A stretch of 64,000 nucleotides of DNA from a virus (lineage: Duplodnaviria; Heunggongvirae; Uroviricota; Caudoviricetes). Both the position numbers and the translations under genes were made by a program. Below are positions 1 through 64,000 of the stretch, piece by piece (the stretch's first letter is position 1; the number at the start of each line of letters is the position of its first letter). The notes under the pieces were generated by a model. It had not been told where the DNA came from and did not search any database. It saw only the letters and a program-made list of their open reading frames with translations. The stretch lies in the IMG/VR virus record IMGVR_UViG_2537561935_000012; one strand, written 5' to 3'.

Positions 1-470
1 CTGTAGCGTTCCCATGCTTCCAGTCGGCTGTGGTCCTCATCCGTTGCCATATTCAGCCTTACTGCACGCTCTAGTAGTTGAATGACTGATTCAGCATCAG
101 CAAGAAGTCTGGCTTTCTGATTTTCTACCTGCTGCTGTAATTCCTCTTCCGTATAAATACGTTTAATAACTGCGCCATCCTTAAACATCCAGTTACCAGA
201 AATGTCGGCACGTCGGTTAGCAGTAATATCCGGCACTTCAACAACACTTAATCCATCCGGTCTGATAGCTGTTACATCCTTTTCCACATAGCGGATGATG
301 TTATCTTTGTCATACGCTAATTTTATCGTGTCATCCTGGAAGTTCTTTTGTTCCTCATACCAGTTTTTACCGTCTTCTGTAAAAAACCAGATGACATCAA
401 AATGTTTCGTCAGCTGGTATTGCTCAACTGTTTTTGGATTACCCGCTGTTATATTGATCAAATGCTGCAT
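1..470 (-). CDS. Tail-fibre assembly protein (U/U'-like), 3'-truncated by window edge
   Basis: Minus-strand ORF from ATG at 470-468 running off the window start. Translated N-terminus [40 protein letters not shown] matches the conserved N-terminus of Mu/P1/lambda tail-fibre assembly proteins. Absent from ORF track because it has no stop in the window. Confidence 0.6.
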
Positions 471-474
471 AAAT

Positions 475-2328
475 TTAAACCTGTGCCACGTTATACCATG
501 TTCCATTAATCTGTTTCTGAACCGGCCTGTAATATACACCTCCAATATTATCGGCAGAATTCGAGCCGATATCCTGGACTATAATGCCAGTATAAACGCA
601 GCCTGATGGTGCCTGATGCGTCCATGTCGAGGTGTTATTTGCTGGTTTATATGTAGATGCTCCACCAAGTCGCATGTCTCTTACATAACGAGAATCAAAG
701 TTACCGTAATCCGAGGGGTTAACACGCCCTGTAATATTTATGGTTTTATTACTTTGAATGCTGCCGGAGACAAAGCGCATAACATGAACGTTATTAGCAT
801 AAACGTCCAGATTACCGTCGCCATTTTGTTTAAATCCCGTGTCATTATCACCCAAAACAATCGAGTTACCGCCAAGAGCACTGGATGTTCCGATACCCAA
901 TGCACCATTCAATTGACCGCCAGATAATGACAATGCCCCAACCTCAGCAGCAGTCGGTTTAATGTGCGAACTGTAAATTACATATACAGTTCCATCTGTC
1001 AGGCCTGTTGGTTTATTCGCTGTATAAGTTGGTGATGTATGAATTTGTACAGTTGCATCCTTTGTATAATCCCACTGGATATTAACACCTGTGGCGTAAT
1101 TACCTATTTCTACATAAATGTCATAGGTATCACCGGATGTATTCACCCATGCAAAATTAGTAAATCCAACCGAGGTCCGTCGCCATAATGCACCAGTAAT
1201 ACCTTTTGGATTTCCATTTCCTGCACGCAGAACCAGCTCAGAGATGCCTGCTTGCTGCGGGGAGCCAACGTTATACCCTGCGCCACCAATCAGGTTTATG
1301 TAAACCACGGAACTGGCTTGTGGCATTGTTACAGTTGCCAGCTTGAACCATCCAGCACCACCACTAAAAGACATTGTTGTGGAGTTGATCGTGCCTATAG
1401 ACCGTGGGTTAAGTTCAATATCTTTAGAACCATCAAACGAGACGCCGTTGATAGTACATGCTGTCTGCAACTTGGTCGCTGTCGCTGCATTACCGGTAGT
1501 GTCTTGATTACCTTTTGTATTCACACCAGGCAAATCTATATCGGCTGAACCATCAAAGGATACACCACCTATGTTTATTGAACTTGCTAATTTCGTTGCT
1601 GTTGCTGCATTTCCTGAAAGGCTTGAAACAAACTGATGTGAGCAGTAATAACCACGTCCATTTTTAAAATCCAGAATGGTTTGAGTATTTGTACTTTCTG
1701 CTACTGGATCTGTGGCCCCCCACTTATAGGTGGCTTGACCAACGGTATAGTCAGTAGTTGGAACAATTACGTTCAAGCCCTCCTCAGCAAATATCTTGAT
1801 AGGAAATGCTCTGGCTTCAACGTAAAATACACTACACAAATCGTCATCTTTCACACTTGAAATAATCGAGTGTATAGCTCGCTCAGCAGTAGAATATATT
1901 GAGAAAAAACCAGCCGCATATGAACCGCGATCAGACCAACCGCCAGGCATAACAAACCCATTAAATTCACAATTATTCATGGCGTATCCGCCAGCTGAGG
2001 AATAAGTAGTTATCACAACTCGTGAGGCTAATTCATCGGTACTGCCTCCAGATCGGCGAAAGACTATAGGATACCACTTACCGCTTACTGCATTTGCAGG
2101 CGCTGAAAAAGTGTATTTTCGCATCCCTTTTTTATTGTCTATTTCGCTTTTGCTGTAAACGTCCAGATCTTTAGGAGTCAACGTAATGTCAGCCGAACCA
2201 TCGAACCTGACGCCATTAATGTTTATGGCTGTTTTCAATTTCGTCGCGGTGTCGGCGTTCCCTGTCAGTGCCCCGGTGATCCCGCCGTTGAAAGTCTGGC
2301 GCGCACTCCATGTGTTAGCCGTGCTCAA
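475..2328 (-). CDS. Tail-fibre variable C-terminal segment (Sv'-like), apparently lacking its own initiation codon
   Basis: 617-aa ORF with repeated NG(V)xFDGSxDIxL fibre motifs and Gly/Thr/Ser-rich beta-rich composition. Track start is a TTG immediately after the cix-like site; consistent with a segment expressed only after inversion fuses it to a constant fibre N-terminus outside the window. Confidence 0.7.
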
Positions 2329-2357
2329 CAGGGGGATCTTTTCACCGCTGGTACCGA

Positions 2358-2387
2358 GTTCTCTTAAACCAAGGTTTAGGATTGAAA
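2358..2387. promoter_or_regulatory. cix-like crossover site for the Cin invertase
   Basis: Sequence TTCTCTTAAACCAAGGTTTAGGATTGAAAT with the AAACCAAGGTTT core typical of hix/gix/cix sites, overlapping the 3' end of cin and abutting the variable fibre ORF. Confidence 0.5.
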
Positions 2388-2936
2388 TGATGACGCCGGA
2401 AACTTCTTATAAAGAGTGGAAACAGCCACATCATAGATGATTGCAACCTGCTTACGGGGGATGCCCTTCTCCAGCAATCGCCGCATTTGCTGCCATGTTT
2501 CTTCCTGGTATTTAGGCCGACGCCCACCTATTCGACCTTCTGCGCGAGCTGCATCAAGTCCAGCTCGTGTACGTTCAACAATAAGTTCACGTTCCATTTC
2601 TGCCAGCGCCCCCATTACGTGAAAGAAAAAGCGCCCCATTGGTGTACTGGTGTCGATGGAGTCAGTGAGACTCCGGAAGTTAATGCCTCTGTCACGCAGC
2701 TCTTCCACCAGCACAACTAAGTGACGCATGCTGCGCCCAAGACGGTCTAACTTCCATACGACCAGGGGATCACCTCTGGAAAGCATACGGAGTACCTTTT
2801 TTAACCCAGGGCGCTCAGCCTTTTTGCCGCTCGCCTTGTCCTCAAAAATTAGCTCACATCCTGCGCTTTCAAGAGCGTTTCGTTGTAAAGCAGTGTTTTG
2901 TTCATTTGTTGATACGCGTACATAGCCAATTAGCAT
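2376..2936 (-). CDS. cin: Serine-recombinase DNA invertase (Cin/Gin/Hin family)
   Basis: 186 aa; N-terminal MLIGYVRVSTNEQ with catalytic serine at position 10, resolvase domain and C-terminal HTH; ATG start; sits next to tail-fibre variable segment. Confidence 0.9.
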   Translation of the reverse strand: MLIGYVRVSTNEQNTALQRNALESAGCELIFEDKASGKKAERPGLKKVLRMLSRGDPLVVWKLDRLGRSMRHLVVLVEELRDRGINFRSLTDSIDTSTPMGRFFFHVMGALAEMERELIVERTRAGLDAARAEGRIGGRRPKYQEETWQQMRRLLEKGIPRKQVAIIYDVAVSTLYKKFPASSFQS

Positions 2937-2994
2937 ATTTTCTGCTCACCATAGTTATTCATAGCAAGCTGCGGATTTTAATTAACAGAAACCA

Positions 2995-3345
2995 GTGTGT
3001 GTGGAAATCACAAAGTGCATACCGTGCCCCAATGATGTTTTATTGAAAAGCGGGGTTACTTTAATGTTTGATTTAACCATATTTTTTATAACCATCCTTG
3101 GCGGAGTGCATTCGTTTCTGAATGGGGTTCGTGAAAAACGTTACGAAGCGTCATGCAGGCAATTGATGGCCGAGTGTATTGCTGCCGTACTTGCAGGCTT
3201 TATTGGCATGTATTTCGCGGAATATAAGGGCATGGATGAAAGTCTTCAGAATTGCGTGACTATTATTTGCAGCATCAATAACAGGCTCATTCTTGAAAAG
3301 TTACAAAGGATTATCGATTCGTACCTCAATAGAAATGCCTCTTAA
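2995..3345 (+). CDS. Small membrane protein, holin-like (two predicted TM helices)
   Basis: ORF with hydrophobic stretches FDLTIFFITILGGV and CIAAVLAGFIGMYFA upstream of the lysis genes; start codon uncertain. Confidence 0.35.
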   Translation: MCVEITKCIPCPNDVLLKSGVTLMFDLTIFFITILGGVHSFLNGVREKRYEASCRQLMAECIAAVLAGFIGMYFAEYKGMDESLQNCVTIICSINNRLILEKLQRIIDSYLNRNAS

Positions 3346-3412
3346 GCAACAAATGACCGGTTGAGAAGTTACTTTGCATACCATTACCTCCTGACAACGT
3401 AGGAGGGAACTT

Positions 3413-3742
3413 GTGCTTGACACACAGGAATTAGCTCCAGTTGCTATTGCGCTCCTGCTTTCAGTAATTGGTGGGATAGGCACGTTCCTGATGGATGTCC
3501 GAGACGGTCGCCAGTCTGGCAATTTGTTGGGATTGGTTACGGAGATCTTTGTTGCAGTGACAGCTGGCGCGGTGGCGTACCTATTGGGGCAACACGAGGG
3601 CTGGGAGTTATCAATTACGTACTTAATGGTAACGATAGCCAGCAATAACGGTCATGAGGTGATTTCAGGGATGAAACGAGTGAATATCGATAGCATTCTG
3701 AATGTTCTTACAAGTTTGGTGAAAAAGGGAGGCGGGAAATGA
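3413..3742 (+). CDS. lydA: Holin (LydA-like)
   Basis: 109 aa, multiple TM segments, first gene of the late operon ahead of darA; size and position match P1 LydA. Confidence 0.55.
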   Translation: MLDTQELAPVAIALLLSVIGGIGTFLMDVRDGRQSGNLLGLVTEIFVAVTAGAVAYLLGQHEGWELSITYLMVTIASNNGHEVISGMKRVNIDSILNVLTSLVKKGGGK

Positions 3743-4182
3743 TTGGCTGGGGTGTATGCGTTCTTGCGTTAGCCTTAGCCGATCGCTATTTGCTAAAACG
3801 CAAGGACATCACGCATTTAGAACTTGGTGATGTGGAAATTAAACCGGGTTTCATCCGGGTGCCGTTCAAGTACCGGTCTAAATTCCCGTTTTTGCGCGGC
3901 GCAACGGTCAGATATTGGATCCGCGATGTTCAGAAGCCGACGACAGTGATTGAAGGTGAACAACGTTGTCTGACGTCGGCTGAACAGGGCGAAAACAGTG
4001 AATGGTTGTACATACCCACTGAATATATGGGTAAAGGAGAGCGACTGTGGCATTTCAACGTCATGGTTACGCATGGCGACTCGTTCATTAACCCGTTGTA
4101 TCGGATTTTCCCTGTTACTCAGCAAATCCGCAGAAGTTACGTAATAAATCTCGCACAGGATGTGTCAGATGACGAAAAATAA
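3739..4182 (+). CDS. lydB: Antiholin-like lysis regulator (LydB-like)
   Basis: 147 aa, N-terminal TM segment, overlaps lydA stop by 4 nt; synteny with P1 lydB. Confidence 0.5.
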   Translation: MIGWGVCVLALALADRYLLKRKDITHLELGDVEIKPGFIRVPFKYRSKFPFLRGATVRYWIRDVQKPTTVIEGEQRCLTSAEQGENSEWLYIPTEYMGKGERLWHFNVMVTHGDSFINPLYRIFPVTQQIRRSYVINLAQDVSDDEK

Positions 4183-4771
4183 GTATGCAACGGTCGATTT
4201 TGACCAGGTTAATGAAAAGGGGCTGAAATCCCTTATCGCGGCGATCAATAAAACCGGTGTTACGGTAATTGAGGTTGACTCCAGCAACCGCGCAACAACG
4301 AAAGATGGCGTTAAAGTTAAAACCGCAAAGCTGGTTCTTAACGACGGACAAATTCTTGCCATACAGGTAAACGATACTGGCGATATATCGTCTGTGAAAC
4401 TGAATGGAAAAGCTATTCCTAACGCTCAGTCGCCGGATATCAAGACGCTTGGTACCGTCATGGGACAGGCGGCCCGCAAAAACTCCGCAAAATTCCAGAA
4501 ATCACTGATCGCCAAAGCGAAGCGTGTTGCCAATCCGGTAGACAAGAAACCGGCAGTTAAATCCAACTTTCAGCGCCTGCAAGAAGCAAAACAGCGGAAT
4601 GCTCAGGTGGTTGCCGCTTATAAGTCCGCGCAGAATTCGGTGTCTTTCAATCAACAGCAGATCACTGATTTGCGGGCGAAGCTGGATAAGGAGACGGGCC
4701 GACTCAATAACGAAAAGGCACGGAATGGCGAACTCAAACGTCGTCTTAAGCAACTGAAAGCAGGAAATTAA
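4160..4771 (+). CDS. hdf: Hdf-like protein of the darA operon (coiled-coil C-terminus)
   Basis: 203 aa, immediately upstream of darA; assignment by synteny and size. Confidence 0.5.
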   Translation: MCQMTKNKYATVDFDQVNEKGLKSLIAAINKTGVTVIEVDSSNRATTKDGVKVKTAKLVLNDGQILAIQVNDTGDISSVKLNGKAIPNAQSPDIKTLGTVMGQAARKNSAKFQKSLIAKAKRVANPVDKKPAVKSNFQRLQEAKQRNAQVVAAYKSAQNSVSFNQQQITDLRAKLDKETGRLNNEKARNGELKRRLKQLKAGN

Positions 4772-4772
4772 C

Positions 4773-6692
4773 ATGGAACAGTTAAATATCAATAAAGGGG
4801 TGACGATCAAGCCTGGGCTTGACGTGCTTCCCCCGCCAGTGACTGATGATGAATATCGCGCATTAATGGCCGGTGAGGACCGCTATCTGATGACGGAATC
4901 CAACACCCTGGAGGAAATCGAGGCTACGTTCTTCTATGACACGCCGATCCACTGGTGTGCTACGGATTTACTGGAGGCGATTAGTTCTACTCGTTTGCAG
5001 TTACACCGGACCATGCAGGCATTTGTCCGGGCATTGAACCAGAAGCTGAATGGTACCGGAATCTCTGCGGGGAGTGATAAAACGGGGGAGGTGGCCCAGA
5101 GCGGCGCGCGCGCGATCGGCGGTGCTGAAATTGGCCGGGCACGTAACGTTAACGGGCTGCCGGTCCTGCCAGCCATTATTCCGCTCAGTGATGGTCAGAC
5201 TATCAGCATTCTGTTTCATAGCCCGACAGCGGAAAACCGGATCACCAATAGCGATACGCTGGTTGCTTTCCAGTTCTTACTGAATAAAAAAGACGTTACT
5301 CACACCGTTGCTCCGATGAGTGGACGTGATATGACGCTGGCGCAGGTCACCATGAAACTTGCCAACCTTGCAGAGAAAAACTCGGCAAAATTCCAGCGTG
5401 CGCAGAAGAAGAAAAAAGCCCTGGTTGATGAAATAACCCAACTACAGGCTGACAGTGACCAGAAAGAGGATGCCATGAGCGACCTCGCGGATCAGGTGGC
5501 AGCGGTAGAAGGGCAGAAGGTAGATCTGGAGCAGAAAATTAACGCTGTTGCATCGGAAGCGGATTCTCTTTATGAAGAGAATGAGCGTTTGCAGACGGAG
5601 ATTGATCAGCTCAATCGCACAGGTGGGCGCGATACCATTGATCCAGCGGGGATGACTGGTGGGCACTCGCGCGCGCTGACGGATCGCCTTGCCAGTATCA
5701 AAAATCGTATGCATATGAACGGGGAAGTGACGCTCAGTAATGGAGCATCAATGAAGCAATTCATTGAGGACGGCGAAGGGGATATCCAGTTAACCGATTC
5801 GGATGGCAGCGTGTACATGATCAAGGCTAAATCCATACAGGGTGTGGACATGGCAGATGCGATCGGCAAGCTGTTTAAAGCCTATAAAGCGGGTAATGTA
5901 TCGGAATATCTGGTCCAACCAGAAGAACATAAACCGGAAAACGTCGAACCTGAACCAGCGGAGGATACCGGTAGCTCTTCGCCTGAACCAGAAGTCTCTG
6001 TAGGTGCATATCGATATGCCTTGCAAATGCGTCCGGCGGCCCCTGGCGCAATACCTGAAGGTAACAAAGCAATTCTGCCGCGCCCTGATGAAGGTGACCC
6101 GTATTATGAATATGCACGCTACGGCATTGCTACTTACGATACCCCGCTTTCTGATCAGCAAATGAGTGAGTACGACCTGAAGTTATTGCCTCGCGAGGAT
6201 TCTTTCGACTTCCTGGCGAAGACACTTACTAATGGTCCGTTTGGCAAATATGCACAAAAAGCTCTGGATCTGGCCACCAGCTCACCAGACGAGTTCCGCG
6301 TAATGCTGAAAACTCAGTTTCAAAAAACTTTCCCCAATATTGCGTTTCCGGGGGGCGCTGGCACCGAGAAAATGGTGCAGAGCATGATCAATGCATTGCA
6401 GGCCGAAGTCGGTGAGATTACTCAGCCAGAACCTGCCCCGGCACAGCCTGATGAAACGGTTAGCGAAGCAGATGCAGAGGCTAATAAAGCCATTGAATAT
6501 CTCAATAACGTGATGGATATGCAAAGCACTGACATGGCGGAGATCCGTAACGCCCGGGGTAATGTCCGGGAAGCGATTGCAGCCCTTCAGGCTGCCGGGC
6601 GTTTTGAGGAAAACGAAGAGCTGGTTAATGGCGCTGCTCGCCACCTGGCTGATCTGCTGGTAGCAATCCAGAAAGCGGGGGTAGCGGCATGA
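4773..6692 (+). CDS. darA: Defence-against-restriction internal head protein DarA
   Basis: 639 aa, same length as P1 DarA, placed between hdf and ddrA in the late operon; central coiled-coil. Confidence 0.75.
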   Translation: MEQLNINKGVTIKPGLDVLPPPVTDDEYRALMAGEDRYLMTESNTLEEIEATFFYDTPIHWCATDLLEAISSTRLQLHRTMQAFVRALNQKLNGTGISAGSDKTGEVAQSGARAIGGAEIGRARNVNGLPVLPAIIPLSDGQTISILFHSPTAENRITNSDTLVAFQFLLNKKDVTHTVAPMSGRDMTLAQVTMKLANLAEKNSAKFQRAQKKKKALVDEITQLQADSDQKEDAMSDLADQVAAVEGQKVDLEQKINAVASEADSLYEENERLQTEIDQLNRTGGRDTIDPAGMTGGHSRALTDRLASIKNRMHMNGEVTLSNGASMKQFIEDGEGDIQLTDSDGSVYMIKAKSIQGVDMADAIGKLFKAYKAGNVSEYLVQPEEHKPENVEPEPAEDTGSSSPEPEVSVGAYRYALQMRPAAPGAIPEGNKAILPRPDEGDPYYEYARYGIATYDTPLSDQQMSEYDLKLLPREDSFDFLAKTLTNGPFGKYAQKALDLATSSPDEFRVMLKTQFQKTFPNIAFPGGAGTEKMVQSMINALQAEVGEITQPEPAPAQPDETVSEADAEANKAIEYLNNVMDMQSTDMAEIRNARGNVREAIAALQAAGRFEENEELVNGAARHLADLLVAIQKAGVAA

Positions 6693-7054
6693 CACTATCA
6701 GCTATTGAGTTAATGGATCTCAGCGATAAGTTGGATGCTCTGATGTCCAAAGCGGCTACCGCGAGGGGCATGGAGTTGCTGGATATCAGCGATGAAATTG
6801 ACCAGATCATGCAACAGATGGGGTACGGTGTGTCCGGCGGCAGTAGTGGCGAGGAAAAACAACCTGCGGTACATGATGGTGTGCCAAAACTGGTTGCTGA
6901 TTTCCTGGCTGATAAATTCGTCGATCAGAGCACCGATGCATTTATCGGTACCTTGCAGGATTTGAGTCAATATGTTGGCACATACATCGACCTGGACCAG
7001 GTTAAACAGCACACGGCGGCATGGATAGCCGCCAACATTAAAGAGGCAGCATAA
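6689..7054 (+). CDS. ddrA: DdrA-like dar-operon protein
   Basis: 121 aa, overlaps darA stop; synteny. Confidence 0.55.
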   Translation: MTLSAIELMDLSDKLDALMSKAATARGMELLDISDEIDQIMQQMGYGVSGGSSGEEKQPAVHDGVPKLVADFLADKFVDQSTDAFIGTLQDLSQYVGTYIDLDQVKQHTAAWIAANIKEAA

Positions 7055-7066
7055 GGCGTAACAGGG

Positions 7067-10054
7067 ATGAGCTTAAGCGATCAGGTGGGGATGGCCACCA
7101 GCATAGAAACGCTGATCGAGCTGCTAAAAAACCTGCCCGATTACGGGCGGGTTTCGTATGTGGTGACAGCGAAGGGAGACGAGGTAAAAACAGCGTTTGA
7201 TATCGTCGATGCCTCAGCTCTTTTGGTATCCAATACTCTGGACGGGAAAATTAATCCGGACTATCCCCAGGAACTTCAGCCGCGCGACCGGACCCGCGCA
7301 TCCAGTATTCTTCAGGTTAACCAGATATCCAAGGATTTGCGGCCTGCTCAGCTTACCGACTCCGGTTTATCCAGCCATGGAGCGCCGATAATTGGTGAGG
7401 ACAATGCCGTTGAGTCAGGTAATGGACGAACCATGGGGATCATTAAAGCCTATCAGGACGGCAATGCGGATCGGTATCGGGAGTACCTGATTGAACATGC
7501 GAGCGAATTCGGCATACGTCCTGAAAAGGTTGAATCAATGACGGCTCCGGTACTGGTGCGCCGCCGGTTAACTAAGGTTGACCGCGTTCAGTTTGCCAAA
7601 GACTCAAATATTTCTGATCTTCAGGAAATGGCAGCCAGTGAAAAGGCTTTTGTTGATGCCGACAGCATAACACCGGCGATGATGGCGCTTTTTAACCCGT
7701 CAGAAAGCGGAGATCTGCTTAGCCGCAGTAATGACGCGTTTATTCGCGGATTTATGACGCAAGTTGGTGCCACACAGGCGGCTGGACTTGTAACTGAAGA
7801 TGGGCGACCAACACGGCAACTTGTTGACCGGATACAAAACGCGATCTTTGCCAAGGCATATAAGGATGCGCGCCTGGTAAGAATGGTTGCAGAAGAACCT
7901 GATCCGGATATGCGTAATGTTCTGACGGCGCTTAATGCGGCGGCCAATGATTTTGTCCAGATGCAGGCTTTATCAGGAGAAGCGCACAAGCAGGCTGTGA
8001 CAACTATCGTTGATAGCATTGAAACAGCGGATAGCCTCGATAAAAAGGCGCTGGCTGCATTGAAAGATGCGGGAGACCTGGTAAGGCAATCGAAGGAGTC
8101 AGGCCAACATATTACCGATGTTATTGCTCAGGGGGATATGTTCAGCGAAACAGCCCCGGAAGTGAAAGCACTCGCGTTGTTTATCGTCGCGAATAACCGT
8201 AGCGCGAAGCGTATGGCCACCGCCTTTAAGTTGATGGCACAACGTATCAATGATGAGTTACAGCACCAGGGCCAGGCGCTCGGGGATATGTTTGGCGGCG
8301 GTGATGTGTCGTTACAGGATATCCTTCGCCAGGTGTCTCAGGAACTGGAATACGAAGGCATGCAAGGGATATCCGGCGGTCTTTTCGAGTCCGTTTCCGG
8401 CGGTAGTTACAACGGTGTTGCTCCGTATACCAGTTTGCTATTACATCGGGCATCCGGCATCAAAGACATTATTCATCTGATCAGGCTGCTTTCCCGCACA
8501 GATCCCCAGGATGAACAGCTTGTACAAGTGCTTGCGCATTTTGTTCGAATGCCTGTTGCCGACGTAAAAAAATGGTGCCGATTATTCGGTATCAGCAATT
8601 CGTTACTTCGCGGATTGTTAAATCACGCATCCTCCCTTGGGCGCGACGGCTTTGATGAGATAGCGCAGGCGATAAAAAACGGAGATATGCCACCAGCTAT
8701 TGACTGGTTTTCCATTCGCCCAACCAGGGTGAAAGCATTCCTTAGCGCGGCGCATTCGGCATCACCATTGGCAGAAATGGTTCAGAGGTTGTCGCTCATA
8801 TTCACAGACCATACCGCGTTGGGTGATCTGACTCTGGACGAGATGAAAGAAGCCTCCATTCAGTGGGCCGATCAACAAAATGAGGTTAACTCTGACTTCT
8901 TGCCAGTATTCAGGAAGGCCGTTAGTAAAGCTGATGATGCCCGTGGAATTCTGAAGGCATTTAAGGCATTGCAAAGTCAGGTTAATAAACATGTCGGTGA
9001 TATCGATGGGGTAACGGCGGAAGGCAGGGATATCCTTAAAGAGCACGGCATAACGCCAGAGTTTATTGATGAGATCAGGACTGATATGCAGCGTGAGGTC
9101 GTATCGTCCCTGCAAATCGTAGCCATAGCGTTGGCGGATGCTAATCCGAAGTGTGCGGCCATTGTTAACCGGGTTATTGGTGATATTGAAGCATCGGAGG
9201 GCATGGGGGCGCTGAAACTCTTCCTTTCGCGAGCGTTTAATCCTAACGGCAATATTCTCCCTGGCATTATTGGTGAGGCTAAAAAGTATGTCAGTGAAGA
9301 AGAACTTGAGCAGCTTGACCAACTACTTAAGCGATTCTCATATAACCCGCAGACACGCTGGCAAATGAATCAGCGAAGTATGGGTTCGGTCCACGAGAAA
9401 GTGTTATCTGCCATGAACAGTGCGATCGCCAACTCATCCGTATCTGAAGAAAAAGCTCTTGAGTGGGCCGACTCTTTTATCACGGAAGAAGTGGAAGAAG
9501 CCCGCGCTGGACAGAATGGTGGGATAGACCTGCGCAAGGAACTTGCTGATATTTATCGCCTGACCGGCGGTAAAATTTCGACCTTATCAAAGGTGGTTCA
9601 CCACCAGGGAAGGGCATATGCAAATCTTAATGGTGTTGTTGCTGTCAATTTGAACGATGAAAATGCAAGTGCACTGTGGCACGAGCTGGGTCATCATCTT
9701 GAGTACAGTAACCCTGGTTTGTTAGAGAAAGCCCGGTCATTCCTGAAGGCCAATGTTGAAGGGGATAAACCATCTTTCGTTAATATCGGTGGGCGTGGCA
9801 AGCCTGAATGGTGCTTCAGATCTCGATTGAGTAATATTTATATGGCGAAGGTATCCCCGCCAGCCTCAGTAAGTAACACCGGGAAAATTCGGCAGAAATC
9901 CCCGACTATTTCCAAAACGTCAGCAACGGAAGTATTCTCTATGGCTCTTCAGTTGTATCATGACAAAGAGGCCGCTGCCGCATCACTGATGAATGGTGAC
10001 GGATTGCTGGAACTGTTATTAGGTGTGGCAAAGGAGCTAAATAATGCAGATTAA
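7067..10054 (+). CDS. ddrB: DdrB-like large dar-operon protein
   Basis: 995 aa, follows ddrA; synteny and size. Confidence 0.6.
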   Translation: MSLSDQVGMATSIETLIELLKNLPDYGRVSYVVTAKGDEVKTAFDIVDASALLVSNTLDGKINPDYPQELQPRDRTRASSILQVNQISKDLRPAQLTDSGLSSHGAPIIGEDNAVESGNGRTMGIIKAYQDGNADRYREYLIEHASEFGIRPEKVESMTAPVLVRRRLTKVDRVQFAKDSNISDLQEMAASEKAFVDADSITPAMMALFNPSESGDLLSRSNDAFIRGFMTQVGATQAAGLVTEDGRPTRQLVDRIQNAIFAKAYKDARLVRMVAEEPDPDMRNVLTALNAAANDFVQMQALSGEAHKQAVTTIVDSIETADSLDKKALAALKDAGDLVRQSKESGQHITDVIAQGDMFSETAPEVKALALFIVANNRSAKRMATAFKLMAQRINDELQHQGQALGDMFGGGDVSLQDILRQVSQELEYEGMQGISGGLFESVSGGSYNGVAPYTSLLLHRASGIKDIIHLIRLLSRTDPQDEQLVQVLAHFVRMPVADVKKWCRLFGISNSLLRGLLNHASSLGRDGFDEIAQAIKNGDMPPAIDWFSIRPTRVKAFLSAAHSASPLAEMVQRLSLIFTDHTALGDLTLDEMKEASIQWADQQNEVNSDFLPVFRKAVSKADDARGILKAFKALQSQVNKHVGDIDGVTAEGRDILKEHGITPEFIDEIRTDMQREVVSSLQIVAIALADANPKCAAIVNRVIGDIEASEGMGALKLFLSRAFNPNGNILPGIIGEAKKYVSEEELEQLDQLLKRFSYNPQTRWQMNQRSMGSVHEKVLSAMNSAIANSSVSEEKALEWADSFITEEVEEARAGQNGGIDLRKELADIYRLTGGKISTLSKVVHHQGRAYANLNGVVAVNLNDENASALWHELGHHLEYSNPGLLEKARSFLKANVEGDKPSFVNIGGRGKPEWCFRSRLSNIYMAKVSPPASVSNTGKIRQKSPTISKTSATEVFSMALQLYHDKEAAAASLMNGDGLLELLLGVAKELNNAD

Positions 10055-10361
10055 AATCGCAGCGCCATTAGGCGGAGATGCCATTATCGAATTTGATGAT
10101 AATGAAGAAGTTTCCGGGCGTTTAAGCATTATCTCCGGTGACATTACCGAGGACATGATCGCTGAAGCCATAGCTGGGGCAAATCCCAATAGCTATATGG
10201 GATTCGTTAACACCCTTGATGCTCCCGCAAGTGATGTTCTCCGAACGCTGCATCTTTACGCTGGCTGGTTTGTTGATTGGCCAGCAGTAGAGGGTGGCGA
10301 TGAGGACGACGACGATGACGACGATGATTTTGGGGATCATGTAGACCAGATCGTATATTGA
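10044..10361 (+). CDS. iddB: IddB-like small acidic protein (poly-Asp tail)
   Basis: 105 aa with C-terminal DEDDDDDDDD run; last gene of operon before terminator. Confidence 0.45.
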   Translation: MQIKIAAPLGGDAIIEFDDNEEVSGRLSIISGDITEDMIAEAIAGANPNSYMGFVNTLDAPASDVLRTLHLYAGWFVDWPAVEGGDEDDDDDDDDFGDHVDQIVY

Positions 10362-10363
10362 AG

Positions 10364-10392
10364 AAATCCCGCCAATCGGCGGGATTTTTTTT
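10364..10392. terminator. Bidirectional rho-independent terminator
   Basis: Hairpin AAATCCCGCC-AATC-GGCGGGATTT followed by T-run, between convergent iddB (+) and hxr (-). Confidence 0.65.
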
Positions 10393-11179
10393 AATCGCTT
10401 TCCACTTCTTCCGTGGTGTTTTCTTGCAGTTCTGTTAATGCAGCACGACATAGGTTCCGGGCATTGGCTATAGCCACACTTTTGACTTCATCCGTCATCG
10501 TGCAGGTAATGTACTGATCGAGTTCTTCAGCGCGGATGATGCTTTTGCCAATCAGAAACTGTATTTGCCAGAGCAGATCGGCATCCATAATCAGAATTTC
10601 TGCCGGGCCTTCAGGGCCAGCCGGGAAGGAAACATAAGACTGTTTGCCCAGGCCGATAACTCGACAACTTGCTTCAAGAATTGCGCGCTTGAGGTCTGAC
10701 TTTGTAACTGAAACAGGTTGATTTTCACCTGCGATTACGCCGTTGACATGGATGTGGAAAGGCATGTAGCTTGAAATTCGCTCTACTTTCCATACGCCAG
10801 CAAGCGATCCTTCATGCAGCACAATGGGGGTAACCGCGAGTTTCATCTCACCATATAACTGCTGGCAGATGGCTGGATTGCTGAATACATCCAAAGGTTC
10901 ACACTCAAACAGCGGCGCAATCTGCATGAGGTCCATCATGGTCATACCAGGGGTACGAGCAGTAATGAATCTGCGCATGCCAGTATCCATTGTGCGCCAG
11001 ATAGCTACACCATGCTTTTTGCTCACTTCTTCAGTGAAGCCAAGGTGGCACATGATGGTTTTTTCGATAGCCAGATCAGAGATAGAAACCTTTTCGCCAG
11101 GTACACCATCATTATTGATGGTCACTTCGACACTCTGGCCATTACGCAGGCGGTATTGAATTGCTTTAGTATTTTCCAC
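10391..11179 (-). CDS. hxr: Hxr-like protein, function unknown
   Basis: 262 aa ORF with GTG start and upstream GGAG; synteny with P1 hxr. Confidence 0.45.
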   Translation of the reverse strand: MENTKAIQYRLRNGQSVEVTINNDGVPGEKVSISDLAIEKTIMCHLGFTEEVSKKHGVAIWRTMDTGMRRFITARTPGMTMMDLMQIAPLFECEPLDVFSNPAICQQLYGEMKLAVTPIVLHEGSLAGVWKVERISSYMPFHIHVNGVIAGENQPVSVTKSDLKRAILEASCRVIGLGKQSYVSFPAGPEGPAEILIMDADLLWQIQFLIGKSIIRAEELDQYITCTMTDEVKSVAIANARNLCRAALTELQENTTEEVESD

Positions 11180-11185
11180 GTTAAA

Positions 11186-11863
11186 TCACTCCACTACAAA
11201 CCAGTCACATGCCAGTAAGTCGCATACAGAAGGCACCCACGGAACAACTACACCTTGTGCATTTTTTAAGGCGAAATAAGCACCATACGGAACGAGGTCG
11301 CCGGGGAAATATCCCTTAATGGCTTCCATTCGTGCCGGGTACTGTCCTTCAGGAACCAGCCAGCAGAATTGGTTTTCGCCGTTCCACCCGCGTCGAGCAA
11401 CTTTCTTGCCATCCTTCAGCCACATCAGCGCGTCAGAAAAGTCGGCTGCTTCAAGGTCGATTTCTTCTTGTGTGGTAATGATGCCACTGGCAGCAATAGT
11501 TACGTCCCTGGCTGTAATGAATGTCACCCCATTGTGACCTTCAATACTGAGCGATACCCCATTTTCGAAGAAGTCGTTAGTCCGACTAAAGCCTTCTTCA
11601 AATGTTTTTTCTGGTGAATAGGACAGAGATCCGTCCTCATAAGCGACCAGATATCCGCCAATTTCTGGTCGGTGTTTTTGCAAAAACATTTTATCAACAT
11701 GGACTTTTACCCCTTCTGGCTCAACGACTTCGATGTTGCAAAAAAGGACCACATCCATTAGGGCGATAATTTCGATATCTTTGATTTTTGAGGCGCGAAC
11801 TGTTTTATGGCTTTTGTATTTTGGAAGTGCCGTCAAAAGCTCTTTCGTTGTCATGTTATTCAT
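11186..11863 (-). CDS. Protein with C-terminal DUF2829 (Tad2-like) domain and an uncharacterised N-terminal domain
   Basis: ATG at 11863 with AGAGGAAAG RBS. C-terminal about 85 aa FSDALMWLKDGKKVARRGWNGENQFCWLVPEG ... DWFVVE fit the F-x-x-AL-x-x-LK-x-GKKV-x-R-x-GW pattern I associate with DUF2829/Tad2 sponge proteins. Confidence 0.5.
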   Translation of the reverse strand: MNNMTTKELLTALPKYKSHKTVRASKIKDIEIIALMDVVLFCNIEVVEPEGVKVHVDKMFLQKHRPEIGGYLVAYEDGSLSYSPEKTFEEGFSRTNDFFENGVSLSIEGHNGVTFITARDVTIAASGIITTQEEIDLEAADFSDALMWLKDGKKVARRGWNGENQFCWLVPEGQYPARMEAIKGYFPGDLVPYGAYFALKNAQGVVVPWVPSVCDLLACDWFVVE

Positions 11864-12060
11864 AGTCTTTCCTCTGCTTAAAACCTGATGTATTGCGCCT
11901 TCAGGTGGGTCAGGAATGTTTTCCCACCAGCGAAAGCAATATCTCGGGGTGTTCTTTTCGTGAAAAGCGCGTGCCATTGCCAACTTTGGCGTTTGTTTGC
12001 GAGTTCGTGCTTTTGTCGGCGTCTGGACCACCGCTTTTCTTTCAGTCGTTTTTTACACAT

Positions 12061-12549
12061 TCAAAACGGAATATCGTCGTCAAAGTCCATTGGAGGTTCG
12101 TTATTGGCGTTGCTCTGAGGTTTACCGCCACCACTGTATTGCTGGTGGTTTTGAGGTTGGTTTGATTGCCCCCAGCCATTTGAGGACTGTGAATCGTCAC
12201 GGCGAGCGCCGATCATTTGCATGGTGCCGCCCTGGCTGACGATAATTTCCGTCGTGTAACGTTCTACACCGGCGTCATCTGTCCACTTACGGGTTTTAAG
12301 TTTCCCTTCGATGTAGACCTGAGAACCTTTTCGTAAATACTCACTCGCAATTTCAGCAAGTTTTCCGAACAAAACGACTTTATGCCATTCTGTTTGCTCT
12401 TTCTGTTGGCCTGTTTGCTTGCCCCGCCATGATTCATTCGTTGCGATGCTGAGTCTTCCGACCGCGCCGCCATTTGGTATATACCTGATCTCCGGGTCTT
12501 GCCCCAGGGTACCAATCAGGATGACTTTGTTTACACCGCGTTGTGCCAC
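12061..12549 (-). CDS. ssb: Single-stranded DNA-binding protein
   Basis: 162 aa, OB-fold N-terminus, Gly/Gln-rich linker and acidic C-terminal tail DFDDDIPF; near-identical in pattern to E. coli/P1 SSB. Confidence 0.95.
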
Positions 12550-12568
12550 TTATCTTACCTAATAAAAT

Positions 12569-12585
12569 AAATTAATTAGAGCAAT
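12569..12585 (-). promoter_or_regulatory. C1 repressor operator-like site upstream of ssb
   Basis: AAATTAATTAGAGCAAT: one mismatch to the reverse complement of the P1 C1 operator consensus ATTGCTCTAATAAATTT. Confidence 0.6.
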
Positions 12586-12718
12586 AATGTATATCTTTGA
12601 AACGTAGCTAACAAGTGATTTGCATTATCCTGTGCCTTCTAAAGGGATCGAGTCAGTCGGTATTGGCTGTGAATGAGTGTTTGTCCTGGAGCGTAAAAAA
12701 TTCGCTTATGAGGTCTTT

Positions 12719-13276
12719 ATGAAGGGAAAAACAGCCGCAGGAGGCGGTGCAATTTGCGCTATCGCGGTGATGATTACCATCGTGATGGGTAATGGCAATG
12801 TGCGAACCAACCAGGCAGGGCTTGAGCTGATTGGTAACGCTGAAGGTTGCCGACGTGATCCATACATGTGCCCGGCGGGGGTATGGACTGACGGGATCGG
12901 TAATACACACGGGGGAACGCCGGGTGTGCGAAAAACCGACCAGCAAATCGCCGCTGATTGGGAAAAGAATATCCTGATCGCTGAACGCTGTATTAATCAG
13001 CACTTCCGGGGCAAAGACATGCCCGATAATGCCTTCAGTGCAATGACAAGCGCGGCATTCAATATGGGATGTAATAGCTTACGGACCTACTACAGCAAAG
13101 CGCGAGGCATGCGAGTAGAAACGTCCATCCACAAGTGGGCGCAGAAAGGGGAATGGGTGAATATGTGTAACCATCTCCCTGATTTCGTGAACAGTAACGG
13201 CGTGCCCCTGCGAGGTTTAAAGATTCGCCGTGAAAAAGAACGCCAGCTTTGCCTGACGGGACTGGTCAATGAATAA
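12719..13276 (+). CDS. lyz: Endolysin, T4-lysozyme-like with N-terminal SAR (signal-arrest-release) hydrophobic segment
   Basis: 185 aa from ATG 12719 (RBS GAGG); N-terminal AAGGGAICAIAVMITIVMG hydrophobic segment followed by lysozyme-like core; track ORF starts 42 nt earlier. Confidence 0.85.
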   Translation: MKGKTAAGGGAICAIAVMITIVMGNGNVRTNQAGLELIGNAEGCRRDPYMCPAGVWTDGIGNTHGGTPGVRKTDQQIAADWEKNILIAERCINQHFRGKDMPDNAFSAMTSAAFNMGCNSLRTYYSKARGMRVETSIHKWAQKGEWVNMCNHLPDFVNSNGVPLRGLKIRREKERQLCLTGLVNE

Positions 13277-13523
13277 ACTCCGGCAGCTCCGCCGACTTTC
13301 GACAATGAAGTTATCGCTGGCGGCGATAGTTTTCGACTCGATTTTCATGGCGGTATATGTGCTCAATGAGACGTGGCCACTGGAACCGCTATTGTATGCT
13401 GGGCTTCGGCTGTGCCTGACATTTTTGAGCATGGCTGCAAGATTGATGCAGCAGAAAGAAACCGCTTCAGATTGTCCACGCCGCGCGGTGCGCAAATATA
13501 TGGCACGCAGGCGAAGGCGATAA
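13269..13523 (+). CDS. Small lysis-accessory membrane protein (LydC/LydD-like)
   Basis: 84 aa, one TM segment, Arg-rich C-terminus, overlaps lyz stop. Confidence 0.4.
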   Translation: MNKLRQLRRLSTMKLSLAAIVFDSIFMAVYVLNETWPLEPLLYAGLRLCLTFLSMAARLMQQKETASDCPRRAVRKYMARRRRR

Positions 13524-13534
13524 TAGTTAACGAG

Positions 13535-13562
13535 AACCCCGGCATCCGCCGGGGTTATTTTT
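13535..13562. terminator. Bidirectional rho-independent terminator
   Basis: Hairpin AACCCCGGC-ATCC-GCCGGGGTT followed by ATTTTT, between convergent lysis genes (+) and pro (-). Confidence 0.6.
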
Positions 13563-13567
13563 GGTGG

Positions 13568-16298
<2,731 letters not shown>

Positions 16299-16364
16299 TT
16301 AATTAGAATAATTCGCATCGTGTTTGAACGGAATTTAACACTAGTCACTTGTTAAGGATTACCA

Positions 16365-19300
16365 ATGAACAAGCTATCTATGGGGGTGTTTCGCTGTTCA
16401 AGTGTCAGCGAAATATTGAAATACATTAGGGCAATAACATCTCACCGAGCGCCGATTAGATACGGCGTGGAAAAGGTGGAAGGCAAAAGCTATGACCGAC
16501 TACGCCGGGAGGCGAATCAGAAGGCGATAGATTTGCTTAATTCGCTGGTGGACGGCGCGACACTGACAGATGAACAGCGCCAGATCCTGGCTGGGTACAC
16601 CGGTGAAGGCGGCATTGGCGGGTCCGTCTCCGAATATTACACACCAAAGTCGATCGCTGAAGGTGTCTGGGAGATCATGAAGCTCTACGGCGCGGACGTA
16701 GGTAACACTCTGGAACCATCGGCGGGAACCGGCGTTTTTAATGAGACAAAACCGGTTGGTACGGTGATGACCGCGACTGAGATCAGCAGTGTTTCCGGTC
16801 GTATAAACCAGTTGTTACACCCGGAAGACAGCGTACAGATTTCCCCGTTCGAACAGCTGGCTATAAGCACGCCTAACGATTCATTCGACCATGTTGTGGG
16901 TAACGTTCCGTTCGGCGGTCGTGATAACACACGCAACATCGATAAGCCTTACGCAGAAGAAACGGACATGGGTTCTTACTTCATGCTCCGCATGCTGGAC
17001 AAGATAAAGCCTGGCGGATTCATGTGTGTGATTGTGCCGCCGTCCATTGTTTCAGGTTCAAACATGAAGCGGTTACGCCTGCGCCTATCACGGAAAGCTG
17101 AATTTCTTGGCGCTCACCGCTTGCCTACCGGTACTTTTGACGCAAACGGGACCAGTACAGTCGTTGATGTGGTGCTGATGCGCAAACATCCGGCAGAGAT
17201 GGCTGAGAAAATCCCCCTGGTGGATGAAGGCACTCTTGAATCGGCAAATGTGCTTTGGCCAACGTTTATTTCTGGCAAGTGGTTTGAAAAGGATGGCCGC
17301 CGGTTTGTTCATGGCACCCAGGAAAAGGGCTTCCAGGGGCGTATTGAGGTTCGTGCCGACGGTCAGATTGATAACCAGGCTCTTAAAGCGAAGCTGATTC
17401 ATCGTTTCGAAAGCCGTATCGACTGGTCTTTGCTCGATATGGCTGAACCGTCACCGACCGCAGACGTTGTTGGTGAAGGGGAAATGCGCCTGATTAATGG
17501 TGTATGGCAAAAATATGCTGGTGGTCGCTGGATTGAAGCTGATGCCGGGAAGGAACTTAAGATCGATGCTGCCAGTTATGGCGCGGATAGCTGGGAGGCT
17601 CTTCAGCGTAACCTGACTACAACAGAAGGCCGTCTCGGCATGACATTTACCCAGATGGCAAATGTCCGCGATAAGTACACCACATCAATCAGCGACGATA
17701 TGGTGCAGCTGGTGGACTGGATTAACAGCCAGCCTGAAAAATACCGTGAACGCTTGTATCGCGGGGCGATGATTGGCCGGATGTTAATTGAATATCAGGA
17801 CATGAAGGCCGCCGGGCATAGTGCTGAACAAATCGAACAGCAGCGCCTTTCTCTGGTATCCAGTTTGCAGGCAGAGATTGACCGTTTTGGTAACCCCGGT
17901 CGCGGTCCGATAGCGAAATTATCGGGGAGCGGTGCGCGCGCCTGGTTTGCTTTCCGTGGTGCAATTAAGCTGGATGGCACTATTTCTGACGAGCTGACAG
18001 GAAAACTGGTTACGCATGATTCCAGCGCCAGTTATGACTCCACCAGCTATCAGGACACCCTGCGTTATCTCTACAGTGATCTCACTCGCGATCCAATCCA
18101 GCTCGATGATTTCCGCCTTGCGTTTACCGGCGAACTGCCAGCCAGTGATGACGAGTTGCTTAATTTATTGGCCAGCACCCCTGGCATTGCGGTTTCACCG
18201 TATGGCGGGATTGTTCCGTTCGCCCGCGCCACCAGCGGCGACATTAACGAGATAGTGGCACCAAAACAGGAATTCCTTGCCACACTCCCCGACGGTCCAG
18301 TAAAGAACAACGTCCTTAATCAGCTGGCAGCGATCGAAGAGAAGCGCATCAAGACGCCAGCAGAGAATATCCGCTTTAAGCTCAATAGCCGTTGGTTCGA
18401 CCGTTCCGTCATTCTGGAATTTTTGCAGGAAAACGGCTATCCGGATCTTCGCTATGTGCAGTCAGTGCAGCTGGAAGGCGACGAAATGGTTTCTGACACC
18501 TATCACGGTGGTGATGGTCTGTTCGTCGGGCACCGATACGGTGTCGTCCAGCGCAAGGATAAAGAAACAGGCGAGATCCGCTACGAGTGGGATCGTAAAT
18601 CAGGTGAAAACGCGACCGGGTTCCCGGCACAGCTGGAAAAGTATCTCAATGGTGCGCGTATCGGTGGCAAAGATAGCGCGACGGCGAACGGCTACCGCGA
18701 GCAGATGGCACTGCTTGAGGACCAGTTCAATAAGTGGATCAAGACGCACGATCGCTACGATGAACTGGTTACCAAATACAACGATGTGTTCAATAGCAAT
18801 ATCCCGTATGAACACTCTGGCGATCCGCTTGGGTTGAAGGGATTAAGCGGTAAGCGCCAGCCATTTGATTACCAGAATAGCGAGGTGCGCCGACTGTCCG
18901 AAGATGGGCGCGGCATCCTGGGCTTCGGCACCGGGCTGGGTAAAACCACGACCGCGCTGGCGCTTGAGGCGTTCAACTATGAGAACGGTCGCTCCACCCG
19001 TACTGCGTATGTAGTGCCTAAATCAGTGCTGGAAAACTGGTATTACGAAGCAAAAGAATTCCTGAGTGAAGAGGCATTCAGTAACTACCTGTTCGTCGGT
19101 CTTGATGTGCTGATGGATGGCGATCAGATTCGCCAGGTGCCGGTGCTCGATGAGAACGGTAAACCTGTTCTTGGTACTGATGGCACTCCCGTTATGCGCG
19201 ATGCTCTTAAGCTGGCAGATGAAGCCACTATCACGGCGCGGATGAACGCGATCCCGCACTCAAATTACCGTGCAGTCGTGTTTACCAAAGAACAATACGC

Positions 19301-22300
19301 CCGCATTCCTCTACGTGATGACACCGTAGATGAGCATGCACAGGATATGCTTTATGACTTCGTTGCCGCCGGGCGCGTAGCCAGCGCAATGGATTCCGAT
19401 TCCCATCGCAAAGAGGCGGCGCGTCGCCGGGGATTGTCGGAGTATTCAGATACCGGTACCGAAAAAGCAGAGAAGTATCCGTACTTTGAGGATATGGGCT
19501 TCGATAGTGTGATCGCTGACGAAGGTCACAACTACCGCAATAGCTATAAAAATGGTCGCGAAGCGTCACAACTGGCCTATCTGCCCACCAGCGCGGTGGC
19601 GCAATCGGCGCGAGATATGGCAATTAAAAACGCGTACCTGATGAAAAAGAATGGCGGGCGCGGGCCGGTTCTCCTGACTGCAACGCCAGTCGTTAACACC
19701 CCGATCGATGCATACAACATGCTTTCTCATGTTCTGCCGAAGGAATACTGGCAGAACATGGGGATCTACGGTCCTGATGACTTCGTTAAATTCTTCGGCA
19801 AGACCAGGCTGGAAACGGTGCAGAAAATCAGCGGTGAAGTTGAAGAAAAAATGGCGCTGGTGGGCTTTGAAAACCTTGATGCGCTGCGCGGTATATTCCA
19901 TCGCTGGGTAACGCTTAAAACGGCGGAAGACGTTAAGGATACCGTGGAGATCCCGGAGCTGGACGAACACCAGCAGGATGCACCACTTACTGAAGAACAA
20001 CTGGCGGCGTATGAAGAATTGCGTCAGCAGGCGGAAGCGGCGGCAAAAGCCAACAATGGCGTTACGACCTCGGTCAATGAAGACGGCGTGATTGAGCACG
20101 AGAAAGCCCGTCCGATCTTCTCAATAATCAGGGATATGGACCGCGTATGTACTGACATGGACCTGTACTATCGCCGGATCACCTATCGTTTCCTGCCGGA
20201 GTACGCCGATGCGGTGCAGCAGCTGGCGGACAGTTTGCCTAAACAAGCCACCAGCGAAGACGACGACAGTGATGATTCAATCACGCAGCAATCGCAATAC
20301 TCCCTGATAGATAAGGGCGAGTTTATTCAGTTGCAGGTTCCGGAAGCGTTCGAGCAGGAAGTGAATAAGCGCCTGGCCAGGTTTGGCATTGACGAACAGA
20401 CCGTAACTCACCCCGTTACGCCGAAATACGCGAAGCTGATCGCCACGCTGAAGGAGTTTTTCCCGGAAGGGAAGCAAATCATCTTCACCGACGAAAAAAC
20501 GCAGCACCAGAAGCTCAAGCGCATTATCTGCAATGCTCTTAACCTTGAACCTTCAAAGGTAGGGATCCTGAATGCTCAGACGGTTGCCGAGGCAGGTAAA
20601 ACCGGTAAGAAACTGAAAGCGGTTAAACCGCCGAAAGAGTTACCGGATGAACCAACAGATGCACAGATAGCGAAATACAACGAGCAAATGGCTCTGTATG
20701 ACGCCTATATCGCGCAGCAAAATGAAATGTCGTTGGGCGGTCTGGAAAAGATTGCAGCCGACTTCCAGGAGGGCCGGACTCCGATCATCATCTGCAACAA
20801 AAAGGCAGAGGTGGGTATCAACCTGCATCGAGGAACGACTGACATCCATCATCTGACGTTGCCATGGACACCAGCCAGTATCGCACAGCGTAACGGTCGC
20901 GGTGCTCGAGTTGGCTCCAACCGTGCAAGCGTTCGCGTTCACTACTACTGCGGCAAGGGGTCTTTCGATGAATACCGATTGAAGACGCTGAAGCGTAAAG
21001 CAGGCTGGATCTCCGATATCCTCCGTTCAGATAAGTCGGAAATGGAGAACGCCGACGCCAATGACATGATCGAAATGCAGATGTATACCGCGAAGGATGA
21101 CGGCGAACGTCTGGCAATGATGCAGGTTCAAATGGATAAGGCGAAAGCTGCGAAACGCGCTCGCCAGAAAGAACAGGCTACTATCGACCTTCAGAATTAC
21201 ATCAAGGCGCAGCACGCAGCTGGCGAGGATGTGGAGGTACTTACCGCTGAATTAGAGCGAAGCAAAGCGGAACTTGAAAAGACCACCGCCGAGGTAGCTA
21301 AATTCAAACAGGCGGTAATGGCCAAAGCAGCTGATAACGCAGACTGGAAAGCCCGCTGGGGTAGCGTCCATCACACAGACCGTACGTTGTTAGCACAGTA
21401 TCGCGCGTCGTTGAAAAGCGCCATTCAGCGCAAGGCTAATATCTCTCAGGCCATCTCCCGCTATGAGAAATTATTGAACCGTACTCAGAAGGCCGCGACG
21501 GATATCAAACGCCTGCGCCCGCTGGTGGAGGATGCAATAAATAAAGGCATTCTGGATGTTGATCCTGATCTGGTTAACCATGCGAGTGAGTTCCTTGTTA
21601 TCGGCGATCGCTCATGGCGTGTAGGCCAATACTACGATTGTGCCGGTGATATCGTTCGCATTAAGTCGCTGGACTTCGACAGCCAGCGCGCAGACGTGGA
21701 GATCATCTTTACCTTCAAAGGCACCAAATCGGGTAACTGGGATGTGAAGACGCTGGATAAACAGGTGGATGTAACTCCCGATGAAGATGCTGTTATGCAG
21801 AAAATCAGTGGTGGCGTCTCCATCGCCGGGATTAACGACATCATTTCCTGTGACGATTTCTACCGTTTCCAGCAGCGCGGCATGATCAAAATCACTGACT
21901 CGTACGGCGTTCAGACTACAGAGTCAGGCTATAGCATTGATTTTGTTGGTACCTATACGGACCCACTGAAGCATGCGGTTTACCCGGATCGCCGTGACGG
22001 CGCGCTGAAGTCGTCAATTGCAAAATGGGTGCTTGGTATGATGTCGGAAGGGAATAACCGCCAGATCCGTTCGGCAGAAACATTCCTGGTTGAATTGTTT
22101 GGCTCCAATTATGGCGATGTAATCGCGTCATACGGAGATACGCTATCCCCTGAAGCAATTCAGGAGAAAATAGCGGATGCGATCGCCAGAATGCCGGAAA
22201 AAACAAGCCAGGGGGCTACTCGTAACGGGGATTCTGAACTTGAAGTCACCAATGCCATTTTCGGTACCAATGAGTTCCGGGCGTCAGATTATGAGATCAC

Positions 22301-23132
22301 CACAGCACAGTTTGGCACCATTGACATTTACAGCAATAAAGCCGAGATCAAGCAGGCAATGGACGCAGCAAGCGCGCGCATCGCAGCAGAACGGGAAGCC
22401 AATCTGAATCATGCAGTCGCCGCGCTGACTCAATCGTGGGTAACAGCAATCAGGGAGGCCGCCACCACAGGGAAAATCACACCTGCAATAGCGGATGTCG
22501 TAAACGACGGCTCTAAATTTATGGATGCCTATCAAATGGATGCGGTGAAGTTGCCATCAGCCTATGGTCAACTCAGCTATCGCATGACCTACAACCTGGT
22601 ATCAATGTTTTCCGACCTTGCCATCCTTGGGCTGGTGGATCTTAACGAGGTTACGCCGGAATTGCTCAGCATGCGCAAGAATCATGTGGAGATATTGCAG
22701 AGAATTAACACGGTTCTTGCCGGGCGCACCGATGAAGAGAAACAGGCCGACGCTGATCGGATAAACCTGGCCCTTGGCAACATCACGGAGGAAGAGATTG
22801 CCGCCAGAAACGAGAAACAAGAAGAGTTATCATCAATACAGGGTGATGCCACCAGCATAGCTCAGTCTCTTGGTCTGAATTATCGCGTATCCACCGCCGA
22901 CCTGAAGATGATGTACGCACCAAAATTCGCCGCTGGCGAGGTATTTGGGCTTCAGGAAGCCTCAGGCATGAAAGGCGTTCTTTTCCGTGCGAAAGACGCA
23001 ATCAAGGCGAAATTCGGCGCTCGCTGGCTGCCAGCGAAGGCGAAGAACAGCGATTTCCCGGGTAACTGGTGGATTATCGAGACAAAACACAACGTGGCGG
23101 ACGTTCTGGCCGTCATCCAACAATACGCATAA
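16365..23132 (+). CDS. darB: Defence-against-restriction protein DarB: N6-adenine methyltransferase domain fused to SF2 helicase domain
   Basis: 2255 aa; N-terminal MTase motifs (EPSAGTGVF; VVGNVPFGG), helicase motif I GFGTGLGKTTTA, motif II VIADEGHNY, motif VI QRNGRGARVGS; same length as P1 DarB. Confidence 0.9.
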   Translation: MNKLSMGVFRCSSVSEILKYIRAITSHRAPIRYGVEKVEGKSYDRLRREANQKAIDLLNSLVDGATLTDEQRQILAGYTGEGGIGGSVSEYYTPKSIAEGVWEIMKLYGADVGNTLEPSAGTGVFNETKPVGTVMTATEISSVSGRINQLLHPEDSVQISPFEQLAISTPNDSFDHVVGNVPFGGRDNTRNIDKPYAEETDMGSYFMLRMLDKIKPGGFMCVIVPPSIVSGSNMKRLRLRLSRKAEFLGAHRLPTGTFDANGTSTVVDVVLMRKHPAEMAEKIPLVDEGTLESANVLWPTFISGKWFEKDGRRFVHGTQEKGFQGRIEVRADGQIDNQALKAKLIHRFESRIDWSLLDMAEPSPTADVVGEGEMRLINGVWQKYAGGRWIEADAGKELKIDAASYGADSWEALQRNLTTTEGRLGMTFTQMANVRDKYTTSISDDMVQLVDWINSQPEKYRERLYRGAMIGRMLIEYQDMKAAGHSAEQIEQQRLSLVSSLQAEIDRFGNPGRGPIAKLSGSGARAWFAFRGAIKLDGTISDELTGKLVTHDSSASYDSTSYQDTLRYLYSDLTRDPIQLDDFRLAFTGELPASDDELLNLLASTPGIAVSPYGGIVPFARATSGDINEIVAPKQEFLATLPDGPVKNNVLNQLAAIEEKRIKTPAENIRFKLNSRWFDRSVILEFLQENGYPDLRYVQSVQLEGDEMVSDTYHGGDGLFVGHRYGVVQRKDKETGEIRYEWDRKSGENATGFPAQLEKYLNGARIGGKDSATANGYREQMALLEDQFNKWIKTHDRYDELVTKYNDVFNSNIPYEHSGDPLGLKGLSGKRQPFDYQNSEVRRLSEDGRGILGFGTGLGKTTTALALEAFNYENGRSTRTAYVVPKSVLENWYYEAKEFLSEEAFSNYLFVGLDVLMDGDQIRQVPVLDENGKPVLGTDGTPVMRDALKLADEATITARMNAIPHSNYRAVVFTKEQYARIPLRDDTVDEHAQDMLYDFVAAGRVASAMDSDSHRKEAARRRGLSEYSDTGTEKAEKYPYFEDMGFDSVIADEGHNYRNSYKNGREASQLAYLPTSAVAQSARDMAIKNAYLMKKNGGRGPVLLTATPVVNTPIDAYNMLSHVLPKEYWQNMGIYGPDDFVKFFGKTRLETVQKISGEVEEKMALVGFENLDALRGIFHRWVTLKTAEDVKDTVEIPELDEHQQDAPLTEEQLAAYEELRQQAEAAAKANNGVTTSVNEDGVIEHEKARPIFSIIRDMDRVCTDMDLYYRRITYRFLPEYADAVQQLADSLPKQATSEDDDSDDSITQQSQYSLIDKGEFIQLQVPEAFEQEVNKRLARFGIDEQTVTHPVTPKYAKLIATLKEFFPEGKQIIFTDEKTQHQKLKRIICNALNLEPSKVGILNAQTVAEAGKTGKKLKAVKPPKELPDEPTDAQIAKYNEQMALYDAYIAQQNEMSLGGLEKIAADFQEGRTPIIICNKKAEVGINLHRGTTDIHHLTLPWTPASIAQRNGRGARVGSNRASVRVHYYCGKGSFDEYRLKTLKRKAGWISDILRSDKSEMENADANDMIEMQMYTAKDDGERLAMMQVQMDKAKAAKRARQKEQATIDLQNYIKAQHAAGEDVEVLTAELERSKAELEKTTAEVAKFKQAVMAKAADNADWKARWGSVHHTDRTLLAQYRASLKSAIQRKANISQAISRYEKLLNRTQKAATDIKRLRPLVEDAINKGILDVDPDLVNHASEFLVIGDRSWRVGQYYDCAGDIVRIKSLDFDSQRADVEIIFTFKGTKSGNWDVKTLDKQVDVTPDEDAVMQKISGGVSIAGINDIISCDDFYRFQQRGMIKITDSYGVQTTESGYSIDFVGTYTDPLKHAVYPDRRDGALKSSIAKWVLGMMSEGNNRQIRSAETFLVELFGSNYGDVIASYGDTLSPEAIQEKIADAIARMPEKTSQGATRNGDSELEVTNAIFGTNEFRASDYEITTAQFGTIDIYSNKAEIKQAMDAASARIAAEREANLNHAVAALTQSWVTAIREAATTGKITPAIADVVNDGSKFMDAYQMDAVKLPSAYGQLSYRMTYNLVSMFSDLAILGLVDLNEVTPELLSMRKNHVEILQRINTVLAGRTDEEKQADADRINLALGNITEEEIAARNEKQEELSSIQGDATSIAQSLGLNYRVSTADLKMMYAPKFAAGEVFGLQEASGMKGVLFRAKDAIKAKFGARWLPAKAKNSDFPGNWWIIETKHNVADVLAVIQQYA

Positions 23133-23165
23133 CAGGAGCGCCCGGTTCGCCGGGCGTCGCATAAT

Positions 23166-23606
23166 ATGGCCACACTATCTGATACAATAAAACCGAATAA
23201 AACATATCTTGAGGCGGTACTCCGTACAGCGTTGTTAGGAAAGACAGAAGACGAATACGTTGATTTCTTCCTGTCAGGGCTACGCGGGCGATTACTGAAA
23301 AACCCCCGCCTGTACCGCAGCTATGGTCCATACTGGCCGGAAATTAAAAAATTATTACTGGAGCGCGGTTATGGTAATTTCGGTCGTCTCGTTGACCGTG
23401 ACGTTCGCAAAATTTACCGTTATGACCGCCCGGCGCTAACACTCATAGCCGCGACGCTCTACAGCCAGGAGCGTTTTGATAATGGTCAGATATACTCAGC
23501 CTGGCATTTACTGCCAGTGCCTGAAGAAGTTGACGACCAGGACTATGAGTTTGAGTCTTACGATTTGGAAGTTGAAGCCTTGGCACAGGCTGGAGAGAAA
23601 ACTTGA
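23166..23606 (+). CDS. ulx: Ulx-like protein
   Basis: 146 aa immediately downstream of darB; synteny. Confidence 0.5.
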   Translation: MATLSDTIKPNKTYLEAVLRTALLGKTEDEYVDFFLSGLRGRLLKNPRLYRSYGPYWPEIKKLLLERGYGNFGRLVDRDVRKIYRYDRPALTLIAATLYSQERFDNGQIYSAWHLLPVPEEVDDQDYEFESYDLEVEALAQAGEKT

Positions 23607-23851
23607 AAAAGCGATACTACACAGTAAAGCATGGGACGCTACGAGCATTACAAGAGTTTGCTGACAAGCATAACGTTGAGGTGCGCAGGGAAGGGGGAAG
23701 TAAAGCTCTGCGCATGTACCGTCCGGACGGGAAATGGCGTACGGTCGTCGATTTCAAAACTAACAGTGTTCCCCAGGGCGTCCGCGATCGGGCATTCGAA
23801 GAATGGGAGCAGATCATCATAGATAACGCATTGCTCCTGAATGCTGATTAA
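23603..23851 (+). CDS. lxc: Lxc/Bof-like C1 co-repressor
   Basis: 82 aa, overlaps ulx stop; size and position as P1 lxc (bof). Confidence 0.5.
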   Translation: MKKRYYTVKHGTLRALQEFADKHNVEVRREGGSKALRMYRPDGKWRTVVDFKTNSVPQGVRDRAFEEWEQIIIDNALLLNAD

Positions 23852-23856
23852 GAACT

Positions 23857-23883
23857 CTCCGGCCTAGGGAGATTAGGCCGGAG
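23857..23883. terminator. Hairpin between convergent genes (candidate terminator)
   Basis: CTCCGGCCTA-gggagat-TAGGCCGGAG 10-bp perfect stem between lxc (+) and the SIR2-like gene (-); no clear T-run. Confidence 0.45.
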
Positions 23884-23892
23884 ATAAATATA

Positions 23893-25197
23893 CTATATAA
23901 ACTTAGATACAATATCGTGAATCTGTTGTAGCGGGATATCTTCCATCTCATTCTTAATAAGAGAGCGGTTAGATGCTGTCAGTGAAGGCCATTTTGTTTT
24001 CCAGGCTAGATATGCTCGCCATGAGTAGCCTGTTTCGTAAGGTTTATTCATATAAGTCATTGAGTGTTCAACCGCATGTATGTATTTTTTCTCAAAATTG
24101 GTTCCTTTTACTTCAAATAAACTACCGAAATAAATAAGCCATTTTGCCAGGTGTTCATACTGCTCCCATGCGCCAGGCTTTTTAGTAAGCTCTATTTTTT
24201 TATCTATTATATTACAAAAAACATTTAATACATTTTCATTATTCCAGCTATATCCAGATGATGAAATGGAGGAAATGATATGATAAAAAGAATCCTCTAG
24301 CTTCAAGAACTCTATTTTATACTCTCTTCCGTTTTTTATTACCGATTTGATTGAGTGCCTCAATTTGTCTTTTATTTTTTTTGCTTCTGGAATTTTATCG
24401 TTAAGTTTTCTAAAGAAATCAGATACCTCTGTTTTATCTATAACCCTAACCCCATAGCAGGAAAAATAGTAATCTTTAATAGGTTGCAATAGTTCCCCTC
24501 GGGAAACAAGGAAAATATTGGAGGACATTACGTTGTCCCGTGAAAATACCTTATATTCATTTATAATAGCCTTTAGGTTCGCGTCACTTAGAGAATAGCC
24601 AAGGATAACAATAGTGTTTTCATGTAGAACTGTGCTTAGTTTATTAGAAAAGTAAGAATTACCATTTATAAATCTGAAATAATCCTCGCTAGTAACAACC
24701 ATGTCTGATGGGGAGTCTATAGAACCGTGAACATGGTAGACTTTAACCTCACAATTATATTTTGGAATTGGCAGGCCGGGGGTGATTGTACAAGTTCGAT
24801 TCTCTCCAGCCAGCTTTTCTGCTAACTTGTCATAATTTGTCGTAATTACTTTAAATGTGTTTTCTTTGAAAAAGTCTTGAATATATTCAATTGATGGATC
24901 AAGTTCGATTGAGGCTATGATTTTCTCAATCTCTTGGTAAATATTTTTCCCCGAAAGTATAAGTTTTAGTGCAATAACCTGAGCAGCTTCTTCAAGGCTA
25001 AGGTCTTTTGCTTTTCCATCAGGAAATAATTCCTCTTTGAGTGAGTCACCATCCTTCAATAAACCGCACAGTTGCTCCAATAAAGATTGCCAACTTGGGG
25101 CTTTATCATCAGAAACAGCCTTTGAAAATCCAGTGCCTGTAAGAAAGCACAGCCTATGTGTAGCCGCTGCATAGGCAATTTCTATATACTCGCTCAT
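23893..25197 (-). CDS. SIR2-like (NAD-dependent deacetylase/NADase fold) protein with uncharacterised C-terminal domain; candidate anti-phage defence effector
   Basis: 434 aa, ATG with GGAG RBS. N-terminal motifs CFLTGTGFS (GAGxS-like), VITTNYD and VYHVHGS in the order and spacing of SIR2-family defence proteins. DNA is markedly AT-rich (about one-third GC in a sampled stretch) compared with neighbours. Confidence 0.7.
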   Translation of the reverse strand: MSEYIEIAYAAATHRLCFLTGTGFSKAVSDDKAPSWQSLLEQLCGLLKDGDSLKEELFPDGKAKDLSLEEAAQVIALKLILSGKNIYQEIEKIIASIELDPSIEYIQDFFKENTFKVITTNYDKLAEKLAGENRTCTITPGLPIPKYNCEVKVYHVHGSIDSPSDMVVTSEDYFRFINGNSYFSNKLSTVLHENTIVILGYSLSDANLKAIINEYKVFSRDNVMSSNIFLVSRGELLQPIKDYYFSCYGVRVIDKTEVSDFFRKLNDKIPEAKKIKDKLRHSIKSVIKNGREYKIEFLKLEDSFYHIISSISSSGYSWNNENVLNVFCNIIDKKIELTKKPGAWEQYEHLAKWLIYFGSLFEVKGTNFEKKYIHAVEHSMTYMNKPYETGYSWRAYLAWKTKWPSLTASNRSLIKNEMEDIPLQQIHDIVSKFI

Positions 25198-25253
25198 TAC
25201 TTACTCCATTTACTTATAGTTCTACGGAGAAGTATACCCTAATGCATTGACGT

Positions 25254-25895
25254 TTATAGATAATTTCCTTTTCCTGTTAATACTCCCTTAGGCACCTGTT
25301 TTTGTGCCAGCGTTTGGGTGCCGCGAATTATGTTAATCAGAGGGCTTAGTAACGATGGTTCCTGGCGTGCCTCAACTTCTCCAGCCATTGCCCTGATGTA
25401 GTCGGCGCTGGCAACGTTGTTGTATTCCGTCGCAAAGCAACATAGTAACGTCAGAACATGCTCTGTCGTTATTTCGCTCCAGTTGATGTTGAAAAATTCA
25501 TCGCCTTTTTTATCGTGTTCGGAATCGAAGATGCTTTGGTGGAGGATGTATTTGCCGGATTCCTTGCGCGGTAACTTGATTGCTTTCTGGCGTTCCAGCT
25601 CCTTATAAATCTGCATTGCCTCAATTAGTACCGGCCTGCCGTTCATGAAGGGATCGCGCAACCTTACACGCTGGCCAACTCGACCAGTAATAAAGCTGTT
25701 TTCCTCTTCCACCAGCACGATAAAACCCTTTTCCTCTTTTTCTCGCAATTCGCGCAGCAGCTGGAGTTCCATATCGCGGCGGCGTTCAGGGTAGCTGGTC
25801 CGCTCAGCCATTATTAGCTCATTGTTGATCCATGCAGCAGTCATTGACGCCGGTTTGCCGACGCTCATCGAAACAACGCATATTTTCTTATCCAT
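25254..25895 (-). CDS. Hypothetical protein, backbone-like GC; at the position of P1 mat
   Basis: 213 aa from ATG 25895 with AGGGGG RBS (track ORF extends to GTG 26042); same strand and 56 bp upstream of the SIR2-like gene. Confidence 0.45.
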   Translation of the reverse strand: MDKKICVVSMSVGKPASMTAAWINNELIMAERTSYPERRRDMELQLLRELREKEEKGFIVLVEEENSFITGRVGQRVRLRDPFMNGRPVLIEAMQIYKELERQKAIKLPRKESGKYILHQSIFDSEHDKKGDEFFNINWSEITTEHVLTLLCCFATEYNNVASADYIRAMAGEVEARQEPSLLSPLINIIRGTQTLAQKQVPKGVLTGKGNYL

Positions 25896-26084
25896 AGCGC
25901 CCCCTACAAAAAAGAAAAGCCACCAGCGGCGGCTTAGCAATACAACTGAAGGTAGCGCCCGGTACTCAGACTGTGCCGTCCATGGAATATTTGAAAAGGG
26001 ATCCATCCGTACCGGGCATGTGATGATTCTGACTGAAGTCACTTGTCAGTTGTCAATTATTTCAGATTAAAAATAATATATTTA

Positions 26085-26645
26085 TTAGTGCATGATGTTT
26101 GCCATCTCATAGGCGTCAGCCAGCAACTCCATCTCTGACTTGTTCAGCAAGGTGAATTCTTTCTTGCCTCCAACCACCCCATCGGCATGAACAGGGACCA
26201 GCCAGGGGGATTTTTCTCTTACTTCAGCCGGTGCTGCATGCTGGTGGTGCCATCTACAAAGGGGCAATTGCTTTTTGTGACAACCCGGCGCGGTACGACC
26301 GGAGATATGGTGCAGAGATACCTCTTCAGATATTACTCCATGCATGTAGCAGGCAATGCAGGGGAGAGCGCCAAGAGCATTGGCGATGCTCCGTTCCTCC
26401 GCTGTCGATGTTCGCCCCTTCAAGCCACGAGATTTTATCTTTACCGCACTTTTCCGCGTTTTGCTGGCTGGTGGGCGCTCTTTCTGTTTAGCGATACGGC
26501 GGTCGATAGAATCCCGCATTTTCTGATATTGCGATTCTCGCCAGGCGGGGTCAGCCAACTTTTCCCGTTGCCGAGCGATCGCTCGTTCTCTGGCTGCCTT
26601 CTGCCACTCGCGGCGCTGTTCAAGTTTTTGTTCGATTGTTTTCAT
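26085..26645 (-). CDS. ref: Recombination enhancement function, HNH endonuclease
   Basis: 186 aa; basic N-terminal region and HNH-like Cys/His cluster (CIACYMHG ... HH ... CRWHH); matches P1 Ref in size and position. Confidence 0.85.
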   Translation of the reverse strand: MKTIEQKLEQRREWQKAARERAIARQREKLADPAWRESQYQKMRDSIDRRIAKQKERPPASKTRKSAVKIKSRGLKGRTSTAEERSIANALGALPCIACYMHGVISEEVSLHHISGRTAPGCHKKQLPLCRWHHQHAAPAEVREKSPWLVPVHADGVVGGKKEFTLLNKSEMELLADAYEMANIMH

Positions 26646-26731
26646 ATGGCAAAAAAAAAGGCGGCCTAATGGCCGCCAATGATGTCAAGGAGTTAAGTAA
26701 TGGCAACGTCTTCGTAGTTGACAAAAACTGC

Positions 26732-26761
26732 GGCTTAATTATAGCAATCAATTAGAGCAAT
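26732..26761 (-). promoter_or_regulatory. Tandem C1 operator-like sites upstream of ref
   Basis: Overlapping ATTATAGCAAT and ATTAGAGCAAT cores (reverse complement of operator consensus) about 100 bp upstream of ref start. Confidence 0.5.
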
Positions 26762-26892
26762 GGTAGATATTTTGTTAATCGCGAATCACATTTTTTCACT
26801 TCAGTACCTGTGTGCTATACTCCTTCTTGATTGATTGGATGCGGAATACAAACCCGCTCTTTTGTGCAGCCTGGCTCCTTGCCAGGCTTTTT

Positions 26893-27204
26893 TTATTTCA
26901 TCATGGAAGCTGTTAACGCTTTGGATCTTGCTGAACTGATTGAAAGGGCATTGTTTACCTTACCCAGGAGTTCGCCAAATTCCACCATCACTCTAGTAAG
27001 CCCGCGCCGCGCTTCCTCCTCCGTTGCATTCATCACAAAATGTTCAGCACTCCGCATGCTTTTAACGGGGAACGCAACAGATATCGAGTCGATATCAGGC
27101 ATCCTATCGCTCAACTTTACGGTGACAATGACAGATGGTGACTGAATTTGAGAGCTTACAGACAGCACCACATATTTTCCGTCTATTTTGAAATCCTTCC
27201 GCAT
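26893..27204 (-). CDS. Hypothetical protein between cre and ref (Cra-like position)
   Basis: 103-aa ORF; synteny only. Confidence 0.35.
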   Translation of the reverse strand: MRKDFKIDGKYVVLSVSSQIQSPSVIVTVKLSDRMPDIDSISVAFPVKSMRSAEHFVMNATEEEARRGLTRVMVEFGELLGKVNNALSISSARSKALTASMMK

Positions 27205-27220
27205 GCGTCACCATAAATAT

Positions 27221-27237
27221 CAAATAATTAGAGCAAT
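27221..27237 (-). promoter_or_regulatory. C1 operator-like site
   Basis: CAAATAATTAGAGCAAT, three mismatches to operator consensus (reverse complement). Confidence 0.4.
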
Positions 27238-27254
27238 CAAGCGCAAATGAACGG

Positions 27255-28286
27255 CTAATCGCCATCTTCCAGCAGGCGCACCATTGCCCCCGTTTCACTA
27301 TCCAGGTTACGGATATAGTTCATGACAATATTTACGTTGGTCCAGCCACCAGCTTGCATGATCTCCGGTATTGAAACTCCGGCGCGGGCCATATCTCGCG
27401 CGGCTCCGACACGGGCACTGTGTCCAGACCAGGCCAGGTATCTCTGACCAGAGTCATCCTTAGCGCCGTAAATCAATCGATGAGTTGCTTCAAAAATCCC
27501 TTCCAGGGCGCGAGTTGATAGCTGGCTGGTGGCAGATGGCGCGGCAACACCATTTTTTCTGACACGGCAAAACAAGTAGTTATTCGGATCATCAGCCACA
27601 CCAGAGACAGAAATCCATCGCTCGACCAGTTTAGTTACCCCCAGGCTAAGTGCCTTCTCTACACCTGCGGTGCTAACCAGCGTTTTCGTTCTGCCAATAT
27701 GGATTAACATTCTCCCACCGTCAGTACGTGAGATATCTTTAACCCTGATCCTGGCAATTTCGGCTATACGTAATAGGGTGTTATAAGCAATCCCCAGAAA
27801 TGCCAGATTACGTATATCCTGGCAGCGATCGCTATTTTCCATGAGTGAACGAACCTGGTCGAAATCAGTGCGTTCGAACGCCAGTGCCTGTTTTGCACGT
27901 TCACCGGCATCAACGTTTTCTTTTCGGATCCGTCGCATGACCAGTGAAACAGCATTACTGTCACTTGGTCGTGGCAGCCCGGACCGACGATGAAGCATGT
28001 TTAGCTGGCCCAAATGTTGCTGGATAGTTTTTACTGCCAGACCGCGCGCCTGAAGATATAGAAGATAATCGCGAACATCTTCAGGTTCTGCGGGAAACCA
28101 TTTCCGGTTATTCAACTTGCACCATGCCGCCCACGATCGGCAAACGGACAGAAGCATTTTCCAGGTATGCTCAGAAAACGCCTGGCGATCCCTGAACATG
28201 TCCATCAGGTTCTTGCGAACCTCATCACTCGTTGCATCGACCGGTAATGCAGGTAAATTTTGGTGTACGGTCAGTAAATTGGACAT
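27255..28286 (-). CDS. cre: Cre tyrosine site-specific recombinase
   Basis: 343 aa; translation MSNLLTVHQNLPALPVDATSDEVRKNLMDMFRDRQAFSEHTWKML... ends ...RLLEDGD, the familiar Cre sequence; loxP lies about 420 bp upstream. Confidence 0.98.
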   Translation of the reverse strand: MSNLLTVHQNLPALPVDATSDEVRKNLMDMFRDRQAFSEHTWKMLLSVCRSWAAWCKLNNRKWFPAEPEDVRDYLLYLQARGLAVKTIQQHLGQLNMLHRRSGLPRPSDSNAVSLVMRRIRKENVDAGERAKQALAFERTDFDQVRSLMENSDRCQDIRNLAFLGIAYNTLLRIAEIARIRVKDISRTDGGRMLIHIGRTKTLVSTAGVEKALSLGVTKLVERWISVSGVADDPNNYLFCRVRKNGVAAPSATSQLSTRALEGIFEATHRLIYGAKDDSGQRYLAWSGHSARVGAARDMARAGVSIPEIMQAGGWTNVNIVMNYIRNLDSETGAMVRLLEDGD

Positions 28287-28704
28287 TTAACACTCAGATA
28301 ATGGTTTTAAGTAAAGTGTACAGGATCGGCTCTGCCTTTACCTGTTTATGGTTCTCGTCATAGAAACGCCAGCGACCGCGCGTGCGTTCTATTTTCTCTT
28401 CACCGCGCGATAATGACAGTTGACAACTATCACGATCAAACCCTTTTGCCCGCCAGTAACCACGGTTTTTCTCAAGCTCAATATGAGTGGACACTTTAGC
28501 AGCTGAATATCCCATTTTTCACCTCTGATTGATTGGTGGTGCTAAGTGCGCTACGCGAAATCTGGAGCACTAACACTGCCAACATTTCACAGCTTTTACG
28601 TAGCGCAACCTTGATCAAATGATCAAGTGATCACTATTTGACCTGATAAGGTATTGAACTGTATGGATTTACAGGTAAATTGATCATGTTCAATAACCCT
28701 TAAG

Positions 28705-28738
28705 ATAACTTCGTATAATGTATGCTATACGAAGTTAT
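28705..28738. other. loxP recombination site
   Basis: Exact 34-bp ATAACTTCGTATAATGTATGCTATACGAAGTTAT (13-bp inverted repeats flanking 8-bp spacer). Confidence 0.97.
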
Positions 28739-28781
28739 TAGGTCTGAAGAGGAGTTTACGTCCAGCTGCGCATAAAAATCA

Positions 28782-28798
28782 AGAATTATTAGAGCAAT
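28782..28798 (-). promoter_or_regulatory. C1 operator-like site
   Basis: AGAATTATTAGAGCAAT, two mismatches (reverse complement of consensus). Confidence 0.5.
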
Positions 28799-28864
28799 AA
28801 ATTTTGAGAGAAAAATCCCACTCCACCAGCCAAAAACTGGATTGTTTTTCATAGTTGTTTGACA

Positions 28865-28881
28865 ATTGCTCTAATAAATTA
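28865..28881 (+). promoter_or_regulatory. C1 operator-like site upstream of coi/c1 region
   Basis: ATTGCTCTAATAAATTA, one mismatch to ATTGCTCTAATAAATTT. Confidence 0.6.
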
Positions 28882-29119
28882 TAGTTTTGCCGCCGTTTCG
28901 TAATACGACTTTGGATTCACTATTTAATGTGTCTTCAGCGTTGTAGAGCGGCTCAGAAGGAAATGAGCAAACAGGGAAACCTTATACAACGGCATTACAG
29001 CTATGCATTGCTCATCTTACACACAGCGCAATGTTGTTAGATTACCCCAGCATGGATCATGGGTGAAACAGTAGGTCAGAGCTTCAGGCTCTGTGTTGTC
29101 AATACAGTGAGGCATAATT

Positions 29120-29329
29120 ATGGCTTTCATTCCACCAACCATCGACGACGTTAGACATTGCTCTAACGCTTTATCTGTAGACCCCGCCGAAACCGACGCT
29201 GCCCGCGCCATTGCTGAACACTACTCAAAGATATCCAATCAGGAGTACCGCATCACCCAAGACGACCTGGATGATCTCACTGACACAATCGAATATCTCA
29301 TGGCCACTAACCAGCCAGACTCACAATAA
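29120..29329 (+). CDS. coi: C1 inactivator Coi
   Basis: 69-aa acidic protein immediately upstream of c1; size and position as P1 Coi. Confidence 0.65.
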   Translation: MAFIPPTIDDVRHCSNALSVDPAETDAARAIAEHYSKISNQEYRITQDDLDDLTDTIEYLMATNQPDSQ

Positions 29330-29330
29330 A

Positions 29331-29347
29331 TGCACTAATAAATCTAT
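29331..29347 (+). promoter_or_regulatory. C1 operator-like site between coi and c1
   Basis: AATGCACTAATAAATCT, three mismatches to consensus; followed by TATAAT and a 12-bp-stem hairpin (29375-29415). Confidence 0.4.
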
Positions 29348-29439
29348 TATTTTCGTTGGATCCTTCTATAATGGTGGCCAACAACTCCCAGTGTAATCCG
29401 CTGTGAGTTGTTGGCCATGTCAATTCTGGAGGAGGATCA

Positions 29440-30291
29440 ATGATAAATTATGTCTACGGCGAACAACTGTACCAGGAGTTCGTCAGCTTCAGGGATCTCT
29501 TTCTAAAAAAAGCTGTTGCACGCGCCCAACACGTTGATGCCGCCAGCGACGGTCGTCCTGTTCGCCCGGTTGTCGTTCTGCCGTTCAAAGAAACGGACAG
29601 CATTCAGGCTGAAATTGATAAATGGACTTTAATGGCGCGGGAACTGGAACAGTACCCAGACCTCAATATCCCAAAGACTATTTTATATCCAGTGCCTAAC
29701 ATCCTTCGCGGTGTGCGTAAGGTTACGACTTATCAGACAGAAGCTGTGAACAGCGTCAACATGACCGCTGGCCGCATTATTCATCTGATTGATAAGGACA
29801 TTCGCATCCAGAAAAGCGCGGGGATCAATGAGCACAGTGCGAAATACATAGAGAACCTGGAAGCAACAAAAGAGCTAATGAAGCAGTACCCGGAGGATGA
29901 AAAATTCCGTATGCGTGTACACGGCTTTAGCGAAACAATGCTGCGCGTCCACTACATTTCCAGTAGCCCTAACTACAATGATGGTAAATCAGTTAGTTAC
30001 CATGTGCCGCTGTGTGGTGTGTTTATCTGCGATGAAACTCTCCGTGATGGAATCATCATCAACGGTGAATTCGAGAAAGCAAAATTTAGCCTTTATGACT
30101 CTATAGAACCGATCATCTGCGACCGCTGGCCGCAGGCAAAAATATATCGCCTGGCAGATATTGAAAATGTAAAAAAACAAATTGCCATCACTCGCGAAGA
30201 GAAAAAGGTCAAATCAGCCGCATCAGTTACGCGCAGCCGTAACACTAAGAAGGGGCAGCCAGTAAACGACAACCCCGAAAGCGCGCAATAG
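29440..30291 (+). CDS. c1: C1 repressor of lysis
   Basis: 283 aa, same length and genomic position (between coi and pacB) as P1 C1; cognate operator-like motifs scattered across window. Confidence 0.8.
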   Translation: MINYVYGEQLYQEFVSFRDLFLKKAVARAQHVDAASDGRPVRPVVVLPFKETDSIQAEIDKWTLMARELEQYPDLNIPKTILYPVPNILRGVRKVTTYQTEAVNSVNMTAGRIIHLIDKDIRIQKSAGINEHSAKYIENLEATKELMKQYPEDEKFRMRVHGFSETMLRVHYISSSPNYNDGKSVSYHVPLCGVFICDETLRDGIIINGEFEKAKFSLYDSIEPIICDRWPQAKIYRLADIENVKKQIAITREEKKVKSAASVTRSRNTKKGQPVNDNPESAQ

Positions 30292-30315
30292 TTTCTATCC
30301 GGCATGGTAAATGAG

Positions 30316-31800
30316 TTATTCATTAAGCCATGCCAGAGCTTCATCAACCTGCGCTTCGTCTTCGACGCTAAGCACTTCATCCTGGGGAACATAATCAGCC
30401 AGCATAGCGAAACAATATGTATCCCAATGGTCTGGTGAGTGCAGGTTGAGTTTTTTCTTCATATCCTCCTTACTCATCACCTTCCATTGACCTGCGGAGT
30501 TAATCCCTACAGGGATTTTCGACGCTTCCTCAATAGTTTCATTACCCTTATCCAGTCTCATACGACCAGATTTTACGGCCTCTGCGGCTTGAACGTTGGC
30601 ATAAGCACGTTTATCAAAGTACAGGCTCTTATCTTCACGGCTATGCATCTTTTTACCCCAGCGTATACGCTGTACGGTAATACCATAATACTCGTACATC
30701 AGATCCGCCGTTGCTTTACCCAGGCCATCGCCGTCTATCGCTATGGTGATATTGGGGAATCGCTCAGGATTACATTCTGCGAAAATTTTGGCGGCAAGCT
30801 GCGTTTCTGTAACGTCTGTGTATTCCAGCATTCGATAGTTGATTACACGGCGTTTATTTCGCTGGCCGGACACCATCATGATATTGATAACGGACTTATC
30901 CCGTCCCGTACCACCAGCAACGTCCACACATGCAAGCCAGCCCCATCCTTTTGCAATCTTGACTTTCCGCCGCGTTGCACGTTCAACCTCATCACGCCCA
31001 AGAAGGAAGCCATCCTGTGATTTAGGGAATAGGCCGCGTACCTTAATCATGTACATAGGGTTATCACGCCCGCCGTACTCCGCCAGCTTCATTTTGATAA
31101 ATGCTGGCGTTACCAACGGTGATTCCTCACTGTTAAGCGTGATCGCCGTATAAACGCCATCAGGGTTACCAGGACGCTTGGCCAGTTTATGGTGTGTATC
31201 GTAGAAATAGCAGCTTGGGCGTGTAGGCTGTGACAGCAATAAGATGCGGTTATCCTGTCCGGTAAGAGCACCGGTGATGATACCGAAAGCTCTATCACTG
31301 ACACCGGAGGCTTCATCGATAATATACAGAAGATGATCTGCGTGTTCACCGGCGAGAGCTTCTTCACTTCCCAGACGAAAGCCCTTCGGTACTACAGTCC
31401 ATACACCTTTACCAGTAATCTCATAGAAAGCGGTTTCTGTCAGAACAAAATAATCAGCAAGCCATGGGAAACGGCTGGGGGCAGTAGCCCAGTTTATCTT
31501 GATGTACTTGAATATACCGGTCATTACCTGCTGAATTTTGTTCGCAACGATAATGGCACGGGCACCTGGATACATGATTATGAACAACATGATCATGATA
31601 GAAGTCATGTCTGATTTCCCGGTACCGTGACCAGACGAAACAGATGTCTTGCTACCCTGTTCCTGCACAGACTCAATAATCAGATCCTGCTGCCAGGTAG
31701 GTGTTTTGCCGAACAAAACATCAGCGGCAGCAATCAAGTCATAACGATATAGCGCCACCAGCTCGCGCCAACGTGGATCCGTTACGCAACTTCTGGCCAT
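30316..31800 (-). CDS. pacB: Pacase/terminase large subunit PacB
   Basis: 494 aa, Walker-A-like GHGTGKS, follows pacA with overlapping stop/start. Confidence 0.8.
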
Positions 31801-32993
31801 TAATCATCATCCCCGTATAGCTTGCGGGTAACTTCTTCGTCTTCCTCCTCGTCTTCGTCCAGGTCTTGTTCCAGCCATGGGTCGTTTGATACACCTTCAG
31901 TATCAACATCTCCATAACCGCCTGTATCAACGATATCGGCGATTTCTTCCCTACGCTGCTCAATCCACAATGCGGCATCGGCGCGGCGGTTGGCGGCCCG
32001 TTCTCGCGCAACTTTGTCCAGATCTTCAAGAGAAGGGCCACCGACGGCTGTTTGCCTTTCCTCATCATCGGTATTGGTCTTAGGAGCACGCAGATCGGCT
32101 TTGATTTGCTCCAGCATCAGGGGCGGTACTTTCCCTCCATGCGCCTCGATGAATTCAGCTGCCTCCAGCACTGACCAGTTGTTTTCACGCTTTCGTTCGT
32201 ATGCCAGCTTAACAATGCCAGCTTGCCCCATAGACAAAGCGTGCTTTTCCGCCTCCCGGCTTTCTTTTCGATAGTTATTCCGGATGCTGTAAATGGTGTT
32301 GATCAGGCTGCTTATCTGCGCGGAACAGCTGTTTAGCATGCTCGCGATACGGTATTCAGGCGGAGTTCCTTCATCATCGTCTTTTTGCTGATCGCGCATT
32401 TCCTGAACCAAGCGAATACACGTATCCCTGGCGTTCTCCAGCATAAGGAGATGAGAGAGAGACTTTTCCAGAAGAGTGGTTTCCAGAACATCAGCCCCGG
32501 ACCGACGCAACATAGCGCGCGCGGCCTTCCGCGCTTCAACGTTATCTATCAGGTAATCGCCAGCTTCGAATTCAAAGCGTTCACCATCATCATCCAGGGT
32601 GTCGCGTTCCAGGCGATCACGTAAGGTCCGGTGGGCGCGGGTGATCACGTCATGATCATCAGAACGATCATTTATGCGCTTATTCTGGCGCTTCGCGTTC
32701 TCGACTGCGGCACTAACAACAGCATTAACTCTTTGTTTTTCAGCCATTTCAGCCACAATGTGATCACCTGCACGTTGATCATTAGCGTGATCAATGATCA
32801 TGCTTTTTAGTGGTTTTCTGACAGGCTTATTTGGCTTACGGCTGTCCGCTGTTCCGGTGTCTTCTTTGAATGCACGGAGATAACGACGTGCGGTGTTTGG
32901 GTTGAGATTAAACTCGGCGGCATATTGTGCGATGGTGTAACCACCATCTCGCGCCAGGCGAGCAAAATTCTTCTTGTGATCGTCCCAGGTCAC
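31800..32993 (-). CDS. pacA: Pacase subunit PacA (pac-site recognition)
   Basis: 397 aa, N-terminal HTH-like region and acidic C-terminus; contains the pac site within its coding sequence. Confidence 0.8.
32640..32802. other. pac packaging site (seven TGATCA/G hexamers carrying Dam GATC sites)
   Basis: Three hexamers at 32642-32671 and four at 32761-32800, the 3+4 arrangement spanning about 160 bp described for P1 pac. Confidence 0.75.
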
Positions 32994-33079
32994 TTATGCT
33001 TCCTTTCGTATAAAACTCTTTTTGACGCGAGGGTAACGAAAGTCACATGTCAAAAGGCCCGGAACGGGCAAGCAATCAA

Positions 33080-33532
33080 TCAGATACGTGCGGATGTGGC
33101 ATTACCGTAATGACGGTGCTGACGGACCACCTTATTGAAAAGTTGACGCGCCATCACCCAAGGCTGGTGCTCCCGGCGTTCCTTTTCGTCCTGCGTCATA
33201 TAGAGTTCGTTCTGGAGTTTTTCATCAAACCGGCGCGGAGCGCGGCTGCGGCGAAAGAATTCAGGATTCAGAGAGTGGATCTGAAATCTACGTGGGCGTG
33301 TACTGTCATCAATCAAAACAGACGAATACTTAGACACAGCGATAGCCTTTAAGCGCAGATAAACATCGCGCTTATCGACATCCAGATGCGGGTATTCCTT
33401 TTCAAGAATTGCTGCAAGTTCTTTCGCTGATAGAAGAGATTTAGTGCGGATCATGTAATCCGCAATCTCGTACGATGTTATTCGTGAGTGATTTATTTCC
33501 ATGAAGTGGCGTCCCTGCCAGTTAAGTAACAT
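33080..33532 (-). CDS. lpa: Late promoter activator Lpa-like
   Basis: 150 aa, upstream of pacA, preceded by an operator-like site; synteny with P1 lpa (gene 10). Confidence 0.55.
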   Translation of the reverse strand: MLLNWQGRHFMEINHSRITSYEIADYMIRTKSLLSAKELAAILEKEYPHLDVDKRDVYLRLKAIAVSKYSSVLIDDSTRPRRFQIHSLNPEFFRRSRAPRRFDEKLQNELYMTQDEKERREHQPWVMARQLFNKVVRQHRHYGNATSARI

Positions 33533-33602
33533 CCTGTCACCTACTGATTAGCCCATGTCAACTAATCAACGTGGAATATAATACCCTCGATTAAAGAAAT
33601 AG

Positions 33603-33619
33603 CAATACATTAGAGCAAT
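33603..33619 (-). promoter_or_regulatory. C1 operator-like site upstream of lpa
   Basis: CAATACATTAGAGCAAT, three mismatches; core TTAGAGCAAT intact. Confidence 0.4.
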
Positions 33620-33620
33620 T

Positions 33621-34664
33621 TTATCTAACGCTCGACGAGTGACTTGTGATAGCGCCGACTCCAAGCGCGTAATCAAAGAACAATCGTTGATGCATCGCCA
33701 GCCTACCGTGCGTCTTCTCCCAATTATCGCGGTCACGCTCAATATCACGCTGGCATGACTGGCACAGAGGAATAGCATAAATGTCATGCGCGCATAATCG
33801 ACTATGACGAACGATATAAGGCGTAATGTGAGCGCCAGCTCCCGCAGCTCCACAGCCACAGCATGGACGGGAAGCCACAAAGTCCATGTACTCGGGCAAT
33901 TTTAGCGATTGAAGTTTTGGTATTTTGAAATGCGCCATACCTGGGTCGGAGTCAACATCCACAGGGCATACTTTTGCACGCATCGGCGCGGCGCGTTCTT
34001 CCATCATCTGAACATATGCTGTAGCGCGATCGTCATACGGGCGAATATCCGCCTCTTTCAGAGGTCCGCTATCCTGCGGAGTAGCCTTCATCTTATTTAT
34101 TGATATGCGGCAGACTTCTTCCGGCATCAGGTGCATCATGTTGCGCATGAAAGCCCACCAGCACAGCTCCTGAATACTTAAATCATGGCTATTTGAAAGG
34201 CCCATTTCCTGACGGGCGACATCCAGTATCCAGTTAACGCGATTATTGTGCAGCGTTTCTTTCAGCTCATTAAAACCACGCATCCGGTAATGGTTATCGT
34301 GATGCCAGCACAACAACACCGCGCTATTGTCTCGTTCAGCGTGGACAATATGGTTGTCACACCAACTACGATCTGCGGCCTGGCATTGACCCTCTTTCCT
34401 ACGCAACCACGCCACCAGCGCGTCAATTCCACCAATACGGCGAAACAGTTCATCGCTGTTAAAAAACGGCTGCAACGCCTCATTTGTTGCCATGGTTTGC
34501 TCGGTAACAACGAGGCCGTCTTCCATGTGCTCGATTAACTCACGCGGCACCGGCTCCATAATAAATTTACGGCCAGCCTCCACCAGCTTTCTGACCTCCT
34601 GATCCACTTTGAACGTGGCGAGGCCAAGCTCTTTCTGTACAAAGGGAGTAATTACGGCTTTCAC
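33621..34664 (-). CDS. PdcB-like protein (Cys/His-rich)
   Basis: 347 aa downstream of doc; synteny with P1 post-doc genes. Confidence 0.4.
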
Positions 34665-34691
34665 ATCACACCTTTAATCACTGATTGGGCT

Positions 34692-34892
34692 TTATCTGCT
34701 GCCCGGCATTCTCTGTTTAAGCACAACCATTTCCTGACGGCATAACACAGCAATAGCGGTCCTGACTCCAATTTGCTTACCAACCAGGTATTGCTTTACC
34801 TTGCGGCGACTCACGCCATCAAGAAGCATCTTTAACGCTTCACGGGACAATTTGTTGTATTTGCGTGCCATTAATCTACTCCGCAGAACCAT
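34692..34892 (-). CDS. Small basic protein (PdcA-like position)
   Basis: 66-aa ORF overlapping doc 3' end. Confidence 0.3.
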
Positions 34893-35256
34893 ACAATCTA
34901 CGTAACGTGTCGGCGACAGAAGATACAGATATCTCGCCAGTCGCAGCGCCTACAGTAAGGTCTGCCAGTTCAGGTGAATCAAATACCTGCACCCCGTTAC
35001 GGCGTAGAAATAGCAGCGCACTGTTTAGCGCGGTACGCTTATTGGCATCATTGAATATATGCCCTCTCGCTGTAGCCACCAGGTAGGTGGCGGAGACTTC
35101 GAAAAGGTCGGTGATCTCTTCGTAGGCAACTCTGGCCTGAACTCTCCCGATAATGGCCTCTGCCCTACCCGGATCAGACATTCCCGGCAGGCCGCCGTAG
35201 CGGCTTATATTCGCATCATGAAGCGCAATAAGTTCTTCCGGTGATATATGCCTCAT
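34876..35256 (-). CDS. doc: Doc toxin (Fic-fold kinase)
   Basis: 126 aa with Fic motif HIFNDANKR; overlaps phd stop. Confidence 0.95.
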
Positions 35257-35477
35257 TATCGGTTAACCAGTTCCTTGTTGGTGGAGTCCAGGGTGTCAAA
35301 CAGGGATGCAAATTCAGCATCCAGCGCCGCTTTTTTGTAGGCTTCGAAAGTAGCCTTGCTGACAATTACTGCTGGCTCACGGCCTCTGCGGGTGATTTCA
35401 ACCTCTTCCCCGGCTTCAACATTGTTGAGCACTTCAGAAAGGTTGCCACGCGCGGTACGGAAGTTAATGGATTGCAT
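35256..35477 (-). CDS. phd: Phd antitoxin
   Basis: 73 aa [41 protein letters not shown]...; classic Phd/YefM sequence. Confidence 0.95.
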
Positions 35478-35549
35478 AAACACCTCGTGTACTCGTTATG
35501 TGTACACAATTATAAACTTCACAGGCATAAAGCACCAGCACTTTGCAGC

Positions 35550-35939
35550 TTAAATAACCGGACAATCATCAAATTCCCCACTTCGGGCATCATTGATGAC
35601 ATGAGTGATCACACCAAAAACAGCATTACTGCCCGTGTATCCATCGTCATCTACTGGTAACGCCTCTTTCTTCCCGGTGCTTAAATCCTCCAGGTGCTGG
35701 CGCGGATACTTCCTGTATCTCTTTATGCGATATTCACCCTCCATAGCGCACACAAGCAGAGAACCATCAACCGGAGTAAGCGAGGAATCAACCACCAGCA
35801 AAGCACCCTGCAATATTCCCTCACGGTGATGGCTATCAGCTGCCCGCATGAAGTAGGTCGCTGAAGGATGTCTAATTATCTGCTGATCAAGAGAAATTCG
35901 GCTTTCAACATAATCCGCCGCAGGAGAAGGGAAGCCCAT
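35550..35939 (-). CDS. humD: UmuD-like S24 peptidase (HumD)
   Basis: 129 aa LexA/UmuD C-terminal-domain-like protein; LexA box upstream. Confidence 0.8.
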   Translation of the reverse strand: MGFPSPAADYVESRISLDQQIIRHPSATYFMRAADSHHREGILQGALLVVDSSLTPVDGSLLVCAMEGEYRIKRYRKYPRQHLEDLSTGKKEALPVDDDGYTGSNAVFGVITHVINDARSGEFDDCPVI

Positions 35940-35957
35940 AGCGTTTTACCTCAATGA

Positions 35958-35977
35958 TACTGTTTATTCATACAGTA
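35958..35977. promoter_or_regulatory. LexA (SOS) box upstream of humD
   Basis: TACTGTTTATTCATACAGTA, matching TACTG-N10-CAGTA consensus. Confidence 0.6.
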
Positions 35978-36062
35978 TACATTGAAAAGGCATAGTTTGT
36001 GAAAGCGGGGTTTGTAGGCGCGCCACGCTGGGGGCTAATCACATTTCTCCCCCATCTTGCCG

Positions 36063-36314
36063 TTATTTTTTTGGTGCATCCTCGTTCTGATACACCGGAT
36101 CGCTCCCTTTTGGCAACTGGAGGCTTAACTGCCGATAGTGCCGTAACCGTTCCATGAAATAGGTGCGCAGATTCTCTGGTTGCTCGCGGGCTACCTGTTC
36201 AGCTATGACAGGTATGTTCAATCGCTCTTTGTACGCCACACCGCTGGCAGCCAGATCAACGTTAACCTTATCCCGTTCTTCCTGACTTTTAGCTGCAATA
36301 TTCCAATCGTGCAT
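36063..36314 (-). CDS. hot: Homologue of DNA polymerase III theta subunit (HolE-like)
   Basis: [36 protein letters not shown] closely parallels E. coli Hol[37 protein letters not shown]. Confidence 0.8.
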
Positions 36315-36975
36315 ATCAAATCCCATCCAGAACAATTGCGTAACGACTATTATTTAACCAGCAAAGTAACTTTTAATTTTTTTTCTTTTCCCATTGATTT
36401 TTGTGCACAGCTTATCTGCCTTGCCGTGCGCAGAATCAACTTTTTTCTTCCTGATTTATCCACAAAGTTATGCACTTGCAAGAGGGCCATTTTCTAAATA
36501 TTGTGATGTTTCACAAATGAAATGAATTTTGATTAATGAAGATAAGGAGAAAATTTGAGATGCAATCATGACGTTAATAGATAGGGTCTGCATTACAGAC
36601 CCCATCCGCATCAAGGAATTAGCCGTTCCCTGATGTTGTTCCGAAAACATGTGCCGTAAGCTCACGTTAACGACTTTCTTTCACCGAATCCAACTATATA
36701 GGGGTTGGGTTTCTACGTCAACGTGAGCAAGTGCTCCTTTACATTTGACAAGGAACCACCTTAATGACTGCTTTTTTTCAGTTCCTGAGTGCATTTTTAG
36801 ATGCGCCTGTTATTAGCCAGATTCTGGCGATCATCCTCATCATCGTTTTGATTTTGCTTTTAAGGTCAGTAAAAAATGGAATTATGCACTGGCTTACTTA
36901 ATGTTCAGTGAAACATTAAAATCTCCTTGATGTGGAAACAATCATTTTCTGTATGTGCTGGTGGGTACCTGTAGT

Positions 36976-37338
36976 TCAGCTTTCGTTGGCATTTAACTTC
37001 GTCTTTGCTTTCTCCACCAGCAACTTCCAGATGCCTATTTCATTAGCAGCCGCCTTGATGGCGGCATAAAAAGCATCTTGCTGATCGTAACGCTGAATCT
37101 GTTTTTTCAGTTTTGCCTCCACCAATTTAATTTCATTACGTGCTTTCTGAAGCCGCAGCGCCGCCCGGTTACGTCTGTTCTTGTATAGCGCGTTAATCTC
37201 TGATAATTGCTTTAATTTACCAGCCTGACTGCGGATTATCGCCTCTCTGACTTCTGCCGTGCGTCTCATCTGATCTCTTAAGAGTTCACCGTTTTCGATA
37301 ATTCTTTCAAGGTGTTTGATGTGATCTGCAACTCTCAT
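36976..37338 (-). CDS. Hypothetical coiled-coil protein
   Basis: 120-aa ORF, heptad-rich. Confidence 0.4.
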   Translation of the reverse strand: MRVADHIKHLERIIENGELLRDQMRRTAEVREAIIRSQAGKLKQLSEINALYKNRRNRAALRLQKARNEIKLVEAKLKKQIQRYDQQDAFYAAIKAAANEIGIWKLLVEKAKTKLNANES

Positions 37339-38267
37339 ACTTCACCCTCGCTTGTATCGCCAGCATCCACCAGCGGCAATAAAGCCCTGGCCATCTTATG
37401 AACCAATAGTGCATCAATAATGCCAAGCGTATGCCCCGGCTTAATGTTTAATGCCGCCTCAAGGTGACACCTTTCCAGGCCACTTTTCTCGGCTTGTTTA
37501 TGATGATCTGGTGTAATAACGTCGCCCAAAACACGGCTAATTCTTTCTCGTAATTGCTGGGTGCCAGCACACTTGATCGCTGTATCGTGGAGACGGTTAA
37601 CCAGTTCGCGATAAACATGCGGCTTAATTCGGATACGTTCACCGGTGACGCCCTTTCCTGGTGCTGGCACCGAACTATCCGGAATATCCGGATAGTTGCC
37701 AGCCTCGTAAGCTACCCGCAGCCAGTGCATGAATGTTTCAGTGGACACACAACCACAGTCCACATCGATTTTCCCGCGTTGCTGTTCCAGCCATTGCCCA
37801 AAATCCAACCTGTAAGTCTTACTTTCAAGTTCATCACCATTGAACTCGACTTTCTGCGACGCTATGAGAGCTGATTCGTATTGTTCGCGAGTGACAACTG
37901 ACTGGTATTCATCGCTATCAAGGTCACCAATTGGAAGCTCAATCTCACAACAAAAATTGCGCCCAAAGAAAGTGTCTTTTTTGTGGTCTGAGCCAAAAGC
38001 AAAAGTCGCGCATGGTGCCATTAAATTGACACTGGGTAGGTAACAATAACTCATTCCATCAGGCCACCCGCCGCACTTAGGCAGTTCCTTCACTAACAAG
38101 TCGATAAACTTCATTTTTTTATCATCTTTGCAAGCCGCCAAAGCCATTTGGGCAAGTGCCAATACTTCATCTGCCGTATATCCAGCACCGTGACCATACA
38201 TTTCGATACGGGAAATAATCTCTGATATACGCTCTTCAGTGATTCTGGTCATTTCTTTTTGCGCCAT
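37335..38267 (-). CDS. Hypothetical protein
   Basis: 310-aa ORF, overlapping stop/start with neighbours. Confidence 0.45.
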   Translation of the reverse strand: MAQKEMTRITEERISEIISRIEMYGHGAGYTADEVLALAQMALAACKDDKKMKFIDLLVKELPKCGGWPDGMSYCYLPSVNLMAPCATFAFGSDHKKDTFFGRNFCCEIELPIGDLDSDEYQSVVTREQYESALIASQKVEFNGDELESKTYRLDFGQWLEQQRGKIDVDCGCVSTETFMHWLRVAYEAGNYPDIPDSSVPAPGKGVTGERIRIKPHVYRELVNRLHDTAIKCAGTQQLRERISRVLGDVITPDHHKQAEKSGLERCHLEAALNIKPGHTLGIIDALLVHKMARALLPLVDAGDTSEGEV

Positions 38268-38623
38268 TTCTTTTCACATTCCTTAGTCCATTTTTCAATG
38301 TTCATTTTGGCAATATCAGTCATTCCATCACCTAAGAAATACTTTCTCCGGTACGTCTTGCACTTAAACCACACTACAACAGCCACCAGCCAGAAAATAA
38401 AAGGCCATACAGCAATACCAACTCCAGCCGCGATAAAGCCCAATAGCCATAAATGAAGCTCTCCAACTTCTGTTTGCGGCAATATTCTTAAAGAATTAAG
38501 CAGCAGACTGAAGGAATAGTCGTATGCATTGGCGGTATAAGACATGCAATCCATATAATTAAAGTCATAGCCTGCGGCTGCCGCCCATAATGGGCGGTCA
38601 AGAAAATGTTTTAGTGTCATCAT
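38249..38623 (-). CDS. Hypothetical membrane protein
   Basis: 124 aa with Trp-rich TM segment and Lys-rich C-terminus. Confidence 0.4.
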   Translation of the reverse strand: MMTLKHFLDRPLWAAAAGYDFNYMDCMSYTANAYDYSFSLLLNSLRILPQTEVGELHLWLLGFIAAGVGIAVWPFIFWLVAVVVWFKCKTYRRKYFLGDGMTDIAKMNIEKWTKECEKKWRKKK

Positions 38624-38629
38624 ATAAAT

Positions 38630-39019
38630 TTAAGGTTCAGACCAGTTATCTTCAATAGCAATGCTTAATCTTTGTAGCCATTCTGCTAATTTCAGCATTG
38701 CTTCTCTTTCGCTTAAACCACGAGGAAAATCATCAAGCGAAATTGTTGGCTTGAAGCCCCCGTAATTATCTATTTCAACAGTCAGATTTTGCTCCAGCAC
38801 GGTATTCCTTACGCGGCTATTGTGCCGAAGCAAATATACTGAACGTGATTTATTGGTTTTATGGTCAAACTGATATTCGGTAAGTATCATCTGGCTTTTG
38901 CCATGACTATTACCTCTCCACATACTTACCTCACTTAATAAAACAACTCCATGCGTAGTTGATGATTTTTTCCCACGTAATATAAATCTGCACTCCGGCA
39001 GTAAAACCAAAGCCAACAA
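38630..39019 (-). CDS. Hypothetical protein
   Basis: 129-aa ORF; true start possibly internal. Confidence 0.35.
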   Translation of the reverse strand: MLALVLLPECRFILRGKKSSTTHGVVLLSEVSMWRGNSHGKSQMILTEYQFDHKTNKSRSVYLLRHNSRVRNTVLEQNLTVEIDNYGGFKPTISLDDFPRGLSEREAMLKLAEWLQRLSIAIEDNWSEP

Positions 39020-39101
39020 TTGCTGAAAAAATCAAAACATTTACTTTTGACATTATAAATTTTCTCTCGGTGTCGTAGGTGATAGCACCATAATTGATAA
39101 T

Positions 39102-39353
39102 TTAGTGAGTTAGCAGTTCCATTTTTTGGATGATTTCCGCATGAGCATCATCGTTATCAACACTTAACTCGTTTAATGCCTCTCGCACTACATCAACTTC
39201 TTCTGGTTGGAAGAAGTCATCTCGGTAGTCACCAAATAGAACCGAAACAAGCCTGCCACCAGCAACATCAAGATTGGCGCTAACAGGTGGCTCTTTACCA
39301 TCCTCAAATTCGACTACAAAAGTTAATTTTCCCATCGTTACCACCAGCGACAA
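39102..39353 (-). CDS. Small acidic hypothetical protein
   Basis: 83-aa ORF, strongly acidic. Confidence 0.35.
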   Translation of the reverse strand: MSLVVTMGKLTFVVEFEDGKEPPVSANLDVAGGRLVSVLFGDYRDDFFQPEEVDVVREALNELSVDNDDAHAEIIQKMELLTH

Positions 39354-39677
39354 ATTGAATACAAACCCAGTGCTGCCGCCATCACAATTCCTACCGTTGC
39401 GAATGCTTCAGGCCAGCTCATTATCTCACCTCCAGTCTCCATACCGCCTGACCAATCCGGCTGGCATGGGTATCTTTGGATACTGTTCCATCTTTAGCCA
39501 TCTCCATAAGAATTTTGCGCAAATCTGCCGAACGCCATTCTTCATCAGGAAATTCCTTCTCCATTGCCAACCGCAGATTCCAGGTTGCCATCCTGAATGG
39601 ATATTCCCCGCCGAGAGCTTTATCTTGCAGGGCAGCCCGGGAACGCATCACCTGCAAAACCTTCTCTTTTACATCCA

Positions 39678-40481
39678 TCATTTCGCCTCCTGCGGCGGTT
39701 CTGGTAGCGGCATCCAGTACAAGGCGTTCCCTAACCACGATAAAGTGCCGTCGCTCAACTCCACGTATTCCCCTTGTACCTGTCCTGCCATATACTCGCC
39801 GTGCTTTGAATAAATTAAAATCCAATCATCTTGAGCGGGCATTCGCTCACTACAGCTTATCCAACCATCCGGAGTTACCGGATAGTTGCCATTCACAAGG
39901 TCAGCTCGAACATATAGCGTGTCATCATGGTGCTGATTGTGGCTGCACCACGTTAATTCGCTTAACTCGCCATCTTCTGGCCATACTCCAGCTGTTTGCA
40001 GCCAGATATGGGCTGGCGCATCTTGGCAAGGTGTATTAACTGGCAACTTGTAAGTTTGGCTTACAGGTTGGCTACCCTGAAGCATGGCAGCGTGGCAGGC
40101 ATCCTCAACGTTCTTCACTGCATCTGCGCAGTAGTTATAGCGATTGCATTCCACTAATTTCTGCTTGAGGTTTTCAATTGCTAACTCGATTTCATCCGGC
40201 ACTACCGGCTCTGGTTGGATAGTGACGTTGGCAAAGGCAGCACGCAAACCGGCCTTAATTTCCTCTACTTCATCAGCGCCTAGCGATGAATCTGACAATG
40301 CGTGATGGAATGCGTAAGCCATGTCGTCGTTTACTGCAACCGGTTCTGCTTCCAGCGATGCCAGAGCAATTCGTGCCAGTTCTTCCGCTTCTTCTGCTGG
40401 CAGTACAACGTTGCTACCAGGTCCGTATGTTTCGCGCCACTGCTTGATTGTCAGCAGTCGCTCTTTGGTAATAGTGATCAT
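39678..40481 (-). CDS. Hypothetical protein with DUF551-like C-terminus
   Basis: 267 aa ending ...ALYWMPLPEPPQEAK, resembling the WxPLPxPP tail of DUF551 phage proteins. Confidence 0.4.
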   Translation of the reverse strand: MITITKERLLTIKQWRETYGPGSNVVLPAEEAEELARIALASLEAEPVAVNDDMAYAFHHALSDSSLGADEVEEIKAGLRAAFANVTIQPEPVVPDEIELAIENLKQKLVECNRYNYCADAVKNVEDACHAAMLQGSQPVSQTYKLPVNTPCQDAPAHIWLQTAGVWPEDGELSELTWCSHNQHHDDTLYVRADLVNGNYPVTPDGWISCSERMPAQDDWILIYSKHGEYMAGQVQGEYVELSDGTLSWLGNALYWMPLPEPPQEAK

Positions 40482-40993
40482 GCCGCGTTTCCTTCTTTCT
40501 TATTAACAATTACACCGTCATATATTTCATTAAGGTGCCCTCTCAACTCCATGCGCCTTAATGCAGATAACATGTAATCGCATTCAACCTGCTTATTTCC
40601 AGTAAATGGCTTATCGTCAGGATTACCCCAACAGCAATTACCCTTGGGCCACCCATGTACTTTCCGTACTCTTCCGTTAACAACGTGAAGTAATCCCCAG
40701 CCAGGTGGTAAATCCTCAACTGAAATAATTCCCGGCTCACTAATAAAGAATCGCCAGTCGCCCATTCCAAGAGATGGATTTTTACGAAAACGCTTTTTTC
40801 TATCTGCCAACAAGTCAGCACGAGAACACTTCGCCTCTATCAGGCATGATGCTGAATTTCTGAATCCCATAGCATCTGGCTGTTCTCCGGTACTGGTTAC
40901 AGCTATAAAGCGGTCATGAAAACAAACCTTGAACCCGTTGCGCTTAAGGAACTTATACGCAATCTGACAGAGTTCGCGGTGTGTTAACGCCAT
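40478..40993 (-). CDS. PD-(D/E)xK-fold nuclease-like protein
   Basis: Start ATG 40993 (AAGGAGAG RBS, overlaps upstream small ORF stop); motif QPD ... LIEAKCSRAD consistent with PD-x(n)-E-x-K. Confidence 0.4.
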   Translation of the reverse strand: MALTHRELCQIAYKFLKRNGFKVCFHDRFIAVTSTGEQPDAMGFRNSASCLIEAKCSRADLLADRKKRFRKNPSLGMGDWRFFISEPGIISVEDLPPGWGLLHVVNGRVRKVHGWPKGNCCWGNPDDKPFTGNKQVECDYMLSALRRMELRGHLNEIYDGVIVNKKEGNAA

Positions 40994-40994
40994 A

Positions 40995-41183
40995 TCACTC
41001 TCCTTTAGTGCGCAAGTGGTTTTTCCAGCGGTTTTGCGCCGCGCTGGGCTTTTTGCAAAAACCACAATCCATCATCCCGTAATATTTCATCAACCCCATC
41101 CGTCGGTTGCTGAGTCTCACCCACTGCCAGACGCCAGGAGCGTTTCTACGAACTAACAGAATCTTTGCTTTACGGTTTTTCAT
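40995..41183 (-). CDS. Small basic protein, paralogue 2 (MKNRKAK family)
   Basis: 62-aa ORF in track; shares N-terminal MKNRKAK and internal QNR-K motif with adjacent unlisted ORF. Confidence 0.35.
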   Translation of the reverse strand: MKNRKAKILLVRRNAPGVWQWVRLSNRRMGLMKYYGMMDCGFCKKPSAAQNRWKNHLRTKGE

Positions 41184-41191
41184 CTTACAGC

Positions 41192-41362
41192 GTACCCTTT
41201 CTTCCGCCTGTTCTGTGACGCAGTAGGCTTACGCTTTGCGGCAAAAGCCACCTGACCAAATGGATGGAGTACCGCTATCTTATGGTTGCTAATAACCAGC
41301 TCCACCACACGCACAGGTCGCTGTAAAAAAAGTCGTTTTGCCTTACGGTTTTTCATCGCTTT
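41192..41362 (-). CDS. Small basic protein, paralogue 1 (MKNRKAK family)
   Basis: About 56 aa, below the track length cut-off; ATG preceded by the same CTTTACGGTTTTTCAT context as paralogue 2. Confidence 0.3.
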
Positions 41363-41528
41363 GCTCTCCTGCGTCTCTTTGCTGCTCGTCGTGCCGCTGC
41401 AATACCGGTATGGCGGCGCTTTGGTGCCGGGATGATGTTGTCAGCCATCAGGACATACGGCTTTGCAATTAGCGCAGAAGCCCAAAAACGAGTCGGGTAC
41501 GGTAACAAGCCGATACATGCCACACGCA

Positions 41529-42149
41529 TTACTCACCTCCTTTGATGCGAATGCCAGCGGCGCGTGGCACATTAACTTCCACGATGCGCACAGTTGGTTT
41601 GTACATCTCAATCGCAGTCAGCCAGTCAGCGCCAGTCATGCGCTTTTCTGCATCGCCATTAGTCCACTTAACCGGTACACCAATAGCCTTCATCGCGATT
41701 TCTATTTCCCCGGCAATGGCGCTTTTTCCGCAACCAGTAAAACCAGATACAACGACCAGAACTTCACCTTTGGCTGGTTTTATTCCCCGCGCTTCCAGTT
41801 CTGCTATGCGCTTACTTCCATCCGAGATAACACCTTCGTAATACTCACGCTGCTCGTTGAGTTTTGATTTTGCCAACTCCAGTTGTTTTGTTAGTTCCGC
41901 AATACGGCAAACATCGTTGATACGCGTTTCCTCTAATGCGTTGATCTCATCCAGTAGTGCCAGCACGGTTTCTGGTCCGGCCAGAAATTTGAAGGCGTTG
42001 AGGGCATCAATATCAACACCGCTATCTTTAAGTTCCTGTTCGCTTATCAGAGCATCATCAACTGGCAACATTAACAGGCGTTCCATTGCCGGAATTGCAC
42101 GCTCTGCCGCCTCACGCAGTGCCTGATAGTCAATTGTCATTCTCGCCAT
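41529..42149 (-). CDS. Ead/Ea22-like prophage protein
   Basis: 206 aa with coiled-coil core and C-terminal Gly-rich nucleotide-binding-like segment typical of Ead/Ea22 family. Confidence 0.45.
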   Translation of the reverse strand: MARMTIDYQALREAAERAIPAMERLLMLPVDDALISEQELKDSGVDIDALNAFKFLAGPETVLALLDEINALEETRINDVCRIAELTKQLELAKSKLNEQREYYEGVISDGSKRIAELEARGIKPAKGEVLVVVSGFTGCGKSAIAGEIEIAMKAIGVPVKWTNGDAEKRMTGADWLTAIEMYKPTVRIVEVNVPRAAGIRIKGGE

Positions 42150-42781
42150 CCTTCACAGTTGTAATCACTACAGCCTTCAAAATCATATGGGCTGTACTGC
42201 CAGGTTATTTTTCCGCAATGCGGACAATTCCAACGCACCTTCCCGCTTCGCGACTTCTTTCTTCTGTTCTGCTCTTTCAACCAGTCAGGCATGACCAAAC
42301 CTGCGCCCTGAACCATTGTTCTGCGGTTAAAGTTATTGATATTGAACGTCCGACGCTTTGCTGCATCAGCAATGGAAAATGGCAACCAAACTATTCCTGG
42401 TTCGTTTTTGTTGGCGACGCTAAAGATGGTCGCTTTACTGAAGTCATCTGTTGGCAATCCACCGTGTTGAAGCCAGTAAACATCGTTGCCGTTCCAGCTA
42501 CCTTTTTTGTAGGCCACATACGCAGTGCAATCTGACTCAATCAGGCTTTCTGTGGGGATGTACTGGCAATCAACGTGCCACACAGCCATTGCATCCACGC
42601 TATCAGCGCAAACAGGCTGATCGATATCTCGTCCACAATTCCAGGCTTTTTGGGCTTCTTCCAGCGTGTAAACATGAGCGCGATCGATATCAGAACTGTA
42701 ACCATTGCCGTTATGGCAATGGAATGAGGCGTTATTACCCACAGTTTCACGCAAGCACATCATGTAAAAGCGGTTATTCAC
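42137..42781 (-). CDS. Hypothetical Cys-rich protein
   Basis: 214-aa ORF with CPHCG zinc-ribbon-like motif. Confidence 0.35.
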   Translation of the reverse strand: MNNRFYMMCLRETVGNNASFHCHNGNGYSSDIDRAHVYTLEEAQKAWNCGRDIDQPVCADSVDAMAVWHVDCQYIPTESLIESDCTAYVAYKKGSWNGNDVYWLQHGGLPTDDFSKATIFSVANKNEPGIVWLPFSIADAAKRRTFNINNFNRRTMVQGAGLVMPDWLKEQNRRKKSRSGKVRWNCPHCGKITWQYSPYDFEGCSDYNCEGWRE

Positions 42782-43058
42782 TGGTTGCCTCCGCTTCCCA
42801 CGTTTTCAGACTTTCACCACAGAACGGGCAAAATGAAACTCGAATAGGCGATTTAGAAAATTCACCAGACCGCAGCATGATCAGGTCTTGTGAATGAATT
42901 AATTCATGGTTATAGATTTTGTATTTCAGCAGACCTTTTCGCGTCGTGTATTCAGCGTCATGCTCCAGGGATTGTGCCAACGCCGCGCACGGTTCTATCT
43001 TGTTGCCATTAATTTGGCATTTTGACTCACTCACTGGTTGCCCCCTGAATACGCTCAA
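42774..43058 (-). CDS. Small zinc-ribbon protein
   Basis: 94 aa, C-terminal CPFCG motif. Confidence 0.3.
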   Translation of the reverse strand: MSVFRGQPVSESKCQINGNKIEPCAALAQSLEHDAEYTTRKGLLKYKIYNHELIHSQDLIMLRSGEFSKSPIRVSFCPFCGESLKTWEAEATSE

Positions 43059-43608
43059 ACTCTATTACCCACACCCAAGGATTAGCGTTCCAACTATCTT
43101 CGCCATAAATTGATTTCCATAGGCTACGGAAACCTGGGTAATGCTTATCGCCAATGAGGGTCGATTCTGTTGGTGCGCCCTCAGCCCTTGCATCGCATTC
43201 GCTGATATCGTTCAACCGCTCAACGCGCACGTTGGTAATTTCCAGAAGAATGCGCGATGCCCAGCGCGGCATGTGAATTGATGGCGTCCACTTTTCTGAT
43301 ACTGGTTTATTACAAACCTCGACCGGAACCCGGTGCGTTTGTTCTGTCCAGGAGTTACGCACGCTTGCGCGATAAACCAGCGTTGCGACGTCCGTCGCTT
43401 TGCCATGTACCCGGTAGGTTTCGCGAACCCAAATACGATCGCCCGGTTGACCATATGGACAATGCTTGGCAAGCAACTCTGCGGCCACTGCCCGTCCATA
43501 GAATTTTTCTTCAACAATCCTGCGAGTCTGTGTTTTATTCCCGCCAAGAATTGCCCGGACCATCTCATCGTTAAAAATCATGCCGCGCTCTTTCACTTCG
43601 CCTTTCAT
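43027..43608 (-). CDS. ASCH-domain-like protein
   Basis: 193 aa with N-terminal RAILGGNKTQTRR motif resembling ASCH-domain signature. Confidence 0.4.
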   Translation of the reverse strand: MKGEVKERGMIFNDEMVRAILGGNKTQTRRIVEEKFYGRAVAAELLAKHCPYGQPGDRIWVRETYRVHGKATDVATLVYRASVRNSWTEQTHRVPVEVCNKPVSEKWTPSIHMPRWASRILLEITNVRVERLNDISECDARAEGAPTESTLIGDKHYPGFRSLWKSIYGEDSWNANPWVWVIEFERIQGATSE

Positions 43609-43786
43609 GCATCCCCCTTACCCATGTGCGACGATGCCGCAAAAAGTGATAGAGAACAGCCAGAAATAGATCGCGGCCATAATGATTTTGAATGCCGTGT
43701 TCATATTTTCAGCTCCTGTGATTGATTGGATACATGCCGCGCCTTGCGGCATGTTTTTATTTTCACTTCCTCTGTTTTAAAAATCA

Positions 43787-43803
43787 ATATTTATTAGAGC
43801 AAT
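43787..43803 (-). promoter_or_regulatory. C1 operator-like site
   Basis: ATATTTATTAGAGCAAT, one mismatch (reverse complement of consensus). Confidence 0.6.
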
Positions 43804-44309
43804 TATTGTTGATGGAGAAGCGCGTTTTCATACTCCCTGACCATTAACGTAAGCACGCCGTGCCTCCTGAAAACACGCGCCACTTCAATCTTATCTTCCA
43901 GCGCGAACGCGATTTTACTTAGACCAATTTTCTTAAGGAGATCAATCTTTGCTGGGCCGTCATTTCTGTCATCGGTGGCAGGACGCATAGATAGCAAAGG
44001 CTCAGCCCCGTTTGTTACGTACTTCCGCAGCCAGGCTCGTGTTTTATCCCTTGCGATCTCACAGCGCCCGGTTACAAACCAGACCGTGTAAACGTTAAAT
44101 AACTGGCGCACAATATCAATAACTGGAGTTATGGGAGTATCAGTGTCACAGGCGAGATTAAACTCGTTCCAGTCCTTTGTTAATGCACCTTTACCTGGTG
44201 GCGGAAGCAAATGCAGTCTGTCTTCAGTTGCCTCTGATATTGTTCCATCAATATCAACTATGACGATATACGGACGTTCCTGGTGTGCGTGTTTATTGAA
44301 AATACTCAA
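43803..44309 (-). CDS. HAD-superfamily phosphatase-like protein
   Basis: 168 aa with HAD motif I IVDIDGTI near N-terminus. Confidence 0.5.
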   Translation of the reverse strand: MSIFNKHAHQERPYIVIVDIDGTISEATEDRLHLLPPPGKGALTKDWNEFNLACDTDTPITPVIDIVRQLFNVYTVWFVTGRCEIARDKTRAWLRKYVTNGAEPLLSMRPATDDRNDGPAKIDLLKKIGLSKIAFALEDKIEVARVFRRHGVLTLMVREYENALLHQQ

Positions 44310-44381
44310 ATTCCCTCCTCATTGGACGAAAAAAATGCTGGTGGGCGCACTCCACCAGCATTAAAAGTGACACTGTAACTG

Positions 44382-45644
44382 TCAGCGAACGTAAATAGTT
44401 CCGCCGTTCTCTTTTTCCCATGCATCGCTACGTGCATAGCAAACATCGAGAAGTCTTCTTGCCGCTGTTTCCTCTAAACCCAATTCGACAACCAACTGCT
44501 CATGACGGCGGGTAACCACATCAAACAGGGTATGCAGCCCTTTAGCTGCCAGCTCATCAATAAATTCCGGTTCGAACGGCAGCTCTGCCTCTGCCAACAT
44601 AACCTCTTGCGCCCACTCAACTCGACGGACCAGTTCCGGGCGGCGGCTTTCCATCTCTTTACAGATCAATTCATGGAAGAACTCTACCCAACCTTCCGGC
44701 TGGAACTCGCGGAAAATGGCCAACGGCTGGAAGTTTGGCATCAACCATTCGTTGATCCGGATATCAATGGCATAGCCCATGTCGCAGCAGAACTGATAAG
44801 CAAAGTCCAGCTTAGAAACGATATAAGGACGCTCGTTATTGAACTCTTTAGGCGATGAGATCCCATAAGCCAGGAGGCGCGGGAAGAAGGAGATTTGCCC
44901 TAACGTCGGATGAAGTTTGCTTGCAGGGAAACGGCGCTCAGTAATGCCATACATTTCCTTCTTGAGCGTCGCAAATTTGGCATTCTCATTAACCAGCGCG
45001 GTAACCTCTGCTTTTTTATTAGCAAATGCCACGCGCGCCTCGCTTGCATCTTTAATAGTTTTTTTGAGCTGTTGGTTAAGGTCGGCGACCTGCTTACGCA
45101 GTTCCTGTCGCTCGCTTTTAGCTTTGTTATAGCGTTTCTCAAGGTTAAAAGGATCAAGTTTCATGATCTCTTTATATTGAGATTTTAGCGTTGAAATCTG
45201 TGAGTTCCGCAGTTCAACCATCGCGGTCATTTCATTGAGTTTTGTTTCCAGCTCAATGCTTATACGTTCGGCATTATCAGCACGCTGGTTGGCGTCATGC
45301 GTCGCATCGTCGATCGCGTCCTGTTGCTGGCGTTTCAAATGTTCAATTTCCAGCTGAAGCTCTTCAATTTCTTTACCCTTCAGACCGAGATCCAACTGCA
45401 TATTTTCAGCTGCATCTACCAGGGAGTTATGGCTATCAGCTTCTGCGTTATAAACATCAATAAGCTGTGCGTGAAGCATCTCCGCTGACTGAACCGCATT
45501 ATCAAAAAAACGCGCTGTGAGGTCATCACAACTAACGCGGCGTTGCGCGGCCCGGATGTTCTGGATAATGGCCGGGATACCGGCATTCAGGACGTCAGGG
45601 ATAGATACATTTTCGATTGATTGGTTTTGTGCTGAAGTGCTCAT
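44382..45644 (-). CDS. Hypothetical coiled-coil protein
   Basis: 420 aa, long central heptad region plus C-terminal globular domain. Confidence 0.45.
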   Translation of the reverse strand: MSTSAQNQSIENVSIPDVLNAGIPAIIQNIRAAQRRVSCDDLTARFFDNAVQSAEMLHAQLIDVYNAEADSHNSLVDAAENMQLDLGLKGKEIEELQLEIEHLKRQQQDAIDDATHDANQRADNAERISIELETKLNEMTAMVELRNSQISTLKSQYKEIMKLDPFNLEKRYNKAKSERQELRKQVADLNQQLKKTIKDASEARVAFANKKAEVTALVNENAKFATLKKEMYGITERRFPASKLHPTLGQISFFPRLLAYGISSPKEFNNERPYIVSKLDFAYQFCCDMGYAIDIRINEWLMPNFQPLAIFREFQPEGWVEFFHELICKEMESRRPELVRRVEWAQEVMLAEAELPFEPEFIDELAAKGLHTLFDVVTRRHEQLVVELGLEETAARRLLDVCYARSDAWEKENGGTIYVR

Positions 45645-45878
45645 TTCAAAGTTCCGTATTAGCTTGTGCTTCGGTCATTTTTCCTAAGTATGAAGGAGGA
45701 AGGACTACGCAATTTGTATCCAGTCCCTCACCTATGGCAGCCTGTAAAATTCTGGCTAAGGTGAGTCTCTTGTTGCGATACCTGGTGATGACATGCCTGA
45801 TACCGCCGGTCGGCGTAACAAAGGCGATCAGCCAGTAGTGATATTTCCGTCGGAATGGCCACATAGTGCACCTTGTAG

Positions 45879-45944
45879 ATTGCTCTAATAAAAAACGTGA
45901 TGAGTGTACATCACGTTTTAAAAATATGGAATTATTAGAGCAAT
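45879..45944. promoter_or_regulatory. Divergent pair of C1 operator-like sites
   Basis: ATTGCTCTAATAAAAAA (+, 45879-45895) and GGAATTATTAGAGCAAT (-, 45928-45944). Confidence 0.5.
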
Positions 45945-45945
45945 A

Positions 45946-46647
45946 TTATTCTGATTCTCGCTCAAAAAATGAGCTGATAAGGGGAAGCCAATCCTCTGAC
46001 ACTTCGCGAGGTCGCGGTTTGCCGTGGAAAAAGATTATTCGGCAGTCTTTTGGTAATGCCCCATTCCCCCTGGAGTAACGCGCGCTCGCATATTTTGAAC
46101 CAGGTTCCACAACATCGGCCTTGTAACTTACAAACCATCCTGGATACAGATCCTGAAATGCTGGTGTATCATCGCCCATAACCTTTCGTAAGAACCCCTG
46201 GTCACCCCAGCACTCAGTAGTGACACAACGAGAAATCCAACCTTCCGGATCTTGCCAGAATGAACTCCAGATATGCGCTTTAACACTATTTGGTATCCAC
46301 AGGGCACCGCTGCCACGATATTGTGGATGGTAAAAATCCCTAAGCATGGTGAAGCTGGTTGGTGGATGCTCTAGGATTGGGCGTATATCACCGGCAATAA
46401 CCGTGTCCAAATCCAGATAGAACAGATCATCGGTTATATCCGGTCGGAACAACTCGATTTTCGCCCACCAGCCACGGCACTTTTGCCACTGGTTGATCAA
46501 TGGGACAACTTTGACGCCAGGTACATGTAAACGCTTCAGGTCTGTCAGGCAAATAATTTCATAGCCTTTTGGCAGTTGATTAACCAGCCACTGCACATCG
46601 GAAGCGTTATAGTCACCACCAGAGCGAAAAACTAAAGCAATCTTCAT
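45946..46647 (-). CDS. Nucleotide-sugar transferase-like protein (DxD motif)
   Basis: 233 aa; [13 protein letters not shown] region resembles GT-A DxD motif. Confidence 0.35.
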
Positions 46648-47336
46648 GCTGCACCATCACCTTTCACTTTCATCAATGTCAGGTTTCCGCAAAATACGGC
46701 ACCAGTGTCGATATACTGCTGATTCCAGAATGTCTTCGGGCTTTTCACCGGAGTGTGACCAAAGATAAAACGATCTGCGCCCGAAATTTCGCCACCAATA
46801 TCATCCATCGAATCACTGATACGCTCGCGCGCCCAGACAACGTTGAAAAGCGGCACCTCCTTACCGAATTGGTATTCATTATCCGGATAGTCGGCATGGG
46901 CTATAACGATAGTTTCTTGCCCCGTGTTCAACTCAATGATATAGGGCAGACGCTTTACCAGCTCCACCAGCGCCCAGGCTAATATTTCCTGATCAGTGTC
47001 CAGCATGAAGAACCATTGTCCGCCATTCATTAGCCAGTTATTCACGTTGCCATCTGGACTTAACGCATCAATCATCAGCCGCTCATGGTTCCCCATCACT
47101 GCCCTGAACCAGGGCATCTGCAATAGTTCCAGACATTCGACATTTTCAGTACCGCGATCGATAAGGTCGCCGACCGATATCAGTAAATCCTGCGCCGGGT
47201 CAAAATCCACACGATGGAGTTCGGACATCAGTCTGGTGTAGCAACCATGCAGATCACCAACAACCCAGACATTCCTGTATTTGGTACCGTCGATACGGTG
47301 ATAAATTGTGGGTGCCATCATGTATTCTTCAGCCAT
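46644..47336 (-). CDS. ppp: Ser/Thr protein phosphatase (lambda-PPase / calcineurin-like)
   Basis: 230 aa with metallophosphatase motifs GDLHG, GDLIDRG, GNHE. Confidence 0.85.
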
Positions 47337-47944
47337 TCTTTAAGAGTCATCTGCGGAATACCTCCCATTTTCCCGCATGAAACAACGTCAATCTGTTCAC
47401 GCGCAGACTGGAATAACAAAGGCAGGTGACTTAGATTTTTTGGCGTGCTGCCGGAGTGAACGCGTAGTTCTTGCGTAGCGTCAACGCCCACCAGAGCTAC
47501 ATGTTTGAATCCGATATGGAAAGCCAGGGTCAGAGCACCATATGCACTATTGCCGCTGGCAATTTCATTCTCATCTTCGCAAAGGCCGAAATGTGCGGAC
47601 CAGCGCCACGCCCACCACTCGGGAGAATTCGTATTTTTTGGCTCCATGCCGCGTTCAGCCACACGACGGAAGCACAGAACGCCATCTCTGACTTCACGTT
47701 CTTTAACATCGGGTAGTGCCATGCAATAACAAACACCACGGCGACGGCGGCCACGACCAACGCGCCGCATATTGTCTGGCGATGGATCAAGTGTGAAAAA
47801 ATAAGAAGCGCGGTTCAGCCAGTCGATGGCCCCATTGACCGCTATAATCGGCACTCCGCGCGGCGCAACAAAGTTTGCGGCGCTTGGGCCACTGCCGACG
47901 ATAATAACGCGATCACTGCCTCTAAATTTATTCTTGGGAAACAT
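47318..47944 (-). CDS. GSGPS-motif Rossmann-like protein, paralogue A (DUF115/MptE-like or CstII-like transferase fold)
   Basis: 208 aa; [14 protein letters not shown] ... IIAVNGA pattern. Confidence 0.4.
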
Positions 47945-48504
47945 TGAATTGCACTGCTCCTACTTGCATTCAAAATATGTAAATCTGCGTGTTTTTTGCG
48001 GGTATCCAGGAACTGCTGTTGCCATTTTGAAATAGACACCTGCGTTGGATTCCGTAGTGCTTGAGGGTGCGCGCCATGCCAATGAAGGCCGTTTTGCAGA
48101 GAACAGTCATAGCCGACTAATACCACTACTTCAGCCCCTGATTCAGCAGCCAGACTGATAGCCTGCGCGCCGCTATTTACCCCTTCCGCCGGTCCACAAT
48201 ATCTCCTGTACTCCAACGAAAATGATTTCGCCGCCGCCAGGTTGGCTGTCACTTTGCGGAATCTCCCTCCCGGTATGGTGGATCCGTATTGCTTCCACCA
48301 TGACAAATCACCGGCGTATAAGGCATAAATGTCATCGAACATCTGCCAGGAATTGTTAACCGCGATGATTGAACAGCCAGTTTTTTCTATAGCAGCACAG
48401 TCCTCACGAGTGAGTGACGGTCCGCTACCGACACAAAAAACAGTCCTAGTCGCCCTGGGTGGTATGTTCATTCTCAGCTGCAAATTCAGCCTCCAGGCGA
48501 GCAT
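47842..48504 (-). CDS. GSGPS-motif Rossmann-like protein, paralogue B
   Basis: 220 aa; TVFCVGSGPSLTRED ... IIAVNNSW pattern parallel to paralogue A; track ORFs overlap by about 100 nt so true start is probably internal. Confidence 0.4.
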   Translation of the reverse strand: MLAWRLNLQLRMNIPPRATRTVFCVGSGPSLTREDCAAIEKTGCSIIAVNNSWQMFDDIYALYAGDLSWWKQYGSTIPGGRFRKVTANLAAAKSFSLEYRRYCGPAEGVNSGAQAISLAAESGAEVVVLVGYDCSLQNGLHWHGAHPQALRNPTQVSISKWQQQFLDTRKKHADLHILNASRSSAIQCFPRINLEAVIALLSSAVAQAPQTLLRRAECRL

Positions 48505-48667
48505 TCATTTCAGCGATTACAGAGTCCACTACAGCATCTGTTTCCTGTTCATTACGCGGCATGATCGATGCCAGCGATTCATAATTAGCCTTGGATGACA
48601 CGACTATTCTCCCGATGTTAATGTGCGCTATATCAAATGGCGCATATGTACTAATTAATTTATTATT

Positions 48668-49246
48668 TTAAGCAGCATACAACCACTTGTCGCCGTTCAA
48701 TACATGCTCAATAGCCTCACCCTTTTTAAGGCTTATGTATTCCAGGATGGCGGTTATCGCTTGTTCTGCACCATACGCAAGAACGACGTAGTAACCTTCC
48801 TCTCTAAGCCTGCGCATCCAGGCGATCTGCTCTTTCGTCGGGGCTTTACCATTTGGTTCTTTAAGCTCAATTCGCATGCCGTGATAAATACCGCATGCTT
48901 TATCGAGACTCATGTCCGGATAACCTTTTTTCTGCCCTTCAGCTTTCATTTTCCCGGCGGTTGCTTTTGAACGTTTCCCTCCGTTAGGCGTTGCATGCAA
49001 CAGCTCATAGATGTCAGGGTGCTTGCGTTCGAAGTAATCAAAAATGAAAACCTGCTCGAAGTGCTCGCAATTTCCGTCGCGCAGGTCTGGGTTCTTTGCC
49101 AGTGCTGCAAGTGCCTTCGCATGTGGAGAAACTTCTTTTACCGGCGCAAGCGATAAGAATGGATCCTTTTTGGTTTTTGGCCTGGACCGCCCCTTATTTC
49201 TACGCTCACTAAAAGCCTGAAACTCTTCCTCAGTAAAGCGCAACAT
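48668..49246 (-). CDS. VRR-NUC domain nuclease-like protein
   Basis: 192 aa; GIYHGMRIELKEPNGK ... QIAWMRRLREEGYYV resembles VRR-NUC signature. Confidence 0.55.
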   Translation of the reverse strand: MLRFTEEEFQAFSERRNKGRSRPKTKKDPFLSLAPVKEVSPHAKALAALAKNPDLRDGNCEHFEQVFIFDYFERKHPDIYELLHATPNGGKRSKATAGKMKAEGQKKGYPDMSLDKACGIYHGMRIELKEPNGKAPTKEQIAWMRRLREEGYYVVLAYGAEQAITAILEYISLKKGEAIEHVLNGDKWLYAA

Positions 49247-49248
49247 AA

Positions 49249-49494
49249 TCAGTCAAATCCTGCCGGTCGCATGCCATATTTACGCTGTTTTGCGGCCTGC
49301 TCTTCCCTGTGCCATTGCGCACACTCAGCGTCACAATAGATGCCTGATTCGATCGGTTCATTGCAGTAACGACACTTCCCTGTAAATACCTGGCTCACGA
49401 CCTGTGCCTGCTTTCTGATGTTATCGATGGCCATGTCTTTGAGAGCTTCTAACTGATTCATGCTCAGCTCTGCATCATCAACACGTTCTGCCAA
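49249..49494 (-). CDS. Small zinc-finger protein (TraR/DksA-like)
   Basis: 81 aa with CRYCNEPIESGIYCDAEC four-cysteine motif. Confidence 0.45.
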   Translation of the reverse strand: MAERVDDAELSMNQLEALKDMAIDNIRKQAQVVSQVFTGKCRYCNEPIESGIYCDAECAQWHREEQAAKQRKYGMRPAGFD

Positions 49495-49551
49495 TTTTGT
49501 TTCCTCGTGAAGAACCTACTTAAGGGCAGAATGATACATTTCACAATCAAA

Positions 49552-49568
49552 ATTGCACTAATAATTTT
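49552..49568 (+). promoter_or_regulatory. C1 operator-like site upstream of plus-strand virion gene block
   Basis: ATTGCACTAATAATTTT, two mismatches to consensus. Confidence 0.45.
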
Positions 49569-49640
49569 CTTTTATTGAGTTAAATATTCAACAAATGACT
49601 AGCGGTAGAATCACCATCATCTATTTCTGGCAGGCTGACT

Positions 49641-50018
49641 ATGGCTACATCAATCACTACAACCCAAAGCACCCGGCAATATCCTCTGTCGCGGTATGAC
49701 GACCGCAACATAGCCGATCCAATACTCAGGGCAGAGCTACGCAAAGAGGTGATGCTTATGTGTGAATCGAACGACAAGAATATGACGATTTATTACGTTC
49801 TTCCCGATGAGCAATATCGCCCGGATTTGCTGGCTTACCGTATGTGGGGCATAGCAGAGCTACGCTGGGTTGTGACGCTCGCCGCCGGGCTTGAGGATGA
49901 GTCTCAGGGTATGACTGTTGGCAAAAAATTAAAACTCCCACCTGCCACCTGGATCCGCGAAATGATTCGCCATTTCCAATACGACGGCCAGGTAATAGGG
50001 ACATTATCCATTGCGTAA
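49641..50018 (+). CDS. Hypothetical protein (first gene of plus-strand block)
   Basis: 125-aa ORF. Confidence 0.4.
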   Translation: MATSITTTQSTRQYPLSRYDDRNIADPILRAELRKEVMLMCESNDKNMTIYYVLPDEQYRPDLLAYRMWGIAELRWVVTLAAGLEDESQGMTVGKKLKLPPATWIREMIRHFQYDGQVIGTLSIA

Positions 50019-50027
50019 GGGAATTGA

Positions 50028-51245
50028 ATGCCAACTGAATATGCTCGCGACAACCTTGGTCGCTATCAGACCGATGGATTAAGTGCAAAAGACTTTAACA
50101 AGGTCTTCGATCTTATCCGTAAACAGCAGCGTCAGAATCGGCGAAACGCGCGGCGTACACTCACCCCAAGGATTATGGGGATGCGTAACCGCGAACTTGA
50201 GGCATTCCTCAGCCTTGGGAAAAAGAAAGATGGCACCTACTTTACGCCCGAAGATATACGCAGTTTCAACACCTCAAGGCAGGCTCATAAAACCAAATTC
50301 AAGAGCACGGTACCCGGCATTACCTATGCTCAGCTGGTGGCGCAGTCCACCAGCATTGATATAAAACGCGCTAACAACAAAGTTTCTGATGGCACAGGGA
50401 TCAAAGCCGCGACATTTCTCGGGCTAAAACACAACCTTGCATTGATATCTGTTAATGCCTCGGATGAGTCTGTCCACCAGCATCACCGTGTCAGAATTCG
50501 ATTTGAGGAATGGGATAAAGCCGTTGAGGATATTGCTGAAGACGGTGCGAAAAAAGCCCGAATCGCTGCCGATCTCTGCAAGGGCCGGGTATCTTTCGAC
50601 TGTGATTGTGGACGCCATCAATACTGGTATCGTTATATGGCCACGGCTGGTAACTATGCTGTCGCGCCGCCAAAAGAGTATGCATTCCCCAAAATCCGCA
50701 ACCCTGATCTGACTGGTGTGGCTTGCAAACATGTTTTGCACGCTATGACGCGTTTTCAGTCTCCCACATGGCACAAGGCCATCATTATTGCCCTGGAAAA
50801 AGCAGCTGAACAGGTAGCCTTCGGCGATGACAAGCGGAAGACAACAACCTATTTCAAAGGCGAACTGGCTAAATCGCTCGCGCGCAACCGGACAACAACG
50901 ACGGATCAGGCTAAAGCTGCGCGTGAGTATGAGCTGTATCTGAAATCTCAGGATGCATTAGGCAAAAAACTACGCGCCAAAGATAGCGCCACGGACAACG
51001 TTCGCCGGTTGTTAAAAAAAGCTCGCACCACGGCAAACAGGAAGAATGCCGAACTAAAAGCATCGCGGGTGAGGGAAGCCCAGGCTCGCGCTGAAGCCGA
51101 CGCTCTCAAAAAAGCCCTGCAAACGCAGGCGAACAACCTCATAAAGTTTTTCATGAGTCAGGGAATGGACAAGACCGCTGCCACCGCGCAGGCGCGAAGC
51201 ATTCTTGAGACACAAATTAACGAAGCCCGTAAACGGAAAGGATAA
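50028..51245 (+). CDS. Hypothetical protein with SWIM-type zinc-finger-like motif and basic coiled-coil C-terminus
   Basis: 405 aa; CDCGRHQYWYRY ... CKHVLH motif. Confidence 0.4.
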   Translation: MPTEYARDNLGRYQTDGLSAKDFNKVFDLIRKQQRQNRRNARRTLTPRIMGMRNRELEAFLSLGKKKDGTYFTPEDIRSFNTSRQAHKTKFKSTVPGITYAQLVAQSTSIDIKRANNKVSDGTGIKAATFLGLKHNLALISVNASDESVHQHHRVRIRFEEWDKAVEDIAEDGAKKARIAADLCKGRVSFDCDCGRHQYWYRYMATAGNYAVAPPKEYAFPKIRNPDLTGVACKHVLHAMTRFQSPTWHKAIIIALEKAAEQVAFGDDKRKTTTYFKGELAKSLARNRTTTTDQAKAAREYELYLKSQDALGKKLRAKDSATDNVRRLLKKARTTANRKNAELKASRVREAQARAEADALKKALQTQANNLIKFFMSQGMDKTAATAQARSILETQINEARKRKG

Positions 51246-54392
<3,147 letters not shown>

Positions 54393-54393
54393 G

Positions 54394-54419
54394 AAAAGCC
54401 CGGCGTTCGGGCTTTTCTG
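54394..54419. terminator. Bidirectional rho-independent terminator
   Basis: GAAAAGCCCG-GCGTT-CGGGCTTTTCTGTT between convergent operons. Confidence 0.65.
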
Positions 54420-54438
54420 TTATGACGGGTTCAATTTT

Positions 54439-55437
54439 TTATCCGTTACCGCGCGACGGTTTCTGCGTGATAAACGTCTCAAGCATCTTTTCCGCAATTG
54501 CCGACCAGGTGTGACACTGGACCTTTTCAGCATTTTTCACGCGATCAACGCGAGCAATAACCTCATCCCAATCAATCCGCGACTTGATAACCATATGGTT
54601 CACCAAAGCCAGGCGATCTGGCGGAAGGCAATCGGGAGGCGTTAATACCAACGCCCCGCACATTGCCGCCTCAAGAACAGTTAATCCAAGGCTTTCGGGA
54701 TGCGTAACGATAAAAACGTCACTCTTACGCAATTCAGCTGCAAATTCGGTTGCTGGCACCGGCGTCCGCCTGTATGGAGTTACCGAAATATTCCCCGGAT
54801 CAATGGTAACCAATCCGTCATCAGTCAACGTTCTGGCCTCATACGGAACGGTCAGACGCTGAAGGTTCATAAGGATACTTAAGGAGTGATCAAAACCACT
54901 AACATCAAATGCAGCGTGGTCTACAAAAATACGCAGAACATCGTCCGTTTTGGTTTCCAGATGGAACAGCTCCTGATTCGCTGCCCATCCAACATGTTTG
55001 TTAAAGCGATTATGACGTTCTAACCGACCGGGATTATCCAGGTACCGCCAGGTATCATCGCGGACAGTAAAAGTAATATCGACTGGTGCCGAATCCAGCA
55101 TAGAACCGTCATATACCTGGGCTACCCATCCAGAGAATCGGCGACACAGTTGCATGCCTATTTCCCTGGGTACCGTAGTAAAATACCTCAATCCTGGTGC
55201 CAAAATGGCCTTCGCAGAACATGCTGTCGCAGCAGTCAACACAGCTTCAACATAATCCTCGGGGCTTTCGACGCCAGGGGAATATGGACGATGGTATTGC
55301 AATGTAACCCCTGCCTCACTAAAGGCGCAGGCCAGGTTATAAGACCACATTTCCGTATATGTTTTCACATCACTGATGGCTGCAAATTTTCGCCCAATGA
55401 TCAGGATGTTCATCGGCTTTTCCTCATTCCATTGCAT
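54439..55437 (-). CDS. GT-B fold glycosyltransferase-like protein (downstream of ban)
   Basis: 332 aa; C-terminal VFIVTHPESLGLTVLEAAMCGALVL resembles GT1/GT4 E-x7-E motif. Confidence 0.5.
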   Translation of the reverse strand: MQWNEEKPMNILIIGRKFAAISDVKTYTEMWSYNLACAFSEAGVTLQYHRPYSPGVESPEDYVEAVLTAATACSAKAILAPGLRYFTTVPREIGMQLCRRFSGWVAQVYDGSMLDSAPVDITFTVRDDTWRYLDNPGRLERHNRFNKHVGWAANQELFHLETKTDDVLRIFVDHAAFDVSGFDHSLSILMNLQRLTVPYEARTLTDDGLVTIDPGNISVTPYRRTPVPATEFAAELRKSDVFIVTHPESLGLTVLEAAMCGALVLTPPDCLPPDRLALVNHMVIKSRIDWDEVIARVDRVKNAEKVQCHTWSAIAEKMLETFITQKPSRGNG

Positions 55438-56807
55438 TAATAATCCTCTTGCCAGTCAGCACCGGCATAGTTATCAAACCGTGAGTATTGGCCGTTAAAA
55501 GCCAATCTCACCGTGCCAATTGGGCCATTTCGTTGCTTTCCGATAATTACCTCGGCAATGCCCTTCATTTCGCTATCCGGGTGATAAACTTCGTCGCGAT
55601 ACAGAAACATAATCAGGTCTGCGTCCTGCTCAATTGCTCCTGATTCACGTAAATCTGAATTTACCGGTCGTTTGTCCGCACGCTGTTCAAGCGATCGATT
55701 AAGTTGTGACAATGCCACCACCGGTACTTGTAATTCCTTCGCCAACGCCTTCAGTGAGCGAGAAATCTCGGCAATTTCCAGCGTTCGGTTATCTTGCAGC
55801 TCGGGGACGCGCATAAGTTGCAGGTAGTCGATCATAATCATGCTCAAACCACCATTTTCTTTATAAACACGACGAGCGCGGGAACGTAGCTCTGTCGGCG
55901 TCAGGGCGCTTGAGTCATCAATAAAAATATTCTGCTTGTCCAACAGAATACCCATTGCGCCAGAAACCCGCGCCCAATCCTCGTCGTTAAGTTGCCCTGT
56001 CCGAATACGAGTCTGATCAACGCGTGCAAGAGAAGCCAGTGAGCGCATCATCAGCTGGTGGCTCGGCATCTCAAGGCTAAAAACCAATACGGGCTTATCG
56101 TTACGAACTGCGGCATTTTCGACGAGATTCATCGCAAACGTGGTCTTCCCCATAGATGGGCGGGCGGCGACAATGATGAGATCGGACGGCTGAAGCCCTG
56201 CCGTCTTCTTATTGAGATCGGTAAATCCCGTATCAAGCCCCGTTACACCATCATGTGGTCGCTGAAACAACTCTTCTATGCGAGATACCGTTGCATCGAG
56301 AATGCTGGCGATATCTTTTGGACCACTACCGCTCTTTTGTCGTTTTTCAGCTATTTCAAAAACGCGGCGCTCGGCCATATCCAGCAATTCATTGCTGCCC
56401 CTGCCATCCTGCGCATATCCAGCTTCGGCTATTTCATTTGCGACGGAAATCATTTCACGAACAACCGCGCGTTCACGAACAATATCCGCATAAGCACAAA
56501 TATTTGCCGCGCTGGGCGTGTTCTTTGACATCTCCGCAAGGTACGCAAAACCACCGGCGCGTTCTAATTTACCGTTCTGTTCAAGTGCTTCAGCAAGTGT
56601 TATCAAATCAATCGGTTTGCCATGACTTAATAACCTCTCCATCTCACTGAAAATTTCACGATGAGCACTGGTATAAAAATCATCAGCAACTATACGATCT
56701 GCAACTTCATCCCAGCGGCAGTTATCAAGCATTAAGCCACCAAGTACAGCTTGTTCTGCACTAAGGGAATTTGGCATGGATTCAAGAGGGGATGCAGACA
56801 TTAGCAC
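55437..56807 (-). CDS. ban: DnaB-like replicative helicase (Ban)
   Basis: 456 aa; Walker A ARPSMGKTTFAMN, DnaB N-terminal domain and RecA-like core. Confidence 0.9.
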   Translation of the reverse strand: MLMSASPLESMPNSLSAEQAVLGGLMLDNCRWDEVADRIVADDFYTSAHREIFSEMERLLSHGKPIDLITLAEALEQNGKLERAGGFAYLAEMSKNTPSAANICAYADIVRERAVVREMISVANEIAEAGYAQDGRGSNELLDMAERRVFEIAEKRQKSGSGPKDIASILDATVSRIEELFQRPHDGVTGLDTGFTDLNKKTAGLQPSDLIIVAARPSMGKTTFAMNLVENAAVRNDKPVLVFSLEMPSHQLMMRSLASLARVDQTRIRTGQLNDEDWARVSGAMGILLDKQNIFIDDSSALTPTELRSRARRVYKENGGLSMIMIDYLQLMRVPELQDNRTLEIAEISRSLKALAKELQVPVVALSQLNRSLEQRADKRPVNSDLRESGAIEQDADLIMFLYRDEVYHPDSEMKGIAEVIIGKQRNGPIGTVRLAFNGQYSRFDNYAGADWQEDY

Positions 56808-57087
56808 TCCACCCAGGCGTGCTGAATGTCAGATATAATCGGCATACTCAAATCACTCCTAACGATATGAGTCATCACCAGAAAATCAGGATTAATGCGC
56901 CGGACTCTTCCCGGCTGTCACACCGAATCGCCAGGATGGTGAATCCCTTTACCCGAGAAACAACAAACGGTGGCTTGCACATTCCGGCTACCTGGTTCGT
57001 TGCCTGAGCTAGGGGCAAGGTTCCCCCCTTTTAACGTCACCAGACCGCTAACGACGCATGTGCCAGACGCCGTGTTACAACCAAATA

Positions 57088-57163
57088 TGGTGGCCCCTAC
57101 CGGACTTGAACCGGTGACCGTGCGATTATGAGTCGCCAGCTCTAACCACTGAGCTAAAGGGCC
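57088..57163 (-). tRNA. tRNA with CAU anticodon (ileX-like tRNA-Ile2 / Met)
   Basis: 76-nt cloverleaf GGCCCTTTAGCTCAGTGGTTAGAGC...CTCATAATCGC...GGTTCAAGTCC...CCA, very similar to E. coli ileX. Confidence 0.8.
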
Positions 57164-57437
57164 GGATTACTGTTTCCTGAGTGCTTCTATGACGCCAGCA
57201 ATACCGCCTACAACTATGCCAGCAATGACAACGAGAACAATTGGATACTTGTCAGCAAAATCCCAGAAGCCCATCACTGATCCTTAGAAGCTGTTTTTAA
57301 TATCGGCCATACCAATGTTACAGCTACTGCTACCAACGCCCCGTCGGATAAAACCGACAGGATTGTGCTGGTGAAATCCACCAGCACAGATAGCACGAGA
57401 AAAACCAAAGCCAGAATTAGACGTGCTTTTATAACCA

Positions 57438-57863
57438 TCAGATATACTGTTCCAGTGGCAATTGAAGAGCCTGGGCAATTTTCTTCAATTGCTCCTGCTC
57501 TTCTGCCCCAATGCCATCCTGGTCAGCAATATCAATGCATAGGCACAGAACATCTACCGCATCATTAGTTCCAGACACGTCAGCCAGTTCACGTAAAGCC
57601 TGGGCATTCGCTCGGCGCGGCGAGGCTTCATATTGAGCGCGAATATTGGCGCTCATCTGGGCAATTTCACCGGAGAACGGCGCAAAGGCAGGAAGTGCTG
57701 CAATGGTTTTTTCCAATACTGCAATTTCTTTCGCATCGCAGGTGCCGTCAGAGTATGCAATGGAATATGCGCCCCAGACAGTCGCTTCCACCGCATCACG
57801 GTTTTCCATCTTCTTGACTCCGCCAGCCGCTTTGCGGAATTTCTTTTTGAGAATGCCGAGCAT
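57438..57863 (-). CDS. TerB-like domain protein (tellurite-resistance/phage-inhibition family, TciA-like)
   Basis: 141 aa with TerB-like helical pattern; followed by two small hydrophobic ORFs at about 57170-57431. Confidence 0.45.
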   Translation of the reverse strand: MLGILKKKFRKAAGGVKKMENRDAVEATVWGAYSIAYSDGTCDAKEIAVLEKTIAALPAFAPFSGEIAQMSANIRAQYEASPRRANAQALRELADVSGTNDAVDVLCLCIDIADQDGIGAEEQEQLKKIAQALQLPLEQYI

Positions 57864-58594
57864 TTATTAACCTCATTACTGGTTGGGAAATAAGGTTGCG
57901 GTGCCGGGTGCTTCCCGGTGTCCTTTAGCTGGTTATCCACCGTGGACGGGGAAATAAGGAGAAATAATGGACAGATATAACCATTTCCCCGCGTGCGCTT
58001 AGCCGCATTCACCGCAACGGAAAGAGCATTCCTGGTGGACCTGTAGATTGGGATATGAACCCGTTACAGGAGAATGCTCTTACCTGTTACGTGCTCCGTT
58101 TCGTGGAGCTAACGGCGGGGGATCGGGCCGCACCAGACTGGACTTATTTCAGCGTTATGCTCATGCCAGAGAATCAAACTGTGATGGTCGGTGCTGAACT
58201 CCGACACAGGGTTGTAGCAAGCCCCGCAAAGCGCGCACTACTGTAGTTGCGGCACATCAGCCTGTGCATTCACCACAATGTTGAGAACACTGGTTGTCAC
58301 GCTGCAACGCAACATTTATTCGTAGATTGGGATATGACCCCGTTACGCCAGTGTTCTCAACGTTGTAGTGCCGGTTACGGTTCCGGCCAGGCCTCTTCCT
58401 CAACGGGGTGTTCTCCATACGGACTACCGTTTATTGGTCGTTCCTGCGGTTTATGTTGTGAAGCCAGATGCTTATCTTCTGGTTGCTTCAAAGAGCTGCA
58501 CTTCATCACAACGGTAAGGGTACTTCGTAGGGATTCGAACCCTCTGCCAAGCTCGGCGATCTCCGACGTCGCAAAATACCCTTACCTGTTGTGC

Positions 58595-58670
58595 TGGTGC
58601 CGATTAACGGACTCGAACCGCTGACATCCTGCTTACAAGGCAGGCGCTCTACCAACTGAGCTAAACCGGC
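58595..58670 (-). tRNA. tRNA-Thr (UGU anticodon)
   Basis: 76 nt GCCGGTTTAGCTCAGTTGGTAGAGC...CTTGTAA...GGTTCGAGTCC...CACCA with CCA end. Confidence 0.85.
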
Positions 58671-58672
58671 AT

Positions 58673-58748
58673 TGGCGATGGTGGATGGATTTGAACCATC
58701 GACCCGTTGATTAACAGTCAACCGCTCTAACCGCTGAGCTACACCATC
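58673..58748 (-). tRNA. tRNA-Asn (GUU anticodon)
   Basis: 76 nt GATGGTGTAGCTCAGCGGTTAGAGC...CTGTTAA...GGTTCAAATCC...CGCCA, 2 nt from tRNA-Thr. Confidence 0.85.
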
Positions 58749-59402
58749 ACTTGCCGGGTACGTCTCCGGCGAGGGCTTCCACCTCCGTATGCTTTTCGGC
58801 GCACCGCGCCCTGGCTGCAATTCGGTAACAGGGGATGCACAACCCTGGCTTCCAGCGTGATTAGCGCCTTCAGCATGACGGGATATACCCGTAAATTCGT
58901 GGAACTGTACCCAAAGTGCTGTTAAGCACCGCTGTTACGCTGAAAAGAAAACGCAACAGGAAAGGACGCTGACCAACAGATGGCCCCTTCTCGTTCATCT
59001 GGTTAATCACACCAGCGCCCTTACCTGTTGTGCCTCCCCGTTCCCTAATACACAGACGGGGACACTCTGCGGTCGATTTTTTGACGGGGGACGACTCATA
59101 CCCCGTGGCATCTGGCTTCTTAGGCCGCTACCATCATCAGATCATCGTTTGCATTTACTTTAATGGTCAGTTTCTAAACCGCCGCAAAGTCGCTAACCAT
59201 GACGAAAACCCTGAAAAAAACGCCCACCCGAAGATGGGCAAACTGGAAGCTCGTAACGCACTTCGGCGTTGCCACTTAGGCGCATGGTCAACCTGGCAAC
59301 TCGGTGTTTTGTCTGGGAGGACTAGGCCCAGCCATGCTTACCGCCGCGCCTGTCGCGGCTAACAGCTAAATCGCTCTATAAATCACGATTCATTGAGGCG
59401 AT

Positions 59403-59430
59403 ATTACACTAATAAATTTATTAGAGCAAT
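59403..59430. promoter_or_regulatory. Overlapping divergent pair of C1 operator-like sites
   Basis: AAATTTATTAGAGCAAT (59414-59430) is a perfect reverse-complement match to consensus; ATTACACTAATAAATTT (59403-59419) has two mismatches. Located between dmt stop and the tRNA/ban cluster. Confidence 0.65.
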
Positions 59431-61685
59431 ATACCCAAAACGTCATGAGCTACACCTCGAGTGTCCCCCTTACAAGACACAGAACGTCTGGCAAAAAGAG
59501 GTTCCACTCTGAAGCCACTGTCATGATAAAGCTCTCTGATGTTTGGCGCGCCACTGTTAGTAATGAGAACCTTTGCACCTCGACGATGAGCATCCGTCAA
59601 CAGAGACACCAGGCGTTTTTGCTCTTCAAACTTAAAGTCATGACCGGAATAGTTCGTGAATCCCTCTGTATTTGGAAGCGGTTCATACGGCGGATCGCAA
59701 AAGATGACATCTCCTTCTCCGGCAGCTTCAATCACCGCTGCAAAATCACCGCATACAAACTCAGACCGCCCTTCCGCACCGAGGAAGGCTTCCATCTCCT
59801 GTAATGGGAAATACGGAGTTTTATACTTCCCGTAACCGACATTGAACTCACCGGCCTGGTTGTAACGCGTCAATCCGTTAAAACAATGTCGGTTCAGGAA
59901 CAAAAACGCCGCTGCGCGATGTAAATCATCATAGACTTGTTTGTTAAACGCATTCCGTACTGCCAGGTATCCTTCCTGTGTGTTGTAGCCCTGGAAGAAA
60001 CGATGCGCCAGTGTGATAAGTGAATGCGCCTCGCGTTGCAGAGTCTTGTAAAAGTTAATCAGGTCAGCATTCACATCATTTAGCAGATTTTCCTGGTATC
60101 CGGCATTCGTGAAGACAGCTCCGCCACCGACAAAAGGTTCGATCAGGCGCTTCCCTTCTGGCAAATAGCGAAAGATTTGTTCCAGAACACCAAATTTTCC
60201 ACCAGCCCATTTGAATATGGACCGTTCGAATTCTGCCGCTGGTTTAACTTTTCGCTCTTTTGTTTCACTTCCTTCTTTCTGCCGACATACGGCCTTAGTA
60301 ATCCGATCGCCAATCCAGCGCATTACTGGTATTGCCATACTATTGCCGATCGCTTTGTAACGCGGTCCGTCAGCTGCAAGCATCGCGGCCTCTTCTTCGC
60401 TTAAATATGGATAGTGATTGCGAAGATATGCCAGTTCATCTGAATTAACTTTTTTACGCTTTTCCGTCGGGATCAACGTATGCCCATCAGGAAAACCTTG
60501 CAGCCTTTCACATTCGACAGGGGTAAGACGGCGGACAGCTACTTCTGCGTTTCTTACTTCATAGCAAACAGCTGTTGGATTTTTAGCCATTAGAGATGGT
60601 GAAGTATTCTTAGTTGCAGCATGTTGTGTACCGCTCATACGCTCAGGAAAAGCCAATGTAACAAGATGCTCATGGCTTTCTTGCTCACGTGCCCGCAATG
60701 TACCATGCCCTTCTGACCAAAAACCTGCTCCTGTGCTGCTAAAAACGGCAAGGTCAGTGGCATCTTTAAAATCTCTTGCCTTTACTGTCGATGCGGTTTC
60801 ATCGTCAATATATTCCCCAAATGCTGCCATCCTGAAAGCGTTTACGGCTTTCGTCGATTTCATACCGGGTGGCATGTCAGCGTGTAGGCATGGATTTAGG
60901 CTTTCGCCACTGATTGCAGCGCCATTTGCAATAATGGCGGAAGCGATTTCCTTCTTTTTTCGGCTCGGCGCAATATTCCGACGCACGCCTTCGAACTCAA
61001 AAAGTACCGTTGCGGGATCGAGGTCTGTTCGAGCACTTGCGACAACAAACACGCGTCGGCGTCGTTGTGCCACTCCGAAGTATTGGGCATCAAGGATTCT
61101 CCAGGCCACCTTTCGCTGCGGTCCATAAATACAACCACACTGCGGCCACTTTGGAGCATGGCAACCGGTTTTGCCATCCCACCGCCAGAACGCGTTACTT
61201 TTTCCTGATTCAGGTCGATCACCTGGTTCAAATGGCGCATCTTCTCCAGCCAATCCGGCAAGGAAACATCCGAAGGCGTTATCTGCCGATGACAGGACTC
61301 CTGGGACATTTTCCCAGACGATAACTGTCGGTTTGAGGAAGGACTCAGACCGTTTGTCGTCAATTGCATTTGCAAGCTCCACATACTTCAAAGTTAGCGC
61401 GCCGCGTTCATCATCAAGCCCACCACGTAAGCCCGCGATACTGAATGCCTGACAAGGCGTACCCCCGACGAGCACATCAGGGGATTCGATTTCCCCAGCC
61501 AGGACTTTTTTGGCAAGTTTTGTCATGTCGCCAAGGTTGGAGACATGGGGCCAGCGGTGCGCAAGAACGGCAGATGGAAAAGGCTCGATTTCAGCAAACC
61601 ACGCCGGACGCATACCCAACGGTTCCCAGGCAATACTCGCGGCTTCAATTCCACTGCAAACAGATCCATAGCACAGCTCTTTCAC
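59421..61685 (-). CDS. dmt: Bifunctional DNA methyltransferase: N-terminal C5-cytosine MTase fused to C-terminal Dam-like N6-adenine MTase
   Basis: 754 aa; C5 motifs [11 protein letters not shown] and VVWENVPGV; Dam-like [15 protein letters not shown]...[10 protein letters not shown] and VIFCDPPY. Confidence 0.85.
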
Positions 61686-62587
61686 TGCTTAGCCTCTCCA
61701 CCAAGGGCATTTACCAGAGCATCAACCAGGCACGAAATTTCACTGGTCAACAGGAAGAAATCTGCGTCCAGTCGCTGCGCAACATCTTCACTATCAATAT
61801 CAGAGTTCTGCTCAAGCAATTCATCCGCAAATTTGACGCTGGTAAGGTTGAAGTTATGGTCCAGTGTAAATTTAATGCGGTTCTGCCAGTCGAGTGCCAA
61901 CTTAGTAACGAGCTTGCCAGCTTCCAGGTGTGTGGAAATTTCATCGCTTCCCAAATCCTGCTTTTTCACTCGGGCAATACCGCCATCCTCAAGCACTGCC
62001 TTAAGTTCTGCCGCATCCCCCATTTGAAATCCCTGTGGAGCACTACCATCACGTACCCAGTCGGTCAGCGTTAATTCAATGGGATTTTCAACACTCAGGG
62101 GAACAACAGGAAGAGAACCCAGAGACTTACGCATAAGCGCGAGCATATCCTCTGCCTGCCGCGCGCTGGCATTGATATAGATACGTTTAGTTGAACCGTC
62201 GTAGATCGCCTGGATAACAGAAAACTTTGAAAAAGCCCGTGGCAGAAGAGAATGCAGAACTTCGTCTTTCAGGGAGTCCTTCTCTGTTTTCTTCAGTTTA
62301 CGCGCTTGTTCTTGCTCAAGTTTTTCAATTTTTTCTTGAATAGCTCGCTGGATAACCGGCGGGGGAAGAATTTTTGTTTCGCGCTTTGCTTCAACAAGGA
62401 TAAAACCATTTCCATGCATAGCGATAACTTCGGAATTATCACCAAATGGAGATACAAAACCGAACTTGGCCATATCCTGACTACCGCATGGCGTGAAAAG
62501 GATCATTTTCTTTTTATCTTCTAAGTCGGTCAGATCCGCCTCACGAGAAAGTTTATAAATAGTAATGTTTTTCCAGTGCTTAAACAT
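61682..62587 (-). CDS. hrdC: RdgC homologue (recombination-associated protein)
   Basis: From ATG 62587: [16 protein letters not shown] ... [15 protein letters not shown] ... [25 protein letters not shown], closely parallel to E. coli RdgC; track ORF starts 38 codons upstream. Confidence 0.8.
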
Positions 62588-62936
62588 GTTGTAACCCTTG
62601 AATATCAACCACAGAAAGCTCGTCTTTGTAGAAAAAGGCCAGGTTGTGGCACCCCCTCGTTTGAGCGTATGAGCTGGGACCAATTTCGTTCTTCCAGACA
62701 AATGGCTTCAAATCCGTACGGCGAAGCATAAAAACGCGATTTGTTCCGCTCTGATTCCCAATGAGGCAAAAGCCTTCTTTCACCTTGATAGCCTGCAAGT
62801 TGTCGAGTTCACCGCTGGTTACACGGCTATCGAACTCCTTGCGGCTTATTAGCTCCATCTGCATCTGACGACTCCAAACAAATGCCCATTGAAGGGCGAT
62901 GGCTGAATGGTACCGAAAATACGACATAAAAAACAA
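62580..62936 (-). CDS. Hypothetical protein upstream of hrdC (Uhr-like position)
   Basis: ORF with TTG track start; true start probably internal ATG. Confidence 0.3.
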
Positions 62937-62952
62937 TATTTATTAGAGCAAT
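62936..62952 (-). promoter_or_regulatory. C1 operator-like site
   Basis: ATATTTATTAGAGCAAT, one mismatch; immediately upstream of the hrdC/dmt-directed transcription unit. Confidence 0.55.
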
Positions 62953-63033
62953 TTTGCAATAGTTGAACTCCATGTAGACCACAAACAACCTGAGTTAAAA
63001 TAACGAAAATCAGAGCAAATAATTGGTGATGAC

Positions 63034-63318
63034 GTGGCAAGTATTGCAACAAAAGACAGCATTTGTTCGGGGCACGGAGGATTCCCATCCAGGCCTCCTG
63101 TAGAGAGTGAACCACTACTTAAAGTCAACGGAGTCGAAGTGTTAGTTGATGGTAAGCAATATGCACAGCATACCGATGGAAACAGTACGCACGGTGGGCA
63201 AGCTATATCAACCAGGGCATGGTTTACCGTCAATGGTAAAGGGATCGTATGCGTTGGTGACCCTGTTTCATGCGGATCTACCGTAGCGTCCGGAGACGGC
63301 CTGGTTCAGGTAAGTTAG
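63034..63318 (+). CDS. PAAR-like small beta protein (possible spike-tip protein)
   Basis: 94 aa; SGHGGFP ... THGGQ ... VCVGDPVSCGS repeat pattern resembling PAAR-domain proteins. Confidence 0.45.
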   Translation: MASIATKDSICSGHGGFPSRPPVESEPLLKVNGVEVLVDGKQYAQHTDGNSTHGGQAISTRAWFTVNGKGIVCVGDPVSCGSTVASGDGLVQVS

Positions 63319-63326
63319 GAGATATC

Positions 63327-64000
63327 ATGCTGGAAAAAGACTACCAGTTATCCGCATATAAAAAATTGGCCGCCGCCGGTGGGATGAAAACACCTGGTGC
63401 CATAACATCGGCACGAAACAGTGCTAACACAGCAAAACTGCTTGCAGAAGAATTGACCGGATTAATTCTGGATACAATTGTCTATCCCGACACTATTACC
63501 AGCTATGTTTCAACGATCAGAACAACCACAACCGGCTTAACGAACATTGGAGAACTGGCAACTAAGCACGCGGACCTGTTGGCTGGTTATGCAGATCTGT
63601 CAATGCTGCTTCAACTCGATATTGGTTGGGATGTTTACTGCCGTGCTAATGAGCGAGAAGTATCAGAACTGCCGATCTCTATTGCCATTGGTGATGTGAC
63701 TATTACTAAATCGCTTGAGGACGCTGTAAACGCGCTTAATACATCAAGTTTAATCGCTGCTATGGGGGAGATTAACCAGACCCTTAACACTGGCTCAGGA
63801 AGCTCGTCAGGCTCTGGTTCAGGCGGCGGCACTGCCACTCCCCCACCAGCACTAACAGAAGAGCAAATTGAATCTCTGAAAGTAGCAACTGAACAGTTTG
63901 GGGTTGTTTTCAACCAGACAACAGCGCCCACAACTGCGTTACAACAGCAGTATGAACGAGCGAATGAAAGCGCCAATGTAGCCATAACTGCTTATAACCA
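63327..64000 (+). CDS. Hypothetical protein with Gly/Ser-rich linker, 3'-truncated by window edge
   Basis: Open frame from ATG 63327 to window end (MLEKDYQLSAYKKLAAAGG ... TGSGSSSGSGSGGGTATPPP ...); not in track because no stop. Confidence 0.4.
   Translation, partial: MLEKDYQLSAYKKLAAAGGMKTPGAITSARNSANTAKLLAEELTGLILDTIVYPDTITSYVSTIRTTTTGLTNIGELATKHADLLAGYADLSMLLQLDIGWDVYCRANEREVSELPISIAIGDVTITKSLEDAVNALNTSSLIAAMGEINQTLNTGSGSSSGSGSGGGTATPPPALTEEQIESLKVATEQFGVVFNQTTAPTTALQQQYERANESANVAITAYN

Follow-up and report, generated by a model that had tools for sequence, protein, structure and literature searches.

The gene upstream of a SIR2 cassette in a P1-like phage-plasmid is mat, a conserved backbone gene with a predicted large-terminase nuclease-like fold

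The closest described counterpart of the gene studied here is mat (gene 1) of bacteriophage P1, whose product carries the label 'maturation control' (YP_006475) and belongs to phrog_1837. Mutants of gene 1 were reportedly described by Walker and Walker (1983) as defective in 'particle maturation'. With such a defect, either the head or the tail could be at fault. The gene is listed as essential, with a citation of Lehnherr 2001, and CRISPRi knock-down of the gene gave an EOP of 0.28 (PMC10695390). Mat is not among the P1 virion proteins given in PMC9024508, where gp24 is the tail terminator, gp26 is said to resemble gp53 of T4, and 'tail stability' is the role given for gp7 and gp25. Proteins of 213 aa of this type are currently labelled 'maturation control protein' at NCBI, and Mat has borne a name for decades without a molecular function.

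Two further kinds of described system bear on the locus. Defence genes are exchanged among P1-like phage-plasmids (PMC10879196), and eight low-GC, highly variable regions are mentioned for such elements in PMC11117986; a literature search found no paper that names the interval between lxc and mat as such a slot, or that names the SIR2 cassette which fills it here. The other comparison is with defence systems containing SIR2 proteins, namely the two-gene systems Thoeris (ThsA/ThsB) and SIR2-HerA and the single-gene systems DSR1/DSR2 and candidate PDC-S25.

The DNA analysed, referred to below as the window, is a stretch of 64,000 nucleotides from a viral record (IMGVR_UViG_2537561935_000012) and represents a P1-like phage-plasmid (Table 1). 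The open reading frame ending at 25254 is mat, the known particle-maturation gene of P1, and is a conserved backbone gene. In a BLASTP comparison, 241 of 250 residues (96%) were identical between P1 Mat and its product, and tblastn with the 213-aa protein gave 95.8% identity to both P1 and P7. The profile of phrog_1837 was matched over its full length (residues 1-213 against positions 1-212 of 212, E 3.3e-113). At the DNA level, positions 5995-7740 of P1 (L001) correspond to 25254-26999 of the window and are 94.4% identical across mat, Pmat/LPmat, Omat and ref. The genes ref, c8 and cre flank mat in both, and the promoter and operator region is common to them. The two proteins are equal in length once the start of P1 Mat is corrected (see below), and the nine substitutions in the window protein all lie within its last ~30 residues. 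A difference in arrangement is seen downstream of mat, where the window has a SIR2 cassette on the same strand and P1 has the convergent genes res and mod. The gene is therefore one already known, in a known kind of variable region, and in this respect the finding is ordinary; the corrected start, the predicted fold, the deep association of mat with pacB and tail genes, and the conserved leader hairpin are of specialist interest and are put forward as hypotheses.

Table 1. Positions of mat, the lxc-mat slot and other relevant features in the window.
Feature	Position	Strand	Basis or remark
darB	16365-23132	+	
ulx	23166-23606	+	
lxc (C1 modulator)	23603-23851	+	Conserved left edge of slot, convergent with mat
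Variable cargo cassette filling the lxc-mat slot	23852-25253	-	Hairpin 23856-23884, SIR2_2 gene 23893-25197, 56-bp low-GC spacer
SIR2_2-domain gene, 434 aa	23893-25197	-	
mat CDS, 213 aa + stop, P1 particle-maturation gene	25254-25895	-	P1 Mat identity, phrog_1837
Terminator-like GC-rich hairpin + T-run, mat leader	25907-25935	-	Terminator scan; AAGCCGCC-GCT-GGTGGCTT then TTCTTTTTT
Pmat/LPmat promoter	26026-26056	-	P1 RefSeq features, transferred via the 94.4% alignment
Omat, C1 repressor operator	26077-26094	.	P1 annotation mapped by alignment; overlaps ref 3' end; ATGCACTAATAAATAT present
ref (RecA-dependent nuclease), backbone gene upstream of mat	26085-26645	-	Pfam RecA_dep_nuc E 1e-49; P1 annotation
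c8	26893-27204	-	
cre	27255-28286	-	
pacB (large terminase)	30316-31800	-	Own nuclease-domain motifs VDVAGG, IDGDG, SPDHWD
Homologues of P1 tail/baseplate genes 26, 25, 7, 24	49686-52737	+	tblastn of genes downstream of mat in D6, L011, L014-L017, L024, L025 against the window

The initial annotation had reported a 213-aa protein of unknown type directly upstream of a SIR2-like gene, on the same strand and separated from it by 56 bp, and had preferred a gene in the position of P1 mat, with a SIR2 cassette inserted downstream, to a functionally coupled pair. The arrangement is as described, with the stop codon of mat ending at 25254 and the SIR2 gene beginning with an ATG at 25197, and the preferred reading is borne out by the identity to P1 Mat and by the same position after ref. 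The backbone-like base composition was also confirmed (GC 0.478 for mat and 0.483 for the whole window versus 0.354 for the SIR2 gene; 0.357 for the gap), as was the lack of recognisable motifs, with Pfam, NCBIfam and PADLOC searches of Mat all returning 0 families. Two details needed revision. The coordinates given, 25254-26042, are correct as the ends of the maximal minus-strand reading frame, which would encode 262 aa from a GTG, but the 213-aa coding sequence begins at an internal ATG at 25895 (protein start MDKKICVV), and bases 25896-26042 are noncoding, comprising the mat leader and part of its promoter. The 'strong' ribosome-binding site is real but only fair, consisting of a Shine-Dalgarno-like GGGGG run 4 nt upstream of that ATG.

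The P1 reference protein is 250 aa long, its start being equivalent to an ATG at window position 26006. All homologues of 40-75% identity share the MDKKIC start, while their upstream extensions are unrelated, and the hairpin of the mat leader falls inside the extension. For these reasons the start giving 213 aa is better than that of the P1 record, and the P1 reference annotation of Mat is probably 37 codons too long.

The leader so defined is ~125 nt long and ends in the terminator-like hairpin, its length depending on promoter positions transferred from P1. The elements of Pmat/LPmat, with positions mapped from the P1 annotation and the sequence read in the window, are a -35 box TTGACA at 26056-26051, a -22 box at 26044-26036 and a -10 box at 26031-26026. 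The stem-loop itself (25935-25917, followed by TTCTTTTTT) lies 22 nt before the mat ATG, inside the 37 extra codons of the P1 record. A hairpin with a T-run was found upstream of mat in eight divergent lineages, at 16-37 nt from the start codon in seven of them (the window, D6, L011, L014, L015, L016 and L018) and at ~75 nt in L017. In an alignment of six lineages (the window, L015, D6, L014, L011 and L016), compensatory changes were present at three of the seven hairpin pairs; the hairpin alone could be aligned across lineages, and the leader upstream of it could not. An Rfam scan of the mat leader gave chance matches only, and folding the leader as a single sequence gave no significant result (z = -1.2). 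The hairpin may be an attenuator, or it may merely be the terminator of the upstream transcription unit.

To collect the wider family of Mat, a profile was run against 1.84 billion representative proteins; 141 members were returned, nearly all of them stand-alone proteins of 185-230 aa. The 103 members that were aligned all matched phrog_1837, a family listed as of unknown function, and a Pfam scan of the same 103 gave one chance match to a DUF and nothing else. An AlphaFold2 (AF2) model built from 13 close homologues was unusable (pLDDT 49.9) and was superseded by one built from the 103-sequence alignment (pLDDT 90.5, pTM 0.78). Structure prediction had been proposed in the initial annotation as a check, and it pointed to a fold resembling the nuclease domain of large terminases. 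Every one of the top 20 Foldseek matches in the PDB was a large terminase, either its nuclease domain or the full-length protein (probability 0.99-1.0); among them were those of G20c, P22, E217, D6E, SPP1, P74-26 and T4 gp17, with TM scores of 0.40-0.53 to the domain structures. In BFVD there were 28 matches with E<1e-3, and among the named ones terminase large subunits predominated (TM up to 0.58); RuvC-like resolvases of poxviruses appeared further down the structural match list. The model appears to have an RNase H-like fold with the terminase-type beta-hairpin, and Mat is accordingly predicted to adopt the fold of the nuclease (RNase H-like) domain of large terminases, as a resemblance rather than as membership of that family.

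The extent of this resemblance can be stated more exactly. Large-terminase nuclease domains such as those of G20c (5M1F), P22 (4DKW), SPP1 G2P (2WBN) and T4 gp17 (3CPE) were the best and most consistent structural matches of Mat, over 150-220 aligned columns, with TM scores (query- or target-normalised) that are modest at 0.40-0.58. Mat shares with them an acidic pair at the end of the fourth strand, but it is modelled with three extra C-terminal helices and lacks the ATPase domain and the beta1 aspartate. Neither PacB nor the terminase families of Pfam resemble it in sequence or profile. A profile search of PDB sequences gave chance matches only (E ~0.7-1), and hhalign of the Mat profile against the C-terminal nuclease domain of PacB, represented by a single sequence or a small alignment, gave a probability of 0.14-0.15; relatives of the PacB domain comprised 13 close matches only, too shallow for a good profile. 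Because there was no profile signal against the PacB nuclease domain, a resemblance of fold is claimed and homology is not. The long-named protein now has a testable structural hypothesis, that of a terminase-nuclease-like fold without its key aspartate.

Among the catalytic residues of RNase H-like nucleases, the aspartate of the first beta strand is the most conserved. At the corresponding position 9 of the Mat family, 88 of the 103 aligned members have serine (53), threonine (21) or cysteine (14), the acidic fraction is 0.01, and at neighbouring positions it does not exceed 0.09. Acidic residues are found instead at positions 63 and 64, after the fourth strand (respectively 94% and 97% of the 103 members have D or E there), while positions 95, 124, 138 and 145 are only partly conserved, with D, N or E at 124 and D or N at 138. 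P1 Mat and the window Mat both have asparagine at 138 and glutamine at 95, positions at which other members carry D or E. The PacB protein of the window, by comparison, keeps the canonical nuclease motifs listed in Table 1. A non-catalytic role for Mat is more likely than a nuclease role, although the acidic residues at 63/64, 124 and 138 could form a non-canonical active site.

Gene order in distant relatives links mat to tail and baseplate genes. Homologues of genes 26 and 25 directly follow mat in eight relatives (D6 and the metagenomic or genomic loci L011, L014-L017, L024 and L025), which share 24-57% Mat identity, and a homologue of gene 7 comes next in five of the eight (D6, L015, L016, L024 and L025). 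In several relatives, mat overlaps the following gene by 4 nt. Gene 24 is also found in the mat-linked cluster of some relatives. In L024, mat starts 4 nt after a pacB homologue. The window differs from this arrangement in having its 26-25-7-24 genes ~24 kb away from mat. Large terminases are a point of contrast here too, as Mat is linked to tail and baseplate genes and not to a small terminase. The linkage to genes 26, 25 and 7 (and 24 in some relatives), and once to pacB, points to candidate partners of Mat.

The explanation that best accounts for the whole locus, and which is held with high confidence, is that mat is a P1 backbone gene, that the neighbouring SIR2 gene is exchangeable cargo, and that Mat is probably an assembly factor which is not part of the virion. 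The last element draws on fold and synteny, from which Mat is probably a non-virion factor for the final maturation of the particle. The gene is transcribed from Pmat/LPmat, repressed by C1 and activated by Lpa, through the leader with its terminator-like hairpin. Mat would act at the last step of morphogenesis, either preparing full heads and tails for joining or stabilising the place where they meet. It would work by binding, probably at the head-tail interface, and not by cutting DNA, and would act together with the products of genes 26, 25, 7 and 24, or shortly ahead of them; these genes are co-operonic with mat in most relatives.

A more specific version is offered tentatively, and with more doubt than assent. 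Mat would found an uncharacterised family, phrog_1837, which comprises at least 141 clusters when grouped at 50% identity. Its members would be stand-alone, catalytically degenerate terminase-nuclease folds, encoded ancestrally between pacB and 26-25-7-24, which serve as hand-over factors at the portal vertex and are gated by the hairpin. After headful packaging, Mat might replace or mimic the nuclease domain of the terminase, so that the neck and the tail terminator can dock, and the conserved leader hairpin might be an attenuator gating Mat expression.

The alternative that survives best after these is that Mat is an active stand-alone nuclease, of terminase or RuvC type, which trims or resolves DNA while headful packaging proceeds or once it has ended, allowing heads to be completed. 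The predicted fold would allow for this, as would the poxvirus RuvC-like resolvases lower among the structural matches; the nearly invariant acidic pair at 63/64, the D/N/E at 124 and D/N at 138 could supply catalytic residues, and the position of mat immediately after pacB in L024 would also fit. Against this, the beta1 aspartate is replaced by S, T or C in most members of the family and only about 1% are acidic there, P1 Mat itself departs from D or E at 138 (N) and 95 (Q), and a complete set of nuclease motifs is already present in PacB. The conserved neighbours of mat, moreover, are tail and baseplate genes and not genes of DNA metabolism. A nuclease role for Mat is accordingly considered unlikely.

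Less probable still is that Mat is a regulator, as its historical name 'maturation control' implies, which switches on or times the morphogenetic genes and takes no part in assembly. The dual early/late promoter with its C1 operator would suit a regulator, as would the fact that mat stands first in the 26-25-7-24 operon of relatives. However, no DNA-binding motif or HTH family was detected in Mat, its predicted fold is enzyme-like and not regulator-like, and the 4-nt overlap with the next gene in several relatives is typical of assembly partners that are translated together.

The remaining alternative concerns the SIR2 gene and depends on the nature of the interval in which that gene lies. Alignments with P1, RCS47 and further P1-like elements lose homology at 23847-23865, at the stop codon of lxc, and again at 25252-25386, so that the right-hand breakpoints lie at the mat stop or up to ~130 nt inside mat. 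Downstream of lxc, the window and RCS47 have different terminator hairpins, which indicates that the whole intergenic segment belongs to the exchangeable module. In RCS47 the slot is empty, with a 39-bp spacer, and in P1 it holds the convergent type III restriction-modification genes res and mod. Other P1-like plasmids carry a YaaC-family gene with a hypothetical gene, a PIN-domain gene, a DUF2971 gene or an EAL-domain gene at this place, while SJ46 and 673R5 have a RelA/SpoT gene. Two SIR2 alleles also occur in the slot. The SIR2 gene is thus one of many interchangeable cargo cassettes in a slot that runs from the lxc stop codon to the 3' end of mat. Like the variable regions in which P1-like phage-plasmids hold defence or resistance cargo, the lxc-mat interval is low in GC, takes interchangeable cassettes and has sharp boundaries, but its right boundary differs in extending as far as ~130 nt into a coding sequence, that of mat.

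The 434-aa cargo protein has an N-terminal SIR2_2 domain (E 2e-23). Its best match in PADLOC was PDC-S25, and the ThsA, LmuA and Dsr2 models were matched over the SIR2 domain alone; against the NCBIfam model of Dsr2 it scored 30 bits versus a cut-off of 1400, far under the family cut-offs. The likeness to the described systems is therefore to the SIR2 part of PDC-S25, ThsA, LmuA and Dsr2. Unlike the two-gene systems, the locus has no gene for ThsB/TIR, HerA or LmuB, and Mat matched none of their components in PADLOC. To judge from its domain, the SIR2 protein probably acts alone as an NAD-consuming defence effector. A terminator scan between mat and the SIR2 gene found none, and no clear sigma-70 promoter was found by scanning the 56-bp spacer. 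As no terminator intervenes, the two genes may be co-transcribed, in which case the coupling would be physical and not functional.

The distributions of the two genes are unequal. Among 5426 complete E. coli genomes, mat (its conserved part) was present in 694 and the SIR2 allele of the window in 70. Among plasmid records, mat was found in 694 and the SIR2 segment in 124, 66 of these at 90% identity or more. P1-like genomes with mat but no SIR2 gene include P1 (res/mod in the slot), RCS47 (slot empty), P7 and SJ46, as well as many plasmids. For their part, SIR2 homologues of ~434 aa, uniform in length and of 55-61% identity, are widespread in Gammaproteobacteria. Three of their contexts (56-58% identity) were inspected: a chromosomal island of E. 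coli with an integrase gene alongside, a contig from a marine metagenome on which hsdR is the neighbour, and an island in Halomonas. Within 4 kb of the SIR2 homologues in these three, an HMM of the Mat family, which recovered the positive controls, found nothing, and no conserved partner gene was present around them. The varied cargo of the slot, the unequal counts and the SIR2 homologues without a Mat neighbour together show that mat and SIR2 are functionally independent and that their pairing is ordinary.

This bears directly on the functional coupling that the initial annotation had raised beside its preferred reading, and on the co-occurrence analysis it had proposed. Coupling is contradicted by the counts in E. 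coli and by the homologues found apart from Mat, and co-occurrence across P1-like elements runs the same way, with mat accompanied in other elements by res/mod, other cargo or nothing in place of SIR2. The two observations by which the annotation said Mat would be recognised as unrelated backbone, high identity to P1 Mat (96%) and the presence of mat in P1-like genomes without SIR2, were both made. That Mat is the sensor, activator or antitoxin of a two-gene defence system with SIR2 is now very hard to credit, for although the genes share a strand 56 bp apart with no terminator between them, the C-terminal 48 aa of Mat co-vary with the type of cargo, and terminase folds are known to be recognised by defence proteins of the Avs type (one of the structural matches was an Avs3-terminase complex), ~90% of mat-bearing E. 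coli genomes lack the SIR2 allele of the window, the slots of P1, RCS47 and others hold other cargo or none, the empty-slot RCS47 has the C-terminal protein allele of the SIR2 carriers (96%), Mat is absent beside SIR2 homologues elsewhere and had 0 matches in PADLOC, and the two genes differ sharply in GC. The idea has already been largely refuted by distribution. A false lead is thereby removed, the SIR2 gene being a single-gene cargo cassette of the lxc-mat slot and not one half of a two-gene system.

The C-terminal region of Mat shows a pattern of its own. Among P1-like elements, codons 1-165 have a dN of 0-0.005 and a dS of 0.02-0.27, and the N-terminal part is under strong purifying selection. 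In the last 48 codons, dS is 0.6-1.3 and dN reaches 0.46, and these codons co-vary with the cargo of the slot. Co-adaptation of the Mat C-terminus with the cargo was considered and rejected, in that the rise in dS together with dN is the signature of a recombination block, and again because RCS47, with its empty slot, carries the same protein allele as the SIR2 carriers. Recombination breakpoints within mat, and linkage of its 3' end to the adjacent cargo, are the better fit to both observations.

In the P1-like elements compared, lxc, encoding the C1 modulator, and mat, the particle-maturation gene, converge on a cargo slot that lies between them, and the edges of this slot were very sharp. 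Across these elements it held res/mod, nothing at all, either of two SIR2 alleles, YaaC together with a hypothetical gene, PIN, DUF2971, EAL, or RelA/SpoT. The right-hand breakpoint often fell inside mat itself, by up to about 130 nt. At the other end of the slot, an 11-bp-stem hairpin was assigned by sequence comparison to the cargo module, because RCS47, a P1-like phage with an empty slot, carries another hairpin in this position; the 11-bp-stem hairpin probably acts as a bidirectional terminator.

A second insertion site is the ref-mat intergenic region. In plasmid pCFS3292-3 (L006), a segment of about 4.5 kb with cupin and recombinase genes was found upstream of mat in place of ref, and Tn1721-blaCTX-M-27 lies between ref and mat in published P1-like phages (compare SJ46, PMC5241659). 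Such insertions would disturb the mat promoter and operator, or part mat from both.

Coordinates of features in and around mat, in the window and in compared sequences
Feature	Location	Strand	Remarks
lxc-mat cargo slot	window 23852-25253		compared with mat loci L001, L002 and L004-L010 of P1-like elements
11-bp-stem hairpin	window 23856-23884		between lxc stop and SIR2 stop
CRISPR spacer match in mat	window 25517-25549		33/33 nt to spacer
mat leader	window 25896-26019	-	hairpin at 25935-25917
Probable over-long mat extension	window 25896-26006	-	P1 NC_005856 2716-2826
pacB	window 30316-31800	-	P1 large terminase
cupin/recombinase segment	L006 6642-11185		pCFS3292-3
pacB homologue to gene 7	L024 4224-8195		distant lineage
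mat to gene 7-like quartet	L025 6001-8616		GCA_053082105.1 contig
mat-matching spacer	NZ_CM143912.1, 1172915-1172947		E. coli strain E04, type I-E array, adjoins cas1e/cas2e

The mat leader is closed by a hairpin resembling an intrinsic terminator, immediately 5' of the Shine-Dalgarno sequence and downstream of the promoter annotated in P1 (Pmat/LPmat). A similar hairpin and T-run preceded mat in eight divergent lineages, the window among them, and the hairpin matched no family in Rfam; it could represent an attenuator, or the end of a small leader RNA that terminates there. Mat as annotated in the P1 reference (250 aa) appears to be 37 codons too long: the extension crosses this hairpin and is not conserved in homologues.

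In one distant lineage (L024), a pacB homologue was followed after 4 nt by mat, and then by the tail/baseplate genes 26, 25 and 7. This gene order points to an older operon of pacB, mat and tail genes, into which the P1 block of immunity, cre and ref came by insertion. A quartet of mat, gene 26, gene 25 and a gene 7-like gene was also present in L025, where the genes on either side look like normal chromosomal ones (MFS transporter, SDR, galactokinase) and few further phage genes were called in the vicinity; the quartet may be what is left of a prophage, or a module that has been domesticated. PacB itself had no Pfam match at E<=0.1, and carries clear terminase nuclease motifs (VDVAGG, IDGDG and SPDHWD) that are kept in homologues of 41-51% identity.

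Finally, mat contains a perfect match to a CRISPR spacer of E. coli strain E04, and the chromosome of this strain therefore bears immunity directed at P1-like elements.

Follow-up and report, generated by a model that had tools for sequence, protein, structure and literature searches.

The genes that follow ea22 in Shiga-toxin (Stx) phages vary in number and kind, include duplications and are uncharacterised (PMC8614690). In the Stx phage Min27, an ea22-like gene and xis flank the gene pMIN27_09, a member of the family described here, and exo, orf60a, orf63 and orf61 lie upstream of it. The exo-xis region, in which the family described here resides, influences the lysis-lysogeny decision. On a broader scale, short conserved boundary sequences have been proposed to mediate the mosaicism of lambdoid phages, a concept that is cited in PMC3029335.

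The present analysis concerns two small genes, B and C, in the window, which is the whole 64,000-nucleotide stretch of phage DNA that was analysed. B and C are probably tandem, coupled basic accessory genes that belong to a fixed exo-xis-type cassette and are carried here by a P1-like phage-plasmid.

Organization of the gene cluster

The 22 kb that surround the cluster (positions 30000-52000) are 96-99% identical to the P1-like phage-plasmids SJ46, RCS47 and JL22 and to P1 variants. This backbone contains pacA/pacB, pmgS and tail genes together with a block of lambdoid exo-xis-type accessory genes. In SJ46, the A-B-C-D segment is absent at the corresponding place. The A-B-C-D block is shared with lambdoid Stx prophages, and a 1.3-kb region around the family has matches in 1599 of the 5426 complete E. 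coli genomes. In lambda itself, no unit of this family lies between ea22 and ea8.5.

The genes form a stop-to-start chain on the minus strand, which runs from an Ea22-like gene through A, B, C and D to a DUF551 gene. The features are as follows.

41529..42149, minus strand: Ea22-like gene, 206 aa, directly upstream of A
41353..41529, minus strand: ORF A, 58 aa, hydrophobic N-terminal half and Arg-rich tail GIAAARRAAKRRRRAKR
41180..41356, minus strand: ORF B, 58 aa, starts MKNRKAKRLFLQ, internal tail KPTASQNRRKKGYAVR
40995..41183, minus strand: ORF C, 62 aa, starts MKNRKAKILLVRR, terminal tail KPSAAQNRWKNHLRTKGE
40991..41006, minus strand: terminal junction between C and D, AAAGGAGAG-TGA-T-ATG
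40478..40993, minus strand: ORF D, 171 aa counted from its ATG, PD-(D/E)xK fold
39678..40481, minus strand: DUF551 gene, 267 aa, downstream of D
41164..41184, plus strand: direct-repeat copy 1, 21 nt, reverse complement of the C start
41337..41357, plus strand: direct-repeat copy 2, 21 nt, reverse complement of the B start, 95% identical to copy 1

The A/B, B/C and D/DUF551 junctions all have the form ATGA, in which the stop codon of the first gene overlaps the start of the next. The C/D junction is built differently. The Shine-Dalgarno sequence for D sits within the last codons of C and is followed by the C stop, a single base and the D start. The initial annotation had reported two small ORFs at 40995-41362, both of which are present on the minus strand with 58 and 62 aa, and had described the second as overlapping the start of a nuclease gene in a TGAtATG arrangement. 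The TGAtATG is found, but C and D do not overlap; they abut, separated by a single base. Absent from that annotation is a third small basic ORF, A (41353..41529), which is coupled upstream in like manner.

A 12-nt inverted repeat (41016-41027 / 41054-41065, 92% complementary, 26 nt apart) lies towards the 3' end of the C coding sequence, shortly before the Shine-Dalgarno sequence of D, and could conceivably form a hairpin in the mRNA. The stretch 39500-42500 gave no match when it was scanned for Rfam families, promoters and terminators.

The MKNRKAK-unit family

Comparison of the two proteins, which are 37% identical across 54 residues (BLASTP, E=5e-10), confirmed the earlier proposal that B and C are true tandem paralogues. 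Both genes begin with ATGAAAAACCGTAA[A/G]G, and both products carry the motifs MKNRKAK, SN[RH][RK] and KPxAxQNRxK, including the MKNRKAK and KxKPxAxQNR-K motifs on which the paralogy had originally been based. The common start context that had been noticed was likewise found. The string ATGAAAAACCGTAAAG is exact at C, has one mismatch at B, and is matched twice in the 64 kb, against 0.03 matches expected by chance; on the plus strand it appears as the 21-nt direct repeat, the two copies of which are 173 nt apart.

Both proteins match the profile phrog_1380, C with E=1e-40 (profile positions 1-62/62) and B with E=6.5e-23 (positions 1-60/62). C corresponds to RefSeq WP_000797279.1. B has no PGAP annotation in the loci L001 and L002; at least 1000 contigs encode the identical B protein, and both NCBI and UniRef have a name for it. 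A word-indexed search placed the family in 61 clusters, every one of which comes from (prophage) sequences of Escherichia or Salmonella. When 1.84 billion representatives were searched exhaustively with a profile HMM, only 48 proteins were retrieved, all small phage ORFs, and the MKNRKAK units were tied to no known family. The most distant of these 48 retain M[KN]NRKA[KR], [RK][IV]SN[RH][RK] and SAAQNRWKNH, and the three motifs of PHROG 1380, M[KN]NRKA[KR], [RK][IV]SN[RH][RK] and SAAQNR[WR]K, are found as invariant columns of the alignment. The MKNRKAK-unit family (PHROG 1380) comprises strongly basic proteins of 58-64 aa confined to phages of the Escherichia/Salmonella group. A literature search with the peptide motif of B and C found no match, and none of A-D had a significant match in Pfam, NCBIfam or PADLOC.

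In two further PHROG profiles, phrog_9263 (230 aa) and phrog_12350 (155 aa), a unit is joined to D or to an upstream segment. Their probable source is mis-called or frameshifted annotation of phage genes, and automated annotation that relies on them could be misdirected.

The description of B and C as highly basic mini-proteins holds: B has a net charge of +15 and a pI of 12.0, and C a net charge of +14 and a pI of 11.3. In an AlphaFold2 model of C, built with a 16-sequence family alignment, three strands and a C-terminal helix follow a disordered N-terminus; the model is of low confidence (pLDDT 62). A Foldseek search of the PDB with this model found no significant neighbour. Since the best match reached only E=0.35 and shared a chemokine-like topology only, no fold is given to C. 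Several look-alikes were rejected. A C2H2 zinc finger (zf-C2H2_jaz in C, E=0.096) fails the cut-off, and the idea was dropped for lack of conserved Cys residues in B and the other types. The likenesses to CsrA, to ribosomal protein bS21 and to lambda Orf55 had hhalign probabilities of 0.2%, 0.2% and 3%, respectively.

Selection on the coding frame

Codon use was analysed in 165 phage loci with family members, which yielded 90 distinct DNA alleles and 67 proteins. Conservation of the coding frame versus the DNA repeat across relatives had been set beforehand as a check, and it is the frame that is conserved in the 90 alleles. Residues that are invariant across these alleles use several synonymous codons. 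R59 is encoded by CGC, AGG, AGA or CGA, S26 by AGC, AGT or TCA, R28 by six Arg codons and Q57 by two; N58 is almost always AAC. Inside the 21-nt repeat, K5 (AAA/AAG), A6 (GCA/GCT) and K7 (AAG/AAA) show third-position changes only.

Nei-Gojobori (NG86) estimates summed over 11 sequence types put pN/pS at 0.10 in the N-terminal motif and at 0.30 in the C-terminal one; in the unit centre it is 0.67, a saturated value. In the C-terminal motif, C and type T6 differ at all synonymous sites (pS=1.0), and pN is 0.07. The MKNRKAK frame has a pN/pS of 0.24-0.60 and no stops. In either of the other two frames, these blocks are interrupted by stop codons and have ratios of 1.0-1.6. Between B and the B2 type, pS is 0.72 and pN 0.24, which corresponds to a dN/dS of about 0.12, and the core dN/dS of the closer type pairs is 0.12-0.35. 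Conservation of the tail is confounded by the ribosome-binding site of the next gene, which is embedded there. The unit centre is weakly constrained between types, and the rare database variants P0054 and P0060 read it in another frame. The MKNRKAK frame is open in 221 units, few of which are truncated. At the level of sequence, these comparisons show B and C to be protein-coding genes under purifying selection with a conserved frame.

Unit arrays and their junctions

The 165 phage loci carry arrays of one to three units. Locus L131 (IMGVR_UViG_3300008491_000015) is the sole one seen with three uninterrupted tandem units, which are, in order, a B-type unit, a C-type core with an internal tail and a type-2 terminal unit. 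Another locus, L035, also has three units, with 742 nt between the last two.

The order of the cassette is kept: an Ea22-like gene, ORF A, one to three MKNRKAK units and one variable downstream gene. The end of a unit corresponds to what comes after it. The internal tail ...QNRRKKGYAVR is followed by another unit through an ATGA overlap in 65 of 65 cases, and the terminal tail ...QNRWKNHLRTKGE by a non-unit gene in 156 of 156. The DNA of the tail QNRWKNHLRTKGE provides the next gene with both its ribosome-binding site and its TGA-N-ATG junction. One and the same core (e.g. ILLVRRNAPGVWQWV...) occurs with either tail. The terminal junction AAAGGAGAG-TGA-N-ATG precedes at least 10 unrelated downstream genes. 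The most frequent of these encodes a 69-71-aa Cys-rich protein; the others include D, a DUF4014 membrane protein, an HNH endonuclease and several DUF551 proteins. As in a boundary sequence, the junction ACTAAAGGAGAGTGATATG stands ahead of many different genes, and the 5' junction GCAGGAGAGCAAA[AG]CGATG is conserved too. C and T5 have termini that are identical in DNA and cores with a pS of about 0.5.

Hybrid proteins are present in the databases. In P0259, a unit runs into the C-terminal third of D at the microhomology KDKP/DDKP; in P0035, the N-terminal half of a unit is fused to DUF4014; and in P0276, an unrelated N-terminal part carries the terminal tail AAQNRWKNYLRTKGE. These hybrids show that recombination takes place in and around the conserved unit ends; that it occurs at these particular termini is inferred.

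The same junctions give rise to the main alternative to B and C as functional proteins, which is that the units are mainly 'linker' ORFs for translational coupling or recombination, the peptide of which has little or no function. Their translation would bring ribosomes to the gene downstream, and their conserved ends would favour the exchange of modules. In favour of such linkers are the stereotyped junctions with a Shine-Dalgarno sequence embedded in the tail, the tail type dictated by the following gene, the A-rich start (ATGAAAAAC), the weak constraint on the core between types and the occurrence of frame-shifted core variants. The protein is, however, constrained away from the junctions. 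SN[RH][RK] is kept with up to six Arg codons, the KP-S-A-A-Q-N-R stretch is kept with R59 in four synonymous codons and Q57 in two, the core dN/dS is low (0.12-0.35) in the closer type pairs, and all three motifs are retained in distant members. The linker explanation is considered unlikely.

ORF A

ORF A matches phrog_13831 (E=1e-41) and belongs to a family in which the hydrophobic N-terminal half varies and the Arg-rich tail is conserved. In 79 of the 79 assessable viral loci that were retrieved with A, the stop of A overlaps an MKNRKAK unit at its start, and units are also found without A. The linkage of A to the units is tighter than that of the units to D; as the loci analysed are mostly close relatives, it may partly reflect recent common descent. 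The A tail AAARRAAKRRRRAKR and the QNRWK helix of the units presumably recall the arginine-rich-motif RNA-binding peptides of the lambda N / P22 N type. Homology searches gave no support for this resemblance, and neither a boxB-like RNA nor an Rfam match was found.

A more far-reaching explanation would treat A and the units together as a 'docking cassette', the conserved, protein-coding junctions of which would be a socket for accessory genes that works by recombination and translational coupling, with basic proteins that bind the polycistronic mRNA or the ribosome. Lambdoid and P1-like phages would plug nucleases, HNH and membrane proteins into this socket, and the basic proteins would control the expression of whichever gene comes downstream. 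This explanation is improbable.

Gene D and the proposed link to a nuclease

D has an alpha-beta-beta-beta-alpha-beta core with the D...(D/E)xK residues of the PD-(D/E)xK superfamily, and its residues D40...E53-x-K55 are invariant. The assignment in the initial annotation was correct: D is a genuine PD-(D/E)xK-fold protein, with putative nuclease activity. No Pfam or NCBIfam model matches D, and a sequence search of the PDB found no match. RefSeq/PGAP gives D as a frameshifted pseudogene and lists a protein of 111 aa, WP_157794728.1, separately. In the window, in L001 (3708-4223) and in L002 (3572-3750), the ORF is intact. The 'frameshifted' label was therefore rejected; it looks like a systematic annotation artefact.

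It had been suggested that B and C regulate the downstream nuclease. In its general form, this explanation makes them dedicated regulators, inhibitors or DNA-targeting subunits of D, and it starts from the adjacency and the TGAtATG coupling of C and D in the window. D also ranks second in frequency among the downstream genes (43 of about 150 loci), and phrog_9263 (230 aa) spans C and D as one protein. The distribution of the genes speaks against it. The identical unit with the identical junction stands ahead of at least 10 unrelated genes. Homologues of D are found across Enterobacterales and beyond, and in 22 genomes of other genera, which include Enterobacter, Citrobacter, Kluyvera, Serratia-group and Shewanella, no unit lies within 4 kb of them. 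The best E-value of the unit HMM in six-frame translations of these 22 loci is 0.08, and D there usually comes directly after an Ea22-like gene. Nor was a natural in-frame fusion of C and D, as hinted at by phrog_9263, found among the 12 longer D homologues inspected of the 120 listed; their extensions are out-of-frame upstream starts or fusions to other genes. A dedicated two-gene system with D, whether regulator/nuclease or toxin/antitoxin-like, was rejected, the conserved co-occurrence of the two genes being absent.

Given D without units in 22 genomes, and units before at least 10 other genes, functional coupling to the nuclease is not supported, and a dedicated partnership with D is very unlikely. 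Across the loci compared, D in this window is shown to behave as one of at least 10 interchangeable downstream ('cargo') genes that can follow the units.

The status of B and of the direct repeat

B could in principle be a decaying, non-functional duplicate of C. It is missing from the RefSeq annotation of L001 and L002, about half of the loci are without it, and two loci have a frameshifted B of 22 aa. Nevertheless, where an array contains B-type units, these are nearly always intact, the comparison of B with B2 gives an omega of about 0.12 (pS 0.72, pN 0.24), and the protein is found on at least 1000 contigs with names in NCBI and UniRef. Decay of B is accordingly given very little weight, and B is treated as a gene in its own right.

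The least probable explanation, which may be practically dismissed, is that the repeat matters as DNA, as an iteron-like or protein-binding element, and that the ORFs in it are a by-product: the 21-nt direct repeat does occur twice, 173 nt apart, and the termini are more conserved than the core at the DNA level, but there are two copies only, the changes within the repeat fall at the synonymous positions of K5, A6 and K7, the pN/pS signal is specific to the coding frame, and the frame is open in 221 units with few truncated, which is the opposite of a repeat that is kept while the frame is broken. The iteron-like alternative that had been offered earlier was discarded on the same synonymous-codon evidence and on copy number. 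Iterons and origin repeats usually comprise at least three close copies of about 17-22 bp by a replication gene, as against two copies 173 nt apart here, and no replication gene or origin context was found near the repeat, the flanking genes being Ea22-like and DUF551. Synonymous-codon variation together with the frame-specific pN/pS thus identifies B and C as genes and not as an iteron-like element.

Proposed role of the units

In the preferred explanation, the genes of the cassette would be transcribed as one polycistronic early transcript and translated by coupling. The conserved 5' and 3' ends of the units would serve as short homologous boundary sequences, at which homologous recombination would give rise to duplicate units and to the exchange of cores and of downstream genes. 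Each unit is predicted to consist of a basic disordered N-terminus, a small beta-sheet with the SNRR motif and a basic C-terminal helix with QNR. B and C may act on nucleic acid or on a nucleic-acid-handling host machine; binding of nucleic acid by the proteins themselves, suggested by their charge (+14/+15) and their NR-containing motifs, is put forward tentatively. They would be host- or phage-modulating factors like the other exo-xis proteins, and not dedicated regulators of D.

Units of this family are common in E. coli and present in Shiga-toxin phages, and their annotation is inconsistent. B is often missed, and the intact neighbour D is labelled a frameshifted pseudogene. With the units recognized as real, selected genes, the annotation of both B and D is corrected. 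The unit junctions appear as a hotspot for the exchange of downstream genes, and hence as a defined place to look for accessory functions. These results do not reveal a new mechanism; what they improve somewhat is the description of the small accessory genes that temperate enterobacterial phages carry in their mosaic early region.

Comparison with known systems

The closest described relative of the units is phrog_1380 (WP_000797279.1; pMIN27_09 of phage Min27). C matches it over the full length without difference, and its position after an ea22-like gene in Stx phages is also alike; B is a divergent sub-type with an internal tail. For D, and for D only, the known comparison is with PDB 3DNX (SPO1766) and the PD-(D/E)xK restriction-endonuclease-like proteins.

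The small exo-xis proteins of lambda and the Stx phages (Orf60a, Orf63, Orf61, Orf73, Ea8.5 and Orf55) share the neighbourhood and the early-left operon with the units. Like the units, they are small, non-essential accessory proteins, and the genes after ea22 in this region are variable and partly duplicated (PMC8614690), as are the units. A sequence relationship between these proteins and the units is absent.

The third comparison is with the lambdoid boundary sequences, a concept cited in PMC3029335. Both they and the unit ends are short conserved sequences at gene junctions with unrelated sequence beyond, and in the units, too, identical termini would enclose cores, or precede downstream genes, that have been exchanged. 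Unlike those boundary sequences, the unit ends lie within coding sequence and are also conserved as protein.

What the first reader, a model, noticed from the sequence alone, without database searches (positions are those of the whole stretch)
54439..55437. GT-B-type glycosyltransferase-like gene translationally coupled to the ban helicase
The C-terminal segment VFIVTHPESLGLTVLEAAMCGALVL resembles the E-x7-E motif of GT1/GT4 enzymes. It overlaps the ban stop by 1 nt, suggesting co-expression with the replicative helicase, an unusual pairing. It may correspond to the P1 gene downstream of ban, whose function I do not know.
Basis: inference. Interest (0 to 1): 0.4.

Follow-up and report, generated by a model that had tools for sequence, protein, structure and literature searches.

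The report
P1 dbn: a phage glycosyltransferase gene
This is the known phage P1 gene dbn, already annotated as a possible glycosyltransferase; it does have that fold, but its natural partners are three other sugar-transferase genes of P1 (pmgO, pmgP, pmgQ), not the helicase gene beside it.

Summary
The ORF at 54439..55437 (- strand, 332 aa) is real. It is phage P1 dbn (99.7% nucleotide identity), which the P1 record already labels "function unknown, possible glycosyltransferase".

- **Fold:** a confident AlphaFold model (pLDDT 89) matches only GT-B / GT4-type enzymes. The quoted E-x7-E motif (E248, E256) is conserved across a small, uncharacterised family of about 378 clusters.
- **Pairing with ban:** the 1-nt overlap with the ban stop exists, but the pairing is a P1-lineage accident.
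  - Homologues start at Met9.
  - Eight P1-like variants have another ORF between ban and dbn.
  - None of 22 non-P1 loci has a DnaB-type gene nearby.
- **Real partners:** Dbn homologues recur next to, or fused with, homologues of P1 PmgQ (GT8-like) and PmgO/PmgP (Cst-II/GT42-like). In P1 these lie about 6 kb away.
- **Reading:** Dbn is most likely one step of a four-enzyme phage glycan-building module.
- **Acceptor:** unknown. I weakly favour a protein-linked, possibly virion, glycan over LPS or capsule remodelling.
- **Dispensability:** the gene is non-essential in the laboratory but under purifying selection.

Novelty is low for the finding as written. The module link is a modest new lead.

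The parts
54439..55437 (-). dbn ORF as listed (332 aa, from the ATG that overlaps the ban stop). It encodes a GT-B / GT4-like glycosyltransferase.
   Evidence: 99.7% nucleotide identity to P1 dbn (P1_gp078). AlphaFold model, pLDDT 89.4; only GT-B matches.
54439..55413 (-). dbn from the conserved start Met9 (MNILIIG..., 324 aa). This is the likely true coding region.
   Evidence: all homologues start at the equivalent Met; 8 P1-like loci diverge exactly upstream of this ATG. The first 10 residues of the model have a mean pLDDT of 64.
55421..55425 (-). GAGGA Shine-Dalgarno sequence, 7 nt upstream of the Met9 ATG
   Evidence: Read from the sequence.
54670..54696 (-). Codons for E248-x7-E256, the E-x7-E donor-binding motif. 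It lies within the family signature T-H-x-E-S-x-G-x4-E.
   Evidence: conservation; alignment with AmGGT, PimA and MshA. AmGGT E223A and E231A lose activity.
54916..54921 (-). Codons for D173-H174, a family-invariant dyad at the end of the first strand of the C-terminal domain
   Evidence: invariant in 16 and in 49 sequences; strand 168-172.
54392..54418 (.). Stable hairpin between the convergent genes 5 and dbn. It is probably a bidirectional terminator ending the ban operon.
   Evidence: dG -17.6 kcal/mol, z = -4.2.
55437..56807 (-). ban (DnaB-like helicase), the upstream gene of the same operon
47842..48504 (-). pmgO, an MptE-like / Cst-II (GT42)-like putative transferase and a partner of Dbn in other phages
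   Evidence: P0091 is a PmgO-Dbn fusion.
47318..47944 (-). pmgP, a paralogue of pmgO (hhalign probability 96.7%). It lies directly next to Dbn in L005 and L167.
45946..46647 (-). pmgQ, a GT8-like GT-A glycosyltransferase with a DxD motif. It is the most constant neighbour of Dbn homologues.
   Evidence: phrog_1962; neighbourhoods; alignment. GT8 hits, E=3e-4.

Best explanation
**What it is.** dbn encodes a soluble, cytoplasmic glycosyltransferase of the GT-B fold, closest to the retaining GT4 type. It has no membrane segment.

**How it probably works (by analogy, not tested).** It should bind a nucleotide-sugar in the C-terminal Rossmann domain. By analogy with solved GT4 enzymes, E256 would hold the nucleotide ribose and E248 the sugar. 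H246 and the D173-H174 dyad are family-specific additions to that site. It would then transfer one sugar to an acceptor held by the acidic N-terminal domain.

**It is not a helicase accessory.** It is one step of a glycan-assembly module whose other members in P1 are:
- PmgO and PmgP, Cst-II/GT42-like enzymes that presumably transfer a CMP-activated ulosonic acid. In E. coli K-12 the available donor would be CMP-Kdo.
- PmgQ, a GT8-like enzyme.

In other phages these genes are contiguous or fused. In P1 they are split between two C1-repressed operons on either side of the tail/baseplate operon.

**Expression.** In P1, dbn is the last gene of the ban operon, so it would be expressed early after derepression. 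Translation most likely starts at Met9.

**Target (inferred, not shown).** I weakly favour a glycan built on a protein, possibly a virion protein (about 0.4), over LPS or capsule (about 0.3).
For: **Fold and motif**
- AlphaFold model: pLDDT 89.4, pTM 0.86.
- All the best PDB matches are GT-B, mostly GT4: sucrose-phosphate synthase, GlgM, MshA, PimB', BshA and GtfC, with best E=3e-9.
- The best viral match is a Tupanvirus glycosyltransferase, TM 0.77-0.81.
- The E-x7-E motif aligns with AmGGT, PimA and MshA. The matching AmGGT mutants lose activity.
- Invariant residues are listed.

**Module: neighbourhoods**
- L167: PmgP-Dbn-PmgQ-PmgO.
- L005: PmgO-PmgP-Dbn-PmgQ.
- L004: PmgO-PmgP-GT-A-Dbn-PmgQ.
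- L238, L237, L240 and L221 carry 3-4 of the families within about 15 kb.
- Dbn-PmgQ pairs occur in L220, L225, L230 and L232-L236.

**Module: fusions and partner identities**
- Fusions: P0091 is PmgO-like + Dbn, and P0146 is Dbn + GT-A-like.
- P1 homologues sit at window 45946-48504.
- The PmgO/PmgP profile hits Cst-II (E about 7e-4) and Maf. The PmgQ profile hits GT8 enzymes Gat1, GlyE and glycogenin.

**Not tied to ban**
-.

**A functional gene**
- pN/pS is 0.07-0.17 and 121 of 122 copies are intact.

**Lean towards a protein acceptor**
- In L236, Dbn and PmgQ are inserted between the head-tail adaptor and head-closure genes.
- In L004 and L005 the module lies just upstream of the terminase and head genes.
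- The N-terminal domain is acidic and there is no membrane segment.
- The nearest solved relatives by sequence of Dbn and PmgQ include enzymes that extend protein-linked glycans.
Against: - No biochemical or genetic phenotype exists. dbn, pmgO, pmgP and pmgQ are all non-essential by CRISPRi (PMC10695390).
- P7 carries a nonsense codon in dbn.
- The Pfam Glycos_transf_1 score is just below its gathering threshold (25.0 against 26.4 bits).
- Co-occurrence was judged on about 20 loci chosen by availability, not on a census.
- Bacterial homologues sit in ABC-transporter polysaccharide loci next to a WaaZ-like gene. That points to lipid-linked glycans rather than proteins.
- The links PmgO/PmgP to Cst-II and PmgQ to GT8 rest on weak E-values (1e-3 to 1e-4).
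- No glycosylation of P1 virions has been reported, to my knowledge.
- dbn has no late-promoter motif upstream, whereas virion modification would be expected late.
Confidence: 0.6

Rival explanations
1. **Envelope remodelling.** Dbn, with PmgO, PmgP and PmgQ, would modify the host LPS core or another surface polysaccharide during infection, for example by adding Kdo and hexose. This would mask or truncate the P1 receptor (the terminal glucose of the LPS core). The result would be less superinfection, or less loss of progeny on cell debris.
For: - Bacterial Dbn homologues lie in ABC-transporter / Poly_export polysaccharide loci, directly after an MptE-like gene that carries a WaaZ_KDO_III Pfam hit: L168 and L171.
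- L165 has the same gene order, shown by HMM similarity only.
- PmgO/PmgP resemble Cst-II, a lipo-oligosaccharide sialyltransferase.
- LPS glycosyltransferases such as 5n7z are among the fold matches.
- From own knowledge: P1 adsorbs to LPS core glucose, and WaaZ overexpression truncates the outer core.
Against: - In P1 both operons are C1-repressed, so this would not be classical lysogenic conversion.
- Dbn has an acidic N-terminal domain and no membrane segment, unlike many lipid-directed GT-B enzymes.
- In several phages the module sits in or next to structural and late operons.
- From own knowledge: no change in the LPS of P1-infected or lysogenic cells is on record.
Confidence: 0.3
2. **Replication-linked enzyme.** Dbn would work with Ban, for example by glycosylating phage DNA (as the T4 glucosyltransferases do) or a replication protein. 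Its translational coupling to the helicase would then reflect a shared function.
For: - The stop and start codons overlap by 1 nt, and both genes are in the ban operon.
- The T4 DNA glucosyltransferases are also GT-B enzymes (own knowledge).
Against: - No DnaB-type gene lies near any of 22 non-P1 homologues.
- Eight P1-like loci have a 101-aa ORF between ban and dbn.
- The conserved start is Met9, not the overlapping ATG.
- No T4 DNA glucosyltransferase is among the best 50 PDB matches.
- From own knowledge: P1 DNA is not known to carry glycosylated bases, and P1 has no hydroxymethyl-base pathway.
Confidence: 0.03
3. **Inactive relic or non-enzymatic protein.** The glycosyltransferase fold would be retained, but the protein would no longer catalyse transfer in P1.
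For: - The gene is non-essential.
- P7 has a nonsense codon.
- L213 and L219 carry broken copies.
- The Pfam score is below its threshold.
- The usual basic residues at the start of the C-terminal domain appear to be replaced by D-H (the comparison with canonical GT4 is from own knowledge).
Against: - There is strong purifying selection, and 121 of 122 copies are intact.
- The putative catalytic and donor-binding residues are invariant across a family that diverges to about 25% identity.
- The family repeatedly co-occurs with, and is fused to, other glycosyltransferases.
Confidence: 0.05

Closest known systems
Phage P1 dbn (P1_gp078, YP_006544.1); also called glt in P7 and Dbn / 'glycosyltransferase family 4 protein' in RCS47
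   Same: It is the same gene. Nucleotide identity is 99.7% across 54300-55600, with the same neighbours: ban upstream and the convergent baseplate gene 5 downstream. The records already say 'possible glycosyltransferase'.
   Different: Nothing material. The window is a P1-like variant, closest to vB_EcoM-Ro157c2YLVW and JL22 (99.8%). The P7 copy has a stop at codon 31.
Retaining GT4 glycosyltransferases of the GT-B fold (MshA, PimA/PimB', BshA, GlgM, sucrose-phosphate synthase, AmGGT/Agt)
   Same: - It has the two-Rossmann-domain fold (Foldseek E down to 3e-9, TM 0.6-0.67).
- It has the E-x7-E motif in the same helix.
- At about 320 aa it is similar in size to the small GT-B enzymes GtfC, Gtf3 and AmGGT.
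   Different: - Sequence similarity is confined to about 40 residues around E-x7-E. The family profile finds only 378 cluster representatives among 1.84 billion and does not reach generic GT4 proteins.
- It has a family-specific His two residues before the first Glu (T-H-x-E-S), and an invariant D-H where I expect the G-R/K of GT4 (own knowledge; not structurally verified).
- Donor, acceptor and stereochemistry are unknown.
Virion-glycosylation glycosyltransferase genes of mycobacteriophages, and the fibril-glycosylation clusters of giant viruses (own knowledge)
   Same: - Several virus-encoded cytoplasmic glycosyltransferases are clustered together.
- In some genomes they sit inside the structural operon (L236).
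- The best viral fold match is a Tupanvirus glycosyltransferase.
   Different: - No glycan has been shown on P1 or on any Dbn-carrying phage.
- The P1 genes lie in early, C1-controlled operons.
- The enzymes are different: a GT42-like pair, one GT8-like and one GT4-like.
LOS/LPS core extension sets (Campylobacter Cst-II with other LOS glycosyltransferases; E. coli WaaZ)
   Same: A Cst-II/MptE-like transferase is combined with small GT-A and GT-B enzymes. Bacterial Dbn homologues lie next to WaaZ-like genes in polysaccharide loci.
   Different: - The phage genes have no detectable membrane or lipid-binding features.
- hhalign probability between PmgP and the WaaZ-like family is only 73%.
- No LPS phenotype is known.

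Membership tests
Phage P1 dbn orthologue | Near-identical sequence and the same position between ban and baseplate gene 5 | tested here: met
   99.7% identity to NC_005856 over 1301 nt, with the features dbn, ban and 5 under the match.
GT-B fold glycosyltransferase | Two Rossmann-like alpha/beta domains with a C-terminal helix crossing back | tested here: met
   pLDDT 89.4, with alternating strands and helices in two blocks; 85 PDB matches at E<=1e-3; the best 50 listed are all GT-B-fold enzymes (glycosyltransferases plus UDP-GlcNAc 2-epimerases); 116 viral matches at E<=1e-3; the named ones among the top 50 are nearly all glycosyltransferases.
GT4 / Pfam Glycos_transf_1 (PF00534) | E-x7-E motif with both glutamates conserved | tested here: met
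   E248 and E256 are invariant in A1. In A2, E256 is invariant and E248 is conserved in >=90%. The motif aligns with those of AmGGT, PimA and MshA.
GT4 / Pfam Glycos_transf_1 (PF00534) | Score at or above Pfam's gathering threshold | tested here: not met
   25.0 bits against a cut-off of 26.4, covering residues 229-315 only. Some relatives pass (P0098 29.9, P0150 28.4). NCBI nevertheless names the cluster 'glycosyltransferase family 4 protein'.
GT4 / Pfam Glycos_transf_1 (PF00534) | Basic residues (Arg/Lys) after the first strand of the C-terminal domain that bind the donor diphosphate | tested here: inconclusive
   The family has an invariant D173-H174 at the end of strand 168-172. R224, R237 and R275 are conserved and could serve instead.
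GT4 / Pfam Glycos_transf_1 (PF00534) | Retaining transfer from a nucleotide-sugar | not testable with these tools
   This needs an enzyme assay.
Four-gene phage glycosylation module (PmgO, PmgP, PmgQ, Dbn families); proposed here, not an established family | Recurrent co-location or fusion of the four families in unrelated phages | tested here: met
   Neighbourhoods. Fusions. This is a sample of about 20 loci, not a census.
T4-type DNA glucosyltransferases | Closest structural similarity to T4 AGT/BGT, together with a hydroxymethyl-base pathway in the genome | tested here: not met
   Neither enzyme is among the best 50 PDB matches. The lack of such a pathway in P1 is from own knowledge.
Gtr-type O-antigen seroconversion (GtrA, GtrB, GtrV) | Integral-membrane proteins using a bactoprenol-linked sugar, encoded as a three-gene cassette expressed in the lysogen | tested here: not met
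   Dbn has no membrane segment (highest 19-residue hydropathy 1.53, and that segment is the buried E-x7-E helix). It has the GT-B fold. It lies in a C1-repressed operon.
Known anti-phage defence proteins (PADLOC) | Match to any PADLOC model | tested here: not met
   no match.

The most novel reading that the evidence does not exclude
P1, and many unrelated tailed phages of Gram-negative bacteria (lambdoid phages, phage-plasmids, marine T4-like phages, siphoviruses), would share a conserved cytoplasmic glycosylation pathway. It would consist of two Cst-II/GT42-like enzymes, one GT8-like enzyme and the GT4-like Dbn. The pathway would decorate a phage protein, most plausibly a virion component, with a short glycan containing a Kdo- or sialic-acid-like sugar. 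That would be the first virion glycosylation system described for a classical coliphage.
Probability: 0.2. Interest if true: 0.7.

Novelty: already known. Interest (0 to 1): 0.3.

Why it matters
As written, the finding re-derives an annotation that has been in the P1 record since the genome was published, so on its own it matters little.

The useful outcome is a reframing. dbn should be studied together with pmgO, pmgP and pmgQ, which are still labelled 'putative morphogenetic function', and not together with ban. Four of P1's uncharacterised genes then collapse into one testable pathway that is shared with many other phages.

If that pathway glycosylates virions or remodels the receptor-bearing LPS, it would bear on P1 host range and transduction efficiency, and on the immunogenicity of phage particles. 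P1 genetics makes the test easy.

Tried and rejected
**Searches that led nowhere**
- Two scans of viral contigs with family alignments returned almost only P1-like copies, so they gave no new contexts.
- Two genome-collection attempts failed because the alignments had no stretch conserved enough. The scan that did run gave only 3 loci.
- The metagenome scan was also dominated by P1-like contigs.
- A hand-made degenerate DNA pattern for the T-H-x-E-S-V-G variant of the motif was what finally recovered diverse viral loci.
- Literature searches found no functional study. The terms tried were dbn/P1, hdmD, pmgO/P/Q, WaaZ + phage, P1 + glycosyltransferase + LPS, DUF115 + phage, virion glycosylation, and pmgR/S/T.
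- The P1 genome paper (PMC523184) is not held in the library.
- PADLOC gave no match. NCBIfam gave only insignificant hits. A single-sequence search of the PDB found nothing significant.

**Ideas considered and rejected**
- A functional link to the helicase, or DNA glycosylation (see rival explanations).
- Gtr-type seroconversion.
- A late promoter for dbn: the LP26-type motif has no match upstream of dbn.
- A sigma-70 promoter and terminator scan of the region found no more sites than chance.
- The 'hdmD' label on pmgQ in phage SJ46 could not be traced to any source.

**Deliberately not done**
- Profile-to-PDB hits and PHROG labels already place them.
Full report
**Observation.** The window holds a 332-aa ORF on the - strand at 54439..55437. 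Its ATG (55437-55435) shares one base with the TAA stop of the upstream DnaB-like ORF at 55437..56807, giving TAATG on the coding strand.

**Start codon.** Two in-frame ATGs are candidates:
- Met1 has a GAGGA 6 nt upstream, inside the last codons of ban.
- Met9 (55413-55411) has a GAGGA 7 nt upstream.

All homologues outside the P1 lineage begin at the position of Met9, with MK(I/L)LIIG. I compared the junction in 83 P1-like copies.
- 75 keep both ATGs.
- In 8, the sequence upstream of Met9 is unrelated. It ends a 101-aa ORF inserted between ban and dbn, whose stop overlaps the Met9 ATG.

Met9 is thus the conserved start. The eight extra residues are a P1-lineage extension of uncertain use, and they have low confidence in the model.

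**Identity.** The region is 99.7% identical to phage P1 and 99.8% identical to two P1-like phages. In the P1 record the ORF is dbn, "function unknown, possible glycosyltransferase". P7 calls it glt, "putative glycosyltransferase". The RefSeq copy of RCS47 calls it "glycosyltransferase family 4 protein".

**Operon structure in P1.**
- dbn is the last gene of the C1-controlled ban operon: Pban, two tRNAs, tciABC, a third tRNA, ban, dbn.
- A hairpin of -17.6 kcal/mol at 54392-54418 separates it from the convergent baseplate gene 5.
- No P1 late-promoter motif lies upstream of dbn.

**Dispensability and selection.**
- CRISPRi mapping scored dbn non-essential (PMC10695390).
- The P7 copy has a stop at codon 31, which explains its shorter annotation.
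- Among 122 other P1-like copies, 121 are intact.
- pN/pS against the window allele is 0.07-0.17, so the gene is maintained by selection in nature.

**What the protein is.**
- Pfam gives only a sub-threshold Glycos_transf_1 match: 25.0 bits against a cut-off of 26.4, E=1.5e-5, residues 229-315.
- PHROG 2518 has no known function, and PADLOC gives no match.
- An AlphaFold model built on 16 homologues is confident (pLDDT 89.4, pTM 0.86) and shows two alpha/beta domains.
- Foldseek against the PDB returns only GT-B enzymes, led by retaining GT4 members: sucrose-phosphate synthase, GlgM, MshA, tetrahydrobiopterin glucosyltransferase, PimB', BshA and GtfC. Best E is 3e-9 and TM is 0.6-0.67.
- Against viral models the best match is a 315-aa Tupanvirus glycosyltransferase, with TM 0.77-0.81.

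**The family.**
- A profile search of 1.84 billion cluster representatives finds only 378 relatives at E<=1e-3, mostly 300-335 aa. This is a small, separate family, not a run-of-the-mill GT4.
- Across 49 diverse members the invariant residues are D173, H174, H246, E256 and G261 (P1 numbering). E248, S249, G251 and T245 are nearly invariant.
- The family signature is T-H-x-E-S-x-G-x4-E.
- The profile aligns this stretch with the E-x7-E motifs of AmGGT (8xsg, E=1.4e-4), PimA and MshA. In AmGGT the corresponding E223A and E231A mutants lose activity. That enzyme is metal-independent and uses UDP-Glc (PMC12159676).
- The N-terminal domain is acidic (pI 6.1) and there is no membrane segment.

**Surroundings elsewhere.** None of 22 loci from outside the P1 lineage has a DnaB-type gene within the fetched flanks. 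The same partner families recur instead.

| Locus or group | Type | Arrangement |
|---|---|---|
| L004 | lambda-like contig | PmgO-like, PmgP-like, small GT-A-like gene, Dbn, PmgQ-like; all directly upstream of the terminase and head genes |
| L005 | lambda-like contig | PmgO-like, PmgP-like, Dbn, PmgQ-like; same position |
| L167 | other phage | PmgP, Dbn, PmgQ, PmgO |
| L003, L006 | phage-plasmids | PmgO-PmgP-PmgQ together, about 5 kb from Dbn |
| L238 | large phage | Dbn, PmgQ-like, two FkbM-type methyltransferases, a PmgP-like gene |
| L237, L240 | Serratia plymuthica chromosome (L237) and a related locus (L240) | PmgQ and PmgP between holin and endolysin; Dbn and PmgO a few kb away |
| L225, L232-L235 | marine viral contigs that I judge T4-like from UvsX/UvsW-like ORF sequences (not tested) | Dbn directly followed by one or two PmgQ-like genes |
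| L236 | siphovirus contig | Dbn and a PmgQ-like gene between the head-tail adaptor and head-closure genes |
| L168 (Colwellia), L165 (Brucella pseudogrignonensis), L171/L214 | bacterial loci (L168 and L165 named by their source records); L168 carries ABC-transporter and Poly_export capsule-export genes | Dbn follows an MptE-like gene, which carries a WaaZ_KDO_III Pfam hit in L168 and L171, and two unknown 320-aa genes |

Gene fusions say the same:
- P0091 is PmgO-like + Dbn.
- P0146 is Dbn + the GT-A-like domain.
- P0098 is two Dbn domains.
- P0109 is Dbn + a methyltransferase.

**The P1 partners.**
- pmgO (47842..48504), pmgP (47318..47944) and pmgQ (45946..46647) are on the - strand. The ppp phosphatase gene lies between pmgP and pmgQ.
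- They sit in a second C1-controlled operon, on the other side of the tail/baseplate operon from dbn.
- All three are labelled "putative morphogenetic function" and are non-essential.
- PmgO and PmgP are paralogues (hhalign probability 96.7%). They have weak MptE-like Pfam matches.
- As a joint profile they hit the Campylobacter Cst-II sialyltransferase (GT42; E about 7e-4, from the GxGPS motif to the xxG(I/V)D strand). They also hit 5mu5, which I believe is a Maf flagellin glycosyltransferase (identity from memory, not checked), and Cst-I.
- PmgQ has an invariant DxD. As a profile it hits GT8 enzymes: the Skp1 galactosyltransferase Gat1 (E=3e-4), GlyE and glycogenin.

**Mechanism.**
- Shown: the fold, the conserved donor-site motif, purifying selection, the operon position, and the recurrent association with the three other families.
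- Inferred: Dbn is a soluble nucleotide-sugar transferase that adds one residue in a glycan built jointly with PmgO/PmgP and PmgQ. PmgO/PmgP would probably transfer a CMP-ulosonic acid, which in E. coli K-12 would be CMP-Kdo. PmgQ would be a retaining hexosyltransferase.

**Acceptor (open).**

For a protein, possibly virion, acceptor:
- the module sits inside or beside structural or late genes in L236, L004, L005, L237 and L240;
- Dbn has soluble, acidic character;
- the nearest solved relatives by sequence of Dbn (AmGGT/Agt), and most of those of PmgQ (Gat1, GlyE, glycogenin), extend protein-linked glycans.

For LPS or capsule:
- the bacterial homologues lie in polysaccharide-export loci;
- PmgO/PmgP resemble Cst-II and WaaZ;
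- the P1 receptor is LPS core glucose (own knowledge).

I put these two readings at about 0.4 and 0.3. A replication or DNA-modification role tied to ban is essentially excluded by the comparative data.

**Comparison and novelty.** The gene and the glycosyltransferase guess are already in the public annotation, so the finding as written is already known.

The family meets the GT-B fold and E-x7-E criteria but misses the Pfam threshold. It also has its own signature: His at -2 of the first Glu, and a D-H dyad where I expect the basic residues of GT4. I could not verify that last point structurally. No member has been characterised in the literature I could search.

What may be new is the link between dbn and pmgO/P/Q as a dispersed copy of a module that is contiguous in other phages. 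It rests on about 20 loci and needs a census and an experiment.

**Verdict.** The glycosyltransferase interpretation is supported but not new. The significance attached to the helicase pairing is not supported. Interest is 0.3.

Noticed in passing
L002 (phage P7, AF503408), dbn/glt codon 31: The P7 copy has a nonsense codon at W31. This explains why P7 'glt' is annotated as only 287 aa, with a 135-nt gap after ban. It may be a laboratory-strain pseudogene or a sequencing error.
   Followed up: partly
L079 9699-10004 (also seen in L080-L087): Eight P1-like viral contigs carry a 101-aa ORF of unknown function between ban and dbn. Its stop overlaps the Met9 ATG of dbn. L207, L208, L211 and L216 also match dbn only from residue 9; their junction was not inspected.
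   Followed up: partly
window 45946-48504 (- strand): P1 pmgO, pmgP and pmgQ, annotated 'putative morphogenetic function', look like glycosyltransferases. PmgO and PmgP are a Cst-II/GT42-like paralogous pair, and PmgQ is GT8-like. The lambda-type Ser/Thr phosphatase gene ppp is inserted between pmgP and pmgQ.
   Followed up: yes
L219 9878-10513 and 17578-20133: An 81.7-kb P1-like metagenome contig keeps pmgO, pmgP and pmgQ intact. It has only frameshifted fragments of a divergent (about 55% identical) dbn allele.
   Followed up: no
L237 (Serratia plymuthica chromosome) 1037-11005; L240: All four module families are scattered over about 10-13 kb around a fimbrial usher operon and a prophage lysis cassette. 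PmgQ and PmgP lie between the holin and the endolysin genes.
   Followed up: partly
L236 7010-11959: In a GC-rich siphovirus contig, Dbn, a PmgQ-like gene and an unknown 276-aa gene are inserted between the head-tail adaptor (Ad1) and head-closure (Hc1) genes of the structural operon.
   Followed up: partly
P0091, P0146, P0098, P0109, and about ten 520-555-aa family members: The Dbn domain is fused to a PmgO-like domain, a GT-A-like domain, a second Dbn domain or a SAM methyltransferase. About ten more members carry an unidentified C-terminal domain of roughly 200 aa.
   Followed up: partly
L232 5543-6367; L234 1821-2597: In marine viral contigs, a cytidylyl/adenylyltransferase-like gene (PHROG 'heptose 1-phosphate adenyltransferase') and methyltransferase-like genes sit next to the Dbn-PmgQ pair. 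I judge the contigs T4-like, and the neighbouring genes methyltransferase-like, from ORF sequences only. This suggests on-board nucleotide-sugar synthesis.
   Followed up: no
window 57088-57163 (- strand): ARAGORN calls this tRNA Met(CAT), while the P1 record annotates it as tRNA-Ile2 (CAT, presumably read through lysidine). tRNA-Thr and tRNA-Asn lie at 58595-58748.
   Followed up: no
window 49593-49611 (+ strand): This is the only exact match in the window to the P1 late-promoter LP26 pattern (AAATGACTA, 4 nt, TAGAAT). It lies between the divergent pmgL and gene 26 operons.
   Followed up: no
L168, L171, L165 (genes just upstream of the WaaZ-like gene): Two conserved proteins of about 320 aa with no Pfam match (called X319 and X320 here) always precede the WaaZ-like-Dbn pair in the bacterial polysaccharide loci.
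   Followed up: no

Follow-up and report, generated by a model that had tools for sequence, protein, structure and literature searches.

The window considered here, a stretch of 64,000 nucleotides, is phage P1 (99.8% to NC_005856), as a sequence-only reading had anticipated in calling the genome P1-like. In the P1 annotation Pban, trnA, trnT, tciABC, trnI and ban all lie on the minus strand, and the C1-controlled ban operon runs from Pban through a dicF-like element, trnA, trnT, the hairpin region discussed below, tciABC and trnI to ban; the P7 record has its tRNA genes controlled by the ban operator. Among P1-like phage-plasmids the hairpin region is known to be variable (PMC9603915). GenBank NC_005856 annotates upl (58055-58246) and plp (58247-58624) there, both on the plus strand and with predicted promoters, while the sense strand for the elements is the minus strand, that of the ban operon. 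Read in the direction of that operon, the features are:

59120-59211, just upstream of the units: a tmRNA-like tag module with the conserved reading frame ANDDLMMVAA
58954-59032, minus strand: unit U1, the fourth copy (inverted repeat I2, 18 nt at 89%; frame match)
58595-58748, minus strand: the trnT-trnA cassette, with U1 and U2 on its two sides
58673-58748, minus strand: trnA, tRNA-Asn GUU (ARAGORN, Rfam, GenBank)
58595-58670, minus strand: trnT, tRNA-Thr UGU (ARAGORN, Rfam, GenBank)
58507-58593, minus strand: unit U2 (inverted repeat I8; fold)
58455-58520, minus strand: a conserved block downstream of U2, made of the U2 3' arm and UGAUGAAGUGCAGCUCUUUGAAGCAACCAGAAGAUAAGCAUCUGGCUUCACAAC, with a hairpin at 58460-58489
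58271-58370, minus strand: unit U3, a frame variant (inverted repeat I1, 23 nt at 91%; fold)
58093-58267, minus strand: segment Y between U3 and U4, antisense to the annotated upl
58013-58091, minus strand: unit U4 (inverted repeat I4; fold; frame match)
57897-58016, minus strand: an STnc100-like structured domain directly after U4, with the closing helix UGCGGUG...CACCGCA

The sequence-only reading had described a structured non-coding region with three inverted-repeat elements, two of them around a near-identical 25-nt core, and these observations hold: U2, U3 and U4 lie where it placed them, their minus-strand folds are far better than those of shuffled sequences (z from -5.7 to -6.0, with 0/200 shuffles as good for each) and 6-8 kcal/mol more stable than their plus-strand counterparts, the two cores are 96% identical, and the coding tests given below fail. 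U4 (-35.6 kcal/mol, z -5.9) has the lower stem CGUAAC-A-GGUAAGAGCAUUC / GAAUGCUCUUUCC-GUUGCG and 13-nt arms (58019-58031 / 58072-58084, 92% complementary), between which the core (58043-58067) forms the small apical hairpin CCUGUA-AC-GGG-UUCAUAU-CCC-AAUC-UACAGG; units of this type are present in 17+ viral contigs. U3 (-49.2 kcal/mol, z -6.0) pairs CACUACAACGUUGAGAACACUGG with CCAGUGUUCUCAACAUUGUGGUG, its arms (58271-58293 / 58348-58370) being 91% complementary over 23 nt, and carries in its apex the second copy of the core (58322-58346) together with another hairpin, UGUUGCGUUGCAGCGUGACA; its frame is a sister frame, CAACGUUGAG...CUCAACRUUG, common to SSU5-like plasmids, in which U3 is kept with G.U changes on the sense strand. 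U2 (-41.6 kcal/mol, z -5.7) begins 5 nt past the CCA end of trnT, with the lower stem CACAAC-A-GGUAAGGGUA / UACCCUUACC-GUUGUG, 7 further covarying pairs (UAUUUUG/CGAAGUA) and 13-nt arms (58513-58525 / 58574-58586, 92% complementary) around AGGGATTCGAACCCT (58529-58543); its apex consists of a hairpin with the 7-nt loop GUCGGAG (58556-58572) and the T-arm-like GAGGG-UUCGAAU-CCCUA (58529-58543). U1 (-41.6 kcal/mol, z -5.5) is located between the tag module and trnA, outside the region that the earlier reading covered, and its 3' arm is complementary to the 5' arm of U2 (12 nt at 92%). The units have in common the lower stem (G)CACAAC-A-GGUAAG(A/G)G...C(U/C)CUU(U/A)CC-GUUGUG and unrelated apical inserts; the 19-nt 5' frame has three matches in the 64-kb window (U1, U2 and U4, with 1-2 mismatches, all on the minus strand) against 0.03 expected, and U4 also matches the 23-nt 3' frame. 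The frame common to all three elements, the fourth copy at 58954-59032 and the relevance of the minus strand had escaped the earlier reading.

These units belong to the lambda late-leader hairpin family, which is defined here and absent from Rfam, by a conserved lower-stem sequence, compensatory pairing with G.U over A.C, and sense orientation near tRNAs, terminators or small hairpins, and the P1 units show the stem sequence, the covariation with its G.U bias and the co-oriented context alike. The lower stem of ~19 bp comprises CACAAC, a bulged A, GGUAAG with a U.U mismatch and 7 covarying pairs, and the apical insert measures 30-55 nt. The unit is present in at least 120 viral contigs, and the 104 distinct true units fall into 44 unrelated apex families; it occurs in lambda just past tR', in lambdoid prophages and in SSU5-like phage-plasmids, across Enterobacterales, and among species genomes in Enterobacterales only, lambda contamination aside. 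A genome-wide scan of the species genomes returned 113 pattern matches, of which 65 are chance matches, cleanly set apart from true units by pairing, and 20 are lambda contamination of unrelated assemblies; the E. coli K-12 prophages DLP12 and Qin were searched for units and have none. The stems are conserved in relatives and covary above shuffles: the pairs counted on the sense strand of 84 distinct units are 985 Watson-Crick, 131 G.U and 18 A.C, 93.6% of stem cells are paired, 7 of the 19 stem pairs have changed on both sides, and the stem covariation score is 0.231 versus 0.124 shuffled (0/500 reach 0.231) and at most 0.069 in slid controls. Because the G.U pairing is strand-asymmetric, protein-binding DNA sites, one of the options offered earlier, are unlikely. 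There are 170 tRNAs at a distance of up to 1.5 kb from a unit, and every one of them has the orientation of its unit. Units start either 5 nt after the CCA end of a tRNA-Thr (an arrangement found in 24 loci) or directly past intrinsic terminators or small hairpins, and are followed on their 3' side by UGGUGAAU and a covarying hairpin or by an STnc100-like domain. The three elements and the fourth copy are real RNA hairpins of the transcribed strand, and they are members of one large family.

Known elements were also compared with the units. The boxA consensus of rrn and nut is a single-stranded, conserved (U/C)GCUCUUUAACAA; the motif UGCUCUUU does occur in the consensus 3' arm of the family, but it is base-paired there, is absent from U1, U2 and U3 of P1, and is replaced in covarying variants, and the boxA idea was dropped because the motif is not kept in those variants. 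Rfam at E<=10 over the region gives the units chance miRNA-type matches only, and its YrlA match falls on the real tRNAs, outside the units. A search of the window for antisense targets of the apexes of U1-U4 yielded trivial self-matches only, with a chance level of 10-11 nt.

The segments between and after the units are themselves structured. In Klebsiella SSU5-like plasmids the block at 58455-58520 has a 66-nt counterpart of 95.5% identity that leads directly into a tRNA-Ser, and 21 units have this block on their downstream side; a 44-aa minus-strand ORF, whose start overlaps the block, is not conserved in relatives. Segment Y, 92% conserved in p09EL50, contains the small conserved hairpins GCACAGGCUGAUGUGC (58252-58267), GUCGGAGUUCAGCACCGAC (58188-58206) and GCUCCACGAAACGGAGC (58093-58109), with compensatory variants in other phages (GCGCA..UGCGC, GCCGG..CCGGC). 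The domain at 57897-58016, a neighbour of the units and not a unit itself, acts as the 5' leader of tciA and aligns with the STnc100 (RF02076)/PasD prophage sRNAs, including the UGGUGAAU start and the CACCA closing helix, at scores that stay below the gathering score of 47, namely 33.4 bits (E = 6.6e-5) in P1 and 38-43 bits in the P7, D6, SJ46 and SSU5-like loci. STnc100 is reported to lie next to tRNAs and TerB genes in lambdoid prophages (bioRxiv 10.64898/2026.05.13.724894).

On the upstream side, the tag module has a 10-codon frame that is conserved in 46 loci, with copies of the same peptide differing at synonymous positions only, and it has the mRNA-like features of a resume codon GCA after UAAAU and a short frame with an AA-stop end. 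It aligns to the MLD part of beta_tmRNA/tmRNA_permuted, at Rfam scores of 22-24 against a gathering score of 47 bits. For the tRNA-like domain, that is, an acceptor stem with G3.U70, a T-arm and a CCA end, a covarying acceptor pairing was sought in the module and none was found, and ARAGORN -m over ~240 loci called no tmRNA. U2-type units do accompany the tag in 22 of 24 loci; as the tRNA-like half of a two-piece tmRNA, U2 finds no support, with 27 loci having the tag without a U2-type unit, a 3:70 pair that is U.G, and no CCA. A literature search for phage tmRNA-like tags found no paper.

The most instructive relative is the unit of lambda itself (J02459, ~44786-44866), which starts 16 nt past the tR' (6S RNA) terminator, forms a helix of up to 28 bp and is the sole long helix of the late leader. 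It has the same lower stem as P1, GCACAAC-A-GGUAAGAGCAUUG / CAGUGCUCUUUCC-GUUGUGC, with the same bulge and U.U mismatch, it too is read in the sense direction within a long transcript that is antiterminated or derepressed, and it has the same placement between an upstream small RNA or terminator and downstream genes; it differs in that lambda has one copy in its late operon and P1 four in an early, C1-controlled operon, with apical inserts unrelated to that of lambda. In a 613-nt fold of the lambda leader the minimum-energy structure pairs the unit arms elsewhere, so alternative pairings are possible. A 1988 paper by Daniels et al., listed among the references of PMC7547250, reportedly, by its title, deals with RNase III processing of lambda late RNA; going by this title and by the unit being the only long helix of the leader, I take the RNase III sites in question to be the unit hairpin. 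A search for papers on the lambda late-leader hairpin turned up nothing beyond that title.

I read the region as part of an untranslated RNA island of ~1.5 kb at the head of the P1 ban operon, transcribed on the minus strand from Pban, and the units as hairpins that serve either for RNase III-type processing or for insulation and at which, in addition, mosaic cassettes meet; this account as a whole, whose mechanism I infer, I hold with about as much belief as doubt. Each unit would fold into a 20-28-bp helix while the polycistronic RNA is being made, and this helix would be cut by the host's double-strand-specific RNase III, or would at least act as a structural insulator, so that the tRNA pair, the small-RNA modules and the tciABC-trnI-ban mRNA are separated with their ends left hairpin-protected. 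Since the arm sequences are common to all units, these would double as homology points for the gain, loss and swap of cassettes (tRNA-Ser, tRNA-Tyr, tciABC, the tag module) among P1-like, SSU5-like and lambdoid phages, and the apical inserts would be separate sub-modules. With 19 bp to which the apex helix adds, and as many as 28 bp in lambda, the helix is long enough for RNase III, for which a helix of ~20 bp or more is taken as a site. The early mRNA sites of T7 (R0.3-R1.3) and the leader-trailer helices of rRNA are likewise repeated, related hairpins or helices between segments of a polycistronic transcript that leave stable stem ends after cleavage, cleavage of the P1 units being putative, and the U1 3' arm and U2 5' arm could enclose the tRNA pair as an rRNA leader-trailer helix does; they have no sequence relationship to the units, however, and the T7 sites have a fixed small apex where the units have hypervariable apexes of 30-55 nt with sub-families of their own. 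The earlier suggestion of processing signals for the tRNA operon would come close to this account.

Besides the alternative pairings in the lambda leader, three observations sit less comfortably with it. The intrinsic terminator at 59221-59240, between Pban and the units, counts against it by making the extent of transcription into the units uncertain. RNase III does not require a conserved sequence, and therefore another explanation is wanted for why the lower stem is so strongly conserved in sequence, bulged A and U.U mismatch included, either common descent with gene conversion or a sequence-specific partner. Finally, a pure processing site does not account for the apexes, which are not mere filler because their sub-families covary on their own and T-arm-like hairpins are enriched among them.

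It is from these apexes that the first alternative is drawn, namely that the units are display scaffolds for functional mimics of tRNA fragments, the stem only stabilizing or excising a small RNA and the apex serving as decoy or ligand of a tRNA-directed host or plasmid factor, for example an anticodon nuclease of the kind of enteric VapC, an enzyme that modifies tRNAs, or the P site of the ribosome. Apexes of two types would fit. In U3 and U4 the 25-nt core is a covarying hairpin, GGG-NYCAUAW-CCC, whose loop resembles a CAU anticodon loop, two of its variants, GGGCUCAUAAUCC and GGGCCCAUAACCC, each differing at 1 of 13 positions from the anticodon stem-loop of the metY initiator tRNA, GGGCUCAUAACCC; the helix enclosing it covaries (CGUA/UACG, CCUGUA/UACAGG, GCGUG/CACGC, CCUGAUG/CAUCAGG). 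The stem under the CAU loop is of 3 bp and not 5, though, position 33 is C in some variants, and the enrichment of CAU-loop hairpins is marginal (2 families against 0.26 expected). The second type, the U2 apex, is modelled as a tRNA-like fold lacking a D-arm, and its acceptor-like pairs covary (UUUUG/CGAAG, UUGAG/CUCAU, UUGCG/CGCAG). A long terminal helix with a T-arm-like hairpin is also the arrangement of tRNA-like processing signals such as plant mitochondrial t-elements and mascRNA/MALAT1, of the bacterial Y RNA-like YrlA, and of the P1/P7 C4 RNA precursor, which is cut by RNase P and belongs to the same class of signals; RNase P and other tRNA enzymes recognize this arrangement. U2 differs from these signals in having neither D-arm nor CCA and a 3:70 pair that is U.G and not G.U, such an apex is found in a minority of units, and the units have no Rfam YrlA or tRNA match. 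The sequence-only reading had spoken of a tRNA-like stem-loop, possibly a degenerate tRNA, at 58516-58588: the T-arm-like part is there, but tRNA identity finds no backing, since ARAGORN called no tRNA on 58507-58593 by default, with relaxed thresholds or in -mt mode, and the Rfam tRNA model (RF00005) has no match on U2 even at E<=10, the likeness being limited to a generic T-arm. Of the 44 apex families, 4 have strict T-arm-like hairpins where 0.02 would be expected, and 38 do not look tRNA-like. The units do lie among phage tRNA genes, a cargo widely viewed as counter-defence, and AbiH and Tad2 genes are among their variable neighbours; altogether I consider this explanation unlikely.

A broader version, to which I give a slim chance, is that the conserved stem is a common scaffold for rapidly exchanged small-RNA 'heads' in temperate enterobacterial phages, some of which would mimic tRNA parts (the CAU anticodon stem-loop with the three G:C pairs of the initiator tRNA, T-arms, and a D-arm-less tRNA) and would act as decoys or ligands of tRNA- or ribosome-directed host factors. 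If this were true, the heads, the tRNA genes and the TLD-less tmRNA-like tag module would together constitute a translation-directed RNA island for counter-defence or host takeover.

Similarly, one may ask whether the units act mainly on DNA, as cassette-exchange sites like integron attC, with the RNA hairpin as a by-product. In both, imperfect inverted repeats have ends that contain AAC...GTT, a centre that varies in sequence and length, and unpaired stem bases (the stem of the units keeps its bulged base and mismatch), and one site follows each cassette; the cassettes have no promoters of their own and are arrayed in one orientation behind a strong promoter, and the cassette content of the P1-type array varies among relatives. 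BLAST breakpoints over 932 plasmids fall in unit arms (~58070, 58360 and 58524); SJ46 and L046 have a U3/U4 hybrid, the result of recombination between the two 25-nt cores; and P7 has other apexes in the same frames and, as does D6 (loci L003/L004), a tRNA-Ser between U3 and U4. These breakpoints, the hybrid and the P7 arrangement speak for the favoured account as well. Across the family, apex sequences are unrelated and not gradually diverged. Yet GCACAAC and GUUGUGC each depart at one position from the attC core RYYYAAC / GTTRRRY, the cassettes are mostly RNA genes, and site-specific recombination at the units is hypothetical. No integron-type integrase is known to be associated with them: none is known in P1, which has Cre and Cin, as lambdoid phages have Int, and none of these three is known to act on such sites. 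Ordinary homologous recombination over 20-45 bp of common arm and flank suffices for the shuffling, and the G.U/A.C asymmetry and strict co-orientation are expected of an RNA element, even if a single-stranded DNA hairpin could have them too, which makes attC-like exchange as the main function quite unlikely.

It is very unlikely that the U2 element (58507-58593), and perhaps the cores too, are decaying tRNA pseudogenes from lost cassettes with no present function. The T-arm GAGGG-UUCGAAU-CCCUA is indeed near-canonical and relatives do carry extra tRNAs (Tyr in Ro157c2YLVW and SSU5-like plasmids, Ser in P7, D6 and SSU5-like plasmids), but these lie elsewhere, Tyr between Asn and Thr and Ser between U3 and U4; outside the T-arm, U2 has no significant likeness to 63 phage tRNAs (score 14, where shuffled sequences average 10.7 and reach 17 at most); and the U2 apex type is kept in lambdoid prophages with compensatory changes in 7 pairs adjoining the T-arm.

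That GenBank is right, with upl and plp real plus-strand genes (Plp a lipoprotein) and the inverted repeats incidental, is scarcely credible, although the ORFs are annotated with predicted promoters, Upl matches two PHROG families built on P1-like annotations and the upl frame is open across 58 codons in p09EL50, since plp has a TTG start, an antisense overlap with trnT and no PHROG, a consensus scan found no sigma-70-like promoter, neither product has a significant Pfam match (the best for upl, E = 0.078, is below the curated cutoff), and in ~700 E. coli P1-like plasmids PGAP leaves this place without a CDS. Judged by a frame open in homologues and a third-position substitution bias, both fail as coding sequences: of 11 plp homologues 4 are frameshifted and 7 have premature stops, the variable sites falling 18/17/21 by codon position, whereas upl has only 4 variable sites, stops in its diverged copies, and a conserved N-terminus that is the antisense of a unit arm and hairpin, that is, of RNA elements on the opposite strand. 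Upl and Plp are probably not genes, and the earlier remark that the region lacks a convincing ORF agrees with these tests, with the qualification that GenBank does annotate these two frames. CRISPRi knock-down found upl and plp to be non-essential (PMC10695390), which is neutral for the coding question.

This would take two doubtful genes off a textbook phage map and put a defined RNA architecture in their place. P1, SSU5-like phage-plasmids and lambdoid phages would have in common one modular non-coding 'RNA island' of tRNAs, DicF- and STnc100-like RNAs and a tmRNA-like tag module, separated by one hairpin family that is not in Rfam. Furthermore, the family offers a testable handle on the release of phage tRNAs from long operon transcripts, on the way such cargo moves between unrelated phage families, and on what the variable apexes do; with a copy in lambda, the best-studied phage of all, such experiments are easy.

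Read on the minus strand, the three inverted repeats singled out at 58020-58590 in the sequence-only reading, as two hairpin-framed elements with a common 25-nt core and a tRNA-like stem-loop, share one frame. The repeats and the pair of cores (96% identical) are present where they were placed, in a 1.65-kb stretch sharing 99.8% identity with phage P1 (NC_005856/AF234172). Here the minus strand encodes the ban operon, in the order Pban, 'dicF-like region', trnA, trnT, the region of the repeats, tciA-tciB-tciC, trnI and ban, and the features needed below, including the hairpin copies (units U1 to U4), are as follows.

Features of the P1 tRNA island
About 59400-59446, minus strand: Pban, C1-controlled promoter/operator
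59221-59240, minus strand: strong intrinsic terminator, UGCCCAUCUUCGGGUGGGCG then U7, ending the dicF-like region
59120-59211, minus strand: tmRNA-like tag module, upstream of the units (reading frame 59120-59152)
58954-59032, minus strand: U1, a fourth copy upstream of trnA, with the U4/U2 frame
58673-58748, minus strand: trnA (tRNA-Asn)
58595-58670, minus strand: trnT (tRNA-Thr)
58507-58593, minus strand: U2, lower stem CACAAC-A-GGUAAGGGUA ... UACCCUUACC-GUUGUG
58271-58370, minus strand: U3, sister frame CAACGUUGAG ... CUCAACAUUG
58247-58624, plus strand: plp, GenBank ORF with a TTG start, overlapping trnT in antisense
58055-58246, plus strand: upl, GenBank ORF
58013-58091, minus strand: U4, lower stem CGUAAC-A-GGUAAGAGCAUUC ... 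GAAUGCUCUUUCC-GUUGCG
57897-58016, minus strand: STnc100-like structured domain (Rfam), between U4 and tciA

The minus-strand RNAs of the three original elements fold at -35.6, -49.2 and -41.6 kcal/mol (z-scores -5.7 to -6.0, with 0 of 200 shuffles as stable), and their plus-strand folds are 6-8 kcal/mol weaker. A search of the 64-kb window for the 19-nt 5' frame gave three matches, all on the minus strand, where 0.03 were expected; the 3' flank GUUG(U/C)GGUGAAUGC is also common to the units (repeat family D1), which match no family in an Rfam search. When 53 distinct arm pairs were aligned and compared with 500 shuffles and slid controls, 93.6% of the cells were paired, and the covariation across relatives that had been proposed as a check was there: 7 of 19 pairs changed on both sides (e.g., AGCAUUG/CAGUGCU, CUGCUUG/CAGGCAG and CCAAAUCG/CGAUUUGG), values reached by none of the shuffles, while the slid controls collapsed. 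The sense strand holds 131 G.U against 18 A.C, and the only variation in the three outer pairs consists of G.U-creating changes. The unit is a strand-specific hairpin under selection.

Every one of the 170 tRNA genes found no more than 1.5 kb from a unit lies on that unit's strand, and 24 loci have a unit 5 nt beyond the end of tRNA-Thr; other units start directly after intrinsic terminators (tR', the 6S RNA terminator of lambda) or small hairpins such as GCUCCACGAAACGGAGC. On the 3' side stand UGGUGAAU and a covarying hairpin (GCGCAGGCUGAUGCGC in most phages, GCACAGGCUGAUGUGC at P1 U3) or, as at P1 U4, the STnc100-like domain, which itself begins with UGGUGAAU, the conserved 3' flank, and scores 33.4 bits in P1 and 38-43 bits in relatives against an Rfam gathering score of 47.

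The family has a much wider distribution than P1. P7 keeps these frames but has other apical inserts (the variable centres) and a tRNA-Ser between U3 and U4; the same island is found in SSU5-like phage-plasmids (E. coli and Klebsiella), ordered Asn-(Tyr)-Thr, U3, a segment, Ser and another unit; a lambdoid prophage places two units between the Q gene/tR' terminator and the holin gene; and lambda carries the consensus unit GCACAAC-A-GGUAAGAGCAUUG...CAGUGCUCUUUCC-GUUGUGC, starting 16 nt past the tR' U-run with a helix of up to 28 bp. One pattern scan returned at least 120 viral contigs with a unit. Among species-representative genomes, where stem pairing cleanly set apart about 65 chance pattern matches, true units occur only in Enterobacterales (Escherichia, Klebsiella, Citrobacter, Enterobacter, Kluyvera, Serratia, Rahnella, Pectobacterium, Erwinia, Pantoea and others). 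The exact lambda unit in 20 assemblies of unrelated bacteria, including Oceanobacillus, Shewanella and Bradyrhizobium, sits on short low-coverage contigs (e.g., loci L136, L151, L171, L187 and L194) and is most likely lambda DNA contamination. In total there are 104 distinct true units, whose apical inserts form 44 families with no 10-mer in common between families.

The absence of a convincing ORF, also claimed from sequence, holds even for the two ORFs that GenBank annotates, and upl and plp are probably annotation artefacts, failing the coding tests and lying antisense to conserved RNA elements and trnT. Among 11 distinct full-length plp homologues, four have frameshifting indels and seven premature stops, and the 56 variable sites fall 18/17/21 by codon position, with no bias. 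The conserved N-terminal half of upl corresponds in antisense to the U4 arm and the upstream hairpin, so many lambdoid loci 'match' it and then run into stops. Pfam searches of both gave nothing significant (the best match, E = 0.078 for upl, is below the curated cutoff), plp had no PHROG match, a consensus scan found no promoter, and across about 700 P1-like plasmids of E. coli PGAP calls no CDS at this region. A 44-aa minus-strand ORF (58375-58509) was likewise rejected, its frame not being preserved in relatives; its first 20 codons fall within a block of 66 nt that Klebsiella plasmids conserve at 95% and that there leads directly into tRNA-Ser.

As for the apexes, the 25-nt core folds as AC-GGG-(N)YCAUAW-CCC-AAYC within a covarying helix that differs between phages (CGUA/UACG, CCUGUA/UACAGG, GCGUG/CACGC, CCUGAUG/CAUCAGG), and it resembles CAU-tRNA anticodon stem-loops in having three G:C pairs and a loop of 7 nt; two variants, GGGCUCAUAAUCC and GGGCCCAUAACCC, are each one position off the metY initiator tRNA GGGCUCAUAACCC. 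Hairpins of this CAU-loop type are weakly enriched (2 apex families against 0.26 expected). The U2 apex, the tRNA-like stem-loop of the sequence-only reading, has neither D-arm nor CCA; it combines a hairpin with a 7-nt loop (GUCGGAG) with a near-canonical T-arm beside seven covarying 'acceptor-like' pairs. The T-arm is its only likeness to real tRNAs, and every tRNA detector applied rejected it. Strict T-arm-like hairpins are enriched (4 of 44 apex families, still a minority, against 0.02 expected), which argues that apexes are real sub-modules; some may possibly mimic tRNA, which is not a family-wide property.

The tag module deserves separate mention. Its frame, directly preceded by UAAAU, has no start codon and ten codons, GCA AAC GAU GAU CUG AUG AUG GUA GCG GCC UAA (ANDDLMMVAA), with a covarying hairpin 3' of it. 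The module is present in P7 (L004), SSU5-like plasmids (L006-L009), lambdoid prophages, many IMG/VR loci and locus L010 (2690-2785). It is conserved in 46 loci and has 10 tag variants (including ANDDLMLMAA, ANDEQFLAVA, ANEEMYLAVA, ANEEVYLAVA, ANDNQYLAVA and ANDDVVLMAA) that all end in (A/V)A, and copies encoding the same peptide differ only synonymously. It aligns at 16-24 bits with the mRNA-like domain of the two-piece Rfam models beta_tmRNA and tmRNA_permuted; ARAGORN found no tmRNA, nor was a tRNA-like domain found, and a literature search returned no paper on phage tmRNA-like tags. In the minus-strand RNA, GAAGCCAGAUGC, immediately 3' of the tag's stop codon, is perfectly complementary over 12 nt to GCAUCUGGCUUC in the hairpin that lies downstream of U2 (59108-59119 with 58460-58471, 636 nt apart), probably fortuitously, because the match is not kept in P7 or SSU5-like plasmids.

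Comparative data directly support a second role for the common arms, as the points at which the island is cut and pasted. Across 932 plasmids, the alignments break within unit arms, P7 U4 encloses a lambda-type late-leader piece between a 5' and a 3' arm, and Salmonella phage SJ46 (L005, about 1727-1800) and locus L046 carry a hybrid of the U3 5' half and the U4 3' half, a deletion of about 280 bp that arose naturally via recombination between the two 25-nt cores. The region is one of eight known variable regions in P1-like phage-plasmids (PMC9603915). In L011, a P1-like E. coli plasmid (NZ_JBRBPZ010000006), a unit is followed by an annotated 'tRNA-Met' of 129 nt (2726-2854), possibly interrupted, and the Thoeris anti-defence gene Tad2 (3674-4249) lies downstream of the island; in other relatives the cargo beside the island is not tciABC but either an AbiH-family gene or one for a serine protease. 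The units resemble integron attC sites in their conserved AAC...GTT ends, variable centre and one copy per cassette, but lack the core consensus and integrase.

The most likely role of the units is in RNA processing. A helix of at least 20 bp that separates functional segments of a single long RNA, with an apex free to vary and a sequence inherited across phage families, is the anatomy of double-strand-specific processing sites in phage polycistronic RNAs. The closest known system is the lambda late-leader hairpin, which shares the sequence family; in mechanism, the P1 units may be likened to RNase III sites in T7 early RNA and to rRNA leader-trailer helices. RNase III processing of lambda late RNA was reportedly described by Daniels et al. 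in 1988, and since the late leader has no extended helix other than the unit and tR', I infer that those sites would fall within the unit and that the P1 copies would act likewise. The U1 3' arm (58954-58965) is 92% complementary over 12 nt to the U2 5' arm (58580-58591), and could form an alternative helix enclosing the trnA-trnT pair in the rRNA leader-trailer manner. The terminator at 59221-59240 separates Pban from the remaining island. The tRNAs and ban can be transcribed only by read-through of this terminator or from a start beyond it. From such a long transcript the units would release the trnA-trnT pair, free the upstream and downstream structured RNAs from one another and detach the tciABC-trnI-ban message, leaving the processed RNA ends hairpin-capped.
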